Shown here: positions 1 through 64,000 of the stretch, piece by piece
Numbering within the stretch: position 1 is the stretch's first letter
How the letters are laid out: every line of letters begins with the position of its first letter
From: Promethearchaeia archaeon
GTDB lineage: Archaea; Asgardarchaeota; Lokiarchaeia; Sigyniarchaeales; SOKP01
DNA length: 64,000 nt
NCBI GenBank assembly: GCA_029856155.1
Contig: JAHQWL010000023.1
Span: 155,757-219,756 of the forward strand
Direction of reading: 5' to 3'
Position numbers and translations under genes: made by a program
The notes under the pieces: model-generated
Databases searched by the model: none
The model's input: the letters and a program-made list of their open reading frames with translations, nothing else
Told to the model about the DNA's origin: nothing

Positions 1-1460
1 TTTTTACGATCTTTTCCAATTTCTCTTTCCATTTTATGCATTTCTTCGATATCTTGTCCTCTCTGAGCTTTCTGAGCTTCAACTTCGAGTAGATTTTGAT
101 GTTTCTCTAATTTCTCTTGATAAATTTTAATCTGGTTAGCAAAGACTTCTGCTTGGTCTTTCCATCCCCTCGCATAGACTTTTTCTCGTATTTCTTTATA
201 TATTTCTATTATCTCTAGATATGGTGTACTCTCTATTACTTCTCCTTGTCTATAAGCCTTTCTCAAAGCCATTTCATGGTCACGTACCATTTTTTCGGCT
301 CTGTTTATACTTTCATTAACATAATTTTCAAAATCTTCTTCTTCCTTTTTCTCCTCAATAACTGCTGGTTTTCTACGATCTTTTCCAATTTCTCTTTCCA
401 TTTTATGCATTTCTTCGATATCTTGTCCTCTCTGAGCTTTCTGAGCTTCAACTTCGAGTAGATTTTGATGTTTCTCTAATTTCTCTTGATAAATTTTAAT
501 CTGGTTAGCAAAGACTTCTGCTTGGTCTTTCCATCCTCTCGCATATACTTTTTCTCGTATTTCTTTATATATTTCTATTATCTCTAGATATGGTGTACTC
601 TTTATTACTTCTCCTTGTCTATAAGCCTTTCTCAAAGCCATTTCGTAGTCGCGTACCATTTTTTCGGCTCTGTTTATACTTTCATTAACATAATTTTCAA
701 AATCTTCTTCTTCCTTTTTCTCCTCAATAATTGCTGGTTTTTTACGATCTTTTTCAATTTGTCTTTCCATTTTATGCATTTCTTCGATATCTTGTCCTCT
801 CTGAGCTTTCTGAGCTTCAACTTCGAGTAGCTTTTGATGTTTCTCTAATTTCTCTTGATAAATTTTAATCTGATTTGCAAAGACTTCTGCTTGGTCTTTC
901 CATCCTCTTGCATAGACTTTTTCTCGTATTTCTTTATATATTTCTATTATCTCTAGATATGGTGTACTCTCTATTACTTCTCCTTTTTTAACAGCTTTTT
1001 TCATAACTGAATCAAATTCTCTTTCAAGTTTCTCTGCTTTATTGACTTCTTCTGTAATATATTTTTGAAATTCTTTTTCTTCCTTTTTTCTATCAATAAC
1101 TGCTGGTTTTTTACGATCTTTTTCAATTTCTCTTTCCATTTTATGCATTTCTTCGATATCTTGTCCTCTCTGAGCTTTCTGAGCTTCAACTTCGAGTAGA
1201 TTTTGATGTTTCTCTAATTTCTCTTGATAAATTTTAATCTGATTTGCAAAAACTTCTGCTTGGTCTTTCCATCCCCTTGCATATACTTTTTCTCGTATAT
1301 CTTTATACATCTCAATGACAACAGAATATGGTGTACTCTCTATTACTTCTCCTTGTCTATAAGCCTTTCTCAAAGCCATTTCGTAGTCGCGTACCATTTT
1401 TTCAGCACTGTTGACATTATCGGATATATATTTTTCAAAATCTTCCTCTTCCTTTTTCCT
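1..1460 (-). repeat. 369-bp (123-aa) near-identical coding tandem repeat, about 4 copies, with more diverged copies upstream in the gene
   Basis: The block ttttatgcatttcttcgatatcttgtcctctctgagctttctgagc recurs at about 32, 401, 770 and 1139. The shadow ORFs at 246 and 615 are offset by 369. Confidence 0.95.
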
Positions 1461-3689
1461 TTCAATAGCTTTTAATCTTTCCTCATCTACTCCAATTTTT
1501 TTACCCATCTTATGCATTTCTTCAAGTGCTTTTTCCCTATGAGCCTTTTTTGCTTCTACTTCTCGTAATTTGTTATCATGCTCTAACTTTTGAGAGTAAA
1601 AAATTATTTGGGTACTATATGCTGCTGCTTCTTCTTCACGTCCCTTCTCAAGTAGCATTCGCTTTACTTTTTCATATATACCAATAATTTTCAAACAAGG
1701 GGGGTTTTCTGCTAATTTACCTTTTTTTATGGCTTTTTTCATTTCAGAATTATATTCACGAGCCATTTTTTCAGCTCGATTTACCATCGTATCGATAATA
1801 GAATCAAATTCTTCTTTTTCTTCTTCTATTCTTTTTTGTTCTTCTAGCAATTTTAATTTTTCAGCATCTAAACCTACAAGAAGTTCTTCTTTTTTGACTC
1901 TAAACGTTTCTTCGATCTCTTCCTGTTTTCTTGCTTTATCAGATTCAATTTGTCTTAATCGATTATCCTTTTCCAACTTTTGTTTATGAGTATATATCTG
2001 ACTTGAAAAGATTGTAACATCTGTATCCCATCCTCTCTCTGATGCCATCTGTAGAGCTTTTTCGTAAATATTGATAATTTCAGAATAAGGACATTTTAAT
2101 TCAAATTTACCTTTTCTTAACGCTACCTCATACTCTCTTGCTAAACGCTCTGCTCTTCTAGTCATTCCTTCAATTTGATTTCGGATATTCTGGATTTCTA
2201 TTGCCTTTTGACGTTGCTCTTCTAAAACTCCTCGTTGTTCTTCACTAATACCTGTTTCTATTTCTTCCTCCTTAACTTTCAATACTTCTTCAGTTTCTTT
2301 CTGTTTGCTTACCTTGTCAGCTTCGATTTGTCTTATTTTTTTATCCTTTTCAAATTTTTGAATATAGACATCTATTGTATCATCATAAATCGCTGCTTCC
2401 TTGTTCCAACCCTTATCAATGAGTAATTCCTTTATGTTTTTATAAATTTCAATAACTTTAGGATATATACATTCCTCCACTATTTTTCCATCTTTGATAG
2501 CTCTCTGCATTTCTAGTTCATAATCATGTGCCATTCTAGCTGCTTCTGATACCATATTGTCAATTTGTGCTTTAAAGAACTCTTGTTCCATTTTTTGAAA
2601 TTCTATTCCCTTCAATCTTTCTATTTGTGCAAGTTTTTCTTGTTCACTGACTTCTTCTACGTATTGATCAATCAGTTTTTCTTTCTCTAACTCGGTTTCA
2701 ATTTTTTGCTCCATCTCTACTCTTTTTTTCTCAAGCTCTTTAAGATGTCTAACTTTTTCTTTTTCTAATTGTTCTATAGTCTCTCGAATTCGTTTTGCTT
2801 CATATGTCCAGTTCAGTTCTTCAAATAAACTTACACCTTCGGCATATAATTCTATAGCTTGATCATATTCTTGCAATTTAGCCCTTTCTACCGCTTGATC
2901 CAATATTTCATATGCTTGAGTTGAAATCTCCTCCTCTCTCTTTTTAGCTTCAAGAAATTGTTCTAATTTTTTTTCTTTTTCCTGCTCTTCACTTAGTTGT
3001 GCGTCTATTTCCATACTAACATCTAGTTCTTCTTTCGTAACACTACGTAAATATTCCGCTTTTTTATTATAGCATTCCTCAATCAATGAGAATAATCTTT
3101 CTATCTCCTCAGTTTTATTAAGATTTTCAAGTATATTCTCAGCTGTATCATATTTATCAAGAGCCTCCTCAAATTTACCCGAATTAGTTAATTGGTGGGC
3201 TTCCACAATTAATTGGTCTGCTTTACTGATCAAATCAGCTTCAATCTTAGGCTCTTCGATTAATTCAGTTTCTTCGCTCACTTCGACTTCTTTAATTTCC
3301 TTGATCGCTTCGGGTTCCTCAATTATTTCAGCTTCTTCAATTATTTCGGCTTCCTCAACAACTTCCACTTCTCTTTCCGGTTCAGCTTGGATTTCTCGGA
3401 ATGATTTTTCTTTAAGTATATAAACTTCTGAAATTTTATCATTAATGGCTTTAATTTCTTGTTCTCTATTAATTTGTGTATATAATCCGATTGCTTGACG
3501 TAAAATTTCAATACCATCATCATAATAATGCGACCCAATTAGATTAATCGCATGCTCAACTAATTCATAAGCCTCAGAAGCAATTTCTTCTTCCATATTC
3601 ATCATGTCAGAAAAAAATGCTTCTTTTGTAGGATCATATCCATCCTCATCGAATTCCTGGTCGAAATCTTCCTCCTTTTTCTCTTCCAT
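1..3689 (-). CDS. Large acidic/charged alpha-helical repeat protein (MIT/TPR-like three-helix units joined by coiled coils), 3' end truncated by the window edge, >=1229 aa
   Basis: Absent from the ORF track because no stop lies in the window. ATG at 3689 gives MEEKKEEDFDQEFDEDGYDPTKEAFF... and the frame stayed open in every stretch I translated. Units include QAYEILDQAVERAKLQEYDQAIELYAEGVSLFEELNW and VNSAEKMVRDYEMALRKAYRQGEVIESTPYSVVIEMYKDIREKVYARGWKDQAEVFANQIKIYQEKLE. Confidence 0.85.
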   Translation of the reverse strand, partial: MEEKKEEDFDQEFDEDGYDPTKEAFFSDMMNMEEEIASEAYELVEHAINLIGSHYYDDGIEILRQAIGLYTQINREQEIKAINDKISEVYILKEKSFREIQAEPEREVEVVEEAEIIEEAEIIEEPEAIKEIKEVEVSEETELIEEPKIEADLISKADQLIVEAHQLTNSGKFEEALDKYDTAENILENLNKTEEIERLFSLIEECYNKKAEYLRSVTKEELDVSMEIDAQLSEEQEKEKKLEQFLEAKKREEEISTQAYEILDQAVERAKLQEYDQAIELYAEGVSLFEELNWTYEAKRIRETIEQLEKEKVRHLKELEKKRVEMEQKIETELEKEKLIDQYVEEVSEQEKLAQIERLKGIEFQKMEQEFFKAQIDNMVSEAARMAHDYELEMQRAIKDGKIVEECIYPKVIEIYKNIKELLIDKGWNKEAAIYDDTIDVYIQKFEKDKKIRQIEADKVSKQKETEEVLKVKEEEIETGISEEQRGVLEEQRQKAIEIQNIRNQIEGMTRRAERLAREYEVALRKGKFELKCPYSEIINIYEKALQMASERGWDTDVTIFSSQIYTHKQKLEKDNRLRQIESDKARKQEEIEETFRVKKEELLVGLDAEKLKLLEEQKRIEEEKEEFDSIIDTMVNRAEKMAREYNSEMKKAIKKGKLAENPPCLKIIGIYEKVKRMLLEKGREEEAAAYSTQIIFYSQKLEHDNKLREVEAKKAHREKALEEMHKMGKKIGVDEERLKAIERKKEEEDFEKYISDNVNSAEKMVRDYEMALRKAYRQGEVIESTPYSVVIEMYKDIREKVYARGWKDQAEVFANQIKIYQEKLEKHQNLLEVEAQKAQRGQDIEEMHKMEREIEKDRKKPAVIDRKKEEKEFQKYITEEVNKAEKLEREFDSVMKKAVKKGEVIESTPYLEIIEIYKEIREKVYARGWKDQAEVFANQIKIYQEKLEKHQKLLEVEAQKAQRGQDIEEMHKMERQIEKDRKKPAIIEEKKEEEDFENYVNESINRAEKMVRDYEMALRKAYRQGEVIKSTPYLEIIEIYKEIREKVYARGWKDQAEVFANQIKIYQEKLEKHQNLLEVEAQKAQRGQDIEEMHKMEREIGKDRRKPAVIEEKKEEEDFENYVNESINRAEKMVRDHEMALRKAYRQGEVIESTPYLEIIEIYKEIREKVYARGWKDQAEVFANQIKIYQEKLEKHQNLLEVEAQKAQRGQDIEEMHKMEREIGKDRK

Positions 3690-3812
3690 AAATCTCAACT
3701 TTTTTTTGGAGAATTAAGAATGAACTTACTAAACAAAAATCTTTCTACTATATTTCTATTACAAATTAGTTTTAATTTAAAAATCGTTTACCCAAAATAA
3801 ATATTTAATCGA

Positions 3813-4205
3813 TCACAATTCAAATTTTCCTAGATTCTTATTAAGATAATCATCACAGATTTTCCCACCTTCAATGGTTAAACTCCACCCATTAGCATCT
3901 CTTTTTACAAGATTTAGATCTTCTGTGCTAGCTAAAATTGTATGTACTTCATCCTCACTTTTACGTATATTAAAATCAACTCTTAAACTAAATACAATTT
4001 CATCGATTGGTACAGGACCTCCAAGTTCATCTTCCATTACACCCAATGCTGCAATTATTTGATTCTGTTCAACCATACCTGCATCCATAGTATTTGAAAC
4101 TTCATCAAGAAGCCAAGGATTCTTATCTAACATCTTTTTTATTGCTTTTTCATTACCATCCTTAAAAAGTTTATCGAACTCTTCTCTAATCTTCTTCTTA
4201 GCCAT
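3813..4205 (-). CDS. Hypothetical protein with C-terminal winged-helix domain
   Basis: PVPIDEIVFSL...EDEVHTILASTEDLNLVKRDANGWSLTIEGG has the helix-turn-helix plus beta-wing plus LT.eG pattern. Confidence 0.7.
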   Translation of the reverse strand: MAKKKIREEFDKLFKDGNEKAIKKMLDKNPWLLDEVSNTMDAGMVEQNQIIAALGVMEDELGGPVPIDEIVFSLRVDFNIRKSEDEVHTILASTEDLNLVKRDANGWSLTIEGGKICDDYLNKNLGKFEL

Positions 4206-4313
4206 AAAAGTCGCCTATTTTTTCGTTGTATAAGAAAAATTCTAGAATTATATTAATATCTATAATATAGATTGCGAAAATAAAATCTTTTATGATGATT
4301 TAAAAAATGAGAA

Positions 4314-5030
4314 TTATATTAATTTAGACAAAAATTCTTCTACTTCTTGTTTATTACACATATGAAACTGTTTTGTTTCACCTTTAATATATGCCATTCG
4401 GATATTCTCTTTTGTTGCTTCTTCATCTATCGAGTTTTTTAGAGCATTTAGAGCTAAATTAATGATTTCTTCAAATGGCATTTCTTCTTTATAATTTTCA
4501 ATAAGATATTCTCTGGTAGAAGCTTCTCCAGTCCCTATAGCATATGCTTTAAATGAACGATATATCCCACTAGGTGATGTTGTGAAAATTTGTGTTCCTC
4601 CAGCATCGATTCCGATGAAAAAAAGTGCACAACCAAATGGTCTTATACCCCCATATTGAGTATACATTTGTTTCATATCCGCAATTGCTTTTGCTAACAT
4701 ATTCAAGCGAACAGGCTCATCATATGTTAATCTAAATGATTGTGCTTGAACTCTTGCATAATTTATAAGAGCACGGGAATCAGCATGAAGACCAGAAATT
4801 GCTACTCCAATATGATCATCTACTTGGAAAAGTTTGTCAATTGAATCAGCATCCATCAATATTGATGGTATTTTTATTTGAGCTGCTAGACACACATCTT
4901 CTTTAGATTTTATGGCAACCGCGAGAGTTCCTCGCCTCACTGCCTCTAAAGCATATTCTACCTGAAAAAGCCGCCCTTCTGGCGAAAAGACAGTAAGAGC
5001 ACGGTCATATTTGGGGGCTGCTCCAAACAT
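4314..5030 (-). CDS. psmA: 20S proteasome alpha subunit
   Basis: YDRALTVFSPEGRLFQVEYALEAV N-terminal signature, GGIRPFG and AIG motifs. Confidence 0.97.
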   Translation of the reverse strand: MFGAAPKYDRALTVFSPEGRLFQVEYALEAVRRGTLAVAIKSKEDVCLAAQIKIPSILMDADSIDKLFQVDDHIGVAISGLHADSRALINYARVQAQSFRLTYDEPVRLNMLAKAIADMKQMYTQYGGIRPFGCALFFIGIDAGGTQIFTTSPSGIYRSFKAYAIGTGEASTREYLIENYKEEMPFEEIINLALNALKNSIDEEATKENIRMAYIKGETKQFHMCNKQEVEEFLSKLI

Positions 5031-5112
5031 TTAATTTACCTATTATTATTTTATTTTATATCTTTAAAATTTACAACTAAATTTTAATTTATGGTTTATA
5101 ACAAATAAAAAG

Positions 5113-5676
5113 TTAGATCTTTTGAGTCCTCTCTAAAATAGCAAGTGTTACATCTTTGAACACAGGAGAGACTTTAAGATCATTCTTGGCGCTTGTCTCA
5201 TAATATGCTATTGCCTTAAGTTCTTCCTTTAATGCTTCCCCTTCCCCTTCTCCAACTTCTCTATTCCCTTGTTCGGCCAAATCAGTTTTATTTCCTACTA
5301 AAATACTTGGTTTGCCATCCCCAATTACCTTTTCAACTTCTGCTTTCCAATTTAAAATATTCTGAAATGAACTTCTTCGCGTAAGGTCGAATGTATATAT
5401 AGTCGCACTACTCCCTCTATAAAAAGGAGGCCTTACAAAACTAAAATGCTTCTGTCCTGCGAGATCCCATAGTTGAAGTCGAATTAGATAGTTTGGATAT
5501 TTGTCTAAATTTATTTGTTTTGTTGAAAAGTTGGATCCGATCGTCATAATATAATTTTCTTTGAACGAGTTTTCACAGTAGCGGAGGACCATAGATGTTT
5601 TACCTACGCCGCCATCTCCTACAACACATATCTTGTAGATGAAGCTTTTTGCAGCAGCCATTTGATCTTGCACCAA
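5113..5676 (-). CDS. Rab/Ras-like small GTPase (eukaryotic signature protein), no C-terminal prenylation motif
   Basis: G1 GDGGVGKT, G2 MTIG, G3 WDLAGQ, G4 NKTD, G5 ETSAK. Confidence 0.95.
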   Translation of the reverse strand: MVQDQMAAAKSFIYKICVVGDGGVGKTSMVLRYCENSFKENYIMTIGSNFSTKQINLDKYPNYLIRLQLWDLAGQKHFSFVRPPFYRGSSATIYTFDLTRRSSFQNILNWKAEVEKVIGDGKPSILVGNKTDLAEQGNREVGEGEGEALKEELKAIAYYETSAKNDLKVSPVFKDVTLAILERTQKI

Positions 5677-5955
5677 ATTGTTTAAAAAGGATTATAAAAC
5701 TAATTTATAATTTACTAATAACTTAAGATATTAAGTGAAATGTTGATCTTTCTTAATTTCTTATATTTTTTTTATATTATTATATTATATTGAATAAATA
5801 AAAATAATCGTTATTAATTTTTTTTTTTAGATTCACTTTTTAGGGATAATATACAAATGAGTGATTTAGATCAAAAAAATAAATTTTATGGAAAAGAAAT
5901 CCTATAATAAAAATCATTGTTGATTAATCCTATGAATTATTTAGAACATAAGAAC

Positions 5956-6777
5956 TTACCTTCCTATAAACGTTGGATCCCTTTTTTCTTTTAAAGCTCT
6001 TAAAGATTCTCCAAAATCTTTAGATTGAATTGTTTTGGTCCACATTTTGTTTTCTAAATCTAATTGTTTTTCTAAAATATCCCTAAAATAGGTATGGATT
6101 GATTTTTTCATTAATTTAATTGAAAGAGATGGACCCTTAGGGGGAATAAGCCTTAAAGCTTGATCTCTTGCATATGACATTAATTCTTCTTTCGGTAATA
6201 CTTTATTAACGAGCCCTAATCTTTCCGCGTCTTGTGCTGTCAACCGATCACCAAAATAAAATAGTTCTTTGGCTTTATGTATGCCTATCATGAAAGGTAA
6301 AAGAACTGAAGTGGCAAAATCAGGCATAACAGCTCTTTTTATAAAAAATAACGCCCACCATGCGTCCTCAGCCATATAGACTAAATCTGAACAAATTACA
6401 GGAAGTGTAAATCCACCACCTACAGCAAAACCATTAATCACAGATATAACTGGTTTTGGAAAATCCCAAAATTTGAGACACAACCTTTTCGATGCCATAT
6501 CTCTTAAATTGATCTCTTCTATATATTGTTCAGGTATATCTTTCAACATCTCTTCTGAAAAATAACCTCCTGAAGAAAAAGCTCCTGCTTCTTCGCACCC
6601 CGTTAATATTAATACTTTAACATCTTTATCCTTTTCAGCATGATCCACGGCATACCAAAGTTCTAAAAGACCTAATGGAGAGAGAGCATTCTTTTTTGCT
6701 GGCCAGTTTAATATAACTGTTAATATTCCGTTTTCTTCTTTTTGATATTTAATTTGCTTAAATTCTTCAACTAACAT
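5956..6777 (-). CDS. Enoyl-CoA hydratase/isomerase (crotonase) family protein
   Basis: LNWPAKKNAL, AFSSGG, PKPVISVINGFAVGGG, AERLGLVNKV. Start placed at MLVEEF (6777); the track extends to 6801. Confidence 0.9.
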   Translation of the reverse strand: MLVEEFKQIKYQKEENGILTVILNWPAKKNALSPLGLLELWYAVDHAEKDKDVKVLILTGCEEAGAFSSGGYFSEEMLKDIPEQYIEEINLRDMASKRLCLKFWDFPKPVISVINGFAVGGGFTLPVICSDLVYMAEDAWWALFFIKRAVMPDFATSVLLPFMIGIHKAKELFYFGDRLTAQDAERLGLVNKVLPKEELMSYARDQALRLIPPKGPSLSIKLMKKSIHTYFRDILEKQLDLENKMWTKTIQSKDFGESLRALKEKRDPTFIGR

Positions 6778-6871
6778 TAATACAATAAAATCAAAAGACA
6801 ATAAAACATTTTATAAAGAAATTTAATCGTAATCTTTTTTTAACTTATAGCCTCAAAAATATTAATAGACG

Positions 6872-7648
6872 ATGTTATTAGTAGAAAAAATTGAAAAATT
6901 AGCAAACTTAATCCTTGACTCAAATAATATAGTAGCATTGACAGGAGCGGGGATGTCCACTGAAAGTGGAATTGCAGATTTTCGGTCGCCGGGAACTGGT
7001 TTATGGGAAAAAGTAGATCCTTATGAATTTGCTTCGATTCATTCTTATGTAGCTAATCCGAATAAAAATTTGGAATTTATGTTAGAGACCGGAAAAGCAA
7101 TTTTTAGAGCAAGACCAAATAAAGGGCATAAAGCTTTAACTAGGCTTCAAAAATTAGGAAAATTAAAAGGAGTTCTTACTCAGAATATTGATAGATTACA
7201 CCATAAAGCAAGAACGAAAAACATTGTAGAATTACATGGAAATGCATATGAAGCAAAATGTATGACTTGTGGACATGTTTATGAAATAACAGTTATGGTT
7301 AATCAAGTTATGAAAGGAAATTATTCGCCTTCTTGTGAAAAATGCAGAGGAATGTTAAAACCAAATGCAATTTTTTTCGGGGAACCACTTGAGTCAAAAA
7401 CACTCGAAGCCGCAGATAAAATGATTGTAGATTGTGACTTATTATTGGTGCTTGGAAGTAGCTTGGTTGTATATCCTGTTGCTTTTTATCCACAAAAAAT
7501 TCTTTCATTTGGCGCAAAATTAGCAATTATCAATATTCAAGAAACTGATATGGATGCAGCTGCTGAGGTTGTCATCCATGAAAAAATAGGGGACATATTC
7601 CCAGAAGTAGTTAAAATTGTAGAAAATCAAATAATAAAAAACAAATAA
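6872..7648 (+). CDS. cobB: NAD-dependent protein deacylase (sirtuin, Sir2/CobB)
   Basis: GAGMSTESGIADFRS, TQNIDRLH, ELHG, two CxxC Zn motifs, KPNAIFFGE, GSSLVVYP. Confidence 0.95.
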   Translation: MLLVEKIEKLANLILDSNNIVALTGAGMSTESGIADFRSPGTGLWEKVDPYEFASIHSYVANPNKNLEFMLETGKAIFRARPNKGHKALTRLQKLGKLKGVLTQNIDRLHHKARTKNIVELHGNAYEAKCMTCGHVYEITVMVNQVMKGNYSPSCEKCRGMLKPNAIFFGEPLESKTLEAADKMIVDCDLLLVLGSSLVVYPVAFYPQKILSFGAKLAIINIQETDMDAAAEVVIHEKIGDIFPEVVKIVENQIIKNK

Positions 7649-7676
7649 AATAAGAAAAAAATAATTAATTAAAATA

Positions 7677-9392
7677 TTAGCCAGATCTTAAAACTTTTTT
7701 ATCAATTTTTCCAATAACGGTAAGCGGAAGCTCTTCTGAAAATTGAATTAACTTTGGAACTTCATATGGCGCTAAGTTGGCTTTTGAAAATTTTAATATA
7801 TCGTCCTTTAATGCGTCCTTATTTCCATCGAATTCAAAATCTGAGTTAATTTGGATAAATGCTTTAACGATTTCAGATCCAGGTCTATCAGGGTTAGGGA
7901 TTCCAATTAATGCGACCATCCCAATTGCCGGATGTTTTGCTAATGTATCTTCAACTTTTGCTGAAAAAACCTTAAAACCTCCAACAATAATCATGTCTTT
8001 TGTACGATCAACAATTCGAATATAACCATCTTCATCCATTATACCAACATCACCAGTGTGCATATATCCGTCTTTATCTATAGCTTTAGTAGTTTCTTCT
8101 GGTTTATTATAATAACCTCGCATAACTAATGGACCATTTACGCAAATTTCTCCGGGTTCTCCTAATGGAACTACTTCATTGGTTTCAGGATTAACGATCT
8201 TTAAATCTACATTTAAGATTGGCAGACCTACTGTACCCAGTTTTTTCTTACCAATGGAAGGATTCATTGTAGCCACCGGGCTCAGTTCAGTCATTCCATA
8301 AAGTTCTAACAGTTTACCTTTACCTACTATGCTTTCCAAAGCTTCTTGAGATTCTTTTGGAAATGGAGCAGCTGCGGAGATACACAATCTTAAATTTGAA
8401 TGATCTAATCTTTTAAATTTGCGAAAATTGATTAAAATTTGATATAAGGAAGGTACATTTACTAGCATGGTTGGTTTATACTTCTTCATTTCATTACAAA
8501 TATGGAGTGCATCACGAGGATTAGCAATAATAATTTGACTCATTCCATTAAAAAGAGCACCTTGACACACTGTTAAACCAGCAATATGGAATATAGGAAA
8601 TCCTGATAATAAAACTCCCTTTCCTTGTTCCCATTGAAGCCAGGCAATAATACCTTTCATATTTGAAACATAATTTCTATGACTTAACATTGCACCTTTA
8701 GGTGGACCTGTTGTGCCGCCAGTATATTGAATCCAACCAATATCATCGGGGGATATATCAACTTTAGGTAAATCAGCAGAAAATTTAGTTAATACATCAT
8801 CTTGGAAATTATAAACAGTTTTTCCCTCTAATGGAGTGACTTCACCAGAAGGGATTTCCTGAACGGCTTTAATTTTTGCTTGATCTTCTTTAGAAAATGA
8901 ACCGATTACGCTAGTTGCTACTACAACTTTCAGCTGTGGTAATTTATCAGCAATTTTTGTCAACCTATGTTGAAAAATAGCATCTAGAGTGACTAAAGCA
9001 ACATTTTTACCTCCTTTTCCAAGATCATCCAATTGGTAATGCATTTGAACATCAGACATTAAAGGGCTGACTCCTGAAACAATACATCCCGCTTTAAGTG
9101 TACCTAAAACAGAATATACATATTCAGGAATATTTGCTAAATTAATTCCAACTGCATCTCCTTTTTGAAATCCATTTTCAATCAACATATTAGCAAATTG
9201 ATTAGAATATCTATCTACCTCACCAAAACTGATTTCTAATCCCTGATAAGCAAGTGCCATTTTATCAGAAAATTTTTCAAATATTATTCTTATCATTTCT
9301 GGATAAGTAGTTTCAAAATCTTTTGGAGGAATGTCTTCCAAACCAGAATCCCATTTAGCCTTCCAAAAGCGACTTTCGTATGGATTTGACAT
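7677..9392 (-). CDS. Long-chain acyl-CoA synthetase (FadD-like)
   Basis: YTGGTTGPPKG, YGMTE, HTGD, DRTKDMIIVGG, LPLTVIGK. Likely start MSNPY at 9392. Confidence 0.93.
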   Translation of the reverse strand: MSNPYESRFWKAKWDSGLEDIPPKDFETTYPEMIRIIFEKFSDKMALAYQGLEISFGEVDRYSNQFANMLIENGFQKGDAVGINLANIPEYVYSVLGTLKAGCIVSGVSPLMSDVQMHYQLDDLGKGGKNVALVTLDAIFQHRLTKIADKLPQLKVVVATSVIGSFSKEDQAKIKAVQEIPSGEVTPLEGKTVYNFQDDVLTKFSADLPKVDISPDDIGWIQYTGGTTGPPKGAMLSHRNYVSNMKGIIAWLQWEQGKGVLLSGFPIFHIAGLTVCQGALFNGMSQIIIANPRDALHICNEMKKYKPTMLVNVPSLYQILINFRKFKRLDHSNLRLCISAAAPFPKESQEALESIVGKGKLLELYGMTELSPVATMNPSIGKKKLGTVGLPILNVDLKIVNPETNEVVPLGEPGEICVNGPLVMRGYYNKPEETTKAIDKDGYMHTGDVGIMDEDGYIRIVDRTKDMIIVGGFKVFSAKVEDTLAKHPAIGMVALIGIPNPDRPGSEIVKAFIQINSDFEFDGNKDALKDDILKFSKANLAPYEVPKLIQFSEELPLTVIGKIDKKVLRSG

Positions 9393-9656
9393 TTTTTTAT
9401 TCACATTTTCCTTTTGTTTAATACAATTCAAAATCGAATTGTGATATTAAATAAGCTACATTTTATTAAAAAAGTTTATTAAAATTAGCTTTTTTTTTCA
9501 ATCTTAATAAAATTTTTAGAAAATCATTATAATATCTAGAGAAAAGAGAATATAGAAATTAACTTACAATAAAATTCAAAAATAATAGTAAAAAAAAATC
9601 GAAAAAAAAAAAAATAATTATCTCCTTAACGCTGAAACTTATTACATTAATCTTGA

Positions 9657-11372
9657 TTACGATTTTCTCAATAACTTCTTGTCTACTTTTCCAACCACGG
9701 TTAGTGGGAGTTCATCAGTAAATTCAATGATTTTTGGAACTTCGTATGGTGAACAATTTTCTGTTGCAAATGCAATTATGTTTTCTTTTAATGCTTTTTC
9801 GTCTCCCTCGAATTCATAATCAGGTGCTATCTGTATTATAGCTTTTACAATTTCGGAACCGGGCCTATCTGGATTTGGAACGCCGATAGTAGCTACCATT
9901 TCAATAGCGGGATGCTTAGTTAAAGTATCTTCTAATTTTGCGGAAAATACCTTAAAACCTCCTACTATAATCATATCTTTGGTTCGATCAGCTATTCTTA
10001 CATAGCCTTCTTCATCCATTATTCCAACATCTCCAGTATGCATGAATCCATCAGAATCAATAGCTTTTTTCGTTTCTTCTGGTTTATTATGGTAACCTTC
10101 CATAACCATTGGGCCTTTTACACAGATTTCTCCGGCTTCACCTAGAGGTACTTCACGACCAGTATCTGGATCCACTAACTTGAAATCAACATTTGGGAAT
10201 GGTAAACCAATATGTCCTAATTTCTTCTTTCCCCTTGAAGGATTACCCACTGTTAATGGTGAAGTTTCAGTCATTCCATAAAGTTCTATTATCTTTCCTT
10301 TACCAATAACATCTTCAAATATCTCTTGTGATTCTTTTGGAAACGGAGCTGCAGCCGATATTGCATAGTTAATCATATCTTTATCAATTTTTTTGAATTT
10401 AGGGTTTTTTATAATCAGTTGATACAATGTAGGCACGTTTGCCAAGACTGTGGGCCTATATTTTAACATTTCTTTTATCATATGGTTAGTATCTCTTGGA
10501 TTTGGGATTAAAATCTGACTCCAACCTAACATTATTACATTCGCGCAAGTAAATAATCCTGCTATATGGAAGAATGGAAATCCCGATAATCCAAAACCCG
10601 CTCCAAATTCCCAACTAAGCCAGTGCTGGAATATTTTTATATCAGCAACGAAATTTCTATGGCTCAGTTTTGCGCCTTTTGGAGGACCAGTTGTTCCTCC
10701 TGTATATTGAATAAATATAATATCATCTGGAGTTATTTTAACATTAGGAAGTTCATCAGAATACTTTCCTTTAACATCTTTATGATATTCAAGCACAATT
10801 TTTCCTTCTAGCGGTGTCACTTTTCCTTTTGGGATTTTTCCTGCCAATTTTCCAAGCTTAGCTAACATTTTTGGCATAAAGCCACCCACGCTTGTAGTAA
10901 TAATTAATTTTAATGATGGAAGCTTTGTATAAATTTTTGTAATATGTCCCGCAAATATTGCATCCAAAGTGAGAAGTGCTACTTTTTTTCCTCCAGAACC
11001 TAAATCATTTAGTTGATATTGTATCTGAACGGTTGAGAGTAGTGGTGAAACACCAGAAACAATTATCCCGGTCTTCATTGCACCCAGAACTCCAATGATA
11101 TATTCAGGAATATTAGCAACATTTACTCCTAAAACGTCCCCTTTTTTCATTCCATTTTCAATAAGCATATGAGCAAATTCATTAGATAACTTATCCAATT
11201 CTCCGTAAGAAATTTCCGTTCCATAAAAACCAAAAGCTAATTTATCAGGAAGTTCTTCAAAAGTTCTCCGTATTGCTTCAGTGAAAGAGGTTTCGAACTC
11301 TTGGGGATTTAAATCTTTAACATGTGAATCCCAGTTTGCTTTCCAATGCTTATCTTTATAATTTTTTGACAT
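9657..11372 (-). CDS. Long-chain acyl-CoA synthetase (FadD-like), tandem paralogue of 7677..9392
   Basis: Same AMP-binding motifs (YTGGTTGPPKG, YGMTET, HTGD, LPLTVVGK) and clearly collinear with its neighbour. Confidence 0.93.
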   Translation of the reverse strand: MSKNYKDKHWKANWDSHVKDLNPQEFETSFTEAIRRTFEELPDKLAFGFYGTEISYGELDKLSNEFAHMLIENGMKKGDVLGVNVANIPEYIIGVLGAMKTGIIVSGVSPLLSTVQIQYQLNDLGSGGKKVALLTLDAIFAGHITKIYTKLPSLKLIITTSVGGFMPKMLAKLGKLAGKIPKGKVTPLEGKIVLEYHKDVKGKYSDELPNVKITPDDIIFIQYTGGTTGPPKGAKLSHRNFVADIKIFQHWLSWEFGAGFGLSGFPFFHIAGLFTCANVIMLGWSQILIPNPRDTNHMIKEMLKYRPTVLANVPTLYQLIIKNPKFKKIDKDMINYAISAAAPFPKESQEIFEDVIGKGKIIELYGMTETSPLTVGNPSRGKKKLGHIGLPFPNVDFKLVDPDTGREVPLGEAGEICVKGPMVMEGYHNKPEETKKAIDSDGFMHTGDVGIMDEEGYVRIADRTKDMIIVGGFKVFSAKLEDTLTKHPAIEMVATIGVPNPDRPGSEIVKAIIQIAPDYEFEGDEKALKENIIAFATENCSPYEVPKIIEFTDELPLTVVGKVDKKLLRKS

Positions 11373-11655
11373 TTCTATCCAATCCTTTTTTATTTTTAAA
11401 ATTTTAAAATTATAAGATTCATATTATACATTACTAATTATAAAGTTTGATTTTAGTCATCCTCTATATTTCCAGATATGCATAAATGTACATATTCAAT
11501 TTGTCGCCCACAAGATATATTCAAAAATTTAATATACTCTATTTTTACTTTTAATCTCCCCTCTCTGTCTCCATGAAACAATGTTTCTTTTAAAAGAACA
11601 CTTTTTCTTGAAAACAGAAATGATATTACTATACTAAGGAGAAATTGCATGTATT

Positions 11656-11685
11656 TTAGAAAATTGTCGGTGTATCTTTGTTTTA
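11656..11685 (+). promoter_or_regulatory. Upstream motif TTAGAAAATT-N5-TGTAT-N5-TTTTA, copy 1 (radA-like gene)
   Basis: Same blocks and same spacing as the copy at 16311-16340. Confidence 0.55.
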
Positions 11686-11710
11686 TTTTGAAGAATCCTT
11701 ATCCCATGTG

Positions 11711-12478
11711 ATGACATTCGAAGAATCGTTACTCTCATATGACGATGGATTTAAGGTGTTTAAAAGGAACAATCACTTACCACTCATTTCAAGCGGGGAT
11801 AGCACACTAGACAAGTTGCTTTCTGGGGGATTTCACCGAGATTTAGTGTATTTGCTCTATGGAGATAAGAAACTAACGACTAATATTTTATTAACAACGG
11901 CGGTTATTGCCCAAAAAGCTTTTAATAATGGAGGTTTTGGAGAAAATATTAGGGTTGCCTTCATCGATGGAAACAATCGTTTTAACCCCTATAATGTAAG
12001 CAAGTTCGCGGTTTCACAGAATTTATCTCCTCGGAAAGTACTAGAAAACATTCTTATTTCACGAGCGTTTACTTGGGATCAAATGGTTGAAATTTTGGAG
12101 AACAGGCTTTCCATGCTTGAAGATGTGAAAGTTGTATTAATTTCAGGGATTACAACAATGTTTGAGGGCTATGAGAAACAGACTTTCGAAGATTTACTAA
12201 GAACAATAGATGGAATCAAACAAATACTCTGTAAGACAAAACCTCTCATTATTATAACGGCACCTTTACACGAACATTCCCTTTTCAGACCAAAGGGGGG
12301 AAAAATTCTATCGCATTTTGGAAATGTATTAGTGATGATAAATGACGATGAAAGATTTAGCGAATATGTTTTAGTACAGCACCCTTACTTGCCTGAAAAA
12401 AGGTTGCGAAAGTGGAAAACCCGTGCACCCAAGAAAAAAGTGCCTTTAAAGAATGCGACGATAGATTACTGGTTTTAA
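11711..12478 (+). CDS. RadA/RecA-fold protein with degenerate Walker motifs (PolB2-associated, ImuA-like)
   Basis: ISSGDSTLDKLLSGGF RadA N-terminal signature, AFIDGNNRFNPY, LENILISRAFT. Walker A reads YGDKKLTT and Walker B VVLISG. Likely start ATG 11711; the track uses TTG 11678. Confidence 0.85.
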   Translation: MTFEESLLSYDDGFKVFKRNNHLPLISSGDSTLDKLLSGGFHRDLVYLLYGDKKLTTNILLTTAVIAQKAFNNGGFGENIRVAFIDGNNRFNPYNVSKFAVSQNLSPRKVLENILISRAFTWDQMVEILENRLSMLEDVKVVLISGITTMFEGYEKQTFEDLLRTIDGIKQILCKTKPLIIITAPLHEHSLFRPKGGKILSHFGNVLVMINDDERFSEYVLVQHPYLPEKRLRKWKTRAPKKKVPLKNATIDYWF

Positions 12479-12483
12479 CTATA

Positions 12484-12897
12484 TCACCAAAAGGCTTTTT
12501 CAAATTTATCTATGGTGTCCTGTAAACTATCTTTAATATGATTTTCGAAATCAGCAAAGATACTTATATCATTATCCCAATTATTAAACATTTCTTTTGG
12601 ATATAAAATAAAGAATTTATCTACAATCCTTTTAATTTCTTCATTTACTTTTTTCTCCTTAGTTTTTTTCGAAGAATTTACAATAAATAATATTCCATGG
12701 TGTTTCGTAATAATATATTTTTTATCTTTTAGCTCAAAATTAGATAAACCTCCTCTTTCTAATTCTTCTGCCAATAGATTCAACGCAGACATTAATGCTC
12801 CAAATAATTGTTCATCTACTTTTTTATCAAAAACACGGTGATATAAGACAGCTCCAGCATCATTTAATATCCAAATATCTTGTATTACTTTTTCCAT
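12484..12897 (-). CDS. Longin-like domain protein (Asgard type)
   Basis: IWILNDAGAVLYHR...LFGALMSALNLLAEEL...ILFIV...IVDKFFILY...DISIFADF matches the longin/sedlin beta-beta-alpha-beta3-alpha2 pattern. Confidence 0.7.
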   Translation of the reverse strand: MEKVIQDIWILNDAGAVLYHRVFDKKVDEQLFGALMSALNLLAEELERGGLSNFELKDKKYIITKHHGILFIVNSSKKTKEKKVNEEIKRIVDKFFILYPKEMFNNWDNDISIFADFENHIKDSLQDTIDKFEKAFW

Positions 12898-12996
12898 AGA
12901 AATCACAATTCAATAAATACTCATTAACTTTAAAGTTAATTAAGAAAAAATAAATATAAAATATTTAATGTTTAGTTTTTAAAAAAGTAATATTTA

Positions 12997-13731
12997 TTAT
13001 TCACTAGATTTTGGTCTAATATATCCATAATATGCTCCAAAAATTCCGACTATGGCAGAAATCCACGCCAGATAATAAAATACGGTAAAACCAAGGCTAC
13101 CTAAAAAGATAAATACTCTATCGACTGCAAAATTGAGAAATATCAACATAAAACTAAAGGACATAATTGCTAATGATAAAAATGCTTGTTTATAGGTTTT
13201 CTCATCTACTGCTCGATAAGATTCTATTGATCTTCTTAGAAATGGGGCGTAGACCATAACCATATATATAAAAACTATTAAGAACGCAATAATGTCTAAT
13301 AATGTATTACCGTATTCATAGATGATTAAAACGTATACACAAGCAAATATTCCGTATACTATTGTGATATATTTTTGAAGGGCATTATATCCCTTTTCAA
13401 ATACATTCACTTTTAATATATAGGATAAGAAAATAGCAACAGTCACGAAGAATTCGCTTATTCTAAAATCAGTTATTATATTGTACATCCAAGCAATAAT
13501 AGAACCATCTTGTACAACATTCAACTGTGAAACTACAAATACTTTTGATGTCCAAGAAAATAAAATTGCTAGAAAATAGTTTAGGAAAATTATTAAAAGC
13601 AACCGAGTGAGTTTATGACGCTTAATGAAGTACTTTTTTAATATAAGTATTAGTAAAACACCAGCAAATATGATTATAAAAAGTTCAAAGATCATACCAA
13701 TAAAATTTAGAAGAATAATTAATTCAACCAT
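12997..13731 (-). CDS. Seven-transmembrane-helix membrane protein
   Basis: Seven hydrophobic segments counted by eye, ending GAYYGYIRP. Likely start MVELII at 13731. Confidence 0.7.
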   Translation of the reverse strand: MVELIILLNFIGMIFELFIIIFAGVLLILILKKYFIKRHKLTRLLLIIFLNYFLAILFSWTSKVFVVSQLNVVQDGSIIAWMYNIITDFRISEFFVTVAIFLSYILKVNVFEKGYNALQKYITIVYGIFACVYVLIIYEYGNTLLDIIAFLIVFIYMVMVYAPFLRRSIESYRAVDEKTYKQAFLSLAIMSFSFMLIFLNFAVDRVFIFLGSLGFTVFYYLAWISAIVGIFGAYYGYIRPKSSE

Positions 13732-13974
13732 AATAAATAAATATGCACTCCATTTAATATATAAAGTTTTATTTTTAGAAATACAGAATAGCTTTATTAA
13801 TAAACTAAAATCCCGAGTGTTCCTTATCATTATATACCTTATAGCTTATCAAGTTAATAGTATCTGTTTTAAAATCGAAATTGTTCAATATTTAAATGTG
13901 AATAGCTTTTAAGTAATGTGAAATATTTTTATATAATCTATTGAAAAAACGAATTTTCTTAGAAGTGAAGAATT

Positions 13975-14343
13975 ATGGACATGAAGGTTTTTAAAAAAAC
14001 TTTTAAATTTATCTGCGGTGAATGTGGTAATTTTTCGACAACACAAACGGAATATTGTGAGAAATGCGGAGCAAATGCTGTGAGGCAAGCAACACACGAA
14101 GATTATTCAAAACGTGAAAAAGAGGGGAAAGCCGGGATCGCTGAGAGGAGAACTAAGATGAGAGCTGAGGATAAAGCTGAGAAAGCAGAGGAGAAAGCAG
14201 AGGATAAAGCTGAGAAAGCAGAGAAAGCAGAGAAGAGAGCTGAGGAGAAAGCTGAGAAAGCAGAGAAGAGAGCTGAGGAGAAAGCTGAGAAAGCAGAGAA
14301 GAGAGCTGAGGAGAAAGCAGAGAAGAAAGCAGAAGAAACTTAG
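13975..14343 (+). CDS. Zinc-ribbon protein with C-terminal A/E/K/R low-complexity helix
   Basis: CGECG...CEKCG followed by AEEKAEKAEKR repeats. Confidence 0.75.
   Translation: MDMKVFKKTFKFICGECGNFSTTQTEYCEKCGANAVRQATHEDYSKREKEGKAGIAERRTKMRAEDKAEKAEEKAEDKAEKAEKAEKRAEEKAEKAEKRAEEKAEKAEKRAEEKAEKKAEET
14163..14335 (+). repeat. Purine-rich 33-bp coding tandem repeat built from 9-12-bp sub-units
   Basis: gctgaggagaaagctgagaaagcagagaagaga repeated in tandem. Confidence 0.9.
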
Positions 14344-14440
14344 TTATTTTGATATCGCATTTGAACTTATTTTTTGTATGATCTGTGATAGTTTAGATAT
14401 TTTAAGAGGATTAATCATCTATAAATTTACTTAAAAAAAC

Positions 14441-14860
14441 CTATTCTTCTTTTTCCTTTTTTTTATATAAATTAGGATCTTTTTTTTCAAGTATTAAACG
14501 ATCACCACCATATCGAGCTTTTCTTCCATGATAGTAGAGTTTAGATTTCTCATCACAGATTTTATTCCATTCCTCTAATCCTAACTTTTGTATCATAACA
14601 GAATTATACACTTTAGAATTATGAGGTTTAAAGATTTCAAAATTTACAATTGGTTGCAACATTTCGCAAGGGAAATCAGCACATTCATAGCAAAATTCGT
14701 ATCCTTTACCCGTGACGCATTCATAAGTTTTACAATCTGGGAACTTGAGAATTTGACCTTTTAAATCTCGACATCCTTTACAACCAAAAGAATCTACACC
14801 AGGGCATCTCTTACAATAAATTCCACAAGGAGCATGCCATTTTTTTAAATCTTCAGTCAT
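14441..14860 (-). CDS. Cys-rich DUF3795-like protein
   Basis: APCGIYCKRC...CKGC...C...C...FCYECADFPC cysteine pattern. Confidence 0.8.
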   Translation of the reverse strand: MTEDLKKWHAPCGIYCKRCPGVDSFGCKGCRDLKGQILKFPDCKTYECVTGKGYEFCYECADFPCEMLQPIVNFEIFKPHNSKVYNSVMIQKLGLEEWNKICDEKSKLYYHGRKARYGGDRLILEKKDPNLYKKKEKEE

Positions 14861-15080
14861 AAATAGTTCCTTTTCTAAGTAGATCTATCATTAGATTAAA
14901 GTGTAAAAGAATTATTTAATTTTGTCTTTAAAATGTGATTTAATTTGTTTTCAAATTTCAGTTTTTATGAAAACATTTATATAGGTAGTTTATTAATATA
15001 TTCTTGGAGTTTCTAAACTTCAAATTATATGAAGAATTAAAAAATAAAATAATTTCCTTCCAAATGAGGTGATATTAAAA

Positions 15081-15221
15081 GTGAATTATTTTTTATATCC
15101 TAAGGGAGATGTAAAAAAATGCAAATTTTGCGAAGGTAATGCTATAATATATGTTTGGAGGAGTGATTTAGAAGATTTTGATGAGATAATGTGTCCAGAA
15201 TGTACCGAAAATGAAAAATAA
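15081..15221 (+). CDS. 46-aa zinc-finger microprotein (below the ORF-track cutoff)
   Basis: GAGGTGA SD at 15066 then GTG at 15081. Translation MNYFLYPKGDVKKCKFCEGNAIIYVWRSDLEDFDEIMCPECTENEK, with CxxC...CPxC. Confidence 0.65.
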   Translation: MNYFLYPKGDVKKCKFCEGNAIIYVWRSDLEDFDEIMCPECTENEK

Positions 15222-15236
15222 TCCATACAATTATAT

Positions 15237-16208
15237 TTAATTTATATTAAAAAATCTAACTGCATTACTATAGAGCCATTTTTCCTTTACTTTCTCCTTT
15301 AAGGGGAGTTTCATAACTTCATCTGCTAGTTGTTTTATTGATAATCCCATAAAGAGCCAAGTGGAACCAAAAAGGATCTTATCTTGCAAAACCGTATTAC
15401 CAAAATGCATTAGAGGTTCCCATCCTGTTCCTTGCATACTTAGGTATTTAGGTAAGTAAGAAGCAATATCAATATAAATATTGGGATTACGCCATGCAAC
15501 AGCGACCATTTCATTTACCCAAGGCCATCCTCCATGTCCAGCGATTATCTTTAATTCAGGAAATTCTTGAGCAACAATATCAAGATAAATTGGGCGTTCA
15601 ACCGCCATAGTATTTGTTGAGTAATTAATGGACATATGAAACCATATAGGAATATCCAATTCCACACATGTAGAATATATCGGATACATTCTTTTATCAG
15701 TAGGTCGTATCTGAAACATAAAAGGTCTAATTGCAATCCCTCTAAGACCTATCTCATATGATCTCTGTATTTCTTGAACAACCTTCTTTTTTTTCAAGGG
15801 ATCAATCCCAGCAATTCCTATGAATTTATCAGGAAATTGATTTACTATTTCTGCATAATAATCATTTGAAAGTCCCGCAATACCACTAGGAGTCTCTTCA
15901 TCTAAATTAAAAATTACTGCTTTTTCTACTCCCATTTCGTTGAGTTGTTCAACAAAATCTTCAATAGACATGGATAATTTCTTTATTTTAGGTATAAGTG
16001 GCTTAATTGCTTCCTTGAGTTCAGATGTATTAAGAGTTGATTTCATTTTATAAAGTTCTTCTGGTGTAATACCTAAGATAGGAGCGACTCTTGGACCAAA
16101 AATATCTTTAAGATATCTTGCCATTTGCGGAGGTAAAGAGACTAAAAGATTTATAAACACTTCTTCGGTAGGAACATAACAAAGAGAATCAATGATTTTA
16201 TAACTCAT
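15237..16208 (-). CDS. Amidohydrolase family 2 protein
   Basis: IPIWFH, LKIIAGHGGWPW, NIYIDIA, KILFGS, WLYSNAVRF. Confidence 0.88.
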   Translation of the reverse strand: MSYKIIDSLCYVPTEEVFINLLVSLPPQMARYLKDIFGPRVAPILGITPEELYKMKSTLNTSELKEAIKPLIPKIKKLSMSIEDFVEQLNEMGVEKAVIFNLDEETPSGIAGLSNDYYAEIVNQFPDKFIGIAGIDPLKKKKVVQEIQRSYEIGLRGIAIRPFMFQIRPTDKRMYPIYSTCVELDIPIWFHMSINYSTNTMAVERPIYLDIVAQEFPELKIIAGHGGWPWVNEMVAVAWRNPNIYIDIASYLPKYLSMQGTGWEPLMHFGNTVLQDKILFGSTWLFMGLSIKQLADEVMKLPLKEKVKEKWLYSNAVRFFNIN

Positions 16209-16310
16209 TAATATCCCGCTTTTATTATTCTATACAATTATTAGAAATAATAATTAAAGATTGTATTTATTTAGAATGAATAAATCAAATGAAATAGATC
16301 GTCGCAGAAA

Positions 16311-16340
16311 TTAGAAAATTTGTAATGTATTCTCCTTTTA
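16311..16340 (+). promoter_or_regulatory. Upstream motif TTAGAAAATT-N5-TGTAT-N5-TTTTA, copy 2 (polB2 operon)
   Basis: ttagaaaatt tgtaa tgtat tctcc tttta, matching 11656-11685. Confidence 0.55.
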
Positions 16341-16391
16341 ATGTGCCGAAATACTTACTTTCTGGATTCTAACAGAATCGGATGTGAAATA

Positions 16392-16664
16392 ATGGGTAGA
16401 ACTGTACCTTCTTTTAGACCTGCCTTGGAGCATGAAATCGAAAGCTGGAAGGACTTCAAAAGGGCGTTACGTCCTGAAGAACAGAAGATATTTGATAAAT
16501 TGATGAATTTTGCTCGAATACACGCTGATGCTGGTAGCATGAGTGCACGTCCAATGCTATCAGAAGTACTATTCATCTCCTTTGCAGTTGAACAAGAAAA
16601 AAAAATCGAAGTATTAGAAAAGAAGGTAAAAGAATTGGAAGAAATGATAAAAGGGAAAGATTAG
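16392..16664 (+). CDS. Small alpha-helical protein typically encoded directly upstream of polB2 (arCOG07300-like)
   Basis: MGRTVPSFR...WKDFKRALRPEEQKIFDKLM..ARIHADA signature, ending 3 bp before polB2. Likely start 16392. Confidence 0.82.
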   Translation: MGRTVPSFRPALEHEIESWKDFKRALRPEEQKIFDKLMNFARIHADAGSMSARPMLSEVLFISFAVEQEKKIEVLEKKVKELEEMIKGKD

Positions 16665-16667
16665 AGA

Positions 16668-19076
16668 GTGGATTTTCAAGATCAATTCGACGGTTGGCTT
16701 TTAGATGTTTCTACTTATAGTGGTGGAGTAATTCTATGGGTGAAAACAGTAAAAGAGCAAAAGATTGTAAATATATTCCATGATTTCCACCCCGAGTTTT
16801 TTGCCGTGCCAAAGCGACATGTTGGCAAAGATTTCAAGAGATTAAAACAGATCCTTAAATCCCATCATAATGTAAAAGGTGTGAGAATCTGTGAAAAATA
16901 TGTGAAGCTAGAGGATCATGAAAAAACAAAAATATTAGGAGTTTCTGTAGTAAAACCATCAATTTTTAAGAAGACAATAAAAGAAATCGATAAAATTGGT
17001 CTTTTTACATTGTACAACACCGATCTTCCGATATCTCAGATGTATTTCTATACGAATGACTTATTTCCCATGTCTCTTTGCAGTTTCAGGGTCAAATGTG
17101 AAAATAAGAGAAGAACTGGAGCACCCGCTATGCGTTTGAGATCATTAGAATTAAATGATAATAATGAAGAACTGTTTTACGACTTACCTCCTCTAAAAGC
17201 TGTGTGGTTGGATATAAAAGTACAGCAGCATGGGATGAGGTCATATTACAATGATCCATTGCTATATGCAGAAGTCAGTATTGTTGAAAAAGATAAGAAA
17301 GCCAACATTCCAAGGGCAGATGGACAGAGAAAAAGAAAGATTCTAATCGATAAAGCTGATGAAGCTGAAACCATTAAGACCATCAGTAAGGTGATTGAGC
17401 GATTGGATCCTGACATTATATTAACACATGGAGGAGATGAATTTGTATTTCCTTACTTAGCAGCTCGAGCATCAGTGAATCAAATATCAAAAGAACTATA
17501 TTTTTCTCGAACACGAACACCACTTAGAAATTGTATCTTTAATCTTTCAGGAAACTCAGATCACTATATGTCTTATGGGATAATAATGCGACGCTCTAAA
17601 ACGCAAGTCTACTTTACGGGGCGTTTTCATTTAGACACTACAACTTATGGTAGTTTACATTTTAGTGAGGGTAATATACCAGGAGTTATTGAAGTTGCAA
17701 GAGTGTCTCGAGTTCCGATGCAAAGGTTATGTAGAGTAACAATTGGGGGTGCTCTTCAATCAATACAATACTATAATGCATATAAACTAGATCACCTTAT
17801 CCCACCTTTCAAAAAGAGCCCAGAAGGTTTTCGAAGTGGTATGGAGTTGATTACAAATGATCGAGGGGGTCACATTTTTGAACCCTTAATTGGAGTCTAT
17901 GATCAAGTGGTAGAATTAGATTTTTCAAGCATGTACCCCTCTCTAATGGCAAACTTTAATATTTCATCGGAGACGATTAATTGTAAGTGTTGTAAGGATG
18001 ATGGAACAGGAATTAAAGTACCTGGCACAAATTTCCATATATGCACAAAAAGGGAGGGAATTATCTCAAAATCAATTAGCCTGCCGTTGAGAAAACGTTT
18101 AGAGTGCAAAGAATATAACAAGACACATGATGATCTACGGTACAAATTCACGGATATTGCTTTAAAATGGGTACTCGTAGTAAGTTTTGGCTATTTAGGA
18201 TTTAAAAATGCTCGCTTTGGCAAAATTGAGGCTCATCAAACAGTCTGTGCTTTTGCGCGTGAGTTTTTATTGAGATCTGCTGAGATTGCTAAAAAATATG
18301 GTTGCAAAGTCGTTCATGGGATTGTTGACTCAATGTGGCTTCAAGACACAAAAGGAAGAACTCCAGAAGAATTTGAGAATGTCACTATAGAAATCGCAAA
18401 TTTGATCTCTGAGCAGACTCGAATTCCAATGAATTGGGAAGGGAGATATAATGTGATTGTGTTCCTTCCATCTCGTGCTGAGCCTGACGTACCAGCGCTT
18501 AGTCACTATTGGGGTATAAAGAGTAATGGAGAATTGAAAGTAAGAGGTATTGAAGTAAGGCGTAGAGATATGCCAAAAATTGTGAAGGATGCGCAATATG
18601 CATTCATTGATATATTTCAAGGTGCAGAGACCGTTGAAGAGTTTTTAGAAAGAATTCCAAAAGCAAAGAAAACACTCTATGATTATGTAGAAAGACTATA
18701 CTCTGGTAAAGTATCCCGTGATGAGCTTACAATTCGTCAAAAAATATCTCGTAAACCTTCCCAATATAAGGTAAATTCATATCAAGCAGTTGCGGCTAAG
18801 CAGTTAGAACGATCAGGCGTCATTGCGTCAGCTGGAAAGAATGTAAGATATATTATCCTTAACGCTGATGCTGATCCAAATTTTCCTGAAAAAAAGGTCA
18901 TACTTTCAGATTTATATGATGAGAAAAAGCATGGATACGATAGAAAGAAATATGTTGAATTACTGAAAAGAGCTTTTGAAAACATTTTTCCTTTTGAATT
19001 CCCAGAACTTGAGGAATTAATATCATCAGATTATAATAAGAAGTCTGTTCAAAAAGATCTTTCTTGCTTTATTTAA
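16668..19076 (+). CDS. polB2: Family B DNA polymerase, PolB2 (Dpo2) subfamily, proofreading-deficient
   Basis: Motif A LDFSSMYPS, INCKCC, motif B KWVLVVSFGYLG, motif C HGIVDS (instead of YGDTDS), KVRGIE.RRRD. Exonuclease motifs are degenerate (WLDIKV, GGDEFVF). Confidence 0.93.
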   Translation: MDFQDQFDGWLLDVSTYSGGVILWVKTVKEQKIVNIFHDFHPEFFAVPKRHVGKDFKRLKQILKSHHNVKGVRICEKYVKLEDHEKTKILGVSVVKPSIFKKTIKEIDKIGLFTLYNTDLPISQMYFYTNDLFPMSLCSFRVKCENKRRTGAPAMRLRSLELNDNNEELFYDLPPLKAVWLDIKVQQHGMRSYYNDPLLYAEVSIVEKDKKANIPRADGQRKRKILIDKADEAETIKTISKVIERLDPDIILTHGGDEFVFPYLAARASVNQISKELYFSRTRTPLRNCIFNLSGNSDHYMSYGIIMRRSKTQVYFTGRFHLDTTTYGSLHFSEGNIPGVIEVARVSRVPMQRLCRVTIGGALQSIQYYNAYKLDHLIPPFKKSPEGFRSGMELITNDRGGHIFEPLIGVYDQVVELDFSSMYPSLMANFNISSETINCKCCKDDGTGIKVPGTNFHICTKREGIISKSISLPLRKRLECKEYNKTHDDLRYKFTDIALKWVLVVSFGYLGFKNARFGKIEAHQTVCAFAREFLLRSAEIAKKYGCKVVHGIVDSMWLQDTKGRTPEEFENVTIEIANLISEQTRIPMNWEGRYNVIVFLPSRAEPDVPALSHYWGIKSNGELKVRGIEVRRRDMPKIVKDAQYAFIDIFQGAETVEEFLERIPKAKKTLYDYVERLYSGKVSRDELTIRQKISRKPSQYKVNSYQAVAAKQLERSGVIASAGKNVRYIILNADADPNFPEKKVILSDLYDEKKHGYDRKKYVELLKRAFENIFPFEFPELEELISSDYNKKSVQKDLSCFI

Positions 19077-19095
19077 TTTAAATAAAAAAAAAAGA

Positions 19096-19635
19096 TTATG
19101 GGATTAGAAGTATCTGAAAAAAATCTAGAATTATTGCTACTAAACAGAATAATTCTAATAATATCCAGAGATTTCGTTTTAAACTTCTTAATGCGCTTAG
19201 TGGTTTACCAAAGTAGTTTATTAAGTTATATATGAAGATAATTACCCAAGTAGTGCCCAGAAAAATAATTGGAAGTAATAATGCAGTCAATTCATGACCA
19301 ACATAGTTTAATAAGTATTCATAACCTAGTATTGTAAATCCCATTATTATAAGAGTAAAACCAAGCCCGAATGAGTATTCTGCAAAAGTTACAAATCGGT
19401 TAATGCGTTCTTCTGAAACTTCTTCTAGATTGGCTTCGAATGCAGCCTTAGAATTAGCAGATACAGAATTAACAAAGAAAATAAATGATACCATCAGTAA
19501 AAATGTTGCTGTAACTATTCCACTAGGAGGCGCAACTTGCCAAATTAAAGCAAGAATCGTTAGAACTGCACCAATCATGACAGTACTTAATGTAATCCAA
19601 TCCTTAACATTAATTTTCTGTTCTTGATTACTCAT
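19096..19635 (-). CDS. Hypothetical membrane protein (about 5 TM)
   Basis: Five hydrophobic segments; no recognised motif. Confidence 0.75.
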   Translation of the reverse strand: MSNQEQKINVKDWITLSTVMIGAVLTILALIWQVAPPSGIVTATFLLMVSFIFFVNSVSANSKAAFEANLEEVSEERINRFVTFAEYSFGLGFTLIIMGFTILGYEYLLNYVGHELTALLLPIIFLGTTWVIIFIYNLINYFGKPLSALRSLKRNLWILLELFCLVAIILDFFQILLIP

Positions 19636-20008
19636 TTTCTTATAAGTGTAATTTTTATGTGATTAAAATAACTAAAATCACAGTATTTCAAAATTTTAAT
19701 ATTAATTAATGAAAAATGAAATCATAATAAGAATAAAAAAGTAATTAGAAAGGTTGCCTTATGATTGTCTTCATATTTTCTGGTTTCGTTCTTCGAGGAT
19801 CACTGAGATAAATCTCATGATGTTTTTTATCATGACCATCAAAAGATCACTCTTAAATATCTTTATTAAATTAATTTTTTTGTGCTTTTGTCACGTATTA
19901 TAGAATATAAAACTTAAATCTAAATAGACAAATTTGTATTATTTTGATGGATATTAGAAAACTGATACACTGTATTAATTTATTTTCATAAAATACAAGT
20001 ATAAAATT

Positions 20009-20167
20009 ATGTCAAAAGCACTTTCCTATTATGATTGGGAATTATCATTCAAGAATAAAAATGAACCTAAAAAGAATTTGAAAAATGATAATTTCAATGC
20101 TATTGGTATATCTGAAATTAGTTTTAAAGATTTTATGAATAAATGGAAAAAAGAGAATCTTTCATAA
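20009..20167 (+). CDS. Putative 52-aa small protein
   Basis: Open frame MSKALSYYDWELSFKNKNEPKKNLKNDNFNAIGISEISFKDFMNKWKKENLS in an otherwise empty intergenic gap. Confidence 0.45.
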   Translation: MSKALSYYDWELSFKNKNEPKKNLKNDNFNAIGISEISFKDFMNKWKKENLS

Positions 20168-20245
20168 ATTTCAAGCTTGTTTTTTAGAGATTTTAATTAT
20201 CGATTTATTAATTGAAAATGATATTTTACTATATTTTAATTAACC

Positions 20246-22837
20246 CTATTCAATTATATCGTATCGGTTAAAAAGTTTAACGATTAGCTTAACAAACCAA
20301 AAATATTTCTTTGAAATTTTACTAATTAATGTATTTAAAAATGGCATACCATCATCAGCTTTAGATGGGAGATTCCTCTCAAAATCAGGCCAACTTAGCC
20401 CACCAGTTGCCTTAGGAGGTTTACCAAAACTTTTTACATTTTTCCAGTCATTTCCATTAGGTGTTGACCCTAACCATGTTTTATCTGTTTTAATAAAAAT
20501 TAATTCTTCTGATTTTAATTTTATAATTCCCAATACATTAATCGGTCCTATCCCTCCAATATAATCAAAATTTTCAATAATAATCAAATTCTCACCTTTT
20601 CTAATAAAATCTTTAATATTAAAAATCTGAATATTTTTTTCAATCCCAACAAAATTTAATGTTCTTCTTGTAATTACATGACCAATATATTCATTATTTA
20701 TATAAATTTTAGCGAAACTCCCCGCGATTACTTGTAAGTAAGCGTGATCGATTTCTTCGTCAATATAAATATCTTTTTTATAATAGGTTTTATGCGCTTC
20801 ATGGATCTTATTCGAATCTAGATAAATTAGTTCACTAGGGATGTTAGGATCTTCCCATTGACTATTAGTTCTAAGTTCATTTAATTTGTCATCATAAAAC
20901 TTTAATAACCATAAATATTTCTGCTTAATTGACTTAAATCCCTCTTTCCTAGAGCAATTTAGCCATAAAATTTCATACTCATTTAATAAATCTGTTAAAT
21001 ACTCCTTCAAATCTTCAATTTCTTTTATCAATCGATCTTTACGATTTTCATCTTTTTTAAAAATATATTCAATAGACGTTTTTGAATTAATCCTTTTTTT
21101 ACAATAAAATTTTAAATGCTTGGCAATAAAAGCAAGATTTCTAATATTTACATTATTTTTAGGGATGATTTTTTCCAGATTTTCGCATTTTTCAATTATA
21201 GCTTCCAAATCAGAAATTAATTTTTCATAACCCTTAGTTTTTATACTTTTTTTGTATCTAGAAGTTTTTTTATTAAAAGGATGAGCGAAAAAATGATTGT
21301 AATACCCCGAAGGTCTTGTATGCAATAAATTTTTATCTTGTATTAATCTAAATTTGCTAAATATTTCTACTAATCGGTGATCATCTATTCCAAAAAAATG
21401 AATAAATAATCCTTTCCAAAATTTAAATTTATTAATTTCTTTAAGAGGGTTCCAACCTACCATAGCAGAGAAAATAAAACCATAAATTCTATTCTCTCGA
21501 ATTTCTTTGTTTCTATAATCACCCCAACTTGATGTAATTTCTCCAATTGCTCCTTTCTCATAACCATATTTAAGTAAATACGAAATATTTTGTTCATATT
21601 TATCAATTGATGGAAAAATTCGATTAAAATCCATTATTGAAGGACTAACGATTATTGGAAAATCAAATTTTTTAACTTTATCCAAAATAGGATGCGTTTT
21701 CTTTACATTATACTTCCAGTATAATATAATCATATCTTTAGGTAAATTTTCGAGAACCTCCTTAAATTTATAAAGAACATCATGATAGATAATAACTTTT
21801 TGATATCCATGCTTTTTTACAATTTCATATACTTTTTTATAATGCTTTAGGTAAGCATTTCCAAGACCGACCTCATCAATATACGACTTTGAATTTACTT
21901 TACCAACATCTTCACTTTCATCGGCTCCTATATGAAAATAATCAGAAGTAAAAACTTCACTCAATTCACCAATCATTTTATCTAACATTTCATAAATTTC
22001 TTCATTTGCAATATTTAAGCTATTTGAACCTTGAAATTCTCCATACTTCCAATAATTAGGATTTTGCAAAGTATTATCCCAGTGTCCTATAGTTTGGAAA
22101 ACAGGAATTACTTCAATAAACCATTTTTTTGCAAAATCAATTAATTCTCTTATCTCTTCTTTAGAATATGCTCCTCTATCTTTCCCGATATCGGGATAGT
22201 TTTCAAACTTAAACATATCTAGCATATAAACCAAATAATATTGATTTATCTTATAATGACTTATGATTTTAATGAATTTCTTTAAATTTTCAATTTTAGG
22301 TGCTTGACCTCTTGAAATATCATCAGAAATACCACGAATTTGTAAAGAAGGAAAGTCTAATATTCCTAAATTAATTAATGAAAATTTATCTTGAGCTGAG
22401 TTTAATAATTGAATAAAAGTCTGCACTCCATAGAAAATCCCTTGTAATGAATTAGCTTCTATAATTACTTTAGAATCTCTAGAGATTAAGAGATATCCTT
22501 GATCTTTATAAATCTTATTCGTTTTAACTTTATTATAGAGTGATTCTGGAAAAACAGATATACTATTTTTTAGAAATGATTTTATTTCTAGATATTTCTC
22601 ATGATCTTGGACTTCAACAACATCTATATTCTTCTTTAAACCAGAAGATCTTAACGAACTGTGTATCTGTTCAATAAAATAATTACTTTTTTCTGTTAAA
22701 TCTGTATAAAATTTTGAAAATTCATTAATTTTCATTCTTTGAGAATTAATTATTTTAAGGTATTGAGGGGAAGGAATTAACAATAATTCTTCCTGCGTTC
22801 CTTGAGTTTGAATTAAATTATCTAAATAAAGAAACAT
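20246..22837 (-). CDS. Glycoside hydrolase family 20 (beta-N-acetylhexosaminidase) with C-terminal beta-sandwich domain
   Basis: [41 protein letters not shown] and catalytic FHIGADE. Confidence 0.9.
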
Positions 22838-22903
22838 AATACTAATTAAATAGGATAAAAAAAAAACTTAGCGAAAAATTGAAAATTTAGATGAAATTTG
22901 AAT

Positions 22904-24589
22904 TTATACTTCTTCTCCTCTTCTTTTAGCTTCGATCTCTTTTAAATCTTTTCTTTGCACTTTACCTACTAAAGTTTCTGGAAGTTCTTTTCTGAATTCT
23001 ATGAATTTTGGAACTTTATAGGGTGCTACAGTTTGTCGTAGGAACTCTTTTATTTCATTCTTTATTTCATCCGTCTCTTGATATCCATCTTTTAATACAA
23101 TATATGCCTTAACTTTTTCACTACCAGGAAGATTAGGATCAGGGACTCCTATTATAGCAGCTTTTTCAATCGGTTCATATTCAAATAAAACATCTTCTAT
23201 TTCTCTTGGATACACTTTAAATCCACTTACATCAATCATATCTTTCTTTCTATCGACAATATAGAAATATCCATCTTCATCCATTTTTCCAATATCTCCA
23301 GTCAATAACCAACCATCTTTTAATTGATTTTCTGTTTCTTCTGGCTTATTCCAATATCCTTTCATAATCTGAGGTCCTTTCATAAATATCTCTCCAGCTT
23401 CTCCGGGAGGTAAAATCTTCCTATAATCATCAATGTCCACGATTCTAACTTCTGTATCAGGAATAGGCATGCCAACAGAACCTACTTTTCTAATACCTGA
23501 AAATGGATTGCTATGTGTTACTGGTGAGGTTTCTGTTAATCCATATCCTTCAAGTATTATACCACCTGTTCTCTTTTCAAATTCTTTCTGAACTTCAGGT
23601 GGCATTGGAGCTGCTCCTGTATTACAGACTCTAATAGATTTCAAATCTTTAGCGTAATCTTCGAGATCGTCTCTTTCTAATAGACGCATATAAATTGTTG
23701 GTACTCCTGGAAACATTGTAGGATGTGTAGCTTTTATTATTTCGAATAAAGATTTCTGATCTCGAGGATCGGGATTTAAAGCTATTGTTGATGCCATATA
23801 AATGTGTAAGTTCATACATACTGTTTGACCATAAATATGAAATAAGGGTAAATTCGTTAGGATGATTTCTTTTCCTCTTCTAAATTCATCACCCGCCCAT
23901 TTTGTCACCGCCACACAATTTGATACAATATTATGGTGAGTAAGCATCGCCCCTTTAGGTAACCCTGTCGTACCTCCCGTATATTGAAGGCATACTAAAT
24001 CTTCCTTTACGTTAGTTTCAAATTTAGGCGGATTTGGCTTTGTTTTATTGATCAAATTAATAAATTGTATAGTCCCTGAGATTTCAGCAGGATTTCTTGG
24101 AGCCATTGGGGAATAGTCTAATACATTGGATATAATCACATGTCTGAGACGAGTTCTATCTTTAATTTTATTAATTTTTTCAATTTGATTATCCCAAGCA
24201 ATAATTATTTCAGCTCCACAGTCATTTAATTGATAAGCAAGCTCATGTTCTGTGTGTAACACTGAACAAGCAGTAACAATTCCACCTGCTTTCAAAATTC
24301 CATAATAGCTTATAATAAACTGAGGAAAATTAGGGAACATTATTGCAACAACATCCCCTTTTTTAAGACCTAAATTAATCAAAGCTGTTGCTAGCCTATC
24401 TGCCATATCATTTAGATTTTTATAAGATATCTTATTTTTCATAAACCAAATCGCAGTTCGACCACCGAAATCTTTCGCAGCATTGTCAAGAAATTCATAA
24501 ACATTCATTTCAGGATAATCAATACTGCTAGGAACTCCTTCATCGTAATTTTTAATCCAAATCTTCTCTGCATACGGATCTTCAATCAT
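22904..24589 (-). CDS. fadD: Long-chain-fatty-acid--CoA ligase (FadD-like)
   Basis: QYTGGTTGLPKGAMLTH, EGYGLTETSP, GWLLTGDIG, LPETLVGK. Confidence 0.93.
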   Translation of the reverse strand: MIEDPYAEKIWIKNYDEGVPSSIDYPEMNVYEFLDNAAKDFGGRTAIWFMKNKISYKNLNDMADRLATALINLGLKKGDVVAIMFPNFPQFIISYYGILKAGGIVTACSVLHTEHELAYQLNDCGAEIIIAWDNQIEKINKIKDRTRLRHVIISNVLDYSPMAPRNPAEISGTIQFINLINKTKPNPPKFETNVKEDLVCLQYTGGTTGLPKGAMLTHHNIVSNCVAVTKWAGDEFRRGKEIILTNLPLFHIYGQTVCMNLHIYMASTIALNPDPRDQKSLFEIIKATHPTMFPGVPTIYMRLLERDDLEDYAKDLKSIRVCNTGAAPMPPEVQKEFEKRTGGIILEGYGLTETSPVTHSNPFSGIRKVGSVGMPIPDTEVRIVDIDDYRKILPPGEAGEIFMKGPQIMKGYWNKPEETENQLKDGWLLTGDIGKMDEDGYFYIVDRKKDMIDVSGFKVYPREIEDVLFEYEPIEKAAIIGVPDPNLPGSEKVKAYIVLKDGYQETDEIKNEIKEFLRQTVAPYKVPKFIEFRKELPETLVGKVQRKDLKEIEAKRRGEEV

Positions 24590-24794
24590 TCATTTCTTAC
24601 CTTTTTTTTATGTTTTTATTAATTATTTTTAAAAAAATATAGATTTTTTAATAATATTTTTGTTCTTCTTATCTCCAAATTTTAATTTTCAATAGTTTAT
24701 AATAATTAAAATCCTATCATTTTTTTCAAATACTCTTTTCTTATAAACCAGATCTCATTAAACTTCAAATAGAATATTGATATCTACTTATTGG

Positions 24795-26219
24795 TTACTC
24801 TTCTTCCAAGTTATCTATTGCTAATATAGCAGATTCGCAAACATAATCGCATTTATCATGAATTAAAATATTTAAATTCGAAATAATTTCTTCTGTATTT
24901 ACTCCAATAATTCCTAAAGCTTCAGAAGATCTCCATCTAACATCTTGGTTCCCATCTTTCAGAGCTGTTAGTAATGAAGGAATTGCATTTTTAGCGGATG
25001 ATCCTAATTTTCCTATAGAAAGTGCGGCTTCACGTCGTACAATACTTCTGGGATCATTTAAAGCAAGTTCAAGAGTATGAAGAGCATCTTCTGATTCCCT
25101 TCCAATATTTCCTAATGCTCTTGCTGCTTCTACTCTAATCGAAGTTTTCTTTTTTAGTGGATCTTTTAAAAAATTCAAGATTGCTCTTTTCATCTTATTT
25201 ATAAAAGAAGGAATAAATTCTACTTCCTGTTCGGGTATCTTTAAAAAATTAATAATAGTTGGAATAGCTTCTTCAGCTTCAGTACCAATTCCTCCCAAAG
25301 CAGAAAGAACAATAATTTTCATTTTTGTATTCAACTTTTCAAATGCTGATATTAAATTTGGAACAGCGGGTTTACCAATATTTCTAAGTGCATCGGCTGC
25401 TTTTCCCCTAACATTTTCAACTTTATCCTGTAATAACTCTGAGATGCTACCAATTATTTTTGGATCAGAAATCCTAAATTCTCCTAAAGCATCAACTGTT
25501 TCTTTTCTTACAATCTTATTTTTGCTTTTTAAGACTTCTAATAGACTTGGAATTGCTGATTCTCCAATTTCAGCAAAAGTATTTATAACTCTATAACGTA
25601 CTCTCCAATCTTGGTCTTCAAGAGCCTTTATTAAACTAGGAATTGCGTTTACAGATCCTTTTCCAATTAGACTAATTGATTGAGCCGAAGCAGTTCTTAC
25701 TGTCCAACTTATGTCTTTAAGAGCTTTCATTAAATGGGGAATAGCTTCATAAGCATTCGATCCAATTTCTCCTAACGCGATTACTACTTCAGTTCTAACA
25801 TCCTCATTCTCATCATCCAATGCTTTTATTAAAGAAGAAATTGATTCAGGAGTAGTATTTCCAACTTTACCAAGGGCAATTGCTGCTTCTTTTCTGATAG
25901 TTACCTCTTTATCTTCTAATAGCATCGATAATTTTTGTACTGCTTCTTTTGCAATATTACCAATTTTTCCTAATGATCGAGCAGCTTCTCGACATATGCT
26001 CCAATCTTCATCTTCTAAGCAATCAACTATTTTTGGAACTGCATTTATTGATTTTTGACCAATTTTTCCTAATACATGAATAGAATTAAATTTAATTGAT
26101 CTAATATTGCTGTCTAGATATTTAATTACTTCATCTATTACGGATTCATCTTTCTCGATTCTAGATAAAACAAGATCGATTCTAGCATCTCTTAATAATT
26201 TCTCTAAGGTTGCTGACAT
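24795..26219 (-). CDS. HEAT (PBS-lyase-like) repeat protein
   Basis: About 13 repeats of AIPxLxxALxDxDxxVRxxAAxALGxIG. Confidence 0.92.
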   Translation of the reverse strand: MSATLEKLLRDARIDLVLSRIEKDESVIDEVIKYLDSNIRSIKFNSIHVLGKIGQKSINAVPKIVDCLEDEDWSICREAARSLGKIGNIAKEAVQKLSMLLEDKEVTIRKEAAIALGKVGNTTPESISSLIKALDDENEDVRTEVVIALGEIGSNAYEAIPHLMKALKDISWTVRTASAQSISLIGKGSVNAIPSLIKALEDQDWRVRYRVINTFAEIGESAIPSLLEVLKSKNKIVRKETVDALGEFRISDPKIIGSISELLQDKVENVRGKAADALRNIGKPAVPNLISAFEKLNTKMKIIVLSALGGIGTEAEEAIPTIINFLKIPEQEVEFIPSFINKMKRAILNFLKDPLKKKTSIRVEAARALGNIGRESEDALHTLELALNDPRSIVRREAALSIGKLGSSAKNAIPSLLTALKDGNQDVRWRSSEALGIIGVNTEEIISNLNILIHDKCDYVCESAILAIDNLEEE

Positions 26220-26229
26220 TTATATCACC

Positions 26230-26934
26230 TTAAATTCCTAAATATACTTGTTTAATTCGAGGTTCTTTTTCTAACTCTTCCTTAGTCCCTCTCATTTCAA
26301 TTTTCCCCTCCTCAAGAACATGAATATATTCAGCGATATTCATCGCTAAAGCCGCATCTTGTTCAACTAATAAAGTAGTAGTGCCTTCTTGTTTTATTTT
26401 CTTAATTGCTTCAAATATAATTGTTTTTATTTTTGGAGCTAAACCTAATGAAGGTTCATCCATTAAAAGAAGTTGAGGATTAGCCATAAGTGAACGCGCA
26501 ATAGCAAGCATCTGTTGTTCACCACCACTTAAAGTTCCAGCTCGCTGATTTTTTCTTTCTCTAAGACGTGGAAAGATCTCAAAAACATTTTTCCTTAATT
26601 TTCGAAATTTACTACGATCTTTCAATACATAAGCCCCCATATCTAAATTTTCAGATACACTCATATCATAAAATAGTTTACGTCGTTCTGGGCAATGAGA
26701 GATCCCTTTTCTAGCAATCTTATGAGCTTTTAACCCATCAATTCTTTCACCACGGAATTCTATTTTTCCTCTATCAGGTTCTTCTAAACCAGATATTACT
26801 CTGAGGAGTGTAGACTTTCCAGCTCCATTGGGTCCAATAACTGCCTCAAGAGATTTCTCTTTTAAGCTCAAATTTATTTCTTCGAGAGCTCTTGCCTTTC
26901 CATAATAATGATATATTTTTTTTAAATCAAGCAT
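26230..26934 (-). CDS. livF: Branched-chain amino acid-type ABC transporter ATPase
   Basis: GPNGAGKST, AGTLSGGEQQMLAIAR, DEPSLGLAP, LLVEQ. Confidence 0.93.
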   Translation of the reverse strand: MLDLKKIYHYYGKARALEEINLSLKEKSLEAVIGPNGAGKSTLLRVISGLEEPDRGKIEFRGERIDGLKAHKIARKGISHCPERRKLFYDMSVSENLDMGAYVLKDRSKFRKLRKNVFEIFPRLRERKNQRAGTLSGGEQQMLAIARSLMANPQLLLMDEPSLGLAPKIKTIIFEAIKKIKQEGTTTLLVEQDAALAMNIAEYIHVLEEGKIEMRGTKEELEKEPRIKQVYLGI

Positions 26935-27667
26935 ATTCGTCACCTTTTCCTAAATAAGCTTCAAGTAAAATTTTATTATTAGCAATCTCTTTTGGAGGAC
27001 CATCAGCAATAAATTTACCTTGATGCATAGCAATTACTCGTGGTACTAATGTCATAAGTTCACGAAGTACATGACCAGTCATAAAAACAGTAACCCCATC
27101 ATCATGTAATTTTTTAATTAATTCAGTTAGTACTGCACTTTCTTCATGAGTAAGTCCGCTAAATGGTTCATCTAATAAAAGCAATTCTGGGTTAGTCCCA
27201 AGAGCTTTACCAATTTGTAATTTTCTTAAATCACCATGAGGTAAAATGATTGGCGGCATTCTAGCTTTATCAACAAGACCTACTGAAGCAAGAATTGAAC
27301 TTGCATATTCTTCAGCACCTACTTTTTTTGAAACTTCTTTTCCTCTTTTTGATAAGCAGGGCACTATTACATTATCAAGTAAGGTTAAGAATTTAAACGA
27401 TCTCACCAATTGAAAAGTTCGAGCAATTCCATAATTCACTATTTTATACGGTCTCATTCCTGTTATATCAATTCCATCGAATCTAATTTTTCCAGAACTA
27501 GGTTTCTCAAATCCACTAATTAAATTAAACACTGTCGTCTTACCAGCTCCGTTTGGACCAATTAGACCCACAAATTCTCCTCGTTTAACCTCAAAACTAA
27601 AATCATTTACAGCAGTTAATCCACCAAACTTTTTTGTAAGGTTTTTCACTTCTAAAATAACTCCCAT
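26927..27667 (-). CDS. livG: Branched-chain amino acid-type ABC transporter ATPase
   Basis: FGGLTAV, GPNGAGKTT, GIARTFQ, LLLDEP, EAYLG. Confidence 0.93.
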   Translation of the reverse strand: MGVILEVKNLTKKFGGLTAVNDFSFEVKRGEFVGLIGPNGAGKTTVFNLISGFEKPSSGKIRFDGIDITGMRPYKIVNYGIARTFQLVRSFKFLTLLDNVIVPCLSKRGKEVSKKVGAEEYASSILASVGLVDKARMPPIILPHGDLRKLQIGKALGTNPELLLLDEPFSGLTHEESAVLTELIKKLHDDGVTVFMTGHVLRELMTLVPRVIAMHQGKFIADGPPKEIANNKILLEAYLGKGDEYA

Positions 27668-27708
27668 TTTTTAACTCCTTAAAAGTAAAATTTTTTTTAT
27701 AATTTTTT

Positions 27709-28749
27709 TTATCGTCCTAATAATACATCCCAAAAATCTTTTAAATGTTCTATTATTGGCCTTAAAATTCCCTGCTCCGAAAATCGAACAACTAATATTA
27801 AAATTATCGCGAAAGTCAAATGTACATAAAGACCAGCACCAACTTCAATAAGAATATATTCAAGAAAAATAAAGAAAAATGCTCCCAAAGCTGATCCTGC
27901 TATAGTTGTTAATCCCCCTAATGATGCCATTAATATAGCAAAAAAAGAAATAGCCGTTCCAAAATTACCAACGGGATTTACAGAAGTATTATAAAATGCA
28001 TAGAAACAACCTGCTATTCCAGCAAATAAGGAACTAACCATAAAGGCATACACTTTGTATCTCGTTGTATTTATTCCTGATGCATCTGCTCCCACCTCAT
28101 CATCGCGAATTGATTTTAAAATAGTCCCAAATTTCGATTTAACAATCTGAAATATTATTATAAAGCATATTATCAAAGTAATAAAAACAATAAAAAATTC
28201 TATTACAGGATTGTTGGATAGTCTCGTTAGAGGATAAGGTCCAGTATTATAAGATATTCCTTCAGAACCAAAAAGAATATCTGAGAGTGACCCTAATAGA
28301 AATAATTTTAATAGGATTAAACTAAAAGCAAGAGTGCCTAATGCTAAATATGGCCCCCTTAATCTTAAACAGGGGATACCAATTATTAAACCAAAGCCTA
28401 CTGCACCCAAAGCTCCAGTAGGAATTGCAAGCCATATTGGAAAACCTTGAAAAGCTATAAGATAAGCACAAAGATAACCTCCTATTCCAAAAAAAATGGC
28501 ATGACCAAAACTAATTTGTCCCGAAATACCAGTAAGAAAATCCCAACTTGCCGCAAAAATTGAAAAAATCATAGCGAGTGTAAAATGACGTAAGAAATAC
28601 TTTATAAAACTCTCATTTTGAGAAAGAAAAGGAAATAATGTAAGTATTATTAATAAAAATATTGTTAATGAACCACTAAAAGTTTTTGCCCATGATTTTA
28701 AATAAGTCGGTATATTTCTTATTTTTTCTTTTACCAATCCTTTTTTCAT
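27709..28749 (-). CDS. livM: Liv-type ABC permease
   Basis: GQISFGHAIFFGIGGY, LRLRGPYLALGTLAF, SIRDDE. Likely start ATG 28749. Confidence 0.9.
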   Translation of the reverse strand: MKKGLVKEKIRNIPTYLKSWAKTFSGSLTIFLLIILTLFPFLSQNESFIKYFLRHFTLAMIFSIFAASWDFLTGISGQISFGHAIFFGIGGYLCAYLIAFQGFPIWLAIPTGALGAVGFGLIIGIPCLRLRGPYLALGTLAFSLILLKLFLLGSLSDILFGSEGISYNTGPYPLTRLSNNPVIEFFIVFITLIICFIIIFQIVKSKFGTILKSIRDDEVGADASGINTTRYKVYAFMVSSLFAGIAGCFYAFYNTSVNPVGNFGTAISFFAILMASLGGLTTIAGSALGAFFFIFLEYILIEVGAGLYVHLTFAIILILVVRFSEQGILRPIIEHLKDFWDVLLGR

Positions 28750-28788
28750 TTTTAACTTCCTCACTATTTATAATCTTAAATTTAAAAA

Positions 28789-29670
28789 TTACTTTAATTC
28801 CTTCTTTCCAAATAATCCTTGGGGTCTTATTATAAGTACTAAAAGAATAACTATGATTGGAACTATATGAGCCCAAGCTGGACCATTAGGGATAAAAAGA
28901 TTGGTAAAAGTAGTTATATACCCCACAATATAAGCTCCTACAATACTTCCAACAAGACTTCCCATCCCTCCTAAAATTACTACAGCAAATGAACTTGTTA
29001 AATATTCCCAGCCCATAGCAGGACCAGTAAGAGCTGCGCCGGGTAAATATAGGGTTGCTGCTATAGCTGCAAGGAATGCAGATATCATAACAGTATAGAA
29101 GAGAACTCTATCGGCATTAATACCCATTAAGGTTGCTGCCTCGCTATCCTGTGAAACTGCACGAATAGATTTACCTAATTTTGATTTATTAATAAATAAA
29201 GCGAATAATGAAACTATAATTAATGAAATAATTATAAAAAAAAGGTATTGATTCAACATGCTATATCCTAAGAAGTCCGTAGTGCCCTCAACCACAACAT
29301 AACCACTAAGTGTTGCAGACGTTGTTCCCGAGATTATTGAAACACATTGCTCGATTCCGAATGCTAACGCAAAAGTAATTAATACAACACCTACAGCTGA
29401 ATCTTTTACAGGTTTGATGAGTAATATATATGTAAGACCGCCTATTATAGTAATAACTACCACTGCAATGATTATATTTATCAATACTTGGCCAGGAAAA
29501 AAACCATATACCCATAAAAGTAAATATCCCGTTAACATGAAATATGCTCCATGCGCTAAATTCATTATATGACCAACTCCATACACTAAAGAGTACCCTA
29601 GAGCAATTAGAGAAAGGTAAGCACCATTTAAAGTACCATTAAATAACATGCTAATAATTTCTTGATACAT
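28789..29670 (-). CDS. livH: Liv-type ABC permease
   Basis: LIALGYSLVYGV, NLAHG, GKSIRAVSQD.EAATLMGI, ILGGMGS, RPQGLFG. Confidence 0.92.
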   Translation of the reverse strand: MYQEIISMLFNGTLNGAYLSLIALGYSLVYGVGHIMNLAHGAYFMLTGYLLLWVYGFFPGQVLINIIIAVVVITIIGGLTYILLIKPVKDSAVGVVLITFALAFGIEQCVSIISGTTSATLSGYVVVEGTTDFLGYSMLNQYLFFIIISLIIVSLFALFINKSKLGKSIRAVSQDSEAATLMGINADRVLFYTVMISAFLAAIAATLYLPGAALTGPAMGWEYLTSSFAVVILGGMGSLVGSIVGAYIVGYITTFTNLFIPNGPAWAHIVPIIVILLVLIIRPQGLFGKKELK

Positions 29671-29892
29671 AATTACAAAAAAGAAAAATTGATTATTATT
29701 AAATTAATTATTATTATTTTTATCTCATTTCTTATAAAACTGATCATTTTCATCCTAACTTACAATTTTATCAAAAAAAAAATATAATATTCAAGATTAA
29801 AGCTATTTTTTGATAAATTATATAAAAAGTTGATAATAATAAAAAAAAATTTTTTAATATTTAAATTTGCTTTAATTCGACTACCATTTCTA

Positions 29893-31332
29893 TTACGACC
29901 ATGCAGTATGAACCCACGGAGCAATTTCATAAGCACCAGTTGCCATCCAATCTGGATAAAGAGGACGTATCGGCATGGCTCCATAAGGAACAACATATGC
30001 ATATCTTGGTGCTGGGATTACTACTTTATCACCATTAGCTCGCCACTGAACCCATAAGGTATGTCCATAAGGATAACCCTCAACTAGGTCATGAGTCTTT
30101 GGCCACCAAGCACCGCCTCCACCAACACCAGCATTGGTATTTCCTTTAGTCCAGGTTTCCATTTCTGGTATCATAAAATTGGGGTTAAATGATTGAGTTG
30201 CATTCATTGCATCAACAAGTGCAAATACGGCGTCGTAAGCTCCAACTGCAATATAAAGTGGTTCATGTCCATCATGATCTGCTAACCACGCATCCCAAAA
30301 CGCAATAGAACTTTCGGTTTTATTAGTCCTATGCAAGGTTTGCATCATTGCCTCGTATGCACAACTCTCACCACTATCTTCGTAAAATGTATCTAACTGC
30401 GATTGAACATCAATACCAAATATCTGATATGTATAATTATATTGAGAGTATTGTTGCATCATTAAAATTCCACCTTGTGCTGAAATGACAGGAATTAAAA
30501 AGTCACATCCATCATCTTCTAGTTCTGATAAGTATCCGTTCATATCTGTGGCACTAAGTGATATATCATATAAGATTGGTGATAGTAATTGTACCCAGCC
30601 ACCTGTAAGAGCTGGCAAATTACCCAATGCAGCTACTAAACTTTCAGTCCAAGTTAAATCTTCTGCAAGAATGCCAACCTGTTTAATGTCATGATTTGGA
30701 TAGGTTGCATTCAATAACATGATATAACCAGCTAATGTAGTTAATATTTCGCCCCCTAATGAAGTTGAGTTAATAGGCATAAATCTGAAAAAATATTTAT
30801 ATCTTGTATAAAAATTTTTCACGTTTGTACAGAATATATCTGTTGCAGCACCAGTATCAATAAAGATAATTTTATTATCCATGAAAACTTCTTGATATGC
30901 TAATAATGCTTCTGATCTAAAGCCACCAAGTGCAAATTGAACTTTTTTATTGTATACAAGTCTTTCTGCCGCAGCAATTCCTCTTGAAGTCACAAGAGCT
31001 GTGTTAGATTCATCTGTATCTTCCTTGGTAACTCCTAGATAATATGTTGTTCCATTAACAACCAAACCACCCGCTTCATTTATGGTTTTAGCTGCATACC
31101 AAGCTCCGTCATAATTTGCATCTCCTTGAATCTCACCAATATCACCAGCGCACCCAATTTTAATTATTTGATCAGATGTTAAACCTGCTGGAGCACCAGG
31201 ACAATCCTTAGAACTCCATGAATATTCACCGGCACCCGGGGCTAAAAGGAAATACCAAGCCCCAACGCCGACACCTACACCTATAACAGCTATGATAACA
31301 ATTGCTAATATTCTTTTTGTTAAAGCTTCCAT
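29893..31332 (-). CDS. Liv-type ABC substrate-binding protein with N-terminal membrane anchor
   Basis: N-terminal TM helix, IKIG, INEAGG, GGFRSE, YFFR, AYDAV. First gene of the liv operon. Confidence 0.85.
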   Translation of the reverse strand: MEALTKRILAIVIIAVIGVGVGVGAWYFLLAPGAGEYSWSSKDCPGAPAGLTSDQIIKIGCAGDIGEIQGDANYDGAWYAAKTINEAGGLVVNGTTYYLGVTKEDTDESNTALVTSRGIAAAERLVYNKKVQFALGGFRSEALLAYQEVFMDNKIIFIDTGAATDIFCTNVKNFYTRYKYFFRFMPINSTSLGGEILTTLAGYIMLLNATYPNHDIKQVGILAEDLTWTESLVAALGNLPALTGGWVQLLSPILYDISLSATDMNGYLSELEDDGCDFLIPVISAQGGILMMQQYSQYNYTYQIFGIDVQSQLDTFYEDSGESCAYEAMMQTLHRTNKTESSIAFWDAWLADHDGHEPLYIAVGAYDAVFALVDAMNATQSFNPNFMIPEMETWTKGNTNAGVGGGGAWWPKTHDLVEGYPYGHTLWVQWRANGDKVVIPAPRYAYVVPYGAMPIRPLYPDWMATGAYEIAPWVHTAWS

Positions 31333-31541
31333 ATTTTAGTTCACATCTATTTTTAATTTATTTTTTTTTTTTTAATTTATTATGTATGTTTATTTTTAGA
31401 TTTACAAATAATAGTTCATTTTAACATGTATTTAAAGTTTTCAACTTTTTATATGAAAAATAAGCATATATCTGTTAAAATTAGTAAAAACTATCTAAAA
31501 AAATGATCTAGATGGTATACAATAGGTAATCAATTAAGCAT

Positions 31542-34500
31542 TCATAGAAATTGGATAGCAACAATAATTCCAAATAAAATTAGTAGTGAAATCAATATTA
31601 TCAATGTATAGAACCTCCACTTAATTGAAATACTCTCATTTTTCTCCTTGAAAATGATATAAGGCAATAAAATTGCTCCCAAAATCCAAATTGATATCCA
31701 AGTAGTGAATACATACCATTCAGCGGGGATAAAGGTAAACATAATTATAATAGTACTGCCCCAACTGATAACTAAGCGAACCATTCTACGTCTAAACATG
31801 ATGTTAACATCTTCAGTTTTTTCAGAAGGTTTAAGAGAATATATTATACCAAAAATAGGAAATATTAAAATAATAGAATGGTAAGGATTTAATAAACCAA
31901 GAATGGAGTCAGAAAATATGATTCCAATGAATACTGCTAAACATGCACTAATAAGAATCCATATATATTTAAATTGTTTCTTGAAGAAAACGAAAATTCT
32001 AATAAACATATTCTTAATTAAAATTCTGAGATGTGTAAAGAATCTCGTTAAAGCTTCAATGATTTTATTAATAAGCGCTCTTAGTTCTTCTAAAAGGAAA
32101 ATAAAGGGATAAATTAAAACTGTAAAAGCAAAAAATATTCCTGTAATGATAAAAGATAATGATATATGGTATATAATTGAACTTAAGAGCAAAAAGATTA
32201 CAATCCAAAAAATTAAAGCTCCAGCTGAGTGTCCTTTGAATGGTTTTATTTTTATCCCTAAGAATATTACAAAAACTAAAGAAGAGACACTTAAATTTAG
32301 GAAAATATCAAGCACCAATATAAATTGGAACATAAAAAACAAATCAATTGATATTAAACCTCCAATTATGAGAAATGAGTAAGATCTCAAGGATTTTCGG
32401 AAATCTTCCTTTAAAACAGTATCAATTAAAGATAAGAAAAACATAATGAAAAAAGAAGCTAACGCTAAATTAAGAACGTAAAATGGATTTAAAGAAGCAA
32501 AATATAAAGGCCAAGTTATAAAATTAAGATATGTTGATATAATTAAATAAAATTTAATTCTTTCTTTATTGGAAGCAACTAATTTCCAAGATACCGATAA
32601 TTTGAAAAGATAAGCAAATTCAAGGATAAGGATAAAAATAATGAATGGAATCACAGTAGGAGAGAAAGTTAAATAAAAGGTACTATAAAGCCACGTTAAA
32701 TATACTGATGTGAAAATCATAATTAAGAACCATGAAAACACTTTAATGGAGTTAGTAAATTTCCCGATAAATTTCAACAAATAGCTATCTATTAGCATTA
32801 ATACATGTATAACTAAGGAAGAAATAGTTAAATTCAAAAAAATATTGAAATTCGGAATAGAATTCAGCAATAAGAAAGAATCAATAGACAATAATCCTCC
32901 AATTATTAGAATCGAAAATGATCTTAATGATTTTCTGAAATCTTCTTTTAAAATATTATCAATTAAGGTTATCAAAAACATAATGAAAAAAGACGCGAGT
33001 GTTAAGTTAAGGGTGTGTAATAGATTTAAAGAAGCAAAATATAAAGGCCAAGTTATAAAATTGAGATATGATATTAATATCAGTAAAAACCTTATCTTCT
33101 CTTTATTGGAAGCAACAAAACTCCAAAAAGCTAATAATTTCGTAAGATAAGCAAACTCAAGTATTAGGATAATAACGATGATGGGAATAACTGTATAAAA
33201 GAAGGCGACAAAATAGGTACTATACAGCCATATTAAATAGGTTGATGTAAATGTCATAATAGAGACCCAAGAGATTACTTGAATATAATTAACGATTTTT
33301 CCTAAAAATTTAAATAGAAATTTATCTACTATCATTAATCCATGGATTACAAGACTTAAAATCAAAAGAATCAATAGTATTTCGACTCTCTGGAATATTA
33401 AAATTTGAGCTAAGAATATACATATTGTAGAGTAGAACCCTGTTCCAATTAATTGTTGAATAGCCTTTTGATCTTTTTTAAGAGTAACTTGACCTTTTGG
33501 GTATAAATTCTCTAATGACTTAAAGAGAGAATAATTGGTATAAAATTGCATTATTATAAAAATAAAAATTCCTAACCCAAGAAAGAATGGATATTGAGAG
33601 ATATAGTCATATAAGATTAGAAATGTCATCACTGAAATTGTTAAAAAGGTGATCGTATGAATTAAACGAGCATAGCCCTCTTTTATCTTTTTAATTGAAT
33701 AAATATCCAGTGATGTAAAAATCAATAATACAGAAAGAGATACTATAATACTTTCATAAATTCCTATTACTCCGCTTAATAAACCATAAATCATAATGCT
33801 TATTTCACAATAAAATATCAAAAACAAAATTGAATGCATTTTTAGCAGAAAATTTGGATATTTCTGCTCAGCTAATATAAAATTGAAATAATAAACGGAT
33901 ATGAATGAAAGGCATACCTCTATAAAAATGATTAAATTAACTGAGAAAAAGTTTAAAATACCATATAATATGAAGATGTATATTAAATTAATTGCTAACA
34001 ATCCCTGGAATATAATGAAAAGAGAAAATTCGATTCTATTTTTTATATCTTTTTCAATTCTAACGAAGGAAACGCTTAAAAGATATAAAATAAATGATGA
34101 GTTTTGGAATAACAACGAATAGTAGGCAAATCCTATTAACTCTTCGAAGATTAGTATCAATCCATTAGAGATTAAGGATGCTAGATAAAAAGAACTCCAA
34201 ATAAATGAATTATAAATGAGTATTAAACGACCTTTGGTAATCATTTGTTTAGAAATATCTAAGTAAGATAAGAAATAAAGAGAAATAAGTCCTAAAAGTG
34301 AGATTGTTAAAACTAACAGGAAAAAGTTTGAATGATATAAATAGAGGAATAAAGACAAAATATTACTAAAAACAATCCATGACCATAAAGTAAATTTATT
34401 CCGGGATGACGTTAATAATAAAAGTAAGAACTTCCGATCAATAAAGGAGACTTCAATGAATACTAATCCACTTACTACTAGTAATACTATATAAATTGTA

Positions 34501-37500
34501 ATTAGAAGGCTCGAATTAACGAAAACCAAGTAAAGAAAAATATTGATCCATAGAGCTATAGGAATTAAAAGATAGAAAATTGAACTAATTTTGCTGAAAT
34601 AACGTAGGATGTCTTTTATCTTTATATCTAACTCTGATTTTTCTATATATTTCATACAAAACAAAAATAACATTGGCCAGATTATCAGAAAATTACATAT
34701 CTGGTAGACTAATAATATATTAGAAAATATCAAGTACAATAATAAATATGGAATGATTATTGCAAAGAATATGGAAAAAAATATTGAATTAAGAAAGAAG
34801 CAAGTAAGATTAAGCCATTTTACTTGATTTCTATCATGATAAATCTTTAATATGCTATTTTTTATTTCTGCAGTTTCATCTTTTACTGTATTTTTAAATA
34901 AATTTATTATAATTTGAAAAGTAAAAAGGTATATCATTGCCCATGTTAATAGCCAGAAAGGTCTTATTACTTCAAATGTTAGTAGAGCTTCCAAGATAGG
35001 TGTTGTTATAGGAATTGGAATAATAAACCATAGAATATAGCGATATTCAATAAAAATAAAGTATAGGAATATGGTAAACACTGAAGAAAACGTAGAAATT
35101 AAAACACCCGGTGTTGCGTTAAATATAATATAAGTTAAGGATGTGATCGAGGATGATGTTCCAAATGCCACTATTAAAAAAGGAATTATCTTATTAATAG
35201 AAATTCTCATCTTATATTTATTAAATATGAAAAGTGAGCAGCCAAATACAGTTAATGCCAATGAAAAAGCAAAAACAAAAAATCCTGGAAATAAACTGAA
35301 TGTATTGAAGGTAAACCATGAAAGATTAATAACTAGAATCCATGAAAGACACAAATCTATAAATTTTTTTGGAACTTCAACATATTTAGAGGAAAAAAGA
35401 CTGAAACCAATTACAAGAAAACTAATGTTTAATGAAAAAATTGGATTCAATATTATCAAATAAAGAATGAAATAGATTGTAAAGAAAATACCTAATATAG
35501 TGATGAAGTATGCGCTTATTAAAACAACACCAACTGATCTAATATTCGGGAAAAAAGAGTAAACTATTAGAAATAACCCTATTACTAAGATGTCGATTGA
35601 TATAGTCATCTCTAATGAAATTCCAATTGATAATAAATAGAAAAACAGAAATGTAGCGTTTATAAATGTTAGAGGAAATACCCAAAGAATTGAAATAATT
35701 TTCCAGTATTTAAATATTGCTAATAATGGCATCAATAAGACAACTGAAAACATAATAAAAGAAAAATTTCTTAACAGTAGATCTGATACAAATAAATTTA
35801 GGCTAACCCAATAAAGTAAGAATAGACTTTCACCCCACACAACAAAAACTATTGTAGAAAAGTATTTCTTGATTTTACTATACACAACTGGAAAGAAAAA
35901 TAATGAGCAAATTATTATAGATAAAATAAATGATCCACTAGCATCGAATGCTCCAAATCTCAATGAGTTTGTAAAAACATCTATTCCAGTGAGACTTTGA
36001 TAAATTATGAAAAAGTTTACAAATGGTAATATGTTCCAAGCATACCACCCAGATTTCCAAATTGCCAAGGATATCTTCCATTGATAAATTCCAATAGATA
36101 TGTAATATAGAAGAACGCCAATATCGATTGCGAATATTAAAGGGACTAAAGAAAACAGTGGCATAGCTAAAGAGGCAATTATAATAAAATACAAGAAAGT
36201 AGGAAATGAGACTATAATTGAGATTAATACAATGTAAAATGATCTTTTTCTAAATCTTGCTGGTGAACTATTATACAATAGGATAAATCCAAAACCAGTA
36301 ATAGTCTCGGTTATTGTGAAGGTTAAAACAGGATTGTAAGATCCAAAGATCTGATTATTAAATAACCACGAGTATGATAAAAAGCTAACAAGATCAAAAA
36401 TAAATAAAATTACACAAGGTTTAATGAACCATTTATAGCGCTCATCCTTGTGGTGATAAAAGAAAATTCCTATAAATAACAATAATAGGAAAAGTGATAT
36501 TGTTACGTTATAAAGAAGCAGTATGTTAGTAAAATTCATCAATGAAACAAAAGATAAAAGAGAAATAACAGAATATAGATAAAATTTTTCTAAGTTATTA
36601 TTTTTCTTTATATTTAGCAAAATGGAGAAAACTAAGACCCCACATAAAGATAAGAGATAAATAATAATAAAAAAACCTGTTAATGCTATATCAAAGCCTA
36701 TTATAACGTTATAAAAACTTAGAATGACAATAACTTCGAGAAACGCATAATAACTTAGTAAAAAGTATGAAAGAAACCGAAAAAAAGTAATGATACTCCT
36801 CTGAGATAGGATGAGTAAATAAGATATTAATATAAGGAAAATTGAAGACTCTGAGTTAAAATAAAGTAAACTCAAGAATAATAAAAAGGATAAGAAATAA
36901 ATTTTGTAAAGTTCAAAAACAGATTTTACTTCTATTATTTTGTTAAATCTTAAACTATAATAATATAAAAACAATATTAAATTGGCGATGATAGCGCTTA
37001 CATGAATAAAAGGAATAAAGTAAAAGATAGGGATTACAGATATTAAAGAATAAAGAAATTCTATATAAAAACTCAATATAGAAACTATAAATACAAACAG
37101 AGTGATCTTTCTCAATTGTAACTGTTTTTCAGATGAAATAAACCTCAATTTCTCTAATATTAAGAGGCTTAAAGGTGTTAAAAATGTGAAAGTTAATGAA
37201 AACAAAAATATTTTATTAATGATTGAGAAAAGAAATCCGAAAAATTCAATAAATGATATGATCGAAAGACTAATGATTATCTTTACAGTTAACCATGATA
37301 ATAACTTGGAAACAATTTTTGTTTGTGACAGTTGAAATTGTTTATCACATACATTTAGAAATATAATAAAAATAACAAGAAAGAAGCCAATTAAGAATGA
37401 AATGCCTAATAGTGTGGGCCACCAGATAAGAAAAGAAAAAAGCCCTGTTGTAAGTCCTAAAAATGTAAAAACGAATGAGATTGATATTATTATCCCATAG

Positions 37501-40500
37501 AGTCCTAGATCTTGAAAATATTTAATATTTTGATAATCGGGGAGATAATTAGACATCAATTCTACTGTATATATGTTCAAAATAAAGAAAGTTAAGAAAC
37601 AACAAGCTAAAATAAGAGATGTTATTGGGGTAAAAACTAATTCTACAATAAAAATCGATGCTATATAATAAGAGATAAACGGTGTAAATAAAAACCACGA
37701 AATTAACTCTGATAATTTGAATTGTTTAATGTATTTCTCTTTCAATTTAATTTTAACACTTATGACTTCAGAAATCTTTACAAAACTAAAAAATAAGAAT
37801 AAGGTTATAGTAATTATTAGAATTATGTTTGCTCCCAATCCAATTCTCGTTAATTCTAACCCTATAATCGTTGGTAAAGAAATAATCAAACAGGAGAAGA
37901 TAATAAAATTATATATTGTTAATTTTTTAACAAATTCTAAATTGAAATATTCTTGCTTATAAGAATAATAAAAAAGGAAGAACCAAGAAAAGAGTAATGC
38001 AATTATTGGTATGAATATTCCATAAAGTGTATTGATTAATAGGAAAAATGGATAACAGAAGATGGTTGTAATAGAAATAGTAAATAAAACAATAATTTTA
38101 AGTTGATTTAAACTTGAAATGAATTTATCCTTGATCTTAAGCTTTTGTGATAAATTAATTAGAATCAATAAAAAAGCATGGAAGATATATATGGAAAAAT
38201 TTAAAATATTCAAAACAAAAATATTGAAATTAAAAACCATACCTAATAAAAATAAATTCAAACCAATTAGTACTGGAATTGAAGTAAATAATCCTGTAAG
38301 AATTATCGTATTTATAATGATTGCTCTTTTTATATGTTCAATTTTGAAAATTTTAGTTTTATATGAATAATATAAAAGGATATATAGGAAGCAGGAAGTA
38401 AGAATTGAAGGTATGACAATATAATATAAGGTATTGATTAATAAAAAGAAGGGATAAAAGAAGACAGTTGTAATAGAAAAACTAAATAAGATAATAATTC
38501 TGAGTTGATTTAAACTTAAGATGAACTTATCTTTGACACTTAGCTTTTTTGATAAATTTATAAGAATCAGTAAAAAAGCATAGAAGATATATGTGGAGGA
38601 ATTTATAATATTTAATACAAAGATATTAAAATCATAAACTAAACCTAACCAGAATAAATTCAGACCAATTAGCACTGGAATTGAAGTGAATAGCCCTGTT
38701 AGAATTATTGTATTTAAAATAATTGCTCGTTTTATACCTTCAATATTAAAAATTTCATTCTTATATGATAAAAAGAGAGGAATATATAGGAAACATGATG
38801 TAAAAATTAAAGGTAAGATAATGTAATAATATAAAGTGCTAGTTAGTAAGATAAATGGATAATAAAATATTGTTGTGATACCAATACAAAATATTATGAG
38901 TACCTGAAATTTCAGAAATGCTTTTGTTCGTTTTTCCTCGCTAGTGACTTTTTTAAATACTTGGTAATTAATTGCGAAAATTAATAATAAAATATACAAA
39001 GTAAAATTAATCATTGTCATTATTAAGAAAATTAAATCGAAATATAAGCCCAAGAAGAATAATTCCAACCCTGTGATAGTTGGAATTAACGATATTGTGG
39101 TTGATAATAATATACTATTTATTAATATTGATTTAGAGATAAGATTAGGATATAGTTTTTTCTTCCTTAAATATAAAATTGGTATGTAAATAATTATGTT
39201 AGAAACCATGAGAGGAACTATTATAACATAAAGATTATCAAGTGTTAGCAACAAAAAAAAGTAAAATGCTATTGCGGAGGTATATAGCAGAATAAAAGTG
39301 TTTACTTTCAAATAAAGATCTTCAGAAAATATCTCTTTTTTCGAAAATAGATTAATTATTATACAGACTAAAGCTAATGATAAATAAGTTGAATAGATTA
39401 TATTCTCAAATATTGATAGGGTTTGAAAAACACTAAAAAATAAAAAGCTAAATAGAGAAAAAAGTTCGACTGTTAATAAATAAGAGTTGATTTTAACACG
39501 CTTTTTAAATTTGAGTTCATCTATTCTTTCCAATTTTAACCCGAACTTTGATATAAAGTAATAAAGAATAGATGCAATACTACAATCTATAGGTATTATA
39601 ATATAATAAGTAGTTAATAGAGATACTATTAATAGAGATACAAAAAAGTCAACTATAAATATCCAGAGAGTAAAATAGCATAATTTCAAGAAGTATTCTA
39701 AGGAAAACACATGTAAGCTATAATTTATGTAAAGAAAAAATATGAAAAAAATGGGAAATAAAATAGCCGTTATTAATATTCCTTGTAGAAAAGGAAATAT
39801 TTCGAATAAGAAATAGTTTCTAAATAAAACAAGCGTAAAAATAAATAATTCGACTAAAAAGCTATTTATCAAAACTATGATTCTAAATAGTTTCGGGGAT
39901 TTACCGTAAAAATATCTTACTCCTAAAACATATTGGGAAATTAAAAAAATTATTGAAATAATTAACGAGTGTAAGAGAACATTTGAAATGAGAATTAAAA
40001 AAGGTTCTGTTGTATAGGTGGTATATTCAACAATAATTATAGGAAAGAATGTATAAATTAATAAAGTAAAACTAGCAACAGCAAGTAAATTTTGAAACAC
40101 GAGAACATTTTCTTTAGTAAAATATTCCAATTTAACAAATACCTGTAAAACAAAGTATAAAGAAATGCAAAACACCATAAAATTTAATAAAACAGTCTCT
40201 ATTATAGGTGGGATTATTCCAAAAGAGAGATATATCAAAATAGCAATAGAGTTTAATAAAACCACGGATTTATTATACCTTTTTGAACATAGATTATACT
40301 TCTGCTCATAATGAAGAAGTACATAAATGAAAGGAAGAATAATTAAGATTAAGAAGGGAATTTGAATCAAAAAAGAGAATAATGTAATTAATAGAATTAA
40401 TATTACAGATAAATAAGAATTGTACTTTTGATATTTAGAACTTAATAGAGGGGAGAGTTCCTCTGATTCTTCAACTTTTTCAGGCTTATCGTAGAGATCA

Positions 40501-41408
40501 AGTCTTGAACCATAATAATAATCAATATAGAACTTGGATTTAAAAAAGAACAAGATGAATATTACTGTTAAAAAGGAATTATTTATCAGATCTAAACTCG
40601 AATACTGAATTCCTGATAAGCTATATGTAATAATAATACCAAAAGGCATTTGAATTAATAAGACAAAAATTAAGCTAATTATACAAACTACAAAACGTCG
40701 TTTAAAAGATGTTAATTCTTTTAAAATTGGACTTTTTTTAGCTATTGATTCATTGATTCCTTTAATTTGATTTTTAGTCCTTGTTAATGTGATGATGTAA
40801 AAGATTAAGTTGATCGTAAGAGCAAGAAGCCAAGATAGGTTAGTATAAGCAGTAAAAAGTAAAAAGATGATATGGATGATATGATTAATGCCTACAAAGA
40901 AATTGTATGGTTGTTTAATTAATAATTTAAAACTGCCTGCATGTTTGAATTCCCCTTCATTTAAGTTATAAAAATCAATTGGTTGGAAATAATAATAATA
41001 ATAAACAATACTATATAAAGCGGCATAACTAATAACTGGAAGGTGATAAAAGGAATCAAACGGTGAAATAAGTATAAAAATAGGAGTTGAAATGAATGAT
41101 AGGATTGAAATCAGAAAAAGAATATGAATTCTTGCAGTTAGATTATTCTTTTTATTCTGAAAAAATGGATTGTTTCTATATTTATCAAAAGCTTTATAAA
41201 AAAAAAGCAGTGCAAACATAAAACTTACTACTGATAAAGATAATGCAATAAATAAGCCTAACCCAGAAAAATTTAAAATTAAGAAAAAGACAATTCCAAC
41301 TATTAGGGGAGCAATAACTAAAAAGAATGAAAACCACCAGAATTTCTGAAGTACTTCTGTAGCTTTCCTAATCCGTTCTTGCGAGTTGTTACTATTTTCT
41401 ACTGTCAT
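31542..41408 (-). CDS. Giant (3288 aa) polytopic membrane protein of unknown function with internal repeats
   Basis: 9.9-kb uninterrupted ORF in very AT-rich DNA. Almost continuous hydrophobic helices with short K/E loops, and in-frame internal duplications. Confidence 0.85.
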   Translation of the reverse strand: MTVENSNNSQERIRKATEVLQKFWWFSFFLVIAPLIVGIVFFLILNFSGLGLFIALSLSVVSFMFALLFFYKAFDKYRNNPFFQNKKNNLTARIHILFLISILSFISTPIFILISPFDSFYHLPVISYAALYSIVYYYYYFQPIDFYNLNEGEFKHAGSFKLLIKQPYNFFVGINHIIHIIFLLFTAYTNLSWLLALTINLIFYIITLTRTKNQIKGINESIAKKSPILKELTSFKRRFVVCIISLIFVLLIQMPFGIIITYSLSGIQYSSLDLINNSFLTVIFILFFFKSKFYIDYYYGSRLDLYDKPEKVEESEELSPLLSSKYQKYNSYLSVILILLITLFSFLIQIPFLILIILPFIYVLLHYEQKYNLCSKRYNKSVVLLNSIAILIYLSFGIIPPIIETVLLNFMVFCISLYFVLQVFVKLEYFTKENVLVFQNLLAVASFTLLIYTFFPIIIVEYTTYTTEPFLILISNVLLHSLIISIIFLISQYVLGVRYFYGKSPKLFRIIVLINSFLVELFIFTLVLFRNYFLFEIFPFLQGILITAILFPIFFIFFLYINYSLHVFSLEYFLKLCYFTLWIFIVDFFVSLLIVSLLTTYYIIIPIDCSIASILYYFISKFGLKLERIDELKFKKRVKINSYLLTVELFSLFSFLFFSVFQTLSIFENIIYSTYLSLALVCIIINLFSKKEIFSEDLYLKVNTFILLYTSAIAFYFFLLLTLDNLYVIIVPLMVSNIIIYIPILYLRKKKLYPNLISKSILINSILLSTTISLIPTITGLELFFLGLYFDLIFLIMTMINFTLYILLLIFAINYQVFKKVTSEEKRTKAFLKFQVLIIFCIGITTIFYYPFILLTSTLYYYIILPLIFTSCFLYIPLFLSYKNEIFNIEGIKRAIILNTIILTGLFTSIPVLIGLNLFWLGLVYDFNIFVLNIINSSTYIFYAFLLILINLSKKLSVKDKFILSLNQLRIIILFSFSITTVFFYPFFLLINTLYYIVIPSILTSCFLYILLYYSYKTKIFKIEHIKRAIIINTIILTGLFTSIPVLIGLNLFLLGMVFNFNIFVLNILNFSIYIFHAFLLILINLSQKLKIKDKFISSLNQLKIIVLFTISITTIFCYPFFLLINTLYGIFIPIIALLFSWFFLFYYSYKQEYFNLEFVKKLTIYNFIIFSCLIISLPTIIGLELTRIGLGANIILIITITLFLFFSFVKISEVISVKIKLKEKYIKQFKLSELISWFLFTPFISYYIASIFIVELVFTPITSLILACCFLTFFILNIYTVELMSNYLPDYQNIKYFQDLGLYGIIISISFVFTFLGLTTGLFSFLIWWPTLLGISFLIGFFLVIFIIFLNVCDKQFQLSQTKIVSKLLSWLTVKIIISLSIISFIEFFGFLFSIINKIFLFSLTFTFLTPLSLLILEKLRFISSEKQLQLRKITLFVFIVSILSFYIEFLYSLISVIPIFYFIPFIHVSAIIANLILFLYYYSLRFNKIIEVKSVFELYKIYFLSFLLFLSLLYFNSESSIFLILISYLLILSQRSIITFFRFLSYFLLSYYAFLEVIVILSFYNVIIGFDIALTGFFIIIYLLSLCGVLVFSILLNIKKNNNLEKFYLYSVISLLSFVSLMNFTNILLLYNVTISLFLLLLFIGIFFYHHKDERYKWFIKPCVILFIFDLVSFLSYSWLFNNQIFGSYNPVLTFTITETITGFGFILLYNSSPARFRKRSFYIVLISIIVSFPTFLYFIIIASLAMPLFSLVPLIFAIDIGVLLYYISIGIYQWKISLAIWKSGWYAWNILPFVNFFIIYQSLTGIDVFTNSLRFGAFDASGSFILSIIICSLFFFPVVYSKIKKYFSTIVFVVWGESLFLLYWVSLNLFVSDLLLRNFSFIMFSVVLLMPLLAIFKYWKIISILWVFPLTFINATFLFFYLLSIGISLEMTISIDILVIGLFLIVYSFFPNIRSVGVVLISAYFITILGIFFTIYFILYLIILNPIFSLNISFLVIGFSLFSSKYVEVPKKFIDLCLSWILVINLSWFTFNTFSLFPGFFVFAFSLALTVFGCSLFIFNKYKMRISINKIIPFLIVAFGTSSSITSLTYIIFNATPGVLISTFSSVFTIFLYFIFIEYRYILWFIIPIPITTPILEALLTFEVIRPFWLLTWAMIYLFTFQIIINLFKNTVKDETAEIKNSILKIYHDRNQVKWLNLTCFFLNSIFFSIFFAIIIPYLLLYLIFSNILLVYQICNFLIIWPMLFLFCMKYIEKSELDIKIKDILRYFSKISSIFYLLIPIALWINIFLYLVFVNSSLLITIYIVLLVVSGLVFIEVSFIDRKFLLLLLTSSRNKFTLWSWIVFSNILSLFLYLYHSNFFLLVLTISLLGLISLYFLSYLDISKQMITKGRLILIYNSFIWSSFYLASLISNGLILIFEELIGFAYYSLLFQNSSFILYLLSVSFVRIEKDIKNRIEFSLFIIFQGLLAINLIYIFILYGILNFFSVNLIIFIEVCLSFISVYYFNFILAEQKYPNFLLKMHSILFLIFYCEISIMIYGLLSGVIGIYESIIVSLSVLLIFTSLDIYSIKKIKEGYARLIHTITFLTISVMTFLILYDYISQYPFFLGLGIFIFIIMQFYTNYSLFKSLENLYPKGQVTLKKDQKAIQQLIGTGFYSTICIFLAQILIFQRVEILLILLILSLVIHGLMIVDKFLFKFLGKIVNYIQVISWVSIMTFTSTYLIWLYSTYFVAFFYTVIPIIVIILILEFAYLTKLLAFWSFVASNKEKIRFLLILISYLNFITWPLYFASLNLLHTLNLTLASFFIMFLITLIDNILKEDFRKSLRSFSILIIGGLLSIDSFLLLNSIPNFNIFLNLTISSLVIHVLMLIDSYLLKFIGKFTNSIKVFSWFLIMIFTSVYLTWLYSTFYLTFSPTVIPFIIFILILEFAYLFKLSVSWKLVASNKERIKFYLIISTYLNFITWPLYFASLNPFYVLNLALASFFIMFFLSLIDTVLKEDFRKSLRSYSFLIIGGLISIDLFFMFQFILVLDIFLNLSVSSLVFVIFLGIKIKPFKGHSAGALIFWIVIFLLLSSIIYHISLSFIITGIFFAFTVLIYPFIFLLEELRALINKIIEALTRFFTHLRILIKNMFIRIFVFFKKQFKYIWILISACLAVFIGIIFSDSILGLLNPYHSIILIFPIFGIIYSLKPSEKTEDVNIMFRRRMVRLVISWGSTIIIMFTFIPAEWYVFTTWISIWILGAILLPYIIFKEKNESISIKWRFYTLIILISLLILFGIIVAIQFL
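32330..33360 (-). repeat. 537-bp (179-aa) direct duplication within the giant membrane protein
   Basis: aaagaagcaaaatataaaggccaagttataaaatt at 32491 and 33028. YLNFITWPLYFASLN and LKEDFRKSLRS each occur twice. Confidence 0.9.
38010..38830 (-). repeat. 402-bp (134-aa, about 4 TM) tandem duplication within the giant membrane protein
   Basis: IKRAII.NTIILTGLFTSIPVLIGLNLF occurs twice (nt 38299 vs 38701), with more diverged copies on either side. Confidence 0.9.
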
Positions 41409-41699
41409 CGCCCAACATAATTATAGTTATATCGTGAGTTTAATAAAAATATTAATTTATAAATATAATAGGTTATATTTACTAATGTATTAAGCTCATT
41501 TAAAAGGTTTTATCATACGCATTGGTAAGTTTTAAAAAATGGTTGCAGAATTAGTATTTTAGTGGTAAAAATTTATAAATTATATATGAATCTCTTGTTT
41601 TAAAAATAATTGGAAAAAAGAAAAAGCTCAAAGCTTTCTAATGATTTAGAAAATTCAATAATAACTTTTAATTTAGTTTAATAGGGAAAAATTCATTGA

Positions 41700-43022
41700 T
41701 TATTTGAAGTTCGGTAAAAAGCCTTTTTGTATTTCACTCATCTCATCAAAGATGTTTTCTGCCATTTCAAAACTTCCCACATTCGGATCGATGGCTAAAC
41801 ATGCGATCGCAATATCCTTAGATTTATTAAGAACTGCTTCAATGCACAAATCCTGAATTGTGGCTTCTATACGAAGTATTGCTGCAATATTTCTTGGTAA
41901 TGATCCTATTTTCACACCATGAACACCATTTTTATTGACTGTAGCTGAACATTCTAAGATTAAATCTTGTGGCAAATTATCAACTAAATTATTGTTAGGA
42001 ATATTCACAGCAGTTTCATATGAATTTGTATCATTAATTATTGCTTCAATTATTGGCACAGCTCTTTCTCCTGAGGGTGCTGTAGATAACATTCCTTTTT
42101 TCGGATATTTACCTCTTTTAAGTCTTTTATGCTTATTCAGATATCTTCTATACCGAAATTGCCCTTCTTTATCTATGAAATTTATCCAATCTATCATATC
42201 CTGAGTTTCAGTAAATTCTTCGCCAAACTGGAGGTATTCTCCTAGATGATTATCCCCTACATAAGGAAAATATCCAAATTTCTTAAAAACTTCAAATGTA
42301 AGTGTTGAGAACTCAAATCTTTCTTCATTTTCGGTAAAATAGCTCAAGGCATTACCCTTAAAAAAAGGAATTAAATCGTTCCCTGTAGATAAATCCTCTA
42401 AACCTAATAAAAATGCAAAATGATTAAGCCCCGCAGCTTTCATTTTTAACTCATTAATGGGCTTATTAAATAATTTAGGTAAATGCCTTATCATAAACCC
42501 TATTTGATGGCATAAACCAACGAATTTCATTCTTTTTACACTTCTTTTAATTGCCAAGCAAACACGAGACATTGGATTTGAAAAATTAATCAAAAACGCA
42601 TTAGGACAAATCTTTTCAGCATCCTTGACTATCTCTACAATTGGGGGAATTATTCTCCATGCATGAAAAGTACCACCCGGTCCCCCACATTCCCCTAAAA
42701 TCTGTGTTGAACCATGTTTTCTTGGTATCTCATAATCTTGGCGCCATAATTTCATTCGATCTCCAACTTCTATTGAATTGATTATGAAATCAGCACCTTT
42801 TAAAGCTTTAGACCGATCAGTTGTCCGTTCAAGACTAAATTTATTATTATGCTTTTCATTTTCAGCTATTAAAAGTTCATAAATAATTTCTAACTTTTCT
42901 TTATTAATATCGTTAAGAACAATTGTTGAGCCTTCTAAAACATCACTTAAATAAATATCATTAAACATAGGAGGCCCAAATGAAGTTGAGCCCGCTCCAA
43001 TTAAAACAATCTTTTTATTCAT
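41700..43022 (-). CDS. Glycoside hydrolase family 4 (NAD+/Mn-dependent alpha-galactosidase/glucosidase, MelA-like)
   Basis: KIVLIGAGSTSF, ALKGADF, GECGGPGG, NFSNP, GLCH, GLNHF. Confidence 0.92.
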   Translation of the reverse strand: MNKKIVLIGAGSTSFGPPMFNDIYLSDVLEGSTIVLNDINKEKLEIIYELLIAENEKHNNKFSLERTTDRSKALKGADFIINSIEVGDRMKLWRQDYEIPRKHGSTQILGECGGPGGTFHAWRIIPPIVEIVKDAEKICPNAFLINFSNPMSRVCLAIKRSVKRMKFVGLCHQIGFMIRHLPKLFNKPINELKMKAAGLNHFAFLLGLEDLSTGNDLIPFFKGNALSYFTENEERFEFSTLTFEVFKKFGYFPYVGDNHLGEYLQFGEEFTETQDMIDWINFIDKEGQFRYRRYLNKHKRLKRGKYPKKGMLSTAPSGERAVPIIEAIINDTNSYETAVNIPNNNLVDNLPQDLILECSATVNKNGVHGVKIGSLPRNIAAILRIEATIQDLCIEAVLNKSKDIAIACLAIDPNVGSFEMAENIFDEMSEIQKGFLPNFK

Positions 43023-43428
43023 CTTTCTCAAAAACCATATTGTTAGTAGACAACCTATTATTTTGATTAAACGTATGATCTATTTAATAGATTTTTATAG
43101 ATTACAATAATCTGATAAATGGGTTTTTTCACAATAATCTAACAAATGGGAATAGAATGGGAAGATTTATAAGGTGATCCTAACTTAATTTAAATAATGA
43201 GTTTTTCACAATATACTATGGATTATTGGTATGGGATACATACTATAGTATTTCCTTTAATCCGTAGTATTAAGAGAGAATAAATCAAAACTCTTGACCT
43301 TTTTCATATAATTTTTTTTGATTTGTTCTCTTTTAACATTACATCTCATTGAATCTTATTTGAAATAGGTCAATATCAGATTTAACTCTCCCAGTGAAAG
43401 ATTCAAATAAAAAAGGAGGTGAAAAAAC

Positions 43429-43608
43429 CTGGGAAAAGAATCAGATAAAATGGATCTGATATTAGATTATTATAAAGATTGGGATTCTTATAATGCTCCA
43501 GTAATGATGGCCCTAGACGTCCCAAATGAATTTTCAGAAAGTCTTGAGGCTGAAGATGAGAAAAGATTGAAGGCATTGAGAGTAAAAATGAGCAAAAAAC
43601 TGGGGTAA
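43429..43608 (+). CDS. Putative 59-aa small protein (CTG start, or ATG at 43450)
   Basis: Perfect GGAGGTGA at 43415-43422. Frame reads (L/M)GKESDKMDLILDYYKDWDSYNAPVMMALDVPNEFSESLEAEDEKRLKALRVKMSKKLG. Confidence 0.6.
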   Translation: MGKESDKMDLILDYYKDWDSYNAPVMMALDVPNEFSESLEAEDEKRLKALRVKMSKKLG

Positions 43609-43656
43609 AAATAACAACAATCTTTACTATATTTATAAATCTTTTTTTTAAATTTT

Positions 43657-44847
43657 TTAATTTATAATTTTTGTAATTCTTTCTATTGCTTCTAAGATTC
43701 GTTCTTTGGATTGAGTTAAAGCAAATCTAACAAATCCTTCTCCATATTGACCAAAACCTATTCCTGGTGTAATTACCACCCCAATATTAATTAATTTTTT
43801 TACAAATTCCATACATCCGATATCTCTATACTTTTCAGGAACTTGCGTCCAGACATAAAATGTTGCCTGGGGTTTGTTTGTTTTCCAGCCAATATCATTC
43901 AATCCTTTAATAAGGAGATCTCTGCGTTTTTCATATATTTCAACTGTATTTTGTACAATGTCTGGTTTTTTATTTGAATGATATTCATCTAATCCTTTAC
44001 ATACCGCTCTCTGTATAAACTTTGGGCAACCAGAATCAATTTGAGATTTAACATTTCTTAATCCTTTAATAATATCTCTATTACCAGCAACCCAACCACA
44101 TCTGAATCCTGTCATATTAAACATTTTAGATGCACTATTAATCTCAACATGATTCTGATCTATTTGTAATACCGATGGAGCAATGTAATCCCCAAAAGTA
44201 AACTCTGAATAAGGATTATCATAAACAATAAAAAAATTATAATCTTCTGCGTAATCTACTGCTTTTTTTAAGAATTCCTTCGGAGCAATTGCACCAGTAG
44301 GGTTATTTGGGTAATTTAAATACATCAATTTAGCTTTTTTAAGAATTTTTTTATCAATTGCATCTAAATCTGGCAAAAACTGATTCTCTCTTAACAAAGG
44401 CATTGAAAATGGTTCTGCATCACACAATTTTGTTGCTCCATTTTCGTAAACTGGATATCCCGGATTTGGACAAAGAACAATATCTCCCGGATTTATAAAT
44501 GCCCTTGCAATATTGGCAACGCCTTCTTTTCCTCCAATCACATTAGAAATTTCGTCCTTTGGATCCAAATCCACATTAAACCTAACCTTATACCATCGCG
44601 CTACCGCTTCCCTAAAATCTTCTTCGCCCATACTCGCGGGATAATTATGATTCTTAGGGATTTTTACTTGTCTTATTAATTCATTAATGATTATTTCAGG
44701 AGTAGATAAATCAGGATCTCCAATACCAAGAGGAATTAAATCTTTACCTTCCTTTCTTTTTTCTGATAATAATTGTTCAATTTCTACAAAAATATATTTT
44801 GGGAGTCTTTTTACTCTCTCAGAAAATTCTAATTTAATGTAAAACAC
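43657..44847 (-). CDS. dapL: PLP-dependent class I aminotransferase, LL-diaminopimelate aminotransferase-like
   Basis: LGIGDPDL, GGKEG, PNPGYPVY, LNYPNNPTGA, DNPYSE, SASKMFNMTGFRCG, GEGFVRFAL. Start uncertain (GTG 44847 or ATT 44838). Confidence 0.8.
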   Translation of the reverse strand: MFYIKLEFSERVKRLPKYIFVEIEQLLSEKRKEGKDLIPLGIGDPDLSTPEIIINELIRQVKIPKNHNYPASMGEEDFREAVARWYKVRFNVDLDPKDEISNVIGGKEGVANIARAFINPGDIVLCPNPGYPVYENGATKLCDAEPFSMPLLRENQFLPDLDAIDKKILKKAKLMYLNYPNNPTGAIAPKEFLKKAVDYAEDYNFFIVYDNPYSEFTFGDYIAPSVLQIDQNHVEINSASKMFNMTGFRCGWVAGNRDIIKGLRNVKSQIDSGCPKFIQRAVCKGLDEYHSNKKPDIVQNTVEIYEKRRDLLIKGLNDIGWKTNKPQATFYVWTQVPEKYRDIGCMEFVKKLINIGVVITPGIGFGQYGEGFVRFALTQSKERILEAIERITKIIN

Positions 44848-44976
44848 CCTACTTTTAAAAATAGATTTAGAATATGTGAAATAAATCATTATAAAATGTT
44901 AAAAATTTTTCGAAAAAACTGTATAAAACAATTCAATAAGTAAAAGGAATAAAAAAAAGAAAAAATTAAGAGTCTA

Positions 44977-46290
44977 TTATTTACTTCTTTCAGTATTTAT
45001 CTCATATTCATTAGGATCCAATGTTTTGAAAGGAATTAAATCTATGTTTATAACAATAGCCATAACCAAGAAAACAATAGCATAAATCCAAAATGCTTGT
45101 AACCCTGCTAACACTCCAATTAATATACTCGTTAGTTCCAATCCTATTGTTGACCCTAAATTAACAAATGAATTGCATGTCGCGTAATAAGTACTGTCCA
45201 TTTCAGGATACAGCTGTGATTCTTGACCTATCACAGCAGAAAAAGCAGAATTTCTCCAACCCGCAGAACTTCCTAGTAGAAACGCAAATATTATTAATAC
45301 TGGCCAAACAATGGGTATCATAAATAACAAGAAAGATATTGATGTTATAATCAATGAGATGTAAACACTTCGTTTTCTGGATCGTAAATCTGCCATCCTT
45401 CCTCCAATAATAGCCCCAGTAATAACCCCTAAACCAATGATGAAAGCAACAAAAGCTTGTGGTGCATATAGCTCTTGTTGAGTAGGATCACCAATAAGAT
45501 CCATTGAAGCACCAGCAGCACCAACTAATCCCCATTGAATAAGTATAAAAAGAGGGATGAGCACAAATACTACTCCATCACAGAAAGCATTAAATAAAGA
45601 GAAGATATATACTTTCCAATTTTTCCGTTTGCCAAAAATTATCTTAAGATTCTCTTTGGCATTGACTTTGATAGTTTCTATTCTTTCTTTAACAATCAAT
45701 GTTGTAAAGGAAAAACCCATCATTGCAATCCCTAATCCTATGAAGATCATTTCTGTGGTTCCTCCTGTCAGTAATATCAATACTACTAATAATGGTCCAC
45801 CAGCGATTATTCCTACAGATCTAAATCCCCAACAAATTCCTTGTACCCGTCCAAGTCTTTCTTTAGGATATAAATCTAAGATTAATCCATCAATAGCAGT
45901 ATCAGCCATCGCGACTCCAATTACAATTACAATCCCTAAAATGGTTACTAAACTCATAGCATTGTTAGGTGTTAATATAAATGGAAATATTATCCAAATT
46001 AAACCTGACAAAAATGATGCCCCAATTATCCATGGTTTTCTCCTGCCCAAATTTTTGAATCCTATTTTATCTGACAAGATTCCATAAATAAATTTTACCC
46101 CAAAGGGAAGAAGGATGATTGACATCATTGAAGCGATTTGTCCCGCATCTACGGGAGCAGGCGACAATAAGTAAAACAGGTATATTGGAATTATTGTTGT
46201 AAACATCGATTGGTTAATTCCTTGTACAAAGTAATTAAGCGAAAAAATTCCTATATATGATCTCTTTAATTCTACATCACGAATTTCCAT
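44977..46290 (-). CDS. MFS transporter (AmpG/BT1-like)
   Basis: About 12 TM, LPFGVKFIYGILSD, GRRKPWI, DTAIDG, GGRMADLRSRK. Confidence 0.88.
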   Translation of the reverse strand: MEIRDVELKRSYIGIFSLNYFVQGINQSMFTTIIPIYLFYLLSPAPVDAGQIASMMSIILLPFGVKFIYGILSDKIGFKNLGRRKPWIIGASFLSGLIWIIFPFILTPNNAMSLVTILGIVIVIGVAMADTAIDGLILDLYPKERLGRVQGICWGFRSVGIIAGGPLLVVLILLTGGTTEMIFIGLGIAMMGFSFTTLIVKERIETIKVNAKENLKIIFGKRKNWKVYIFSLFNAFCDGVVFVLIPLFILIQWGLVGAAGASMDLIGDPTQQELYAPQAFVAFIIGLGVITGAIIGGRMADLRSRKRSVYISLIITSISFLLFMIPIVWPVLIIFAFLLGSSAGWRNSAFSAVIGQESQLYPEMDSTYYATCNSFVNLGSTIGLELTSILIGVLAGLQAFWIYAIVFLVMAIVINIDLIPFKTLDPNEYEINTERSK

Positions 46291-46469
46291 AAGAATTTCC
46301 AATTTTAGTTTTATTTTAATGTTTTTTGAAAGATATTATTATTATTCTTATTTAATCCTTTTAAATATTAATAAAAATAGATAAAGTGAGAAAACAAAAT
46401 AGTGCTTTAATAGTTTTATCCTATCCTTGTAGTTAGATCTTCTTTAACATATAAAAAGTAGTTTCTTTT

Positions 46470-46640
46470 TTAGGTAGGATAATCTTTCCTTATCTGGAGT
46501 TCCCGTTTATAATGCTTTATTTGGTTTCTTATAAACCTAAGAGGTCTTGGTGGTATGCGGTTACCATATCTATATAAATGATCTTCCAAAAGATTAATTG
46601 AGAGCTCCAATCTATTTATTCTTGTTTGGATATCACTCAT
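46470..46640 (-). CDS. Small helical-hairpin hypothetical protein
   Basis: MSDIQTRINRLELSINLLEDHL...RFIRNQIKHYKRELQIRK, two amphipathic helices in an intergenic position. Confidence 0.55.
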   Translation of the reverse strand: MSDIQTRINRLELSINLLEDHLYRYGNRIPPRPLRFIRNQIKHYKRELQIRKDYPT

Positions 46641-46862
46641 AATGAAATTTTCACTCAAACCCTATATTAGTTTTATTATCGATTTAAGAAATCCTAATTA
46701 AAAAATTATGAGAGTCTTAAAATTTTATGGATTCTTGCTATGAATAGCTATTTATTCAATCATAGTTTCTAAGTTAGACATACTCATAATATAATTAAAT
46801 AATGAATTTTTTTATCAATTAGGAAATTTATGAGGAATTATTTAAATTAGGTCAAATATAAA

Positions 46863-47960
46863 ATGACAGATAAATTCTGGTATAAAGTAGCAAGGACTGT
46901 TATAAAAGCAGGAGTATTTCCCGTACCTATTAGTGACCTGTTGATTGAATTATTACAAACTCTAATAACTGAAGAACACGCAAAATTTATTTTAATATTT
47001 AAAAAACCTTCTATGACATTTGACGAAATTAAACAAAAAATCGAAATAGAAGAACAAGAGATCATTAAAATGCTTGATAATTTAATGTATAATGGTGTCA
47101 TCGTGGGTACGCGAAGTAGAAGTACAGGAGTCATGGTTTATCGTTTAATGGGTTTATATCCCGGCATTTTTGAATATACTTTTCTACGGGGGGGAACTTC
47201 AGAAAGAGAAAAAAAATTAGCAGTATTATTCGAAAAACTTTTCGGGGAAATAACTAAAGGAACTCAAAAGAATTATGATAGTATAATAGAGGTGTTCAAA
47301 AATTTACCACCAACCGACAGAACACTTCCCGTTGAAAAGGAAGTAGAAGTAGGAACTGAAACAGTAATGCCATTCGAAGAAATTAAAAAATATGTTGAAG
47401 AATACGATGATATTGCCTTAGTTCATTGTTATTGTCGCCACGCAAAAGATCTTATTAATGATCCATGCAAATTAGGCGCGTCCAAAAACAATTGTTTCCT
47501 TTTTGATAAAAGTGCGATATATGGCATAGAACAAGGATTTGGCAGACCTGTCTCAAATGAAGAAGCTATCAAAATATTAAGAGAAGCAGAGAACGAAGGA
47601 TTAGTTCATAAAGTATTTCACGTTCATTCAGATACGAATAGAGGAATTGAAGCAATTTGCAATTGTTGCAAGTGTTGCTGTGGGATGATAAGCATGTACT
47701 ATCGAGGTGCAGCACCAATACATACTATGTCATCTTATTTAGCACATGTTGATGAAGATATTTGCATAGGTTGCGGAACTTGTGTAGAAAAATGTCCCAT
47801 GGAAACAATTGATTTAGAAGATGGTATCGCCATTGTTGATGAAGATAAATGTATTGGATGCGGAGTATGTGCTCATCATTGTCCTGAGGAAGCTATCCAT
47901 CTTGAAAGGACTGGTCCTAGACATGTATTTATCCCCCCTAAGAAAGTTGAAATAGAATAA
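46863..47960 (+). CDS. Fe-S protein with N-terminal helical/wHTH-like region and C-terminal 2x[4Fe-4S] ferredoxin domain
   Basis: HCYCR, ICNCCKCCC, CIGCGTCVEKCP, CIGCGVCAHHCP. Confidence 0.88.
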   Translation: MTDKFWYKVARTVIKAGVFPVPISDLLIELLQTLITEEHAKFILIFKKPSMTFDEIKQKIEIEEQEIIKMLDNLMYNGVIVGTRSRSTGVMVYRLMGLYPGIFEYTFLRGGTSEREKKLAVLFEKLFGEITKGTQKNYDSIIEVFKNLPPTDRTLPVEKEVEVGTETVMPFEEIKKYVEEYDDIALVHCYCRHAKDLINDPCKLGASKNNCFLFDKSAIYGIEQGFGRPVSNEEAIKILREAENEGLVHKVFHVHSDTNRGIEAICNCCKCCCGMISMYYRGAAPIHTMSSYLAHVDEDICIGCGTCVEKCPMETIDLEDGIAIVDEDKCIGCGVCAHHCPEEAIHLERTGPRHVFIPPKKVEIE

Positions 47961-48002
47961 ATTATTTTTAAAAATTCAATTCTTTAATAGGAGATTCTAT
48001 TT

Positions 48003-48884
48003 ATGGTTGTCCGTATATCGTATCATTGTAACACCCAAATTTTAGAATGGGAATGGGCATCTGATAATGAGTTAATGCCTTATCCCTATTTCACTTCTTG
48101 TTATTTGATAGATGGCCTCCTTATAGACTCTGGTGCTCCAGGTGGAGAGAATGATCTAAGAGAATTTGTTAAATCTCTTAATCAGGATCAAATGATTGAC
48201 AAATGCTTTATCACTCACACACATGAGGACCATGCTGGTGGTGCTCATATGTTAAATACAGAATTTGGAATTCCAATATTTACAAGTCAAAAAGCTATAG
48301 ATCTTTTAAAAAAAGGTAATAAGTATCCTGAATATCGGCAAGCAGCATGGGGACCAGAATTATTACCTATTAATGCTAGAATTATTGATAAACCAATAAT
48401 TACAAAATCAAAAAACTTTAAATTTGAATTATTTCCTATGACTGGACACGCTCCAGAATTAGTTGCCCTAATTGAAAAAACTAAACAATGGGCTTTTGTA
48501 GCTGATGCTGTACAGCCAAAATATAAAATGATATTTGGAAAGAATAGTGATATTCAGGAGGATATCTCATTAATATATCAATCTCTTTCTAAATTATATG
48601 ATTTTACAGAAGGTATGGATCATTTATTAATCTTCTCTGCTGGGAATGGAGTAATGCAAGGGAGAGAAATTATATTGAAAAAAATGGAAGAGATTGAAGA
48701 TTTAAATAAAAATGTTCATGATTATTATAATCAATTTCAGGAAAATGGATATTCTGAAAAAAAATTAATAAGAAAAATAATAAAAAAACTCTTAGGAAGG
48801 GAAAGTATCATAGGTCAATTAACTCAAGGTGACCTTTCACGAGAAAATCTGATTATTTCCTTGCTTAAATGGAAAAAAAGGTAA
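48003..48884 (+). CDS. Metallo-beta-lactamase fold hydrolase
   Basis: LLIDSG, THTHEDHAGG, TGHA, VAD. Confidence 0.88.
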   Translation: MVVRISYHCNTQILEWEWASDNELMPYPYFTSCYLIDGLLIDSGAPGGENDLREFVKSLNQDQMIDKCFITHTHEDHAGGAHMLNTEFGIPIFTSQKAIDLLKKGNKYPEYRQAAWGPELLPINARIIDKPIITKSKNFKFELFPMTGHAPELVALIEKTKQWAFVADAVQPKYKMIFGKNSDIQEDISLIYQSLSKLYDFTEGMDHLLIFSAGNGVMQGREIILKKMEEIEDLNKNVHDYYNQFQENGYSEKKLIRKIIKKLLGRESIIGQLTQGDLSRENLIISLLKWKKR

Positions 48885-48895
48885 TTAAATTGAAT

Positions 48896-50128
48896 TTATA
48901 AGTGTCTTGGAACAATAATTTCAAGATTAGATATCGGATAAGAATAGCAAGGATGGAAGTATCTAAACTTTTTATCTGCTGCTTTTCTCCAATCACTTAC
49001 TGGACTTATATATATATCTCCTGAGATAAGAAGTGAACGACAAAACCCACATTCACCAGATCGGCATTTTGATGGTGGTGCAAGATTAGCTCTTTCCATA
49101 GCAACAAGAATCGATTCTGTAGCCATTGCGGGGATCTCTTTTGTAATGGAGCCAATATGTACTTTAACTTTGAAACTTTTTTCAGCAACTTCTTTTGGAA
49201 ATTCTGGATAATTTACAATATCTTTGATTTCACCAAATGCCTCCCTTCGAATTCTTTTTTGAGGTAAATCAAATCTTTTCAATTCATTAGCTACAAACTC
49301 GTACATAATTTGAGGTCCACAGATAAAAAAAGTACTATTTTTTACATCGCAATATTTTTCAATAATTTGAGTAGTGATAAAACCAGTCTCACACCCCTTT
49401 AAAGAAACTTCTTCACAACTTAATATGTTGACTACTTTTAATTTATCTGGATGTTCTCTCTCAAGGTTTTTAAACTCCTCATAAAAAATAATATCATCTT
49501 CCTCGCTGCTTCCATACAATACTATTAGCTTCGCATCCATTTTTCCTTCTATAATTGTTTTGGCTATTGAACGAAAAGGTGTGATTCCAGAACCCCCCGC
49601 AATACCTACTATATTCTTCAAATCTCGTAGGGGTTCAAAATAAAAGAATCCTTCAGGACCAGAACTGACAACTTTCGTGCCAACCTTCCAATTATCCCAA
49701 ATATTATTTGTTAAGAATCCGTATTCTTCTTTTCGGATTGTTAATTCATAAAATCCTTTCAAAGCATCAGAAGGTGAAGAGGCTATAGAATATGGTCTTG
49801 TGACCTCTACACCATTTACTTTAACTTTTAAACTTAAATATTGTCCAGCTCTAAAATAAGCTAATTCTTTTGTCCCTAATTCTTGATCAGGTTTTAGCTT
49901 AAACGTTTTTGCTGATTTTGATTGATCTATGATTTCACTTATAGTTAAATATTGTCTATCGGGATGTAATTTTCTCGCAAGGTCATTTATGGGATCAGAT
50001 ATTATTGGCTCCTTAGAAGCATTTTCTATTCTTTTCTTTCTATTTGGTACCAATTTGGTAAAGGCAAACAAATCTTTAGTGTTACTTTTAACCGTTATAA
50101 GAAATTTTTCCTTATCTTTTTCAGTCAT
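48896..50128 (-). CDS. FAD/NAD(P)-binding ferredoxin reductase with C-terminal [2Fe-2S] domain (PaaE/Hcr-like)
   Basis: FRAGQY, RPYSIAS, IAGGSGITP, FICGP, CRSGECGFC. Confidence 0.9.
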   Translation of the reverse strand: MTEKDKEKFLITVKSNTKDLFAFTKLVPNRKKRIENASKEPIISDPINDLARKLHPDRQYLTISEIIDQSKSAKTFKLKPDQELGTKELAYFRAGQYLSLKVKVNGVEVTRPYSIASSPSDALKGFYELTIRKEEYGFLTNNIWDNWKVGTKVVSSGPEGFFYFEPLRDLKNIVGIAGGSGITPFRSIAKTIIEGKMDAKLIVLYGSSEEDDIIFYEEFKNLEREHPDKLKVVNILSCEEVSLKGCETGFITTQIIEKYCDVKNSTFFICGPQIMYEFVANELKRFDLPQKRIRREAFGEIKDIVNYPEFPKEVAEKSFKVKVHIGSITKEIPAMATESILVAMERANLAPPSKCRSGECGFCRSLLISGDIYISPVSDWRKAADKKFRYFHPCYSYPISNLEIIVPRHL

Positions 50129-51683
50129 TTTTAACCTCCACCTTTACAGTTAATTCATTTAAAACTAGAAGTGCTGCAAGTTCACCGTCCTTTAGAGCAC
50201 TACTATATCCATGGCATCGCCTTCCAAATCCTCCTGCAAATTCTAAACCTTTAATATAATTATGATCTCCCATCATCATTAAGCGAGGTACTAAAGAATC
50301 CCAAGATTCTGGCTCATAGCCATAAATTATCCCATTATAAGTTCTAGTATATCTTGCGAATGTTTGAGGGGTAGCTATTTCAATTTCTTCAATGTGATCT
50401 TTTATAGAAACACCTAAAGCATTTTCAAAATCAGTTATAAGGCCATCAGCAATTCTGTTTTTAACATCTACATAATCTTCAAGTTTCACATCTTTCCATG
50501 CTTCGGGTTTATAAAGAGTTGTAATATAAATAATTGAAGTTCCAGGAGGAGAACAATCTGGTATTGCAGCATTTAAACAGACAGTAGCTTGACCTTTTGG
50601 TACTCCGAGTTCGTTCCATTGATCATAAAGATTTTCTGTATCCATATCATCCATAATGAAATAACTATACTCATTTATTCCTAATTCTTCCGCAGAAGCA
50701 TCAAGTCCTAAATAGACCACAAATGCAGAAAGTCCATGAATTCTAGCATTAACTTCCTTAATTGCAATTTCAGGAACTTCAGATTTTGGATAGATTAATT
50801 TATTATATACTAATGTTTGAGAGGCATTAGAAATCACGTAGCTTGTTTTGAAAATATCTCCATTTGAAGTTTCAACTCCAACTACTTGACCATTTTCTAC
50901 TAAAATTTTTTCAACTCGAGTATTATACATGATATCACCCCCCAATTCTCTAATTCTTTTATCGAGGGCTAATGTAAATTCTGTTGAGCGGTATCTAGGG
51001 ATATAAGCTCCCCTTTTAATATAAGTATTAATCATTGCAGCAAAAAGGGTAAAATTTATCCTGCTAATAGGGAGACCTAAATAGCACCAATATGCATTTA
51101 AAATATCCTGCGCTTTTTTTGGCATACCTAAGGCATTCTCTACTTCTTGAGCGGAATATCCAGCAGTCTTAAGGAAATTTGAATGTTCTTTTATTAGTAC
51201 AGTTTGATCTGGATTACCCTTAGATCTTCCGATATAAACAAAAGCATTGGATATATCTTGAGCTAATTGGAAAAAATTCTTTACTGATTCTCTACTTTCA
51301 GGGACTTCTTTTTCCATTGCATTGAGAAAGCTCTCGATTCCAAATGGCATTACTACATCTATATCTTTTGTAATTATTCTGTATGCTTCGGGAATCTCTA
51401 AAAATTCAGTATCAACATTTAGAACCCGCTCAAACAATTTTTTAATATCCCCAGGATTAGAATCAGAGCCGTAATCAGCAAGTTCATGTAGAGATGTCTC
51501 AAATTCAAATCTGCCTCTTACAAAACTTGAAGCAAACCCTCCAGGCAAGTTGTGTTGTTCGATTAATAATACTTTAACACTAGCTAACGCTAATCGTGCT
51601 GCTGCCACGAGTCCACCATTTCCCGCACCTATAATTATTACCTTATAGTCTTCACTATCTTGCTCACTCACTTTTAAAACCAA
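50121..51683 (-). CDS. Phytoene desaturase/retinol saturase-like FAD oxidoreductase (COG1233-like)
   Basis: IIGAGNGGL, EQHNLPGG, RGRFEFE, SAFVVYLG, ATPQTFARYT, GIIYG. Confidence 0.85.
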   Translation of the reverse strand: MVLKVSEQDSEDYKVIIIGAGNGGLVAAARLALASVKVLLIEQHNLPGGFASSFVRGRFEFETSLHELADYGSDSNPGDIKKLFERVLNVDTEFLEIPEAYRIITKDIDVVMPFGIESFLNAMEKEVPESRESVKNFFQLAQDISNAFVYIGRSKGNPDQTVLIKEHSNFLKTAGYSAQEVENALGMPKKAQDILNAYWCYLGLPISRINFTLFAAMINTYIKRGAYIPRYRSTEFTLALDKRIRELGGDIMYNTRVEKILVENGQVVGVETSNGDIFKTSYVISNASQTLVYNKLIYPKSEVPEIAIKEVNARIHGLSAFVVYLGLDASAEELGINEYSYFIMDDMDTENLYDQWNELGVPKGQATVCLNAAIPDCSPPGTSIIYITTLYKPEAWKDVKLEDYVDVKNRIADGLITDFENALGVSIKDHIEEIEIATPQTFARYTRTYNGIIYGYEPESWDSLVPRLMMMGDHNYIKGLEFAGGFGRRCHGYSSALKDGELAALLVLNELTVKVEVKND

Positions 51684-51829
51684 TTTAATTGATAAAAATT
51701 ACATTAATAAATAATAATTTAAATTGGTTAGAGTTTAAGAAGTTTAATTATTGAGAGATTTTTTTAATTTTAGCTAAATAAACCCATATAATCATAATTT
51801 AAATTAAAACAATCAATAAATTCTGACGT

Positions 51830-52834
51830 CTAGACTAAATTATTTATGATAATTTCAGATATATCTCCAGAATATTCAGCAGTTCTTCTTATACTCTCAA
51901 TTATATAGCCTATTGCTATGGAAACTTCAGCGCTACTGGTTGTATTAAGACTTATTTTTTCTGTCGCTGCTATTAAATTTTTAATATCCTCTATATTTTC
52001 ATTCGCTAGGACTAAGCTTTTTTGAAGCCATGCATCAAGACTTTTATTCAATAAATCCAGTGATAATTTACTTACAATTTTAATCTCGTCCTTTAGATTT
52101 TTATCTAATACTTGTTGTTTAAGGATCAAAACATTTTTAGCAATTTTACTAGCATGATCTCCAATACGTTCCAGGAAACGACTCATTTGCTGGTAATGAC
52201 TTGCTTGTTCTAAAGTTATCCCCATTTTCTGGCAAAGAATAATATCCCTCAATGCAATATGAGATTGACGACCAATTAACCAATGCAATCTGTCAACGTC
52301 ATTGTCTCTTTTAATAACTTCTTCTGCTAATTCCTTATTTCTTGTTTCAAAGGCGTTAATAGCATCTTCATGCATATCTTGTACAAGAATATACATTCTC
52401 TTAATCGTTTTTTCAAAAGGCATTTCCTTAGGATTAAGCAAATCTTTAATTACAATGAAATTATTAGATTCTTCAACAATTTCTGGACCTATAGCAATTT
52501 GAGTAAAAAGAGTAATTATATCTCTTAACACGGGTTCAAACTTCTTACTAGATTTAAGAATTATCTTTGAAAAACCCATTATATATGCTCCGATTAAAAC
52601 TCGAAATAAAAAATTTTTATCTCTATATTCATCAACTATTATTTCTTTTGTTTTTATGACATTTTCATTGTCAATCTGTGGTGTTATAAGCAAATTACCA
52701 TCAGGTTGCGATAAAATTCCCAATGTATCTTTTGATTTAATACCGTGTTTATCAATCCACACTTTAGGAAGAGAAATAATATAACTAGAACCCCCTGTTT
52801 TTTGCACTTTTCTCGTTTCTATATGAAATCCCAT
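51830..52834 (-). CDS. phoU: Archaeal phosphate uptake regulator (AbrB-like N-terminal domain plus tandem PhoU domains)
   Basis: RKVQKTGGSSYIISLPKVW, DNDVDRLHW, LERIGDHA, IRRTAEY. Likely start MGFHIE at 52834. Confidence 0.92.
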   Translation of the reverse strand: MGFHIETRKVQKTGGSSYIISLPKVWIDKHGIKSKDTLGILSQPDGNLLITPQIDNENVIKTKEIIVDEYRDKNFLFRVLIGAYIMGFSKIILKSSKKFEPVLRDIITLFTQIAIGPEIVEESNNFIVIKDLLNPKEMPFEKTIKRMYILVQDMHEDAINAFETRNKELAEEVIKRDNDVDRLHWLIGRQSHIALRDIILCQKMGITLEQASHYQQMSRFLERIGDHASKIAKNVLILKQQVLDKNLKDEIKIVSKLSLDLLNKSLDAWLQKSLVLANENIEDIKNLIAATEKISLNTTSSAEVSIAIGYIIESIRRTAEYSGDISEIIINNLV

Positions 52835-52856
52835 TATTATCCCTTTACTTATAATA

Positions 52857-52951
52857 TCTATATAGAATTCAAATCTCATTAATGATATTATTACCTTATA
52901 TAGAGTATATAATCTTTCAGTTATATATTTCAACTATATACTCTATATATA
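52857..52951. promoter_or_regulatory. TATATA-N3-TATATA array with a perfect 15-bp inverted repeat upstream of phoU
   Basis: TATATAGAGTATATA (52897-52911) is the reverse complement of TATATACTCTATATA (52935-52949). Palindrome TCTATATAGA at 52857-52866. Confidence 0.55.
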
Positions 52952-53042
52952 TTTAAATTAGAAAGGACATGAGAGATATAAACTCAATATACTTAACCAC
53001 TTTCAGTATTGGAAAGAGGAGGATCTTAGTAATTGCAATATT

Positions 53043-53726
53043 CTAGATTCCTTTTTCACTGGTTAATAAAACCATAATGTAATCTGCGACACCCTCAATT
53101 GAGTCGGAGATAGCTTCCAAAATATCAAATATATTTCCTGCTGTAAAGATAGTGAAGAAATTAACATCATAATGGGTTTCTTGAAGGCTTTTTCTTAATT
53201 GAATATTCATTAGATCAACATCATGTTCATATTCATTTATTTTTCTTGCTATCTCTTTAACATTTTTCCTATCTTCAACAAAATCCATAACAATTTTATC
53301 CAATAGCTCACCGCATATGACAGTAGTTTTCATAATCTGGCTAACCAAATTTATGGTTTCCTCACTACTTTGTTCCCAGAACTTAACTGGTATAGTAGCA
53401 ATTCTACGAGCAACTCCAGTACAACAGTTAGCCACATCATCCATTCTCTTAACTAGATGAGAAAGATTCTGCCTAATACTAGGATCTAATTCTCCTCTAG
53501 AAATATCTTGTTGTATTTTTCTTCTTAATTTATCTGCATCTCTTTCTATAACATCAACATTATGAAAAATACTATATGATTTGTCAAGATTTTTTTCTTT
53601 TAAAAGCATTTGCAATCCTGTGTCTAACTCTCTTACACATTCTTGTACTTTCCGGGCATGTGTTATTGTCTTTTCTAAAGCATTTAAAGCAGTTTCCCTT
53701 TTCAAATATTCAATTAAAGATCCTAT
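53043..53726 (-). CDS. DUF47 (PhoU-like phosphate transport regulator) family protein
   Basis: ERDADKLRR, LVKRMDDVAN, EHDVD, LEAISDSIEGVAD. Probable ATA start at 53726; the track uses TTG 53705. Confidence 0.88.
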   Translation of the reverse strand: MGSLIEYLKRETALNALEKTITHARKVQECVRELDTGLQMLLKEKNLDKSYSIFHNVDVIERDADKLRRKIQQDISRGELDPSIRQNLSHLVKRMDDVANCCTGVARRIATIPVKFWEQSSEETINLVSQIMKTTVICGELLDKIVMDFVEDRKNVKEIARKINEYEHDVDLMNIQLRKSLQETHYDVNFFTIFTAGNIFDILEAISDSIEGVADYIMVLLTSEKGI

Positions 53727-53802
53727 TCAAATCACCATTTCTTTTCAATCATTATAACCTTTTTATAATTATATATATATTACATTTATTTTTAATAATT
53801 TA

Positions 53803-54840
53803 TCATGATAATCCAAATGAACTTAACCCAACATAGATAAAACCTGCTAAAAGTGCAGCTATTGGAAAGGTCAATACCCAATAGAGTCCCATCTTACCTA
53901 ATCCTTTATAATCCACCTCTTTTTTTTGGGCAAGACTCATACCAATTATACAGAAGACAATTACATGGCTATGGGAAATTGGGAGGGCAAATAATGTAGC
54001 AACCATTAAAATAAGTGCAGAACTCATCTGTATAATAAACCCTTCACTAGGGCGTGTATCTATCATATGAGAAGCAAGATTTTTGATTACATATCGTGCT
54101 GCAAAGTAAATACCGAGAAATGCAAATATTCCACAGAAAATTGCAAATATAAGATATTGACTACTGTTAATAGAATTGTTTTCCCTAAGACCTAAAAGGA
54201 TGCCTAAAGCTTCCCCTGAATTAGCTCCAACCCAAATTTCTGCAAATAAAACAGCAATTAATAAAAGCCATTTAAAAGTTTTTTCAGATTTTTCAATCTG
54301 ATTTAAGCCCCTTAACCGAGATAAAACAAATTTAGCACTTATTTTAAAGAGAATGTATGTGATTAATAAACCTGATATCGGAGATATAAACCAACTTAAA
54401 ACAACATCTCTTAACTTTTCATAATTAAACGCAGTATTAAGATCAATTCCTCCTTGAGAGATTGCATAGATTATAACAACACCAACAATGCTCCCAATTA
54501 ATGAGTGAGTACTGCTTAAAGGAATGCCTGCAAAACTACCTACTACTAGCCATATAATACTACTTATTAGTACTGCTAAAAGCATATAATTAGTATATTT
54601 TCCTTCCAAGCCCTCACCTAAAAGGCTTTTACCAACGGTTTCTGGAACAAAACCTCCACTAAAAAGAATCATACCAGAACCTATGGCGATGCCACCTATT
54701 ATTAACGCTATTTTAAACTTTAACACACCGGCTCCGACTAAAGAAGCAAGAGTTTCATCATTCGCCCCAATGCTAAAAGCTAAACCAACAGCCATCATTA
54801 CTAGGACTATAACTAGGATTATTGTTAATTCTTCAGCCAT
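53803..54840 (-). CDS. PiT-family inorganic phosphate transporter
   Basis: IGANDE, GIPLSSTHSLIG, SWFISP, GANSGE, LPISHSH. Confidence 0.9.
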   Translation of the reverse strand: MAEELTIILVIVLVMMAVGLAFSIGANDETLASLVGAGVLKFKIALIIGGIAIGSGMILFSGGFVPETVGKSLLGEGLEGKYTNYMLLAVLISSIIWLVVGSFAGIPLSSTHSLIGSIVGVVIIYAISQGGIDLNTAFNYEKLRDVVLSWFISPISGLLITYILFKISAKFVLSRLRGLNQIEKSEKTFKWLLLIAVLFAEIWVGANSGEALGILLGLRENNSINSSQYLIFAIFCGIFAFLGIYFAARYVIKNLASHMIDTRPSEGFIIQMSSALILMVATLFALPISHSHVIVFCIIGMSLAQKKEVDYKGLGKMGLYWVLTFPIAALLAGFIYVGLSSFGLS

Positions 54841-54861
54841 AATATTCTTGACTTTTATTTA

Positions 54862-55524
54862 TTAATCAAAGATTAGATATTTTGTTGCTAGAAACTGAAT
54901 GTATTCTGAAAAATCCTTTATATGATCGGCCAACATCATTATATCTTCAATTAAATTCTTAAGGTACAGAAAAGTTCTGGAAAGATAATCCATATCATAA
55001 TTATAAAGTCGTTTTATTAATTTCCACTCTTCAATTCTCATTTTTCTTCTTTCTTCTTTTATTTCTTCACATATATCATGAGCTTTACTTAGATCAGTTC
55101 CAATCAATTTCACTGCATCTGATACATCATTGGAAATAGTTCTTAATGATTTCAAGATACTTTGAATCTGAAGCTTAAATTCTTCGTCAGGAAAGACCAC
55201 TTTATATAAAAGCATCCTATTTGCTAAATATTCCCCAATATTTTTGATATCGTTTATCTTAGTGAATAACTTCAACCTATCTGCTTTGGAGAACATTAAT
55301 TTTGATTTGAATATTTTAGATTCAAATTTTTTTTTTATTTGGACTTCAGTATTAGTGTCGATAACGTAATTCAGGTTTTCTTTGAATTTATTAAAATCCT
55401 CTTTAACAAGAAATTCAATCCCTTTTATCAACTTTAGGTTCTGTTCATTTATATTATCCATAAATAATTGCGTTAATTCATCAATACTAAGTTTATTTAG
55501 TTCTTTATCATCAAATTCTTTCAT
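54862..55524 (-). CDS. Divergent DUF47/PhoU-like helical protein
   Basis: FSKADRLKLF..INDI, IKEERRKMR, IMMLADHIKDFSEYI. Directly upstream of pit. Confidence 0.65.
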   Translation of the reverse strand: MKEFDDKELNKLSIDELTQLFMDNINEQNLKLIKGIEFLVKEDFNKFKENLNYVIDTNTEVQIKKKFESKIFKSKLMFSKADRLKLFTKINDIKNIGEYLANRMLLYKVVFPDEEFKLQIQSILKSLRTISNDVSDAVKLIGTDLSKAHDICEEIKEERRKMRIEEWKLIKRLYNYDMDYLSRTFLYLKNLIEDIMMLADHIKDFSEYIQFLATKYLIFD

Positions 55525-55680
55525 TTTCTTCAAAATTACATTTTGTATTCTATAAAGTCTAATATATTTTCTATTAAATTTCTATATATAGTTAAATTTA
55601 TTTGTTGATTTATTAATCTCTAAATATAACTCAAAACAATTACACATTTAAATTGCTATTTAAATTTAAAGGAGTTTTTT

Positions 55681-56310
55681 ATGAATTCTTATAATAATTT
55701 ACCAGAAGCTAAAATTATACCTGTGGGAGAAGTTTCACAAAAGTTTTTAGACCTTGGAATTAAATCATTTAGAGAAGCTTGTGAGTATGTACATGGTATT
55801 GAATATGGTTATAACACTGATTACGATGATAGAATGATTCTTTTTAAGGAAAATAAAGGAACTTGTACTACTAAGCATGCTGTAATCGCAGGCCTAGCTG
55901 AAGAACTTGAAATACCTATTTATAAACATGTTGGTGTTTATAAATTTACAGAAAAAATCTCAAGTGGAACAAATAAAATTCTTAGAAAATATAAGGTTCC
56001 CTATGTCCCAATCGTGCATTGCTTTTTAGTATATAAAGATTTTCGATTTGATCTAACCGAAGGAAATTGTAATGGAAAAAATACCATTATAGAGGAATTT
56101 ATTCATGAGGAAAAAGTAGATCCTTTTATTAGTAGAAAGAATGAATATTTAATTCTTAAAAAAGTGATAAAAGAATACATCTTACCATCTAAAGAAATGG
56201 AAGGGGTTAAAGAGAGATCCCTTTTAAAAGCGAGAGAAGAAGCAATTATTCTTTTAAAAGAAAATGTAAAAAGACAAAAAAATATGAAAAGTCCTCAAAA
56301 AAATAATTAA
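55681..56310 (+). CDS. Hypothetical protein with transglutaminase/papain-like Cys-His-Asp signature
   Basis: GTCTTKH...VHCFLVY...RFDLT. Confidence 0.6.
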   Translation: MNSYNNLPEAKIIPVGEVSQKFLDLGIKSFREACEYVHGIEYGYNTDYDDRMILFKENKGTCTTKHAVIAGLAEELEIPIYKHVGVYKFTEKISSGTNKILRKYKVPYVPIVHCFLVYKDFRFDLTEGNCNGKNTIIEEFIHEEKVDPFISRKNEYLILKKVIKEYILPSKEMEGVKERSLLKAREEAIILLKENVKRQKNMKSPQKNN

Positions 56311-56359
56311 TGTTTTTACTTCTATAAAAACATAATAGATAGAATTTTGAAAATTATAA

Positions 56360-57043
56360 TTACATTCGTTTTGCTATTGTCAACATAATTATATAATCCG
56401 CAACATCCTCTGCGTTATCGCTAATTGCTTCCATTGTTGATATAAAATTATGAATTACTATTGCGCTAAATGGATTAATATCTGGACTATTTGATACTAA
56501 ACTTCTACTAATTGCATAGTGTTTTTCATCACATTGATGTTCTAAAATATTAACTTCTTCACCTATCTCTTGGATTTTTGTGTCCTCAGCTTTTAAAAGT
56601 CCATTAACCATTTGATTTACTTTTTTAACAGCTTCAACTGAGATTTTTGAGATATCTAAAATATTGCGATGAATGTCCTCCTCTAAATTCATAAAATCTT
56701 TATGATTCATGGAGATAAGAATTCTTGAACAAGCATTTGCAGCATTTGCAATATCATCAATTCTTTTAACAAGATGCGTTAAATTTTCTCGAATTTTAGA
56801 TGGAAGTTTTGCTTGTGAAAGCAAATTTAGGATATTTCTACGAATTCCATCTGCTTGATGTTCTAATTCATCAACTCTGAAAAACACTTTTAATGCGAGA
56901 TCGATATTTTTTTCTTCAAGGAGGAATGATAATCCTTTATCAAATTCCACAATACATTCAAGTACTTTCTGAGTGTGAACTATAGTTAAATTCATTGCAT
57001 TCTCTTCATTACGAGATTTAAACCATTCCATTAATGAACTCAT
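56360..57043 (-). CDS. DUF47 family phosphate transport regulator
   Basis: EHQADGIRR, LVKRIDDIAN, LEHQCD, MEAISDNAEDVAD. Confidence 0.9.
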   Translation of the reverse strand: MSSLMEWFKSRNEENAMNLTIVHTQKVLECIVEFDKGLSFLLEEKNIDLALKVFFRVDELEHQADGIRRNILNLLSQAKLPSKIRENLTHLVKRIDDIANAANACSRILISMNHKDFMNLEEDIHRNILDISKISVEAVKKVNQMVNGLLKAEDTKIQEIGEEVNILEHQCDEKHYAISRSLVSNSPDINPFSAIVIHNFISTMEAISDNAEDVADYIIMLTIAKRM

Positions 57044-57100
57044 TAATTTTCTCTCTTTTTTTATATTTTTTTCTTTTTATCTTTATTATTATAAGTAATT

Positions 57101-58324
57101 TTATTCTAATTTTAATACTTCCCTTATTAATTCTTCACCTGGATGTTTGAAAATGATCCCTAATTCTTTCGGGAAATATATTGTTACTTCTGAATTCTCT
57201 AAAAATGCATCATGAATTTCATAGGTTGCAGGTATAGTGATTATTATTACTTTTTCTTGTCGTTTCATTTTGATAAGAACTTCAAATCGATAAAAAACTC
57301 CCATAAATTTACGACGGAGTATTTTTCCTAATATTGCATTTTTCTTTTGATCTACGCGATTACCAAGTCGAATTTTCATATGATTGGCTCGAACAACCAA
57401 CAGTACTTTATCTCCATGCTTGATTTCATTATTTAATGATTTATTTAAATAACCTGCAAATGTTTCTTTAAAACCAATATTTATGGGTAATGGAACTGAA
57501 ACTTCTTGAATCTCATTAAAGAATTTATCACCTTGTTGTGATTTGCTAAAAATATCCCATGTAGGTTTTTCATTTTTGGTACAAATTCCTTCAAAATAAT
57601 TAATTTCACTCATAAAATATGCAACAAACAGATTCTTAGGATGATAGTAAATTTCATGGGGCGTTCCTATTTGAACAATTTTACCTTGATTAATAACTGC
57701 TATTCTATCAGCAATCATCATTGCTTCTTGTTCTTCATTTGTAACATGTATTACAGTAAGTTCTAATTCTTTAGATTTTGCCATTAGAAGTAATTCTCTT
57801 CTTAAACTCATTCTAAGTCCTGCGTCAAGAGCTTTTAAAGGTTCGTCTAATATTAGCAGCTTAGTCTGCTCCAGATTTAGTAAGGATCGACAAAGTGCAA
57901 CTCTTTGCTTCATTCCACCACTTAATTCTTCAGGGTATGCACCATTTCTCCCTGTTAGGAGCGTCATCATTAATACTTGATCAACCAAGGTTTGGGTCGT
58001 TTTAGGATCTCTTGCGTGGACACGACCACTATATGAAACGTTTTCGACAATATTCATATGAGGAAATAATGCATAATTTTCAAACATAAAACCTATATTT
58101 CTCTCCCCAGCAGTTTTATTTGTCACATCTTTCCCGTCAAAAAATACAGTTCCAGAATCAGGTTTAAGTAAACCAGCTATAAGTTTGAGTAAAGTAGTCT
58201 TACCTGCTCCAGTTGGACCTAAAATAATAAAATACTCTTTATCTTTAACTTCTAGAGAAATATTATCCAAAGCAGTGAATTTTCTAAATATTTTAGTTAT
58301 ATTTTTCAACTCGATATGAACCAT
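57101..58324 (-). CDS. ABC transporter ATPase (CysA/PotA-like, C-terminal TOBE-like extension)
   Basis: GPTGAGKT, LSGGMKQR, LILDEP. Q-loop carries E and H-loop carries N. Confidence 0.9.
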   Translation of the reverse strand: MVHIELKNITKIFRKFTALDNISLEVKDKEYFIILGPTGAGKTTLLKLIAGLLKPDSGTVFFDGKDVTNKTAGERNIGFMFENYALFPHMNIVENVSYSGRVHARDPKTTQTLVDQVLMMTLLTGRNGAYPEELSGGMKQRVALCRSLLNLEQTKLLILDEPLKALDAGLRMSLRRELLLMAKSKELELTVIHVTNEEQEAMMIADRIAVINQGKIVQIGTPHEIYYHPKNLFVAYFMSEINYFEGICTKNEKPTWDIFSKSQQGDKFFNEIQEVSVPLPINIGFKETFAGYLNKSLNNEIKHGDKVLLVVRANHMKIRLGNRVDQKKNAILGKILRRKFMGVFYRFEVLIKMKRQEKVIIITIPATYEIHDAFLENSEVTIYFPKELGIIFKHPGEELIREVLKLE

Positions 58325-58335
58325 ATATTTTTCAC

Positions 58336-59481
58336 CTATGTAAGGGATAATTCCTTTAGAATGTTTTTTGGAGCTTTAAATACATGAATATCATCTTGAT
58401 GTATACCAATTACTAATTTCTGTCCTGGAGTAAAGTTTTCTTCGAAATTTCCTGGTTTTACTGATAAGAACTTATCACCATTATCCAATTTTAAATAAAA
58501 TCTTTTAGTTGCTCCGATAAATCTTGATATCTCTAAACTAGCTTTAAATAACTGAATTTTTGACCAATCATACTGACTATTTTCGAAATCATAATCCTCT
58601 GGAAATAAATATACATCTTCATAACGAAATGCAATTACAATATTATCATCTAGGCTAAAAATTTTGTCAACATTGTAATAATTTAATTTAGGACCCCCTA
58701 AACGAATATTTACTGTCATCTCTTCATTCTCAAGCAACTTAAACACAAAACCCTGAAGAAAATTTGTTTCACCTAAAAAATTAGCAACAAATATACTATT
58801 AGGATTTTCATATAATTCAAAGGGAGTTCCCATCTGAAGAAGTTTTCCTGCTCTCATAATTATTATTTTATCCGCTATTGCCATAGCTTCCTGTTGATTA
58901 TGGGTAACGTGGAGAGCAGTAAGACGTAGATCTTTTATTAAATTTCTTAGCTCATGACGAAAAACTTTTGATACTTTTGGATCCAATGATCCTAAAGGTT
59001 CATCCATAATTAGAATTTTTGCTCCTGTTGCTATAGCTCTTGCTATTCCTAATTTTTGTAGACCAGGATTTCCAAATATTGAGGGATAATCATCAGCGTA
59101 TTGTAATAAATCAACTGTTTTGAGGGCTTTTTCAGCTTTTTCGATTATATAATCATCATCATACCCCCGTATTTCTAATCCAAAAGTTATGTTTTCCCAA
59201 ACTGTAAGATGGTCAAATATTTCAAAATGCTGAAAAATAAAACCCATATCTCTATCTTCCGGAGGAATTCCCTCAACATCTTTTCTATCAATTAATATTT
59301 CCCCCTTGGTAGGTTTTTCTAAACCTGCAATCATTCGTAGAGTTGTTGTTTTCCCACACCCGGTTGGACCGATAAGAAATACATAGTCACCATCTTCAAT
59401 TTTCACAGATATATTGTCTACAGCAAGAACTCTTCCATCATCGAATGTTTTAGAGACATTAATTAATTCAATAGTTGGAAT
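58336..59481 (-). CDS. ABC transporter ATPase (CysA/PotA-like) with degenerate signature motif
   Basis: GPTGCGKT, LIMDEP, HVTH; the signature reads FGNPG. The in-frame N-terminus IPTIELINVSKTFDDGRVLAVDNISVKI extends to ATT 59481 (track starts at 59406). Confidence 0.9.
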   Translation of the reverse strand: MPTIELINVSKTFDDGRVLAVDNISVKIEDGDYVFLIGPTGCGKTTTLRMIAGLEKPTKGEILIDRKDVEGIPPEDRDMGFIFQHFEIFDHLTVWENITFGLEIRGYDDDYIIEKAEKALKTVDLLQYADDYPSIFGNPGLQKLGIARAIATGAKILIMDEPLGSLDPKVSKVFRHELRNLIKDLRLTALHVTHNQQEAMAIADKIIIMRAGKLLQMGTPFELYENPNSIFVANFLGETNFLQGFVFKLLENEEMTVNIRLGGPKLNYYNVDKIFSLDDNIVIAFRYEDVYLFPEDYDFENSQYDWSKIQLFKASLEISRFIGATKRFYLKLDNGDKFLSVKPGNFEENFTPGQKLVIGIHQDDIHVFKAPKNILKELSLT

Positions 59482-59483
59482 TT

Positions 59484-61184
59484 TTATATCACTCCTCTTT
59501 TTCTGACAATTCTTAAAGCAAATATTAGGAACGAGCTAAAAATTATAATAATAACACTTGCAAAAATTGCACTTGCATAAGCATTTGCTTCAACCCAATC
59601 AACAATCAGCACAGGAATGGTTCTAATATTTCCCATTACTACAATTGTGGCACCTGTTTCACCCAAAGATCGCGTAAATACCATGATACACCCTGCAATA
59701 ATTCCCTGTTTTATATTAGGAAGAGTTATTTTTCTAAACACTGTAAGATTTGAAGCTCCTAAAGTACGGGCTGCTTCTTCAACTCCTTTATTTGAGCGTT
59801 CAAGAACTCCAATAATTGGACGAACCATATAAGGAAATGTAAATGCAATATGGACAAATAAAATCATAAAAAACCCTGATTGGAATAACCCTAACCCTGC
59901 AGGACCCCAAAAAAGGAATGTTGCAAATCCCAAAGCAGCTGAAGGAATTGCAATTGGAATATCTAAAATTGTATCTAATAATGTAATAACTTTGCCCCAT
60001 TTTCTTTTTGTTATTATAAAAGCAAATGGAATCCCAAAAATAAGATTTATAACAACAGCTAAAGCACCAATAGTAATTGAATATATTAAACTAACATATA
60101 AATATACCCATTTGTAATCTTGACCTAAGAACATTTCCTCTATTAAATTTTCGCCAAATATTTCAATTATTATATAGAAAGCAGGGATAAGTATAACGCT
60201 TAAGAGAATTGTTAGAGCTAAAATATCCCTTAAATATCTTATATACTTATGACTAAGAAATCGTTCTATTCTTGGCCAAACAGATTTTATAGGGAATCCT
60301 GTTTTTCGTGTTAAAAATTTTATTGAAAAAAGAAGTAAAAGGGAAATTGCAATTAATATACCTGCTAATAAAGAAGCAGATGGTAATTCTAATTGTCTTC
60401 TAAACCCTACAATCAAAATTGGTGCGGTTTCTACTAAGCCTGAAAGAATAATTGTAGCACCGGTTTCACCAAGACTTCTTGTAAAAGCAAGAACAGCACC
60501 AGCTATCAACCCTTCTTTCATCAATGGAAGGGTGATAGTTCTAAAGACTGTAAAACCTGAGGCTCCTAGAGTTTGAGCTGCTTCTTCATATAAAGTAGAA
60601 GTTTTTTCTAACACTATTTTCAAATTACGTACAATGTAAGGAAAGGTAAATACTATATGACCTAATAGTATTAGTGTAAATCCGGGTTCAATTTTAAATA
60701 TTCCCCAAAATAACAAAACAGAAAAACCTAACGCACTTGTAGGAACAGCCATTGGCAGATCTACTAATGCATCTAGAATTTTTTTTCCTCTAAAATTATA
60801 GCGAGTTAATATAATTGAGATAGGAAAAGCAATTATGATATCAATTCCAACAGCAATCGCTGCAATTGTAAATGAATACCCCAGTGAGCTCAATATATTA
60901 AGCCATTGCAGATTTCCCAATAATTCATCATTAAATACATCTCGATTTATTGTTGGGATATTTAGAAATATCGTGGAAAAAATGTTAATTATTGGACCAA
61001 TGATCACTAAACCAAAAAATAATATTACAATTGTATCTAAACTTTTTCGATATACTGGTTTAGAAAAAAATCTATCTATCCTTAAGCCAATAGGAAGTTG
61101 TAATTCTTCCTCAACTGCTTTTTCTTCTGAATATTGGATATTTTTATTGCGACGTTTAAGATTTTTAATAATTAATCCTCTCAA
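59484..61184 (-). CDS. Fused two-domain ABC permease (CysT/CysW/ModB-like)
   Basis: Two copies of DLP.A.P.....G, FTFPY.VR, EEAA.TLGAS..TVFR.ITLP and FTRSLGETGATI. Confidence 0.92.
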   Translation of the reverse strand: MRGLIIKNLKRRNKNIQYSEEKAVEEELQLPIGLRIDRFFSKPVYRKSLDTIVILFFGLVIIGPIINIFSTIFLNIPTINRDVFNDELLGNLQWLNILSSLGYSFTIAAIAVGIDIIIAFPISIILTRYNFRGKKILDALVDLPMAVPTSALGFSVLLFWGIFKIEPGFTLILLGHIVFTFPYIVRNLKIVLEKTSTLYEEAAQTLGASGFTVFRTITLPLMKEGLIAGAVLAFTRSLGETGATIILSGLVETAPILIVGFRRQLELPSASLLAGILIAISLLLLFSIKFLTRKTGFPIKSVWPRIERFLSHKYIRYLRDILALTILLSVILIPAFYIIIEIFGENLIEEMFLGQDYKWVYLYVSLIYSITIGALAVVINLIFGIPFAFIITKRKWGKVITLLDTILDIPIAIPSAALGFATFLFWGPAGLGLFQSGFFMILFVHIAFTFPYMVRPIIGVLERSNKGVEEAARTLGASNLTVFRKITLPNIKQGIIAGCIMVFTRSLGETGATIVVMGNIRTIPVLIVDWVEANAYASAIFASVIIIIFSSFLIFALRIVRKRGVI

Positions 61185-62305
61185 GCTGTTGCTTTACAAA
61201 GTAACCATAAATCTGGGATTTTTAATAATACATCTCCGTCCAAAGGGGTTCTCATTTCAGATATATTCAACTCAAAGGCAATCCCATTAGTTTCATAATT
61301 AAAAACTGCAGGATCTAATGGAATAGACAGATCAATAGGTCTAAAACCGTATTGTATAGCAGACTCAATAGTCTCATTTCTATTAAGAAAATCTAAAAAA
61401 GCTTCTGCTACAGTTCTTTGTTTAGGAGTTATCCAATCAGCATTTAATATGCAAAATGGATGATCACTATATAGAGTACCTTCTTCTGGATAGATCGCTA
61501 TTATTTTTCCTCCTGTAGCAGTGCTAGAAATATCTCGTATCAAATTTTCATATAAGAAGGCTATATTTAAAGCACTTGGTCCTTGGCTTTTCATATATCG
61601 TGCTAAAAAACCTGTTGATTTTCCATATAACACAGCTCTAGATTCAAATTCTCTTAGCCATTGTTGATTGGCAGGATTAAGAAGATCTGTCATTGAAAGA
61701 TTTTCTGAAGCAGTTCCTGAAACCGCGGATAATGCCATTATCACACTCATGAAACCAGAATTTGATAAACGTGGGTCAGTATGAGCCATTCTAACATTTA
61801 CATTTGGATTGATACTTAGATCATGGACATCTGCAAAACTTTTAATATTGTACGTATGATTAAACGCTTCCCAAGTAGCAATTACTATAGGGGAATATAT
61901 TATCTTTACAGCATCACTAAGATTTAATATAGGATCTATGCTTTTAGTTAAATCTGCCCATTTTTTATTTAATATAGACATCCAAATTGAACTAGCAGGG
62001 CTCCAAATCGTTGGAAATATCTCATTATTTAATATAGAAATTATTGAATCTGAAGAACCATACGGATGCATATCGATACTAATTGGGTTACCTGGATGTA
62101 AATTCTGCCACTCATTCATAAAATCTGAATAAGCAACAGTCATCCAACTTGCTTTTTCAGAACTATAAATTATTGTTATGTGGGTTTTCTGTCCTGCATC
62201 CCCAAGTATAAGATTGGCAGAGAAGTTTCCAATAAGGAACCCTAATATAAAAAAAAACACCACTTTAATCTTAATCTGCTTTTTAATTTTGCGTGGTTGA
62301 TTCAT
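61181..62305 (-). CDS. ABC substrate-binding protein (type II, oxyanion-binding-like) with N-terminal anchor
   Basis: TM anchor, SSEKASW, WSPASS, SPIVIA, TDPRLSNSG, YEN, YPEEGTLYSDHP, YGFRP. Overlaps the start of the permease ORF. Confidence 0.82.
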   Translation of the reverse strand: MNQPRKIKKQIKIKVVFFFILGFLIGNFSANLILGDAGQKTHITIIYSSEKASWMTVAYSDFMNEWQNLHPGNPISIDMHPYGSSDSIISILNNEIFPTIWSPASSIWMSILNKKWADLTKSIDPILNLSDAVKIIYSPIVIATWEAFNHTYNIKSFADVHDLSINPNVNVRMAHTDPRLSNSGFMSVIMALSAVSGTASENLSMTDLLNPANQQWLREFESRAVLYGKSTGFLARYMKSQGPSALNIAFLYENLIRDISSTATGGKIIAIYPEEGTLYSDHPFCILNADWITPKQRTVAEAFLDFLNRNETIESAIQYGFRPIDLSIPLDPAVFNYETNGIAFELNISEMRTPLDGDVLLKIPDLWLLCKATA

Positions 62306-62451
62306 AATCTTCTAAGGGTCATTAAACTTTAGTTTAAATAAATGATCTAATAAAATTATCTAAATAAGTGAACAAGATTCCACATATTATCCCTAACATT
62401 AATATAATCAGAAACAAGGTTCGTCTTTTCATAAGACTTGCTTATTAAAAC

Positions 62452-62563
62452 ACTATATATATTTTTTTCTGTTTAAATTCAAACTTATATTTGAAATTAA
62501 TTTGTTGTGAGTTATTTGAATAGTTTTACTATATATCATATATATCCTATATAGAGATATATA
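62452..62563. promoter_or_regulatory. Phased TATATA array upstream of the ABC operon
   Basis: TATATA at 62530, 62539 and 62548 (9-bp period), at 62558, and near 62454. Confidence 0.5.
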
Positions 62564-62578
62564 ATTTGGACTTATTAA

Positions 62579-64000
62579 TTATAATAAACTTTTTCCGACA
62601 ACACTCTTGTGTGGTGTTTTTCCTAAAATATTCAGTAATGTAGGGACAATATCTGTAATTTTACAATGAGAAATTTCTTTATGAGGAATTTCTAAGGAAC
62701 CTCCTACTATTAAAGGAACATTCATGCATTTTCTTAGACCTAAATCATGATTTGAAATATTCTTACCCATCTGTTTTCCATGATGAATGTTGTACACTAT
62801 ACTTCCATCATTGCTAAGAATGATGTCTGCACTTCGGGGATTTTTAAAATGGCGTGGTATTAAGTCTGGCAGCATAGGATAATCAAGATGATAAGTTGCC
62901 ATTAACCATTCTTGAGTTGTATGGAATTTATTATCTAAGAGTTGACAGGCTGTTGTATCATTAAAGTAATTAAACACATCATTTTCTTCATCATTTGGTA
63001 TATATCTTGTTTTATAATCAAGGCCAGTTCCTTGATATTCAATGATAGATGTTAATATTTGGTTATTATCTTTACATCTTTTCTTTAAATATATAATTCC
63101 TTTTTGAGAGGTATTATTATCACCTCGATAAAACATCAATTGACTAGCTTCAATCTTGAATAATTGATTTATTAAATTTATTTTATTTGGACCATATGAT
63201 TCAAGATCCATCAGAGTGGGGTGCGACCATTGATATTTCTTATCTGAATTATTTGTTCCTTTAAAATAAAAGAACCCTACACCATCATATTTAGCTAGAT
63301 CAAAATTCCCTCTTTTTTTTTTTCGAGGATGGTATTGTATTAATTTATTTCGATTAAGAAATGACTGCAAATTTCCTAACCTATCCGCTTTATAGTTTCC
63401 ATGATCTGAAGTAATTGCAATTACGGTATCGTTTAAATAACCCAATTTATCTAATTCGTTAATTAGAAACCCTAATACTTTATCTATATGTAACAAATTT
63501 AATTTATATATTCGTGAATTAGATCCAAATAAATGTAATAATATATCAGAAGACGCAAACCAGAGTAAAGATGCTATTGGTGGTTCTTTATTATTAAAAA
63601 ATTTCTTTGGATTCTTAAAATTCTCTAATAATTTTTGAACTACTAATGAATTTGCTCTAATCATTGTTTTTTTTGTATTCTGGGAGTAATATAAAAGAAG
63701 ATAAAATAAAGCAAGTTTAGTTCTTCTTTCAGGGTAGAAATATTTTGTACCTCTGTTAATAAACTGGGTAATACTTGTAGTATTTCCTTCTCCTACCATC
63801 TCGAGGATAGTTCTGCAATTATTTCCTAGATCTTCGTTTATCTTATAAATTTGCATATCTTTGGCAGCATAATTCCTTAGACTTGGAGGAGTTTTATCAC
63901 GATCCAGCCAATCCATTAAAGGAACTCCATGGCAAAATTCTTTTCTAAAATCACCAGTATAGGTTCCAGTAATCATCGATACTTGAGTTGGATAGGTCAC
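62579..64000 (-). CDS. Alkaline-phosphatase superfamily nucleotide pyrophosphatase/phosphodiesterase, 5' end outside the window
   Basis: TYPTQVSMITG (catalytic Thr motif), DILLHLFG, ITSDHG, NHDLG, VPLIVGG, ITDIVPTLL. Confidence 0.85.
   Translation of the reverse strand: MTYPTQVSMITGTYTGDFRKEFCHGVPLMDWLDRDKTPPSLRNYAAKDMQIYKINEDLGNNCRTILEMVGEGNTTSITQFINRGTKYFYPERRTKLALFYLLLYYSQNTKKTMIRANSLVVQKLLENFKNPKKFFNNKEPPIASLLWFASSDILLHLFGSNSRIYKLNLLHIDKVLGFLINELDKLGYLNDTVIAITSDHGNYKADRLGNLQSFLNRNKLIQYHPRKKKRGNFDLAKYDGVGFFYFKGTNNSDKKYQWSHPTLMDLESYGPNKINLINQLFKIEASQLMFYRGDNNTSQKGIIYLKKRCKDNNQILTSIIEYQGTGLDYKTRYIPNDEENDVFNYFNDTTACQLLDNKFHTTQEWLMATYHLDYPMLPDLIPRHFKNPRSADIILSNDGSIVYNIHHGKQMGKNISNHDLGLRKCMNVPLIVGGSLEIPHKEISHCKITDIVPTLLNILGKTPHKSVVGKSLL

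Follow-up and report, generated by a model that had tools for sequence, protein, structure and literature searches.

The locus analysed here raises the question of whether a RadA-like gene and the gene pair PPB2-PolB2, lying 3.9 kb apart, still belong to one system. It comprises three + strand genes, iRadA, PPB2 and PolB2, in a 64,000-nt stretch of DNA (the window; GCA_029856155.1, JAHQWL010000023.1:155757-219756) from a Loki-type Asgard archaeon (Lokiarchaeial, Promethearchaeota). The preliminary description of the window had proposed that the separated halves remain one co-regulated, PCNA-anchored complex, and every part of this proposal gained evidence in its favour, and none against it, at the level of sequence and comparison. 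The complex had also been presented as an Asgard analogue of the bacterial Imu system; the trio belongs instead to the published PolB2-PPB2-iRadA mutasome (PMC4104785, PMC11791011). We consider it likely that the locus encodes a Lokiarchaeial PolB2 mutasome whose operon was split, whose halves share one upstream element, and whose three proteins are made together and still assemble on PCNA.

The three genes and their products

iRadA (11711-12478, +) encodes a RadA/Rad51 ATPase core that lacks the N-terminal HhH domain and ends in a disordered C-terminal tail. Its open reading frame begins at TTG 11678 and stops at 12478; the likely start is ATG 11711, with GTG 11708 as a possible alternative. 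Position 11656, given previously as the starting point, is where the shared upstream box begins and not the start of the gene. An identical 255-aa protein exists in the database, and the sequence matches Pfam Rad51 at 4e-16. The broken Walker motifs noted earlier are indeed present: in the alignment to P. furiosus RadA (1pzn), GSGKT of Walker A is replaced by YGDKKLTT, and Ser takes the place of Asp in Walker B (VVLISG), so both motifs are destroyed. The protein was also aligned to the canonical RadA of the same genome, which is about 100 residues longer at the N-terminus. The AF2 model (pLDDT 87.8) has RAD51, RadA and DMC1 as its top Foldseek matches (E 1e-18, TM 0.74-0.77). Five RadA paralogues were found in the genome; iRadA is the only inactivated one, and the other four retain GKT and the Walker B Asp.

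PPB2 (16392-16664, +; arCOG07300-type) is a helical protein of 90 aa whose N-terminal MGRT arm carries R3 and R9. The start is most likely ATG 16392 (MGRTVPSFR...), which was favoured over an upstream ATG at 16341. Residues M1, G2, R3, T4 and R9 are invariant in 17 sequences from eight genera. Its AF2 model (pLDDT 83) is all-helical, with helices at 8-17, 20-24, 28-43, 45-50 and a long C-terminal one at 56-89. The match of this model to the SigR fragment 1h3l_B ranked ninth (Z 4.7, rmsd 3.5, 65 residues), tied with many unrelated helical chains.

PolB2 (16668-19076, +) starts with GTG and belongs to the B-family polymerases. It matched Pfam DNA_pol_B (2.8e-26) and DNA_pol_B_exo1 (1.1e-12) as well as archaeal PolB in the PDB (4e-41), and its best NCBIfam matches were PRK05761-type archaeal PolB models, below the model cut-offs. 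The gene is present once, and one further PolB is encoded on another contig. Motif C reads I-V-D for D-x-D; its HGIVDS, invariant in 21 sequences, aligns with YIDTDG of Pfu Pol, with the first Asp lost and the second retained. The exonuclease site is decayed, as judged on two motifs: in Exo II, aligned to Pfu Pol, Asn is replaced by Gly and Asp by Val, and Exo I, assigned by eye, has DIK for DxE and is not conserved across genera.

These losses could mean that PolB2 is catalytically dead and that the trio acts at forks in a structural or regulatory capacity and not in translesion synthesis, and proteins of this kind were taken as inactivated by Makarova 2014 (PMC4104785). Nevertheless, Dpo2 of S. 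islandicus also has Ile for the first motif C Asp (IID, against IVD here), actively extends mismatches and lesions and is required for targeted mutagenesis (PMC8764526, PMC7390963). Among the PolB2 sequences compared here there is no variation at the motif A Asp, at the second Asp of motif C or at many positions of the palm and fingers. A dead PolB2 is therefore very improbable.

The split operon and its conservation

The MGRT protein and the exonuclease-deficient polymerase lie, as previously described, 3.9 kb downstream of iRadA on the same strand; 3,913 nt separate the iRadA stop from the PPB2 ATG. PPB2 stops 3 nt upstream of the PolB2 start, an adjacency found in 20 of 20 genus genomes. 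The intervening block (12484-16208) is not part of the mutasome system. It had been counted as seven genes, of which six are supported: a longin-like gene (12484-12906, -), a membrane protein gene (12997-13830, -), a Zn-ribbon/KAEKAE-repeat gene (13975-14343, +), a DUF3795 gene (14441-14860, -), a conserved 50-aa Zn-ribbon ORF (15069-15221, +) and an amidohydrolase gene (15237-16208, -). Additional small ORFs, all of them unsupported in their own right, overlap these genes on one strand or the other and were rejected. Because four of the six inserted genes run in the opposite direction, the two halves are separate transcription units, and iRadA does not share an operon with PPB2-PolB2 here.

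Presence and absence of the inserted genes form a mosaic among the 20 genus genomes, with an insert of 0.5-7 kb and no universal cargo gene; the shortest case, in one genome, is a 508-nt spacer that contains only the 50-aa ORF. Order and strand of iRadA and PPB2-PolB2 are kept in all 20 genus genomes in which they are co-assembled, with 0.8-7.4 kb between the iRadA end and the PolB2 start. PolB2 and PPB2 were not found in four further iRadA-bearing genus genomes, in three of which iRadA lies 1.1-1.4 kb from a contig end on the PolB2 side.

In sister genera the operon is either contiguous or fragmented in other ways. For seven other genomes of the order, the best iRadA homologues lie inside contiguous iRadA-PPB2-PolB2 clusters, and it is on this orthology, not on adjacency, that the assignment of iRadA to the family rests. 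One genus of the order has iRadA and PolB2 together and PPB2 elsewhere, and in the closed genome of another all three genes are scattered over more than 1 Mb. Purifying selection on each of the three is strong, with dN/dS values of 0.075 for iRadA, 0.049 for PPB2 and 0.061 for PolB2 (dS >1).

The separations in the order, together with a PIP-like tail that iRadA has of its own, would suit an iRadA uncoupled by the split, which acts alone (e.g. in recombination or fork processing, as a RadA paralogue that binds PCNA) and leaves PPB2-PolB2 to function on its own, and for which the likeness of the two promoters is a relic. However, such an iRadA would not be expected to keep order and strand in 20 of 20 genomes, nor to be under a constraint that matches that on its partners. 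The conserved linkage, the contiguous operons of sister genera and the dN/dS range of 0.05-0.08 argue for the earlier claim that the halves are one system. In the genus, gene insertions between iRadA and PPB2 have split an ancestral iRadA-PPB2-PolB2 operon.

A shared promoter element

Both halves are preceded by a copy of one bipartite element, located 5 nt before a TATA-like box. The iRadA promoter (11656-11689, +) consists of box 1 (11656-11665), a 5-nt spacer (GTCGG), TGTAT (11671-11675), a second 5-nt spacer and the TATA-like TTTTATTTT (11681-11689). Only about 21 nt remain before the ATG, so the iRadA mRNA is probably leaderless or nearly so. The PPB2-PolB2 promoter (16311-16344, +) has the same arrangement, with box 1 at 16311-16320, TGTAT at 16326-16330 and the TATA-like box at 16336-16344, each again separated by a spacer; about 47 nt follow up to the ATG, including the Shine-Dalgarno-like stretch GGATGTGA. 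The element starts at -55 (iRadA) or -81 (PPB2) relative to the ATG.

The iRadA promoter block is nearly invariant in 18 genus genomes although synonymous sites are saturated, and at the PPB2 promoter conservation begins exactly at box 1, whichever gene adjoins upstream. In the 4.1-Mb genome (8,191,904 positions) the exact bipartite pattern has two matches, which are the iRadA and PPB2 promoters. About one match per genome is expected by chance from base composition, and the argument therefore depends on the location of the element, its conservation and reciprocal ranks. A matrix built from the iRadA promoters of 18 other genomes ranked the PPB2 promoter of the window fifth of the 8,191,904 positions, and one built from 17 PPB2 promoters ranked the iRadA promoter fourth. 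Across 41 genus genomes the pattern gave 60 matches, against seven for a reversed control; the spacer is of the iRadA type in 28 of the 60 and of the PPB2 type in 23. The genus matrix placed sites ahead of the operon in three other genera, and ahead of the dispersed PPB2 of a fourth, first to fourth of about 6,000-14,000 positions, at -54 to -64 from the start codon.

In the uncoupled case introduced above, a relic promoter would have decayed, given the saturated synonymous sites, yet both copies retain the same boxes at the same spacing. With this, an iRadA that acts alone appears improbable. Since both halves keep an element that no other site in the genome has, their expression is probably still coupled, as the co-regulation claimed earlier would require. 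A single sequence-specific factor probably controls both promoters, so that the three proteins would be made together and still assemble; that this factor responds to DNA damage is about as probable as that it does not.

In principle, the two copies could stem from a promoter that was duplicated at the split and retained only for basal strength, with the halves co-expressed constitutively from a strong basal module in place of a damage operator. The element abuts a TATA-like box, no regulator gene was found near the locus, and a genome-wide search found it at no further promoter; those of PCNA, the RadA genes, the Y-family polymerase and the second PolB lack it. By the last result, the element does not mark a broad damage regulon of the Sulfolobales kind. 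Nevertheless, a generic module should recur at many genes, whereas this element is confined to two and is also retained ahead of the operon in several genera of the order. In addition, the archaea tested so far, all Sulfolobales, induce their PolB2 operons upon damage (PMC7390963, PMC11791011). We regard a purely constitutive module as unlikely.

As a more specific and tentative form of the shared-control reading, which we hold to be possible rather than probable, the bipartite box of about 35 bp would be the operator of a dedicated damage-responsive regulator, conserved across the Lokiarchaeial order. If so, the regulon would be held together in trans, and the mutasome genes would therefore be free to separate, by 3.9 kb here and by more than 1 Mb in the sister genus in which the dispersed PPB2 retains the box.

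In Sulfolobales, a damage-response element with ANTTTC within a 20-bp consensus is bound by Orc1-2 (Sun 2018, PMC6061795). Similar to that element, which lies at -23 to -55 from the ATG, the one described here is short and non-palindromic and immediately precedes the core promoter of genes for damage tolerance. Within box 1, ATTTTC is present only on the reverse strand. The orientation is opposite, however, the remainder of the 20-bp consensus has no match, and the element here is bipartite and restricted to two promoters, whereas the Sulfolobales regulon includes dozens of genes. Three Orc1/Cdc6 paralogues are encoded in the genome. At the level of sequence, the likeness may serve as a lead.

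Putative PCNA-binding tails and comparison with known mutasomes

The last eight residues of iRadA (NATIDYWF, 12452-12475, +) precede the stop codon, follow a basic linker and conform to N-x-[TM]-[IL]-D-x-W-[FVI] in 20 of 20 genus sequences; in other genera x-L-D-x-[FY]-h occurs at or near the C-terminal end. PolB2 likewise ends in QKDLSCFI (19050-19073, +) directly before its stop codon, and, apart from minor changes, 16 of 16 intact genus sequences share this eight-residue tail, Q-x-x-[LIM]-x-x-[FY]-h; most other genera have Q/x-x-L-D-x-[FYW]-type tails. The genome has one PCNA gene. Both tails are short PIP-like motifs, through which iRadA and PolB2 are predicted to dock on homotrimeric PCNA, and their number suggests that the complex may occupy two sites of one PCNA ring.

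In a binding test (ESMFold2, own alignments) the iRadA-PolB2 pair scored 0.57, against 0.01 for the best of three controls, with no interface given; at least 53% of contacts are shared between runs, with a partner pLDDT of at least 77. Of 80 solved complexes, 58 reached the mark of the test, as did 2 of 110 mismatched pairs, and only 7 of the 80 solved complexes, plus both passing mismatches, passed with scores of 0.60 or below. Fold-based support for iRadA-PolB2 binding is weak.

The Lokiarchaeial complex would consist of PolB2, a PPB2 trimer and one iRadA and, by established work on the family, would extend primers past lesions and mismatches after DNA damage. The PolB2 mutasome has been described in Sulfolobus islandicus and other archaea and bacteria by Makarova 2014 (PMC4104785) and by Timinskas, Timinskas & Venclovas 2025 (PMC11791011). 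The locus agrees with it in the three families and their order (iRadA, PPB2, PolB2), the lost first motif C Asp and decayed exonuclease, the MGRT arm with R3 and R9, the RadA core without N-terminal domain and Walker A/B, and the predicted clamp-binding tails. It differs in that the operon is interrupted over 3.9 kb by six unrelated genes, an arrangement called rare in PMC11791011; in that each half has its own copy of a promoter element, promoters not being treated there; in that iRadA and PolB2 both have PIP-like tails, rare within one species according to the same work; and in its Asgard host, the terms 'Asgard' and 'Lokiarch' being absent from the main text of that paper.

The E. coli Pol V mutasome (UmuD'2C-RecA-ATP) similarly combines an error-prone polymerase, a small accessory oligomer, one recombinase-fold subunit and a clamp-binding motif (PMC11791011). 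In contrast, its polymerase is of the Y family (B family here), it is under LexA control, and its RecA subunit is the cell's active recombinase, transferred from a filament, whereas the subunit here is a dedicated dead paralogue.

The novelty of the locus is its organisation, namely the split operon, the mosaic insert and the twin promoter copies; the trio itself is known. In bacterial ImuA-ImuB-DnaE2 (ImuC), ImuA is a RecA-like accessory protein, and the error-prone polymerase, which lacks proofreading, is brought in by a clamp-binding adaptor. Its polymerase is of the C family and its clamp adaptor, ImuB, is an inactive Y-family protein, unlike the B-family polymerase and PPB2 here. We know of no homology between its components and PPB2, and the likeness is an analogy only.

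PolB2 is the polymerase behind damage-induced mutagenesis in Sulfolobales, and to our knowledge its holoenzyme has so far only been modelled; nor are we aware of any work on the regulation of damage tolerance in Asgard archaea. The locus places the trio in Loki-type Asgard archaea and represents a natural experiment: despite the break in the operon, linkage, constraint and an identical promoter element have persisted. The element is short and well delimited, and could be used directly in assays for its regulator. If the operator reading is true, the bipartite box would be the first cis-element for damage response defined in Asgard archaea and a means of finding that regulator. The known mechanism of the PolB2 mutasome is unchanged by this locus; its range is extended, and its regulation is made testable.

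PolB2 mutasome genes in the window

The source genome (4.1 Mb in 104 contigs, 97% complete) encodes iRadA, a RadA-family protein of 255 aa (ATG at 11711, stop at 12478), PPB2, a protein of 90 aa with the N-terminus MGRTVPSFR (16392-16664), and PolB2, a B-family polymerase of 802 aa (16668-19076). All three genes lie on the forward strand of the AT-rich window (about 31% G+C), and PolB2 begins with a GTG located 3 nt past the PPB2 stop. Makarova 2014 (PMC4104785) described that PolB2 is associated with arCOG07300 and an inactivated RadA, and the names PPB2 and iRadA for the PolB2 partners were introduced by Timinskas 2025 (PMC11791011). The trio is a member of this published PolB2-PPB2-iRadA mutasome family. 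Hence, the preliminary description was right to propose a mutasome-like system, with a RadA broken in Walker A and B and an exonuclease-dead PolB2 among three same-strand genes, all of which were found; the trio is not a new analogue of the Imu system, since the family had already been described.

Pfam Rad51 matches iRadA at 4e-16, and the matches to the NCBIfam RadA, Rad51, Dmc1 and RadB models are far under their cut-offs. In the alignment with P. furiosus RadA, the P-loop is lost and the Walker B Asp is replaced by Ser. The canonical RadA of the same genome is longer than iRadA by about 100 N-terminal residues. The AF2 model of iRadA (pLDDT 87.8) matched the cores of RAD51, RadA, and DMC1 (E 1e-18, TM 0.74-0.77), with roughly 15 disordered residues at the C-terminal end. 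The genome possesses four further RadA paralogues, all four with intact Walker motifs, iRadA being the sole inactivated one. Close iRadA homologues carry source labels of Promethearchaeota/Loki-type Asgard MAGs. Proteins 84-92% identical to iRadA are labelled Hodarchaeota, Thorarchaeota, Hermodarchaeota, Heimdallarchaeota or Promethearchaeota; these labels conflict, so some of the MAG names must be wrong.

PolB2 is present once in the genome. It retains the motif A Asp, and its motif C reads I-V-D instead of the expected D-x-D, similar to Dpo2 of S. islandicus, in which Ile also replaces the first Asp. The Asn and Asp of Exo II are lost, and the DxE of Exo I is DIK. Work on S. islandicus Dpo2 (PMC8764526, PMC7390963) describes it as damage-induced, needed for targeted mutagenesis, and an extender of mismatches and lesions. 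Between motifs A and B, PolB2 possesses a Cys cluster, N-C-x-C-C ... C (residues 438-459), that does not vary among 21 PolB2 sequences from the order. Some of its positions align with a disulfide pair in Pfu Pol, and the additional Cys could form a metal site. The AF2 model of PPB2 consists of helices only, the C-terminal one being long, and structure comparison returned unspecific helical matches only (Z of 5.6 or lower). Residues M1, G2, R3, T4, and R9 of PPB2 are invariant in eight genera.

Separation of the two halves and genes between them

The iRadA stop is separated from the PPB2 ATG by 3,913 nt, in agreement with the 3.9 kb reported earlier. Six genes are supported in this gap, instead of the seven counted before, and four of them are antisense to the trio, which makes a single transcript over both halves very unlikely. 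A gene for a longin-like protein of 140 aa (Pfam Fuz_longin_1, 26.2 bits against a cut-off of 26.1) and one for a multi-pass membrane protein of 277 aa occupy 12484-13830 on the reverse strand, and this pair is gained or lost as one unit within the gap. Asgard archaea typically encode longin and roadblock-type proteins as part of their 'eukaryotic signature' set. A DUF3795 gene and an amidohydrolase gene are also encoded on the reverse strand. On the forward strand, a Zn-ribbon protein with a long charged repeat tail of KAEKAE type (13975-14343) evolves fast, with a dN/dS of 0.23 and 45-65% identity, compared with 80-90% for its neighbours; in several genomes its gene is located immediately 3' of iRadA on the same strand. 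The remaining forward-strand gene is a conserved ORF of 50 aa with a CxxC...CPEC mini Zn-ribbon (15069-15221). Small ORFs at 11453-11650 (-), 13625-13912 (+), and 13909-14097 (-) were dismissed as shadows of conserved DNA or of opposite-strand genes.

Synteny within the genus and order was analysed, as proposed in the preliminary description. The order iRadA, PPB2, PolB2 on one strand is kept in all 20 genus genomes in which the trio is co-assembled, with identical conserved flanks, and 0.8 to 7.4 kb separate the iRadA end from the PolB2 start. Several genomes of the genus and order are closed, and in one closed genus genome the spacer is only 508 nt. The insert is a mosaic, in which GH20, EEP-family nuclease, G3P acyltransferase, and Fer4-HEAT genes are the alternatives found in other genomes. 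The possibility that the cargo encodes additional subunits was rejected, because each cargo gene is missing from some trio-bearing genus genome and the replacements elsewhere are unrelated. The 50-aa Zn-ribbon ORF is present in 15 of 24 genus genomes, always between iRadA and PPB2 and in the same orientation, and in four genomes it adjoins the PPB2 promoter on its upstream side. No copy was found outside the genus, and one of the genus copies is interrupted by an in-frame stop; being genus-specific and missing from several genomes, it was also rejected as a subunit.

Two other gaps of the genus hold singular features. One (L022:3676-5724, genome G018) encodes a protein of 682 aa in which Pfam recognises an endonuclease/exonuclease/phosphatase domain (2e-19), the sole DNA-repair-like cargo seen. 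The other (G005:C29:23598-23798, locus L013) harbours a partial second copy of the iRadA 3' end, covering residues 190-256 with 88% identity and including the PIP-like tail, that is, the PCNA-interaction-type motif at the C-terminus. This copy looks like the footprint of a local rearrangement.

Elsewhere in the order, seven genomes possess a contiguous operon. In one other genus iRadA overlaps PolB2 and PPB2 copies lie elsewhere, and in another the trio is dispersed, the positions in a closed genome being 3.00 Mb (PolB2), 3.30 Mb (iRadA), and 4.18 Mb (PPB2). The iRadA-like proteins of the dispersed genus likewise lack Walker A and B and end in PIP-like tails. Hence, the contiguous arrangement is the ancestral one, and the order has seen repeated fragmentation of the operon.

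A promoter element common to iRadA and PPB2

In genus alignments, the DNA upstream of iRadA (11656-11689) and PPB2 (16311-16344) has a common layout of box 1 (TYAGAAAAYT), 5 nt, TGTAY, 5 nt, and a TATA-like T/A run. Conservation upstream of PPB2 starts precisely at box 1, regardless of the neighbouring gene. Over both strands of the whole genome, the exact bipartite pattern has two matches in total, at 11656 and 16311 of the window. Since about one chance match per genome is expected from base composition, the argument rests on position, conservation, and a non-circular test, in which a 36-nt matrix built from one promoter type in other genomes was scored on the other promoter type here. With a matrix of the iRadA promoters of 18 other genomes, the PPB2 promoter ranks 5th of 8,191,904 positions, and with a matrix of 17 other PPB2 promoters, the iRadA promoter ranks 4th of the same number.

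The 41 genus genomes scanned together contain 60 matches to the pattern, versus 7 to its reversed control: 28 with the iRadA-type spacer, 23 with the PPB2-type spacer, and 9 elsewhere, close to the control rate. In three other genera of the order, the genus matrix ranked a site upstream of the operon 1st to 4th of about 6,000-14,000 positions, and it did so upstream of the dispersed PPB2 in a fourth genus; these sites lie at -54 to -64 relative to the start codon. Relative to genus orthologues, dN/dS is 0.075 for iRadA, 0.049 for PPB2, and 0.061 for PolB2, with dS above 1; conservation of the element while synonymous sites are saturated reflects selection.

A wider regulon was also considered and rejected, as scanning the entire genome with the weight matrices and the pattern gave no additional convincing sites. 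The box was absent from the promoters of the Y-family polymerase, PCNA, the four RadA paralogues, the other PolB, and two Orc1/Cdc6 genes. Confinement of the element to the iRadA and PPB2 promoters points to a dedicated sequence-specific factor. No regulator gene was found near the trio. Read on the reverse strand, box 1 includes ATTTTC, a match to the ANTTTC hexamer that Orc1-2 binds in Sulfolobales (Sun 2018, PMC6061795); the orientation and the rest of the consensus differ, and the likeness is only a lead. Three Orc1/Cdc6 paralogues are encoded on other contigs. The promoter of the third possesses a genus-conserved palindrome, GTATAA-6 nt-TTATAC (L047:2200-2291 on contig G000:C81, and loci L048-L070), whose centre has an 8-nt core in common with box 1. 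This would make the paralogue a possible candidate regulator, but an 8-mer in AT-rich DNA is too short to serve as evidence and is no more than a lead.

A second conserved non-coding block is located 85-180 nt upstream of the iRadA ATG (11531-11625). It comprises a pyrimidine-rich stretch, a palindromic CTTTTAAAAG core, followed by an inverted repeat, TTCYT...ARGAA, whose changes between genomes appear compensatory. Unlinked iRadA genes of two other genera are preceded by a comparable pyrimidine-rich stretch. The block had no Rfam match, and no RNA families were found in 9000-21000.

Complex formation and PCNA

Timinskas 2025 (PMC11791011) modelled a PolB2:PPB2(3):iRadA pentamer, in which the MGRT arm of PPB2 reaches in between PolB2 and iRadA. 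In the published interface, a PolB2 loop occupies the oligomerisation groove of iRadA, and the PPB2 arm lies in the cleft. In a binding test with ESMFold2 and purpose-made alignments, PolB2 residues 1-740 and iRadA scored 0.57, versus 0.01 for the best of three controls. Among 80 solved complexes, 58 reached the mark used, and among 110 mismatched pairs, 2 did; among scores of 0.60 or lower, just 7 of the 80 solved complexes passed, together with both passing mismatches. The runs agreed in at least 53% of contacts with a partner pLDDT of at least 77, and gave no interface. The outcome is weak support for iRadA-PolB2 binding and, read with the strong family prior, no more than mildly favourable.

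iRadA ends in NATIDYWF, preceded by a basic linker, and PolB2 in QKDLSCFI. Both fit the PIP pattern at the extreme C-terminus and are conserved through the genus, with related tails in other genera. In the family, clamp-binding motifs were found in iRadA or PolB2, rarely in both (Timinskas 2025, PMC11791011). The genome possesses one PCNA gene, so PCNA would be a homotrimer with three pockets, and also encodes a Y-family polymerase. The motifs suggest that iRadA and PolB2 may both dock on PCNA.

As far as sequence analysis reaches, the interpretation that the halves remain one co-regulated, PCNA-anchored complex is supported. To the known family, this locus contributes an Asgard host, a genus-wide split with a variable insert, a twin promoter element that no other gene carries, and double PIP tails. 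The main value lies in the element, through which the control of damage tolerance in Asgard archaea can be tested directly.

Follow-up and report, generated by a model that had tools for sequence, protein, structure and literature searches.

The reverse strand of the window, the 64,000-nucleotide stretch of DNA analysed in this study, carries a giant gene that we are confident is real and encodes a protein of about 100 transmembrane (TM) helices belonging to a new family. The complete CDS (P0001; 31542..41408 (-)), recognised from the ORF list, its orthologues and its dN/dS, is a single ORF of 3,288 codons with an ATG start. Its translation gave 3,288 aa followed by a stop, in agreement with the one giant ORF claimed in a preliminary description of this DNA. 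In the 290-bp AT-rich intergenic region read upstream of the gene (41409..41699 (-)), a putative promoter of its own is presumed to lie. The product has a mass of 386 kDa, a pI of 9.3 and a GRAVY of +1.16; Leu, Ile and Phe make up 46% of its residues, and hydrophobic 17-mers cover 92.5% of them. Non-hydrophobic stretches do not exceed 28 aa (the longest being aa 299-326), which bore out the earlier claim that a soluble domain is absent. Moreover, the 9.9-kb open frame sits in DNA of 25% GC, is found in more than 100 genomes and has a dN/dS of about 0.2, which together indicate that it is not a chance ORF. The GC3 of the gene (0.234) is the same as that of its neighbours, so the gene is native and a foreign origin was rejected; its low GC traces to codon positions 1 and 2, i.e., to amino-acid composition.

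The number of helices was obtained from hydropathy and from AlphaFold2 (AF2), with a precision of about +/-5. A dynamic-programming parse of hydropathy gave 99-106 TM segments at thresholds of 0.5-1.5; when the threshold was made very strict, 76-78 were left. The AF2 models, which comprise 1,811 residues (aa 1-1200 and aa 1590-2200), contained 55 helices: approximately 35 in aa 1-1200, compared with 33-34 in the hydropathy parse, and, in agreement with the 20 of the parse, approximately 20 long ones in aa 1590-2200. Extrapolated from 55 helices per 1,811 aa, the whole chain would hold about 100, and both approaches thus supported the previous estimate of roughly 90-100. Furthermore, Lys and Arg alternated almost perfectly between successive loops, with 173 in even-numbered and 42 in odd-numbered loops. 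According to the positive-inside rule, this alternation indicates that the helices pair into approximately 50 hairpins and that the N-terminus is inside, with outer turns of 3-7 residues and basic cytoplasmic loops of 15-25 residues. The loop analysis also showed that almost nothing of the protein is exposed outside the cell. Sites for trypsin are nearly restricted to the cytoplasmic loops. In the homologues P0059/P0060, a zinc-ribbon insertion sits in a Lys/Arg-rich loop, as would be expected if such loops are cytoplasmic. Inside the predicted helices, only 4 Lys or Arg residues were counted, together with 25 Asp or Glu residues.

The N-terminal module (aa 1-310; 40479..41408 (-)), delimited by conservation and by its occurrence as a separate ORF in relatives, has 8 helices in the AF2 model and a small beta-hairpin loop at aa 146-155, and it carries the best-conserved cytoplasmic motif of the protein (aa ~70-93). 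Residues D75, R78, N89, P124, P143 and K290 are invariant, and the dN/dS of the module is 0.10-0.13. At 17 of the loci fetched, the module was encoded as a separate ORF of 310-321 aa directly upstream of the rest (51% identity, E 1e-88). This split-off gene of ~310 residues belongs to one subclade, and approximately 45 clusters of stand-alone N-module proteins were counted. The module runs into an acidic hydrophilic linker (aa 295-328; 40425..40526 (-)) that holds the longest non-hydrophobic stretch and in which the AF2 pLDDT falls below 50 at aa 313-319. As marked by hydropathy, AF2 and the split ORFs, this linker is the natural split point of the giant protein.

A BLASTP comparison of the whole protein with itself returned the diagonal only, and repeats emerged after the chain had been cut into pieces. 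Repeats were detected by BLAST of these pieces and by whole-profile hhalign self-alignment with a reversed-profile control. In the region at aa ~295-1272 (37593..40526 (-)), which contains old and recent copies of a unit of ~134 aa, the hhalign self-comparison scored 160-300, against a best control score of 54; the rest of the protein scored 58-76, barely above the control. Four recent tandem units of 134 aa and four helices each (aa 690-822, 824-957, 959-1091 and 1093-1221; 37734..39341 (-)) were recognised by BLAST and by a unit HMM, which matched them at E 1e-49 to 1e-58. Their pairwise identity reaches 68%, orthologues carry 2, 3 or 4 copies, and about three older copies extend back to aa ~295. 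The construction from repeated units that had been suggested earlier was supported for the four-helix units at aa 690-1225 and their older copies back to ~295, whereas the other two thirds of the chain lay near the reversed-profile control, so that repetition can be demonstrated for roughly a third of the chain and no more.

These tandem units bear directly on the comparison with Piezo. Piezo1 and Piezo2 have 38 TM helices per subunit, and their blade consists of nine four-helix units. The giant protein resembles Piezo in being very large, polytopic and partly built of tandem four-helix units; it differs in having about 2.6 times more helices, in its partial repetition, in being archaeal and confined to one order, and in that neither a pore module nor a cap nor large extracellular loops were detected. 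No match to the Piezo model was obtained with hmmscan (whole protein and five pieces, Pfam-A, E <= 1), and neither a pore module nor a signature of a C-terminal pore and trimeric assembly of the Piezo kind was found in the sequence. Piezo was also absent among the best 50 rows in all four fold searches, which were topped by generic helical hairpins, although weak Piezo matches may be masked there by the long models and helical repeats. The likeness is thus one of architecture without sequence homology, as the preliminary description had put it. A mechanosensor or curvature generator, in which a solenoid of four-helix units bends the membrane or senses tension, possibly in protrusions, would accord with the four recent and roughly three older units in tandem and with the alpha-solenoid and designed repeat proteins that headed the Foldseek results for aa 1-1200 without reaching significance. 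Moreover, both protrusion-forming cultured Lokiarchaeia belong to the order in which the family occurs. However, cultured Hodarchaeales make protrusions similar to those of Lokiarchaeia (bioRxiv 10.1101/2025.02.26.640444), yet members of the family turned up in the Lokiarchaeial order alone, and the gene is missing from several genomes of the same family that are near-complete. These points weakened the proposed relevance to Asgard protrusions; together with the missing Piezo match and pore module, and with two thirds of the chain not demonstrably repetitive, they make a Piezo-like role quite unlikely.

The most conserved part of the protein, according to the conservation profile, AF2 and BLAST, is a core of approximately 20 helices (aa ~1600-2170; 34899..36611 (-)) with a dN/dS of 0.11-0.15. 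The AF2 model of the core reached a pLDDT of 78.9 and a pTM of 0.65, compared with a pTM of 0.45 for aa 1-1200, a difference that fits separate bundles on a string. The core contains a near-invariant, Trp-rich and Lys-bearing motif (aa 1775-1798; 36015..36086 (-)), Y-x-W-x-x-S-W-x-I-W-x-x-G-W-x-x-W-x-x-x-P-x-x-N, recognised by conservation, in which S1780, W1784, G1787, P1795 and N1798 are invariant or near-invariant columns. This motif is the part of the core modelled with the lowest confidence and is probably an interfacial segment. Further along the chain, BLAST revealed a recent tandem duplication of a 179-aa unit of about six helices (aa 2676-2854 and 2855-3033; 32310..33383 (-)). The two copies share 65% identity and the unit is doubled only in the five closest relatives; alignment occupancy at aa 2801-2950 is 8%. 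The conserved C-terminal region (aa 3055-3288; 31545..32246 (-)), delimited by BLAST and conservation, includes a long basic amphipathic helix (aa ~3107-3148) and conserved positions at E3107, W3216, G3244, E3255 and K3263-F3266, and it aligns by BLAST to P0096 and to the 4,908-aa paralogue of Ca. Lokiarchaeum ossiferum.

Searches with the whole protein and five overlapping pieces (hmmscan, Pfam E <= 1) gave no Pfam match and no meaningful NCBIfam match, which agrees with the claim that an enzymatic motif is lacking; TraX (E 0.011), Fst toxin, CcmI and the complex I 21-kDa subunit were dismissed as noise. The core profile had no match at E <= 10 among PDB sequences, and the 54 matches of an HMMER profile among 1.84 billion representatives were all family members or fragments. 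With both AF2 models, Foldseek-PDB and VIA-align wide returned no row at E <= 0.001, and the best Z values (9.2-9.4) came from short helical stretches. Small complex I/Mrp subunits, rhodopsins and ESX EccD formed the best rows, at Z 7-9.4 over 70-163 residues, which is within the noise range stated for helical models by the fold tool. A match to a known family that would explain the protein was therefore found by none of Pfam, NCBIfam, PDB, HMMER, Foldseek and VIA-align, and neither the family nor its locus tags were found described in published full text. Judged by sequence, the giant protein appears to represent an undescribed, new family, the Lokiarchaeial giant hairpin-array protein. It has the Trp-rich core inside an almost wholly hydrophobic protein of more than 2,000 aa and the C-terminal module that define this family, as well as the N-module, which is present either fused or as an upstream ORF.

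These searches also bear on a composite transporter or channel, in which transporter-like bundles are fused or form one large conduit for ions, solutes or lipids. The protein is polytopic and has 25 acidic residues inside predicted helices, its core folds as a compact bundle of ~20 helices (pTM 0.65) with conserved polar residues (N1798, N1871, S1780, Q2165, E1607 and R1720), and a Liv-type ABC importer adjoins the gene in this genus. However, no transporter family was matched in Pfam or NCBIfam, including MFS, DMT, RND, ABC permeases and complex I/Mrp antiporter-like proteins, and the fold searches yielded nothing beyond generic helical hairpins (Z <= 9.4, with acceptable rmsd over <= ~160 residues). 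Two weak DMT/EamA-like matches outside the order were spurious, the ABC neighbourhood does not recur in other genera or in the cultured species, and transporters do not usually gain and lose units freely. Overall, a transporter is an unlikely explanation.

Full-length orthologues of the giant protein share 31-87% identity, and 147 columns are conserved at >=88%, consisting of 60 Phe, Tyr or Trp, 23 Pro or Gly and 13 charged positions, among others. The dN/dS of the gene is 0.17-0.21, and values of 0.10-0.28 were obtained across all segments, repeats included, compared with 0.08-0.27 for neighbouring enzymes; the gene is thus under purifying selection in every segment. The family was present in 116 of the 153 scanned genomes of one Lokiarchaeial order, with a single copy in this genome, and had no real match among the other genomes of the phylum that were scanned (247 others). 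Two weak matches outside the order, G325 (E 1e-5) and G360 (2e-4), were 301-aa EamA/DMT-like proteins and were rejected as composition noise (hhalign probability 3.6%). Orthologue length ranges from ~2,400 to 4,900 aa through copy-number change of whole units. Several genomes of the same family that are 92-99% complete do not carry the gene, which indicates that it is dispensable. This patchy presence, the low-complexity composition and the recent tandem duplications would suit an annotation artefact or a selfishly expanding, repeat-driven hydrophobic ORF with no cellular role. Such an explanation is already disfavoured, and highly improbable, given a dN/dS of ~0.2 in all segments, an open frame of 2,400-4,900 codons that more than 100 genomes have retained at identities as low as ~30%, the 147 conserved columns and the native GC3.

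The genes around the giant gene encode a GH4 enzyme, an aminotransferase, a HEAT-repeat protein and transporters of the MFS and Liv-type ABC kinds. On the upstream side, the arrangement aminotransferase - GH4 - (N-module) - giant gene recurs throughout the family, and the downstream genes vary; the ABC importer is a neighbour in this genus but not in other genera or cultured species. A functional clue from synteny was rejected, as the genes nearby have unrelated housekeeping roles and none of them recurs in the cultured species. A link to flotillin was likewise set aside, as MK-D1 alone has an SPFH/flotillin gene immediately upstream.

Homologues were found in cultured or closed genomes of Lokiarchaeia, all annotated as 'hypothetical protein': DSAG12_00898 (QEE15075.1; 3,940 aa) of Promethearchaeum syntrophicum MK-D1, NEF87_002906 (UYP46621.1; 3,146 aa) and the 4,908-aa paralogue of Ca. 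L. ossiferum, and MCF2139232.1 (4,296 aa) of Ca. Harpocratesius repetitus. The possibility that the protein is without homologues was thus not realised, either within the order or in cultured strains. By BLAST, the core shares ~30% identity with DSAG12_00898, NEF87_002906 and others (E 1e-32 to 1e-37). These homologues are likewise giant, with 39-44% L+I+F, no Pfam domain and a Trp-rich core, and the C-terminal module too is present in at least one of them, the 4,908-aa paralogue. They differ in having no BLAST similarity beyond the core and C-terminus, in being 650-1,600 aa longer (except NEF87_002906) and in having no neighbouring gene in common with this locus. The sole expression datum is an RPKM of 152 for the MK-D1 homologue (~30% identity over the core), a weak datum near the bottom of a very flat dataset (109-375 across ~116 genes); taken literally, it would count against the protein being a bulk structural component. 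No entries for the homologues were found in published proteomics supplements.

Taken together, the data suggest, as a candidate role that we consider possible rather than probable, that the giant protein is a modular intramembrane scaffold, neither an enzyme nor a classical transporter. Such a scaffold would be a string of helix-bundle modules, namely the N-module, the repeated four-helix units, the compact Trp-rich core and the C-terminal module, which would cover ~100 nm2 of bilayer and organise or mechanically modify a patch of membrane. Its basic cytoplasmic face is a putative surface for lipids or partner proteins, and its length may evolve by gain or loss of whole even-numbered helix units, which would leave the topology intact. 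A scaffold is preferred to a machine because no family or fold was matched anywhere and because the conserved columns are rich in aromatic residues and Pro/Gly and poor in charged ones. Copy-number change of whole units, an N-module that can be a separate polypeptide, minimal extracellular exposure and the pTM pattern of bundles on a string point in the same direction. Against a scaffold, the 25 acidic residues in predicted helices and the conserved Asn, Ser, Gln and Glu of the core could line a transport or lipid path. The dispensability of the gene also speaks against it, as would, if taken literally, the weak RPKM datum of the MK-D1 homologue.

A different use of dense helices is known from bacteria. 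In Arc3A (DUF2339; PF10101) of P. aeruginosa, 35 TM segments are predicted and residues pointing to enzymatic activity are lacking (PMC8926400). Its homologues differ in TM-segment number, and the authors link helix density to mechanism (eLife 2022, PMC8926400); it works in membrane-lipid protection, not transport, and Arc3B is missing from many Arc3A-bearing bacteria (PMC8926400). By analogy, the giant protein might handle lipids or protect against membrane damage, its helices sequestering or shielding lipids (e.g., lyso-lipids) or blocking lipid-attacking toxins without catalysis. The two proteins share an exceptionally dense TM array, a lack of catalytic residues or enzymatic motifs and a variable helix number, a resemblance that does not amount to evidence of homology, and the conserved aromatics, Asn and Ser of the core could form lipid-binding grooves. 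However, PF10101 was not matched in the protein (hmmscan, E <= 1) or elsewhere in the genome in a six-frame search that gave matches in control genomes, and no Arc3B-type partner was found among the neighbours of the gene. The giant protein is also Lokiarchaeial and three times larger than the bacterial Arc3A, with ~100 helices instead of 35. Ester-cleaving phospholipases A are not known to act on archaeal ether lipids, which likewise counts against this role, and we regard it as unlikely.

In conclusion, if the helix count holds, members of this family have about 2.6 times more TM helices per chain than the largest well-studied case, Piezo, and we know of no other protein with as many as ~100. 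It is doubtful, though conceivable, that it represents a new class of membrane protein, in which a ~100-TM chain forms a new solenoid or raft-like fold that lengthens by units and builds a membrane domain out of protein in Lokiarchaeales. Such a domain would, for example, stiffen or curve a patch of membrane, form a barrier to diffusion or provide a platform on which the actin cytoskeleton docks. The finding raises the questions of how such a chain inserts and folds, and of what the cell gains from a membrane protein patch of 100 nm2. The family occurs only in the order to which the first cultured Asgard archaea belong, and its homologues occur in strains that can be grown and imaged, so that the question is directly testable by growth, cryo-ET and proteomics. 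Moreover, its modular evolution, with an N-module that is split or fused and four- and six-helix tandem units that leave the topology unbroken, offers a system for studying how polytopic proteins grow.

The giant gene, on the minus strand at 31542..41408, comprises one uninterrupted reading frame of 3,288 codons with an ATG start, and its product has a mass of 386 kDa, a pI of 9.3 and a GRAVY of +1.16, with leucine, isoleucine and phenylalanine making up 46% of the residues. The GC content of the gene was 25% versus approximately 31% in the flanks, whereas its GC3 (0.234) was similar to that of the neighbours (0.15-0.25); thus, the low GC arises at the first two codon positions, reflecting amino-acid composition rather than a foreign origin. 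Sixty full-length or near-full-length homologues (1,895-3,754 aa, 31-87% identity) were found, none of which harbored a Pfam domain and every one of which is annotated as 'hypothetical'. Against three orthologues (dS 0.33-0.74), dN/dS was 0.18-0.21 overall and 0.10-0.28 in each segment, the repeats included, and neighbouring enzymes gave 0.08-0.27. The gene is single-copy in its own 4.1-Mb genome. These analyses demonstrated that it is real and under selection, and the reading as a non-functional ORF is hardly credible beside such values.

The preliminary description had claimed 90-100 transmembrane helices and no evident soluble domain, and both claims held. The helices were counted in two independent ways. 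Dynamic programming on Kyte-Doolittle hydropathy, with helices of 17-25 residues, gave 99-106 segments at thresholds of 0.5-1.5 (76-78 at a very strict threshold); moreover, 92.5% of the residues lay within hydrophobic 17-mers, and the longest non-hydrophobic stretch was 28 residues (aa 299-326). AlphaFold2 runs with family alignments predicted approximately 20 long helices in aa 1590-2200 (pLDDT 78.9, pTM 0.65; parse, 20) and approximately 35 in aa 1-1200 (pLDDT 79.1, pTM 0.45; parse, 33-34), and extrapolation from these two stretches gives about 100 helices for the whole protein. The loops provide the strongest support, as the sum of lysine and arginine by parse loop number was 173 for even versus 42 for odd loops, with near-perfect alternation along the entire chain. 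The odd loops were mostly of 3-7 residues without K/R, the even loops mostly of 15-25 residues with 3-6 K/R each, and only 4 K/R fell within predicted helices. The few phase slips were sites of helices that the parse had missed and that other evidence backed, namely AlphaFold2 for aa 123-141 and for a split of aa 335-358, and the sister repeat for aa 2711-2728. According to the positive-inside rule, positively charged loops are cytoplasmic; therefore, the alternation indicates a chain of approximately 50 helical hairpins, the N-terminus and longer loops of which are cytoplasmic. The approximately 100 helices are thus arranged as hairpins, with almost nothing extracellular and a basic cytoplasmic face. 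In one subclade, the distant homologues P0059 and P0060 carry a CxxC...CxxC zinc ribbon (CSKCG...CPNCG) of approximately 55 aa inserted at aa 154/155 (their aa ~155-210; equivalent window position ~40945-40947), which is the sole recognisable soluble element in the family. Its site in the K/R-rich loop after helix 4 is an independent marker that fits the cytoplasmic side.

The protein is made of modules that are able to split off or duplicate. The best-conserved cytoplasmic motif lies in the N-module (aa 1-310), which spans eight helices; 17 of the fetched loci encode this module as an independent ORF of approximately 313 aa, immediately followed by a ~2,540-2,720-aa gene whose start is equivalent to aa ~320, with the break falling in the acidic linker (aa 295-328). 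Database searching also recovered approximately 45 clusters of stand-alone N-module proteins of 310-321 aa, such as HWN80_01535, which adjoins HWN80_01540. Repeated units were demonstrated in two regions. Four-helix units of 134 aa, up to 68% identical to one another, occur four times in tandem at aa 690-1225 (2, 3 or 4 copies in orthologues), and in a profile self-alignment older copies, scoring 160-300, could be traced as far back as aa ~295. At aa 2676-3033 lies a duplicated 179-aa unit of approximately six helices, present in two copies in the closest relatives only. Elsewhere all other off-diagonal scores (58-76) were marginal against the reversed-profile control, which peaked at 54. Both duplicated units are even-numbered in helices, so that duplication preserves topology. 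Invariant W, P, G, N and S columns are numerous in the core (aa ~1600-2170), where aa 1775-1798 form a Trp-rich motif, and AlphaFold2 predicts fairly confidently that the core folds as a bundle. The C-terminal module is also conserved and contains a long basic amphipathic helix. Conservation of at least 88% was seen in 147 columns, 60 of them with F/Y/W, 23 with P/G and just 13 with a charged residue.

Searches of Pfam-A, NCBIfam and PDB sequences gave no match to the giant protein, and Foldseek against PDB returned no row with E <= 0.001 for either AlphaFold2 model. VIA-align against 48,161 chains peaked at Z 9.2-9.4 over 85-163 aligned residues, the top matches being small complex I/Mrp subunits, a translocon component and ESX EccD; these peaks do not exceed the noise level that the tool states for helical models. 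We infer that the giant protein is neither an enzyme nor a standard transporter, and a composite transporter is unlikely. The preliminary description, which compared the architecture with Piezo, rightly saw no sequence homology to it, and Piezo was also absent among the Foldseek-PDB and VIA-align matches listed; a Piezo-like device for curvature or tension is quite improbable, the tandem units notwithstanding. Arc3A/DUF2339 has 35 TM segments, no enzymatic residues and a varying helix number (PMC8926400), and it protects against a phospholipase toxin (PMC8926400). It resembles the giant protein as a functional analogue in style; PF10101 (Arc3A/DUF2339) had no match in the giant protein or in the whole genome, and Arc3A-like lipid protection, an argument from analogy, seems doubtful. 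Full-text literature searching found no description of the family, which is undescribed in the libraries and literature searched and lies outside each family and fold tested.

The gene is lineage-specific. When 400 genomes of the phylum were searched in six frames with a profile of the conserved core, 116 of the 153 genomes of the window's order gave matches (families f1, 101/134; f2, 1/1; f3, 12/14; f4, 2/4), and the taxonomic check proposed earlier located homologues in cultured Lokiarchaeia as well. The other 247 genomes had no core match save two weak ones, which were 301-aa EamA/DMT-like proteins and were rejected as spurious (hhalign probability 3.6%). Furthermore, when 1.84 billion representative proteins were searched exhaustively with HMMER, 54 matched, all of them family members or fragments, and none from outside the order. 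The gene is missing from several genomes of the same family that are 92-99% complete and is thus not essential. Contig L044 (DATKTW010000160.1), labelled 'Candidatus Nanopelagicaceae bacterium', bears a Lokiarchaeial giant gene, and close copies lie on MAGs labelled Thor-, Odin-, Hermod-, Hod- and Heimdallarchaeota (many JBHL* contigs, e.g. L007, L021, L031 and L035). These labels conflict with the GTDB-based scan, which puts all matches in one order, and the records are probably mis-binned or mislabelled. The proposed tie to Asgard protrusions was weakened, because cultured Hodarchaeales form similar protrusions (bioRxiv 10.1101/2025.02.26.640444) and the family was found only in the Loki order, in a genome sample that may not have included Hodarchaeales.

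The cultured or closed genomes with a homologue belong to f3: Promethearchaeum syntrophicum MK-D1 (DSAG12_00898, 3,940 aa), Ca. Lokiarchaeum ossiferum (NEF87_002906, 3,146 aa, L084:3327-12767 (+); a second paralogue, 4,908 aa, L083:2779-17505 (+)) and Ca. Harpocratesius repetitus (4,296 aa). The protein collection searched lacked the 4,908-aa paralogue in its exact sequence. The f3 homologues share with the giant protein only the core (~30% identity, E 1e-32 to 1e-37) and, in some, the C-terminus, and are alike in overall make-up (L+I+F 39-44%). DSAG12_00898, whose locus tag was confirmed via the flanking flotillin, amidohydrolase, JAB and TtcA genes, had an RPKM of 152 in the MK-D1 transcriptome (Imachi et al. 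2020, Supplementary Table 3, PMC7015854). That table is very flat, with 109-375 over ~116 consecutive genes around the homologue, SecY at 345 and ribosomal protein L21e at 375 (PMC7015854), so that single-gene expression claims from it are weak; DSAG12_00898 ranks third lowest among those genes, and its value is weak evidence of transcription for a homologue with ~30% core identity. An L. ossiferum proteome has been deposited (PRIDE PXD074767; PMC13716822).

Upstream of the giant gene lie a GH4 glycosidase (41700-43031, minus strand) and a class I/II aminotransferase (43657-44889, minus strand). The order aminotransferase, GH4, (N-module), giant gene is kept across f1, and the aminotransferase-GH4 order in 46-48 fetched loci, distant members included. 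Downstream genes vary by genus; in the window's genus, a complete Liv-type branched-chain amino-acid ABC importer (26230-31332, minus strand; substrate-binding protein at 29893-31332, minus strand, two BPD_transp_2 permeases and two ATPases) follows directly, an arrangement found again in approximately 35 related loci and absent in other genera. A 474-aa protein consisting almost entirely of HEAT/PBS-lyase-type repeats (24795-26219, minus strand; HEAT_2, E 2e-64) lies beyond it. The cultured species have no neighbours in common with this locus. In MK-D1, a flotillin/SPFH (Band 7) gene (L085:1207-2442 (+)) is directly upstream of and co-oriented with the giant gene; this neighbour is found in MK-D1 only, and not in L. 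ossiferum, Harpocratesius or the window's family. No functional inference is drawn from the neighbours.

In conclusion, of the readings considered, an intramembrane scaffold is tentatively the most likely for the giant protein, a reading suggested largely by exclusion and by its tolerance to the gain and loss of units. If packed like ordinary helical membrane proteins, it would occupy an estimated footprint of roughly 100 nm2.

Follow-up and report, generated by a model that had tools for sequence, protein, structure and literature searches.

The right-hand end of the window, by which we mean the whole 64,000-nucleotide stretch analyzed here, holds an ABC importer set among PiT, AbrB-PhoU, and other PhoU-type genes, and the question raised by this locus is what the importer carries. 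By sequence and fold, its parts are nearest to sulfate, molybdate, and tungstate systems and to no known phosphate importer, which counts against phosphate as the cargo. We nevertheless infer, with a probability of roughly 60%, that it is a phosphate-regulon ABC system for phosphate or a phosphoryl compound, with evolution separate from Pst as the best explanation of its origin. We found no published description of this importer in the literature, and it is apparently undescribed so far.

Gene content of the island

The island spans positions 51830-64000, with every gene on the minus strand except one, and the right edge of the window is the contig end. The sequence-only reading had listed the genes of the island, and each proved to lie where it had been placed. 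Its label "DUF47-like" for the gene at 54862-55533 was right as to family and too cautious as to membership, the product passing the PF01865 cut-off as a DUF47 protein proper. The features are as follows:

62579..64000, minus: NPP-type phosphodiesterase or pyrophosphatase of the alkaline-phosphatase superfamily (C-terminal 473 codons; PF01663, 52.3 bits, cut-off 23)
62433..62578, minus: promoter region of the importer operon (two ATATATAG octamers)
62334..62432, minus: 32-aa microprotein with a single transmembrane (TM) helix, first gene of the importer operon (ORF and tblastn)
61181..62305, minus: membrane-anchored substrate-binding protein (SBP) of an uncharacterized Sbp-fold family (PF13531, 55.4 bits)
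59484..61184, minus: fused two-domain permease of CysT/CysW/ModB type (two BPD_transp_1 stretches)
58336..59487, minus: ATPase 1 (ABC ATPase, C-terminal TOBE_2)
57101..58324, minus: ATPase 2 (ABC ATPase, LSGGM)
56360..57043, minus: DUF47/PhoU_div protein (PitR-type), last gene of the importer operon (PF01865, 90.4 bits; PF01895, 26.9 bits)
55681..56310, plus: island protein of 209 aa, function unassigned (orthologues in the same island of relatives)
54862..55533, minus: DUF47 paralogue upstream of PiT (PF01865, 36.8 bits)
53803..54840, minus: PiT-family inorganic anion permease (PF01384, 181.7 bits)
53043..53705, minus: DUF47 paralogue downstream of PiT (PF01865, 99.5 bits)
51830..52933, minus: AbrB-PhoU regulator (PF04014, 41 bits; PF01895, 79.3 bits)

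The phosphodiesterase gene runs on from the contig end into contig C27, which supplies the N-terminus; contigs C26 and C27 share an overlap of exactly 127 bp. The fragment in the window begins with the Thr-nucleophile motif TYPTQ, and the metal-binding Asp motif ILCIID is present on C27 and in P0275, a full-length homologue scoring 90.4 bits against PF01663. The closest solved relatives are ENPP4, ENPP5, ENPP1, and Xanthomonas NPP. Because no signal peptide was found, as judged from P0275 and C27, and because linkage to the importer is confined to part of family f1, the enzyme cannot define the core cargo. In E. coli, ugpBAECQ, part of the Pho regulon, encodes a glycerophosphodiester ABC importer and a cytoplasmic phosphodiesterase. 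The present locus resembles it in placing an ABC importer beside a phosphodiesterase without signal peptide in a presumably phosphate-controlled setting, but the enzyme here is NPP-type rather than GDPD-type and only partially linked, and the SBP and permease are of another class.

The microprotein, absent from the sequence-only reading, is encoded directly upstream of the SBP gene, and its residues 6-24 are predicted to form the TM helix. Across the family-f1 loci retrieved, tblastn found it kept in this position (47-84% identity), always sharing the C-terminal motif D-N-[FY]-I-[RK]-S-F-I. The octamer ATATATAG occurs at 62453-62460 and 62529-62536 in the importer promoter, in the PiT and AbrB-PhoU promoters of the window, and at the pstS/AbrB-PhoU promoters of three other loci (L015, L016, and L018); genome-wide, it showed no specificity, which counts against the phosphate reading.

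The DUF47 protein that ends the importer operon is distinct from those that accompany PiT. Its f1 orthologues form a 23-member clade (support 100/99) apart from the PiT-linked paralogues, and the ABC-linked and PiT-linked groups are separated in the tree by 3 label changes versus 27 after shuffling. The paralogue upstream of PiT falls in another clade, a highly divergent one, and the paralogues downstream of PiT form a clade of their own, nested among the ABC-linked DUF47 proteins. PF01865 corresponds to the PitR clade, which controls phosphate homeostasis in Staphylococcus aureus by experiment, and each PhoU clade is reportedly tied to one Pi-importer family (PMC13170248). The importer operon shares with PitR-Pit of S. 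aureus a PF01865 accessory protein directly beside its presumed partner transporter, and the classical pairing is also present in the window as DUF47-PiT-DUF47; unlike in PitR-Pit, one PF01865 paralogue here has an ABC importer as its partner where PitR has Pit, a combination that is not among the 3 pairings listed (PhoU-Pst, PitR-Pit, and PhoU domain-NptA; PMC13170248).

Among the remaining genes, PiT scores similarly against the NCBIfam PitA and CysP models, far below both cut-offs, and a second PiT paralogue lies on contig C81. AbrB-PhoU is present in single copy by tblastn and is the only PhoU-domain gene found in the genome. The 209-aa protein has no Pfam, NCBIfam, or PDB match; its orthologues lie inside the same island in 6 other loci (L015, L016, L037, L043, L045, and L046).

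Transport components and their closest relatives

The sequence-only reading had set this ABC system apart from Pst, and profile searches agree: the SBP has no match to PF12849 (PstS-type), and the permease and ATPases fall far below the PstC, PstA, and PstB cut-offs (permease: 76.7 bits versus a cut-off of 196 for PstC, and 58.8 bits for PstA). The permease, the sole one of CysT/CysW/ModB type found in the genome, carries two EAA and two FTRSLGETGA motifs in its halves and about 11 hydrophobic helices. It scores 247 bits against TIGR00969 (sulfate-permease subfamily; cut-off 240), 221 bits against ModB, and 194 bits against WtpB (cut-off 340).

ATPase 1, the start of which is a near-cognate ATA or ATT overlapping the permease stop codon, has intact Walker A/B, Q-loop, and H-loop and a degenerate signature (FGNPG), degenerate likewise in 45 of 47 orthologues. 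ATPase 2 has an intact LSGGM signature, with Q-to-E and H-to-N changes in the Q-loop and H-loop; the glutamine is replaced in 45 of 47 orthologues (41 Glu, 4 Ala) and the histidine in 33 of 47 (32 Asn, 1 Gln). Judging from these motifs, the two ATPases together are predicted to form two unlike ATP sites, one of them consensus and the other degenerate.

The SBP, with an N-terminal TM anchor at residues 15-33, has no NCBIfam match and no PDB sequence match. Its family profile matches sulfate-binding proteins (1sbp, E 5e-10; E. coli Sbp, 94% probability by hhalign), and 1sbp is the top structural neighbor (Z 28.2) of its AF2 model (pLDDT 96); PstS is not among the structural matches listed. The motifs SSEK, WSPASS, SNSG, YEN, and SDHP were located at residues 48, 101, 181, 252, and 280 of the protein. 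The oxyanion loops of the sulfate-binding protein are kept, with extra hydroxyl residues in that the loops are richer in Ser and Thr, and Tyr stands for Trp192 of Sbp. The earlier proposal of an oxyanion-type Ser-x-Ser-Gly loop agrees with the alignment of S-N-S-G with the S130-G-G sulfate loop, and the suggested kinship with vWA-fused binding domains was confirmed by bacterial SBP-vWA fusions ("Ca-activated chloride channel family"), which share the binding-domain family and motifs at 30-40% identity. Those fusions carry a C-terminal vWA domain, and their gene neighbors are Ser/Thr kinases or unrelated genes rather than permeases. Among the top structural neighbors are proteins that bind phosphoryl or phosphonyl ligands, namely the thiamin-binding protein, the glucose-6-phosphate-binding VcA0625 and AfuA, and stm0429; together with the loops and hydroxyls, they suggest a fold that would suit a phosphoryl ligand.

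The same matches could be read as those of a divergent CysPTWA that imports sulfate or thiosulfate to supply APS kinase and ATP sulfurylase, in which case the PhoU-type neighbors would be there for some different reason. Sulfate-binding protein is the best profile and structural match of the SBP, the permease passes TIGR00969, and the genome carries a Sat/NPP-like/APS kinase operon while no other CysTW-type permease, and no other ABC permease or SBP of sulfate or tungstate type, was found in it; against this, the SBP matches no NCBIfam sulfate-binding model and neither ATPase reaches the CysA cut-off. Import of tungstate, molybdate, or vanadate, serving the many tungsten-dependent AOR enzymes, is the default reading of a transporter census in which Asgard SulT homologues are presumed tungstate or vanadate importers (PMC7997004). 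The permease halves have matches to ModB and WtpB, and the ATPases to WtpC, but the scores against WtpB and WtpC fall well short of the respective cut-offs, and WtpA is a weaker structural match to the SBP (Z 20.0 over 235 aligned residues) than Sbp. Compared with the Cys, Mod, and Wtp systems of the SulT and MolT families, to which it is closest in permease models and with which its oxyanion-binding loops align, the importer differs in its fused permease, its two different ATPases, and an SBP without a match among the curated sulfate, molybdate, and tungstate models.

FbpB, ThiP, and AfuB systems typically have a fused double permease, and FbpA, TbpA, and PotD are strong structural neighbors of the SBP (Z 22-28), in which conserved His, Asp, Glu, and Tyr (HTDP, YEN, SDHP) could bind metal. 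A cargo without phosphorus (a ferric-anion complex as in FbpABC, thiamin, or polyamine), with DUF47 as a generic transporter regulator, is nonetheless highly improbable: the permease halves match sulfate/molybdate models best, not ThiP or Pot, the Tyr-Tyr pair of FbpA is reduced to the single Tyr of YEN, and the conserved neighbors are AbrB-PhoU, PiT, and pst, with no iron or vitamin genes.

Distribution across Asgard archaea

About 50 loci, drawn from at least 8 Asgard families, share the SBP-permease-ATPase-ATPase-DUF47 core, and the gene order is kept in 2 more distant relatives (L086 and L087; SBP 38-40% identical). Of 48 loci that are not truncated, about 45 have DUF47 following or flanking the core, so the phoU/pit linkage, the uniqueness of which had been at issue, is not peculiar to this genome; about 23 of 51 loci have AbrB-PhoU, PiT, or pst-phoU in the vicinity. 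In families f1, f2, f3, and f17, AbrB-PhoU is encoded immediately upstream of the importer operon on the other strand, adjoining the SBP gene in L045, L051, L061, L073, and L074 and an upstream DUF47 gene instead in L018; it also lies on the strand opposite pstS in L015, L016, and L018. DUF47-PiT-DUF47 adjoins the importer operon in 15 loci, and pstS-C-A-B-phoU does so in 4 genomes from only 2 families of one order. To our knowledge, neither a PhoU_div partner nor a phosphate-gene neighborhood is a feature of Cys, Mod, or Wtp operons.

Presence/absence patterns across genomes favor neither the sulfate nor the tungstate alternative. In family f1, 9 genomes with the system lack ATP sulfurylase, 3 of them 100% complete (G177, G083, and G174), and 18 have ATP sulfurylase without the system; the closed genome G213 carries the operon and neither ATP sulfurylase nor PstC in our surveys, and all 5 genomes of family f10 have the system, while 1 of them has ATP sulfurylase. 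Sulfur-metabolism genes are absent from all of the approximately 50 neighborhoods, in which PhoU-type genes are almost always present, and we regard sulfate as an unlikely cargo.

Tungstate appears equally doubtful. The genome encodes 16 AOR genes, TupA, TupB, WtpA, and ModA were not found in it, and most genomes of families f7 and f2 have the system and rarely Tup or Wtp. However, four relatives that are 98-100% complete, with 10-16 AOR genes, have none of the 3 systems, and the lack of Tup and Wtp is therefore normal in this genome's family. TupA-like/WtpA proteins are not complementary to the system in f1 (14 of 30 genomes with it, 15 of 39 without), and both occur together in 5 of 5 f10 genomes and in the closed genomes G026 and G074; molybdopterin and AOR genes are absent from the neighborhoods.

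The sequence-only reading had noted the lack of pstSCAB in the window, which we confirmed and extended to the whole 97%-complete genome, where HMM and tblastn searches with congeneric proteins found no PstS, PstC, PstA, or PstB. The congeners G207 and G276 have a complete pstS-C-A-B-phoU operon within the same island. Anti-correlation with Pst, raised as a possibility, is not borne out in the window's own family, where the two co-occur (14 genomes with both, 15 with the new ABC system only, 9 with Pst only, and 30 with neither); phylum-wide, Pst is present in 28 of the 80 genomes that have the system versus 127 of the 221 that lack it, a mild negative trend driven by differences between families. 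Of the earlier proposal that the importer "replaces or complements" Pst, replacement thus applies only to genomes such as this one; since the core lies beside pstSCAB-phoU in the 4 genomes, the system complements Pst and is no general replacement.

A probable phosphate-regulon importer distinct from Pst

The importer parallels PstSCAB-PhoU in an operon of a binding protein, two permease domains, and ATPase(s), closed by a PhoU-fold protein, and in its AbrB-PhoU/PiT neighborhood, forming one island with a genuine pst operon in relatives. No part is orthologous, however: the SBP is an Sbp-fold member of PF13531 rather than of PF12849, a PitR-type PF01865 accessory protein stands in place of a two-domain PhoU, and the ATPases form a putative heterodimer with one degenerate site, alongside an extra microprotein.

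If the importer is indeed a phosphate-regulon system, its SBP would capture a tetrahedral oxyanion outside the cell, most likely orthophosphate or, failing that, a small molecule bearing a phosphoryl or phosphonyl group, and hand it to the fused CysTW/ModB-type double permease. Transport would be powered by the ATPase heterodimer through one catalytic ATP site, the degenerate one being probably regulatory, with the membrane microprotein probably serving as an additional subunit. The DUF47 protein at the end of the operon (PitR/PhoU_div) is probably the counterpart of PhoU, reporting on or throttling transport, and AbrB-PhoU probably governs transcription of the importer operon, DUF47-PiT-DUF47, and, where present, pst. 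In the part of the family that has it, the cytoplasmic NPP-type phosphodiesterase may free phosphate from diesters, whether internal or imported. With no Pst found in this genome, the importer is its one ABC-type candidate for taking up phosphorus.

Gene content of the phosphate island and apparent absence of Pst genes

Open reading frame (ORF) listing combined with Pfam and NCBIfam scans bore out the gene list that the sequence-only reading had drawn up for the phosphate island (window 51830-64000). Below, the importer operon denotes the genes for the microprotein, the SBP, the fused permease, the two ATPases, and the DUF47 protein that terminates the operon.

Genes of the phosphate island (window coordinates, strand, product)
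62579-64000, - strand: NPP-type phosphodiesterase, alkaline-phosphatase superfamily (PF01663)
62334-62432, - strand: microprotein of 32 aa, single helix; its gene precedes the SBP gene
61181-62305, - strand: SBP, the binding protein (PF13531)
59484-61184, - strand: fused permease of 566 aa, two BPD_transp_1 halves
58336-59487, - strand: ATPase 1; start ATA or ATT, overlaps the permease stop codon
57101-58324, - strand: ATPase 2
56360-57043, - strand: DUF47/PhoU_div, importer-operon copy (PF01865, 90.4 bits)
55681-56310, + strand: 209-aa protein without family match
54862-55533, - strand: DUF47, PiT-upstream copy (PF01865, 36.8 bits)
53803-54840, - strand: PiT (PF01384, 181.7 bits)
53043-53705, - strand: DUF47, PiT-downstream copy (PF01865, 99.5 bits)
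51830-52933, - strand: AbrB-PhoU

The window stops where its contig (C26) ends. The next contig (C27) shares exactly 127 bp with C26, and joining the two at window position 64000 completes the NPP-type gene, with its N-terminus on C27, and fixes the boundary of the island; the genes beyond it on C27, for a DUF285 surface protein, an M42 peptidase, and PolB, are all unrelated. The microprotein is kept in the loci fetched from the window's own family (f1), at 47-84% identity. The 209-aa protein has no Pfam, NCBIfam, or PDB match, and its gene holds the same island place in at least 6 related genomes, making it a candidate further member of the regulon. ATPase 1 lacks an in-frame ATG, GTG, or TTG start (window 59481-59490); ATA-AAA-ATT comes after a good AGGAG site, and its ATA overlaps the TAA stop of the permease gene (ATAA), suggesting near-cognate initiation or coupling by termination and reinitiation. 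The octamer ATATATAG is enriched at the island promoters here and in three fetched loci (L015, L016, and L018); genome-wide it has 403 copies and nine paired clusters, the other eight pairs lying at unrelated genes.

No PstC, PstS (PF12849), or PstB above cut-off was found in the whole assembly (4.1 Mb, 104 contigs, 97% complete), and tblastn searches with two PstS proteins, PstC, PstA, PstB, and PhoU of congeners recovered no Pst genes, the sole exceptions being generic ABC ATPases matched by the PstB query and a weak PhoU match within the AbrB-PhoU gene of the island. That gene is the only AbrB-PhoU gene of the genome, which also carries a second PiT paralogue on another contig (C81). The importer itself falls outside the Pst families: the SBP matches PF13531 without PF12849, the permease scores 76.7 bits against the PstC model TIGR02138 (cut-off 196.45) and 58.8 bits against the PstA model TIGR00974 (cut-off 193.45), the two ATPases reach 124.3 and 122.2 bits against the PstB model TIGR00972 (cut-off 343.2), and the terminal gene, a PF01865 protein, contains one weak PF01895 stretch instead of the two PF01895 domains of PhoU.

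Binding protein, permease, and ATPase pair

The motifs reported for the SBP by the sequence-only reading are present in the sequence. The protein had no NCBIfam match at E 0.001, and phmmer with the single sequence found none in the PDB. A family profile built from 64 diverse members matched sulfate-binding proteins (1sbp, E 5e-10), and hhalign aligned the SBP to Escherichia coli Sbp with 94% probability; the similarity is remote only, and no curated Sbp/CysP-type model recognises the SBP. AlphaFold2 modelling gave a pLDDT of 48.5 with 25 close homologues and of 96 with the 64-row diverse alignment. The best fold match of the model was Sbp (Z 28.2, rmsd 3.4 over 296 residues), followed by a thiamin-binding protein (Z 27.8), then SubI, stm0429, the glucose-6-phosphate-binding VcA0625, and AfuA, and after those FbpA- and PotD-type proteins; WtpA scored Z 20.0. 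PstS was not among the matches listed in either of two fold searches, which would indicate only that Sbp-type folds match the model better. In the alignment, the Sbp ligand positions Ser45, Ser130-Gly-Gly, and Trp192 correspond to Ser84, Ser181-Asn-Ser-Gly, and Tyr252 of the SBP. Taken together, the profile and hhalign matches, fold matches, and aligned ligand positions predict that the SBP is an Sbp-class receptor of oxyanion or phosphoryl type, not a PstS.

Close homologues of the SBP (63-85% identical) all belong to Loki-type or other Asgard genomes, and among the remoter relatives one group consists of stand-alone proteins and the other of many bacterial SBP-vWA fusions, the latter being the kinship that had been proposed from the sequence. 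The genes surrounding the vWA-fused and bacterial relatives gave no useful clue. One SBP (genome G241 of family f24, C73:5297-6418) scores like those of f1 (688 bits) though its genome belongs to a different family, which suggests that the gene was transferred recently or that the contig was binned wrongly.

Two EAA motifs and two copies of FTRSLGETGA occur in the permease, which scores 247 bits against the sulfate-permease subfamily model TIGR00969 (cut-off 240), a score that sums the two halves, and stays below the CysT equivalog (210.8 bits; cut-off 246.1) and CysW (183.8; cut-off 329.1). The best scores of the individual halves are with sulfate (CysT/CysW), molybdate, and tungstate models, each half remaining under the ModB cut-off (121.8 and 112.7 bits; cut-off 182.6). 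Scores were likewise below cut-off for WtpB (194.4 bits; 340), WtpC (238; 440), and TupB (32; 320), and the SBP has no WtpA, TupA, or ModA match.

The ATPases match generic PotA/CysA/PhnT2-type models. ATPase 1 keeps Walker A and B, the Q-loop, and the H-loop, with FGNPG replacing LSGGQ, a signature that is degenerate in 45 of 47 orthologues. ATPase 2 keeps LSGGM and has a Q-to-E change in the Q-loop and an H-to-N change in the H-loop; its Q-loop glutamine is lost in 45/47 orthologues (41 E, 4 A) and its H-loop histidine in 33/47 (32 N, 1 Q). These losses should leave the dimer with one working and one degenerate ATP site, a conserved arrangement that is unusual among type I importers.

Linkage to phosphate-control genes and the phosphodiesterase

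All three island DUF47 proteins exceed the PF01865 cut-off of 24.4 bits, and PiT exceeds that of PF01384 (33.7 bits); the DUF47 score against NCBIfam TIGR00153 (72.1 bits) lies below the cut-off of 104.3, and PiT is far under the cut-offs of both the PitA (61.7 bits) and CysP (60.7 bits) models, so that it may carry either phosphate or sulfate. PF01865 corresponds to the PitR clade, for which regulation of phosphate homeostasis has been shown experimentally in Staphylococcus aureus PitR only, and the reported pattern is that every PhoU clade goes with a single importer family (PMC13170248). From the gene linkage, we infer that the island DUF47 regulates phosphate homeostasis with the neighbouring transporter. 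In complex prediction of DUF47 with ATPases 1 and 2, the control scored equally high.

The linkage was followed across approximately 50 loci that surround SBP homologues and represent at least eight Asgard families, with ORFs labelled using phmmer. The SBP-permease-ATPase-ATPase core is present in 46 of the 47 loci uncut within it (the exception is L023), and DUF47 directly adjoins the core in approximately 45 of 48 loci uncut by a contig end, mostly downstream on the same strand, on the opposite strand in family f18, and upstream in f16 and f20. Even two relatives with an SBP only 38-40% identical keep the order SBP-permease-ATPase(-ATPase)-PhoU_div. AbrB-PhoU lies inside the locus in 15 cases; in families f1, f2, f3, and f17 it sits immediately upstream of the operon and is encoded on the opposite strand; DUF47-PiT-DUF47 adjoins the operon in 15 loci. 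A tree built from 75 DUF47 proteins keeps the ABC-linked copies, those upstream of PiT, and those downstream of PiT apart, with 3 label changes versus 27 when the labels are shuffled. A complete pstS-C-A-B-phoU operon stands alongside in 4 loci, those of two congeners (G207 and G276) and of two f2 genomes (G165 and G237); PF12849 scans confirmed PstS in G207, G276, and G237. Pst permeases of relatives are themselves fused, as a 702-aa PstC-PstA protein (L016, 13918-16026) and as a 1012-aa protein whose two permease domains follow a long N-terminal extension (L017, 353-3391).

The NPP-type enzyme exceeds the PF01663 cut-off of 23 both as the window fragment (52.3 bits) and as its full-length homologue (90.4 bits). 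Its sequence contains TYPTQ (Thr nucleophile), IID, and SDHGN (metal-binding Asp/His), its N-terminal part has no sulfatase CxPxR motif, and the enzyme's best-matching relatives of known structure are ENPP4, ENPP5, and ENPP1. The full-length homologue begins directly at the metal-binding strand and has no signal peptide; the enzyme is thus probably cytoplasmic, and the pairing resembles the importer and cytoplasmic diesterase logic of ugpBAECQ. The enzyme adjoins the operon in 10 loci, all in f1, and therefore does not define the core cargo.

Distribution, cargo, and significance

We surveyed 301 sampled Asgard genomes, which are related and non-independent, so that the counts carry no statistical claim.

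Genomes with each marker among the 301
New SBP: 80
PstC: 155
ATP sulfurylase: 131
TupA-like protein: 96
WtpA: 23

Co-occurrence with the new system in f1 (68 genomes besides that of the window)
Pst: both 14, new system only 15, Pst only 9, neither 30
ATP sulfurylase: both 20, new system only 9, sulfurylase only 18, neither 21
TupA-like protein: both 11, new system only 18, TupA-like only 14, neither 25

The anti-correlation with Pst predicted by the sequence-only reading does not appear within f1, and no complementarity was found with ATP sulfurylase, TupA-like, or WtpA genes; presence and absence therefore cannot discriminate between substrates. Phylum-wide, Pst accompanies the new system in 28 of 80 genomes and is present in 127 of the 221 that lack it, a mild contrast driven by whole families (new system and Pst, respectively: f7, 22/28 and 5/28; f10, 5/5 and 0/5; f9, 0/76 and 60/76). 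PstC went undetected in 146 of the 301 genomes, 52 of which carry the new system. Of the proposal that the importer replaces or complements Pst, complementation holds for many genomes and the importer stands alone in the window's genome, while the expected mutual exclusion fails in f1.

Import of sulfate is a live alternative, favoured by an operon in the window's genome in which Sat, an NPP-like protein, and APS kinase adjoin sugar-nucleotide genes, and by the fact that no second CysTW-type permease was found there. Against it, three 100%-complete relatives have the importer without ATP sulfurylase, 18 f1 genomes have ATP sulfurylase without the importer, and the surveys recorded the operon in the closed genome G213 but neither PstC nor ATP sulfurylase. 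The Sat cluster itself (C78, 6956-10089) consists of co-oriented genes for ATP sulfurylase, a 462-aa NPP/Phosphodiest-family protein, and APS kinase directly after dTDP-sugar/epimerase genes, and looks like a PAPS supply for sulfated glycans with the NPP-like enzyme between the two activation steps.

Tungstate is the other live alternative, and in a published census Asgard SulT homologues are taken to carry tungstate or vanadate (PMC7997004). In the window's genome there are 16 AOR genes, and searches for Tup, Wtp, or Mod systems came up empty, although TupABC-like or WtpABC operons do occur in congeners. The argument that the only oxyanion ABC system alongside 16 AOR genes must carry tungstate was rejected, since four 98-100% complete relatives (G040, G065, G071, and G104) have 10-16 AOR genes and lack Tup, Wtp, and the new system alike; like the window's genome, they have no recognisable TupA, WtpA, or ModA. 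Moreover, the new system co-occurs freely with Tup/Wtp (in f10, G026, G074, and 14 of 30 f1 genomes). The TupA-like proteins all fall far under the NCBIfam TupA cut-off (best 223 bits versus 400) and have a TupB-like permease and a WtpC-like ATPase as partners (L033, 4132-7017), which points to a divergent Asgard Tup-type system.

The gene observation is thus confirmed and its interpretation partly supported: the island holds a conserved importer wired into the Asgard phosphate-control gene set, the most likely cargo being phosphate or a phosphoryl compound (probability roughly 60%). More tentatively, and with the odds somewhat against it, a second phosphate ABC importer may have arisen in archaea by evolution independent of Pst. 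It would be built on a sulfate-transporter chassis and have a binding-protein family of its own, together with a degenerate (regulatory) ATP site that is built in, a membrane microprotein, and a partner of PitR type; it would represent a fourth pairing of a PhoU-fold regulator with an importer, after PhoU-Pst, PitR-Pit, and NptA's PhoU domain; and it would be the main high-affinity phosphorus route in Pst-less Asgard genomes such as that of the window.

Literature searches found no description of an Asgard phosphate ABC system of this kind and nothing relevant on the archaeal AbrB-PhoU regulator; to our knowledge, phosphorus uptake in eukaryotes' closest archaeal relatives has been annotated almost wholly by homology. 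Such genes are filed under tungstate/vanadate uptake by the census, and Loki-type metabolic reconstructions would need correction if the cargo is phosphate or a phosphoester. The binding domain being common to widespread, ligand-orphan bacterial SBP-vWA proteins, a ligand established here would annotate those as well. With such a cargo, the importer would also be a clean case of convergence, a Pst-PhoU-like machine assembled from sulfate-transporter parts, and the one-clade-one-importer rule of PhoU proteins would extend to an ABC importer with a PitR-type protein.
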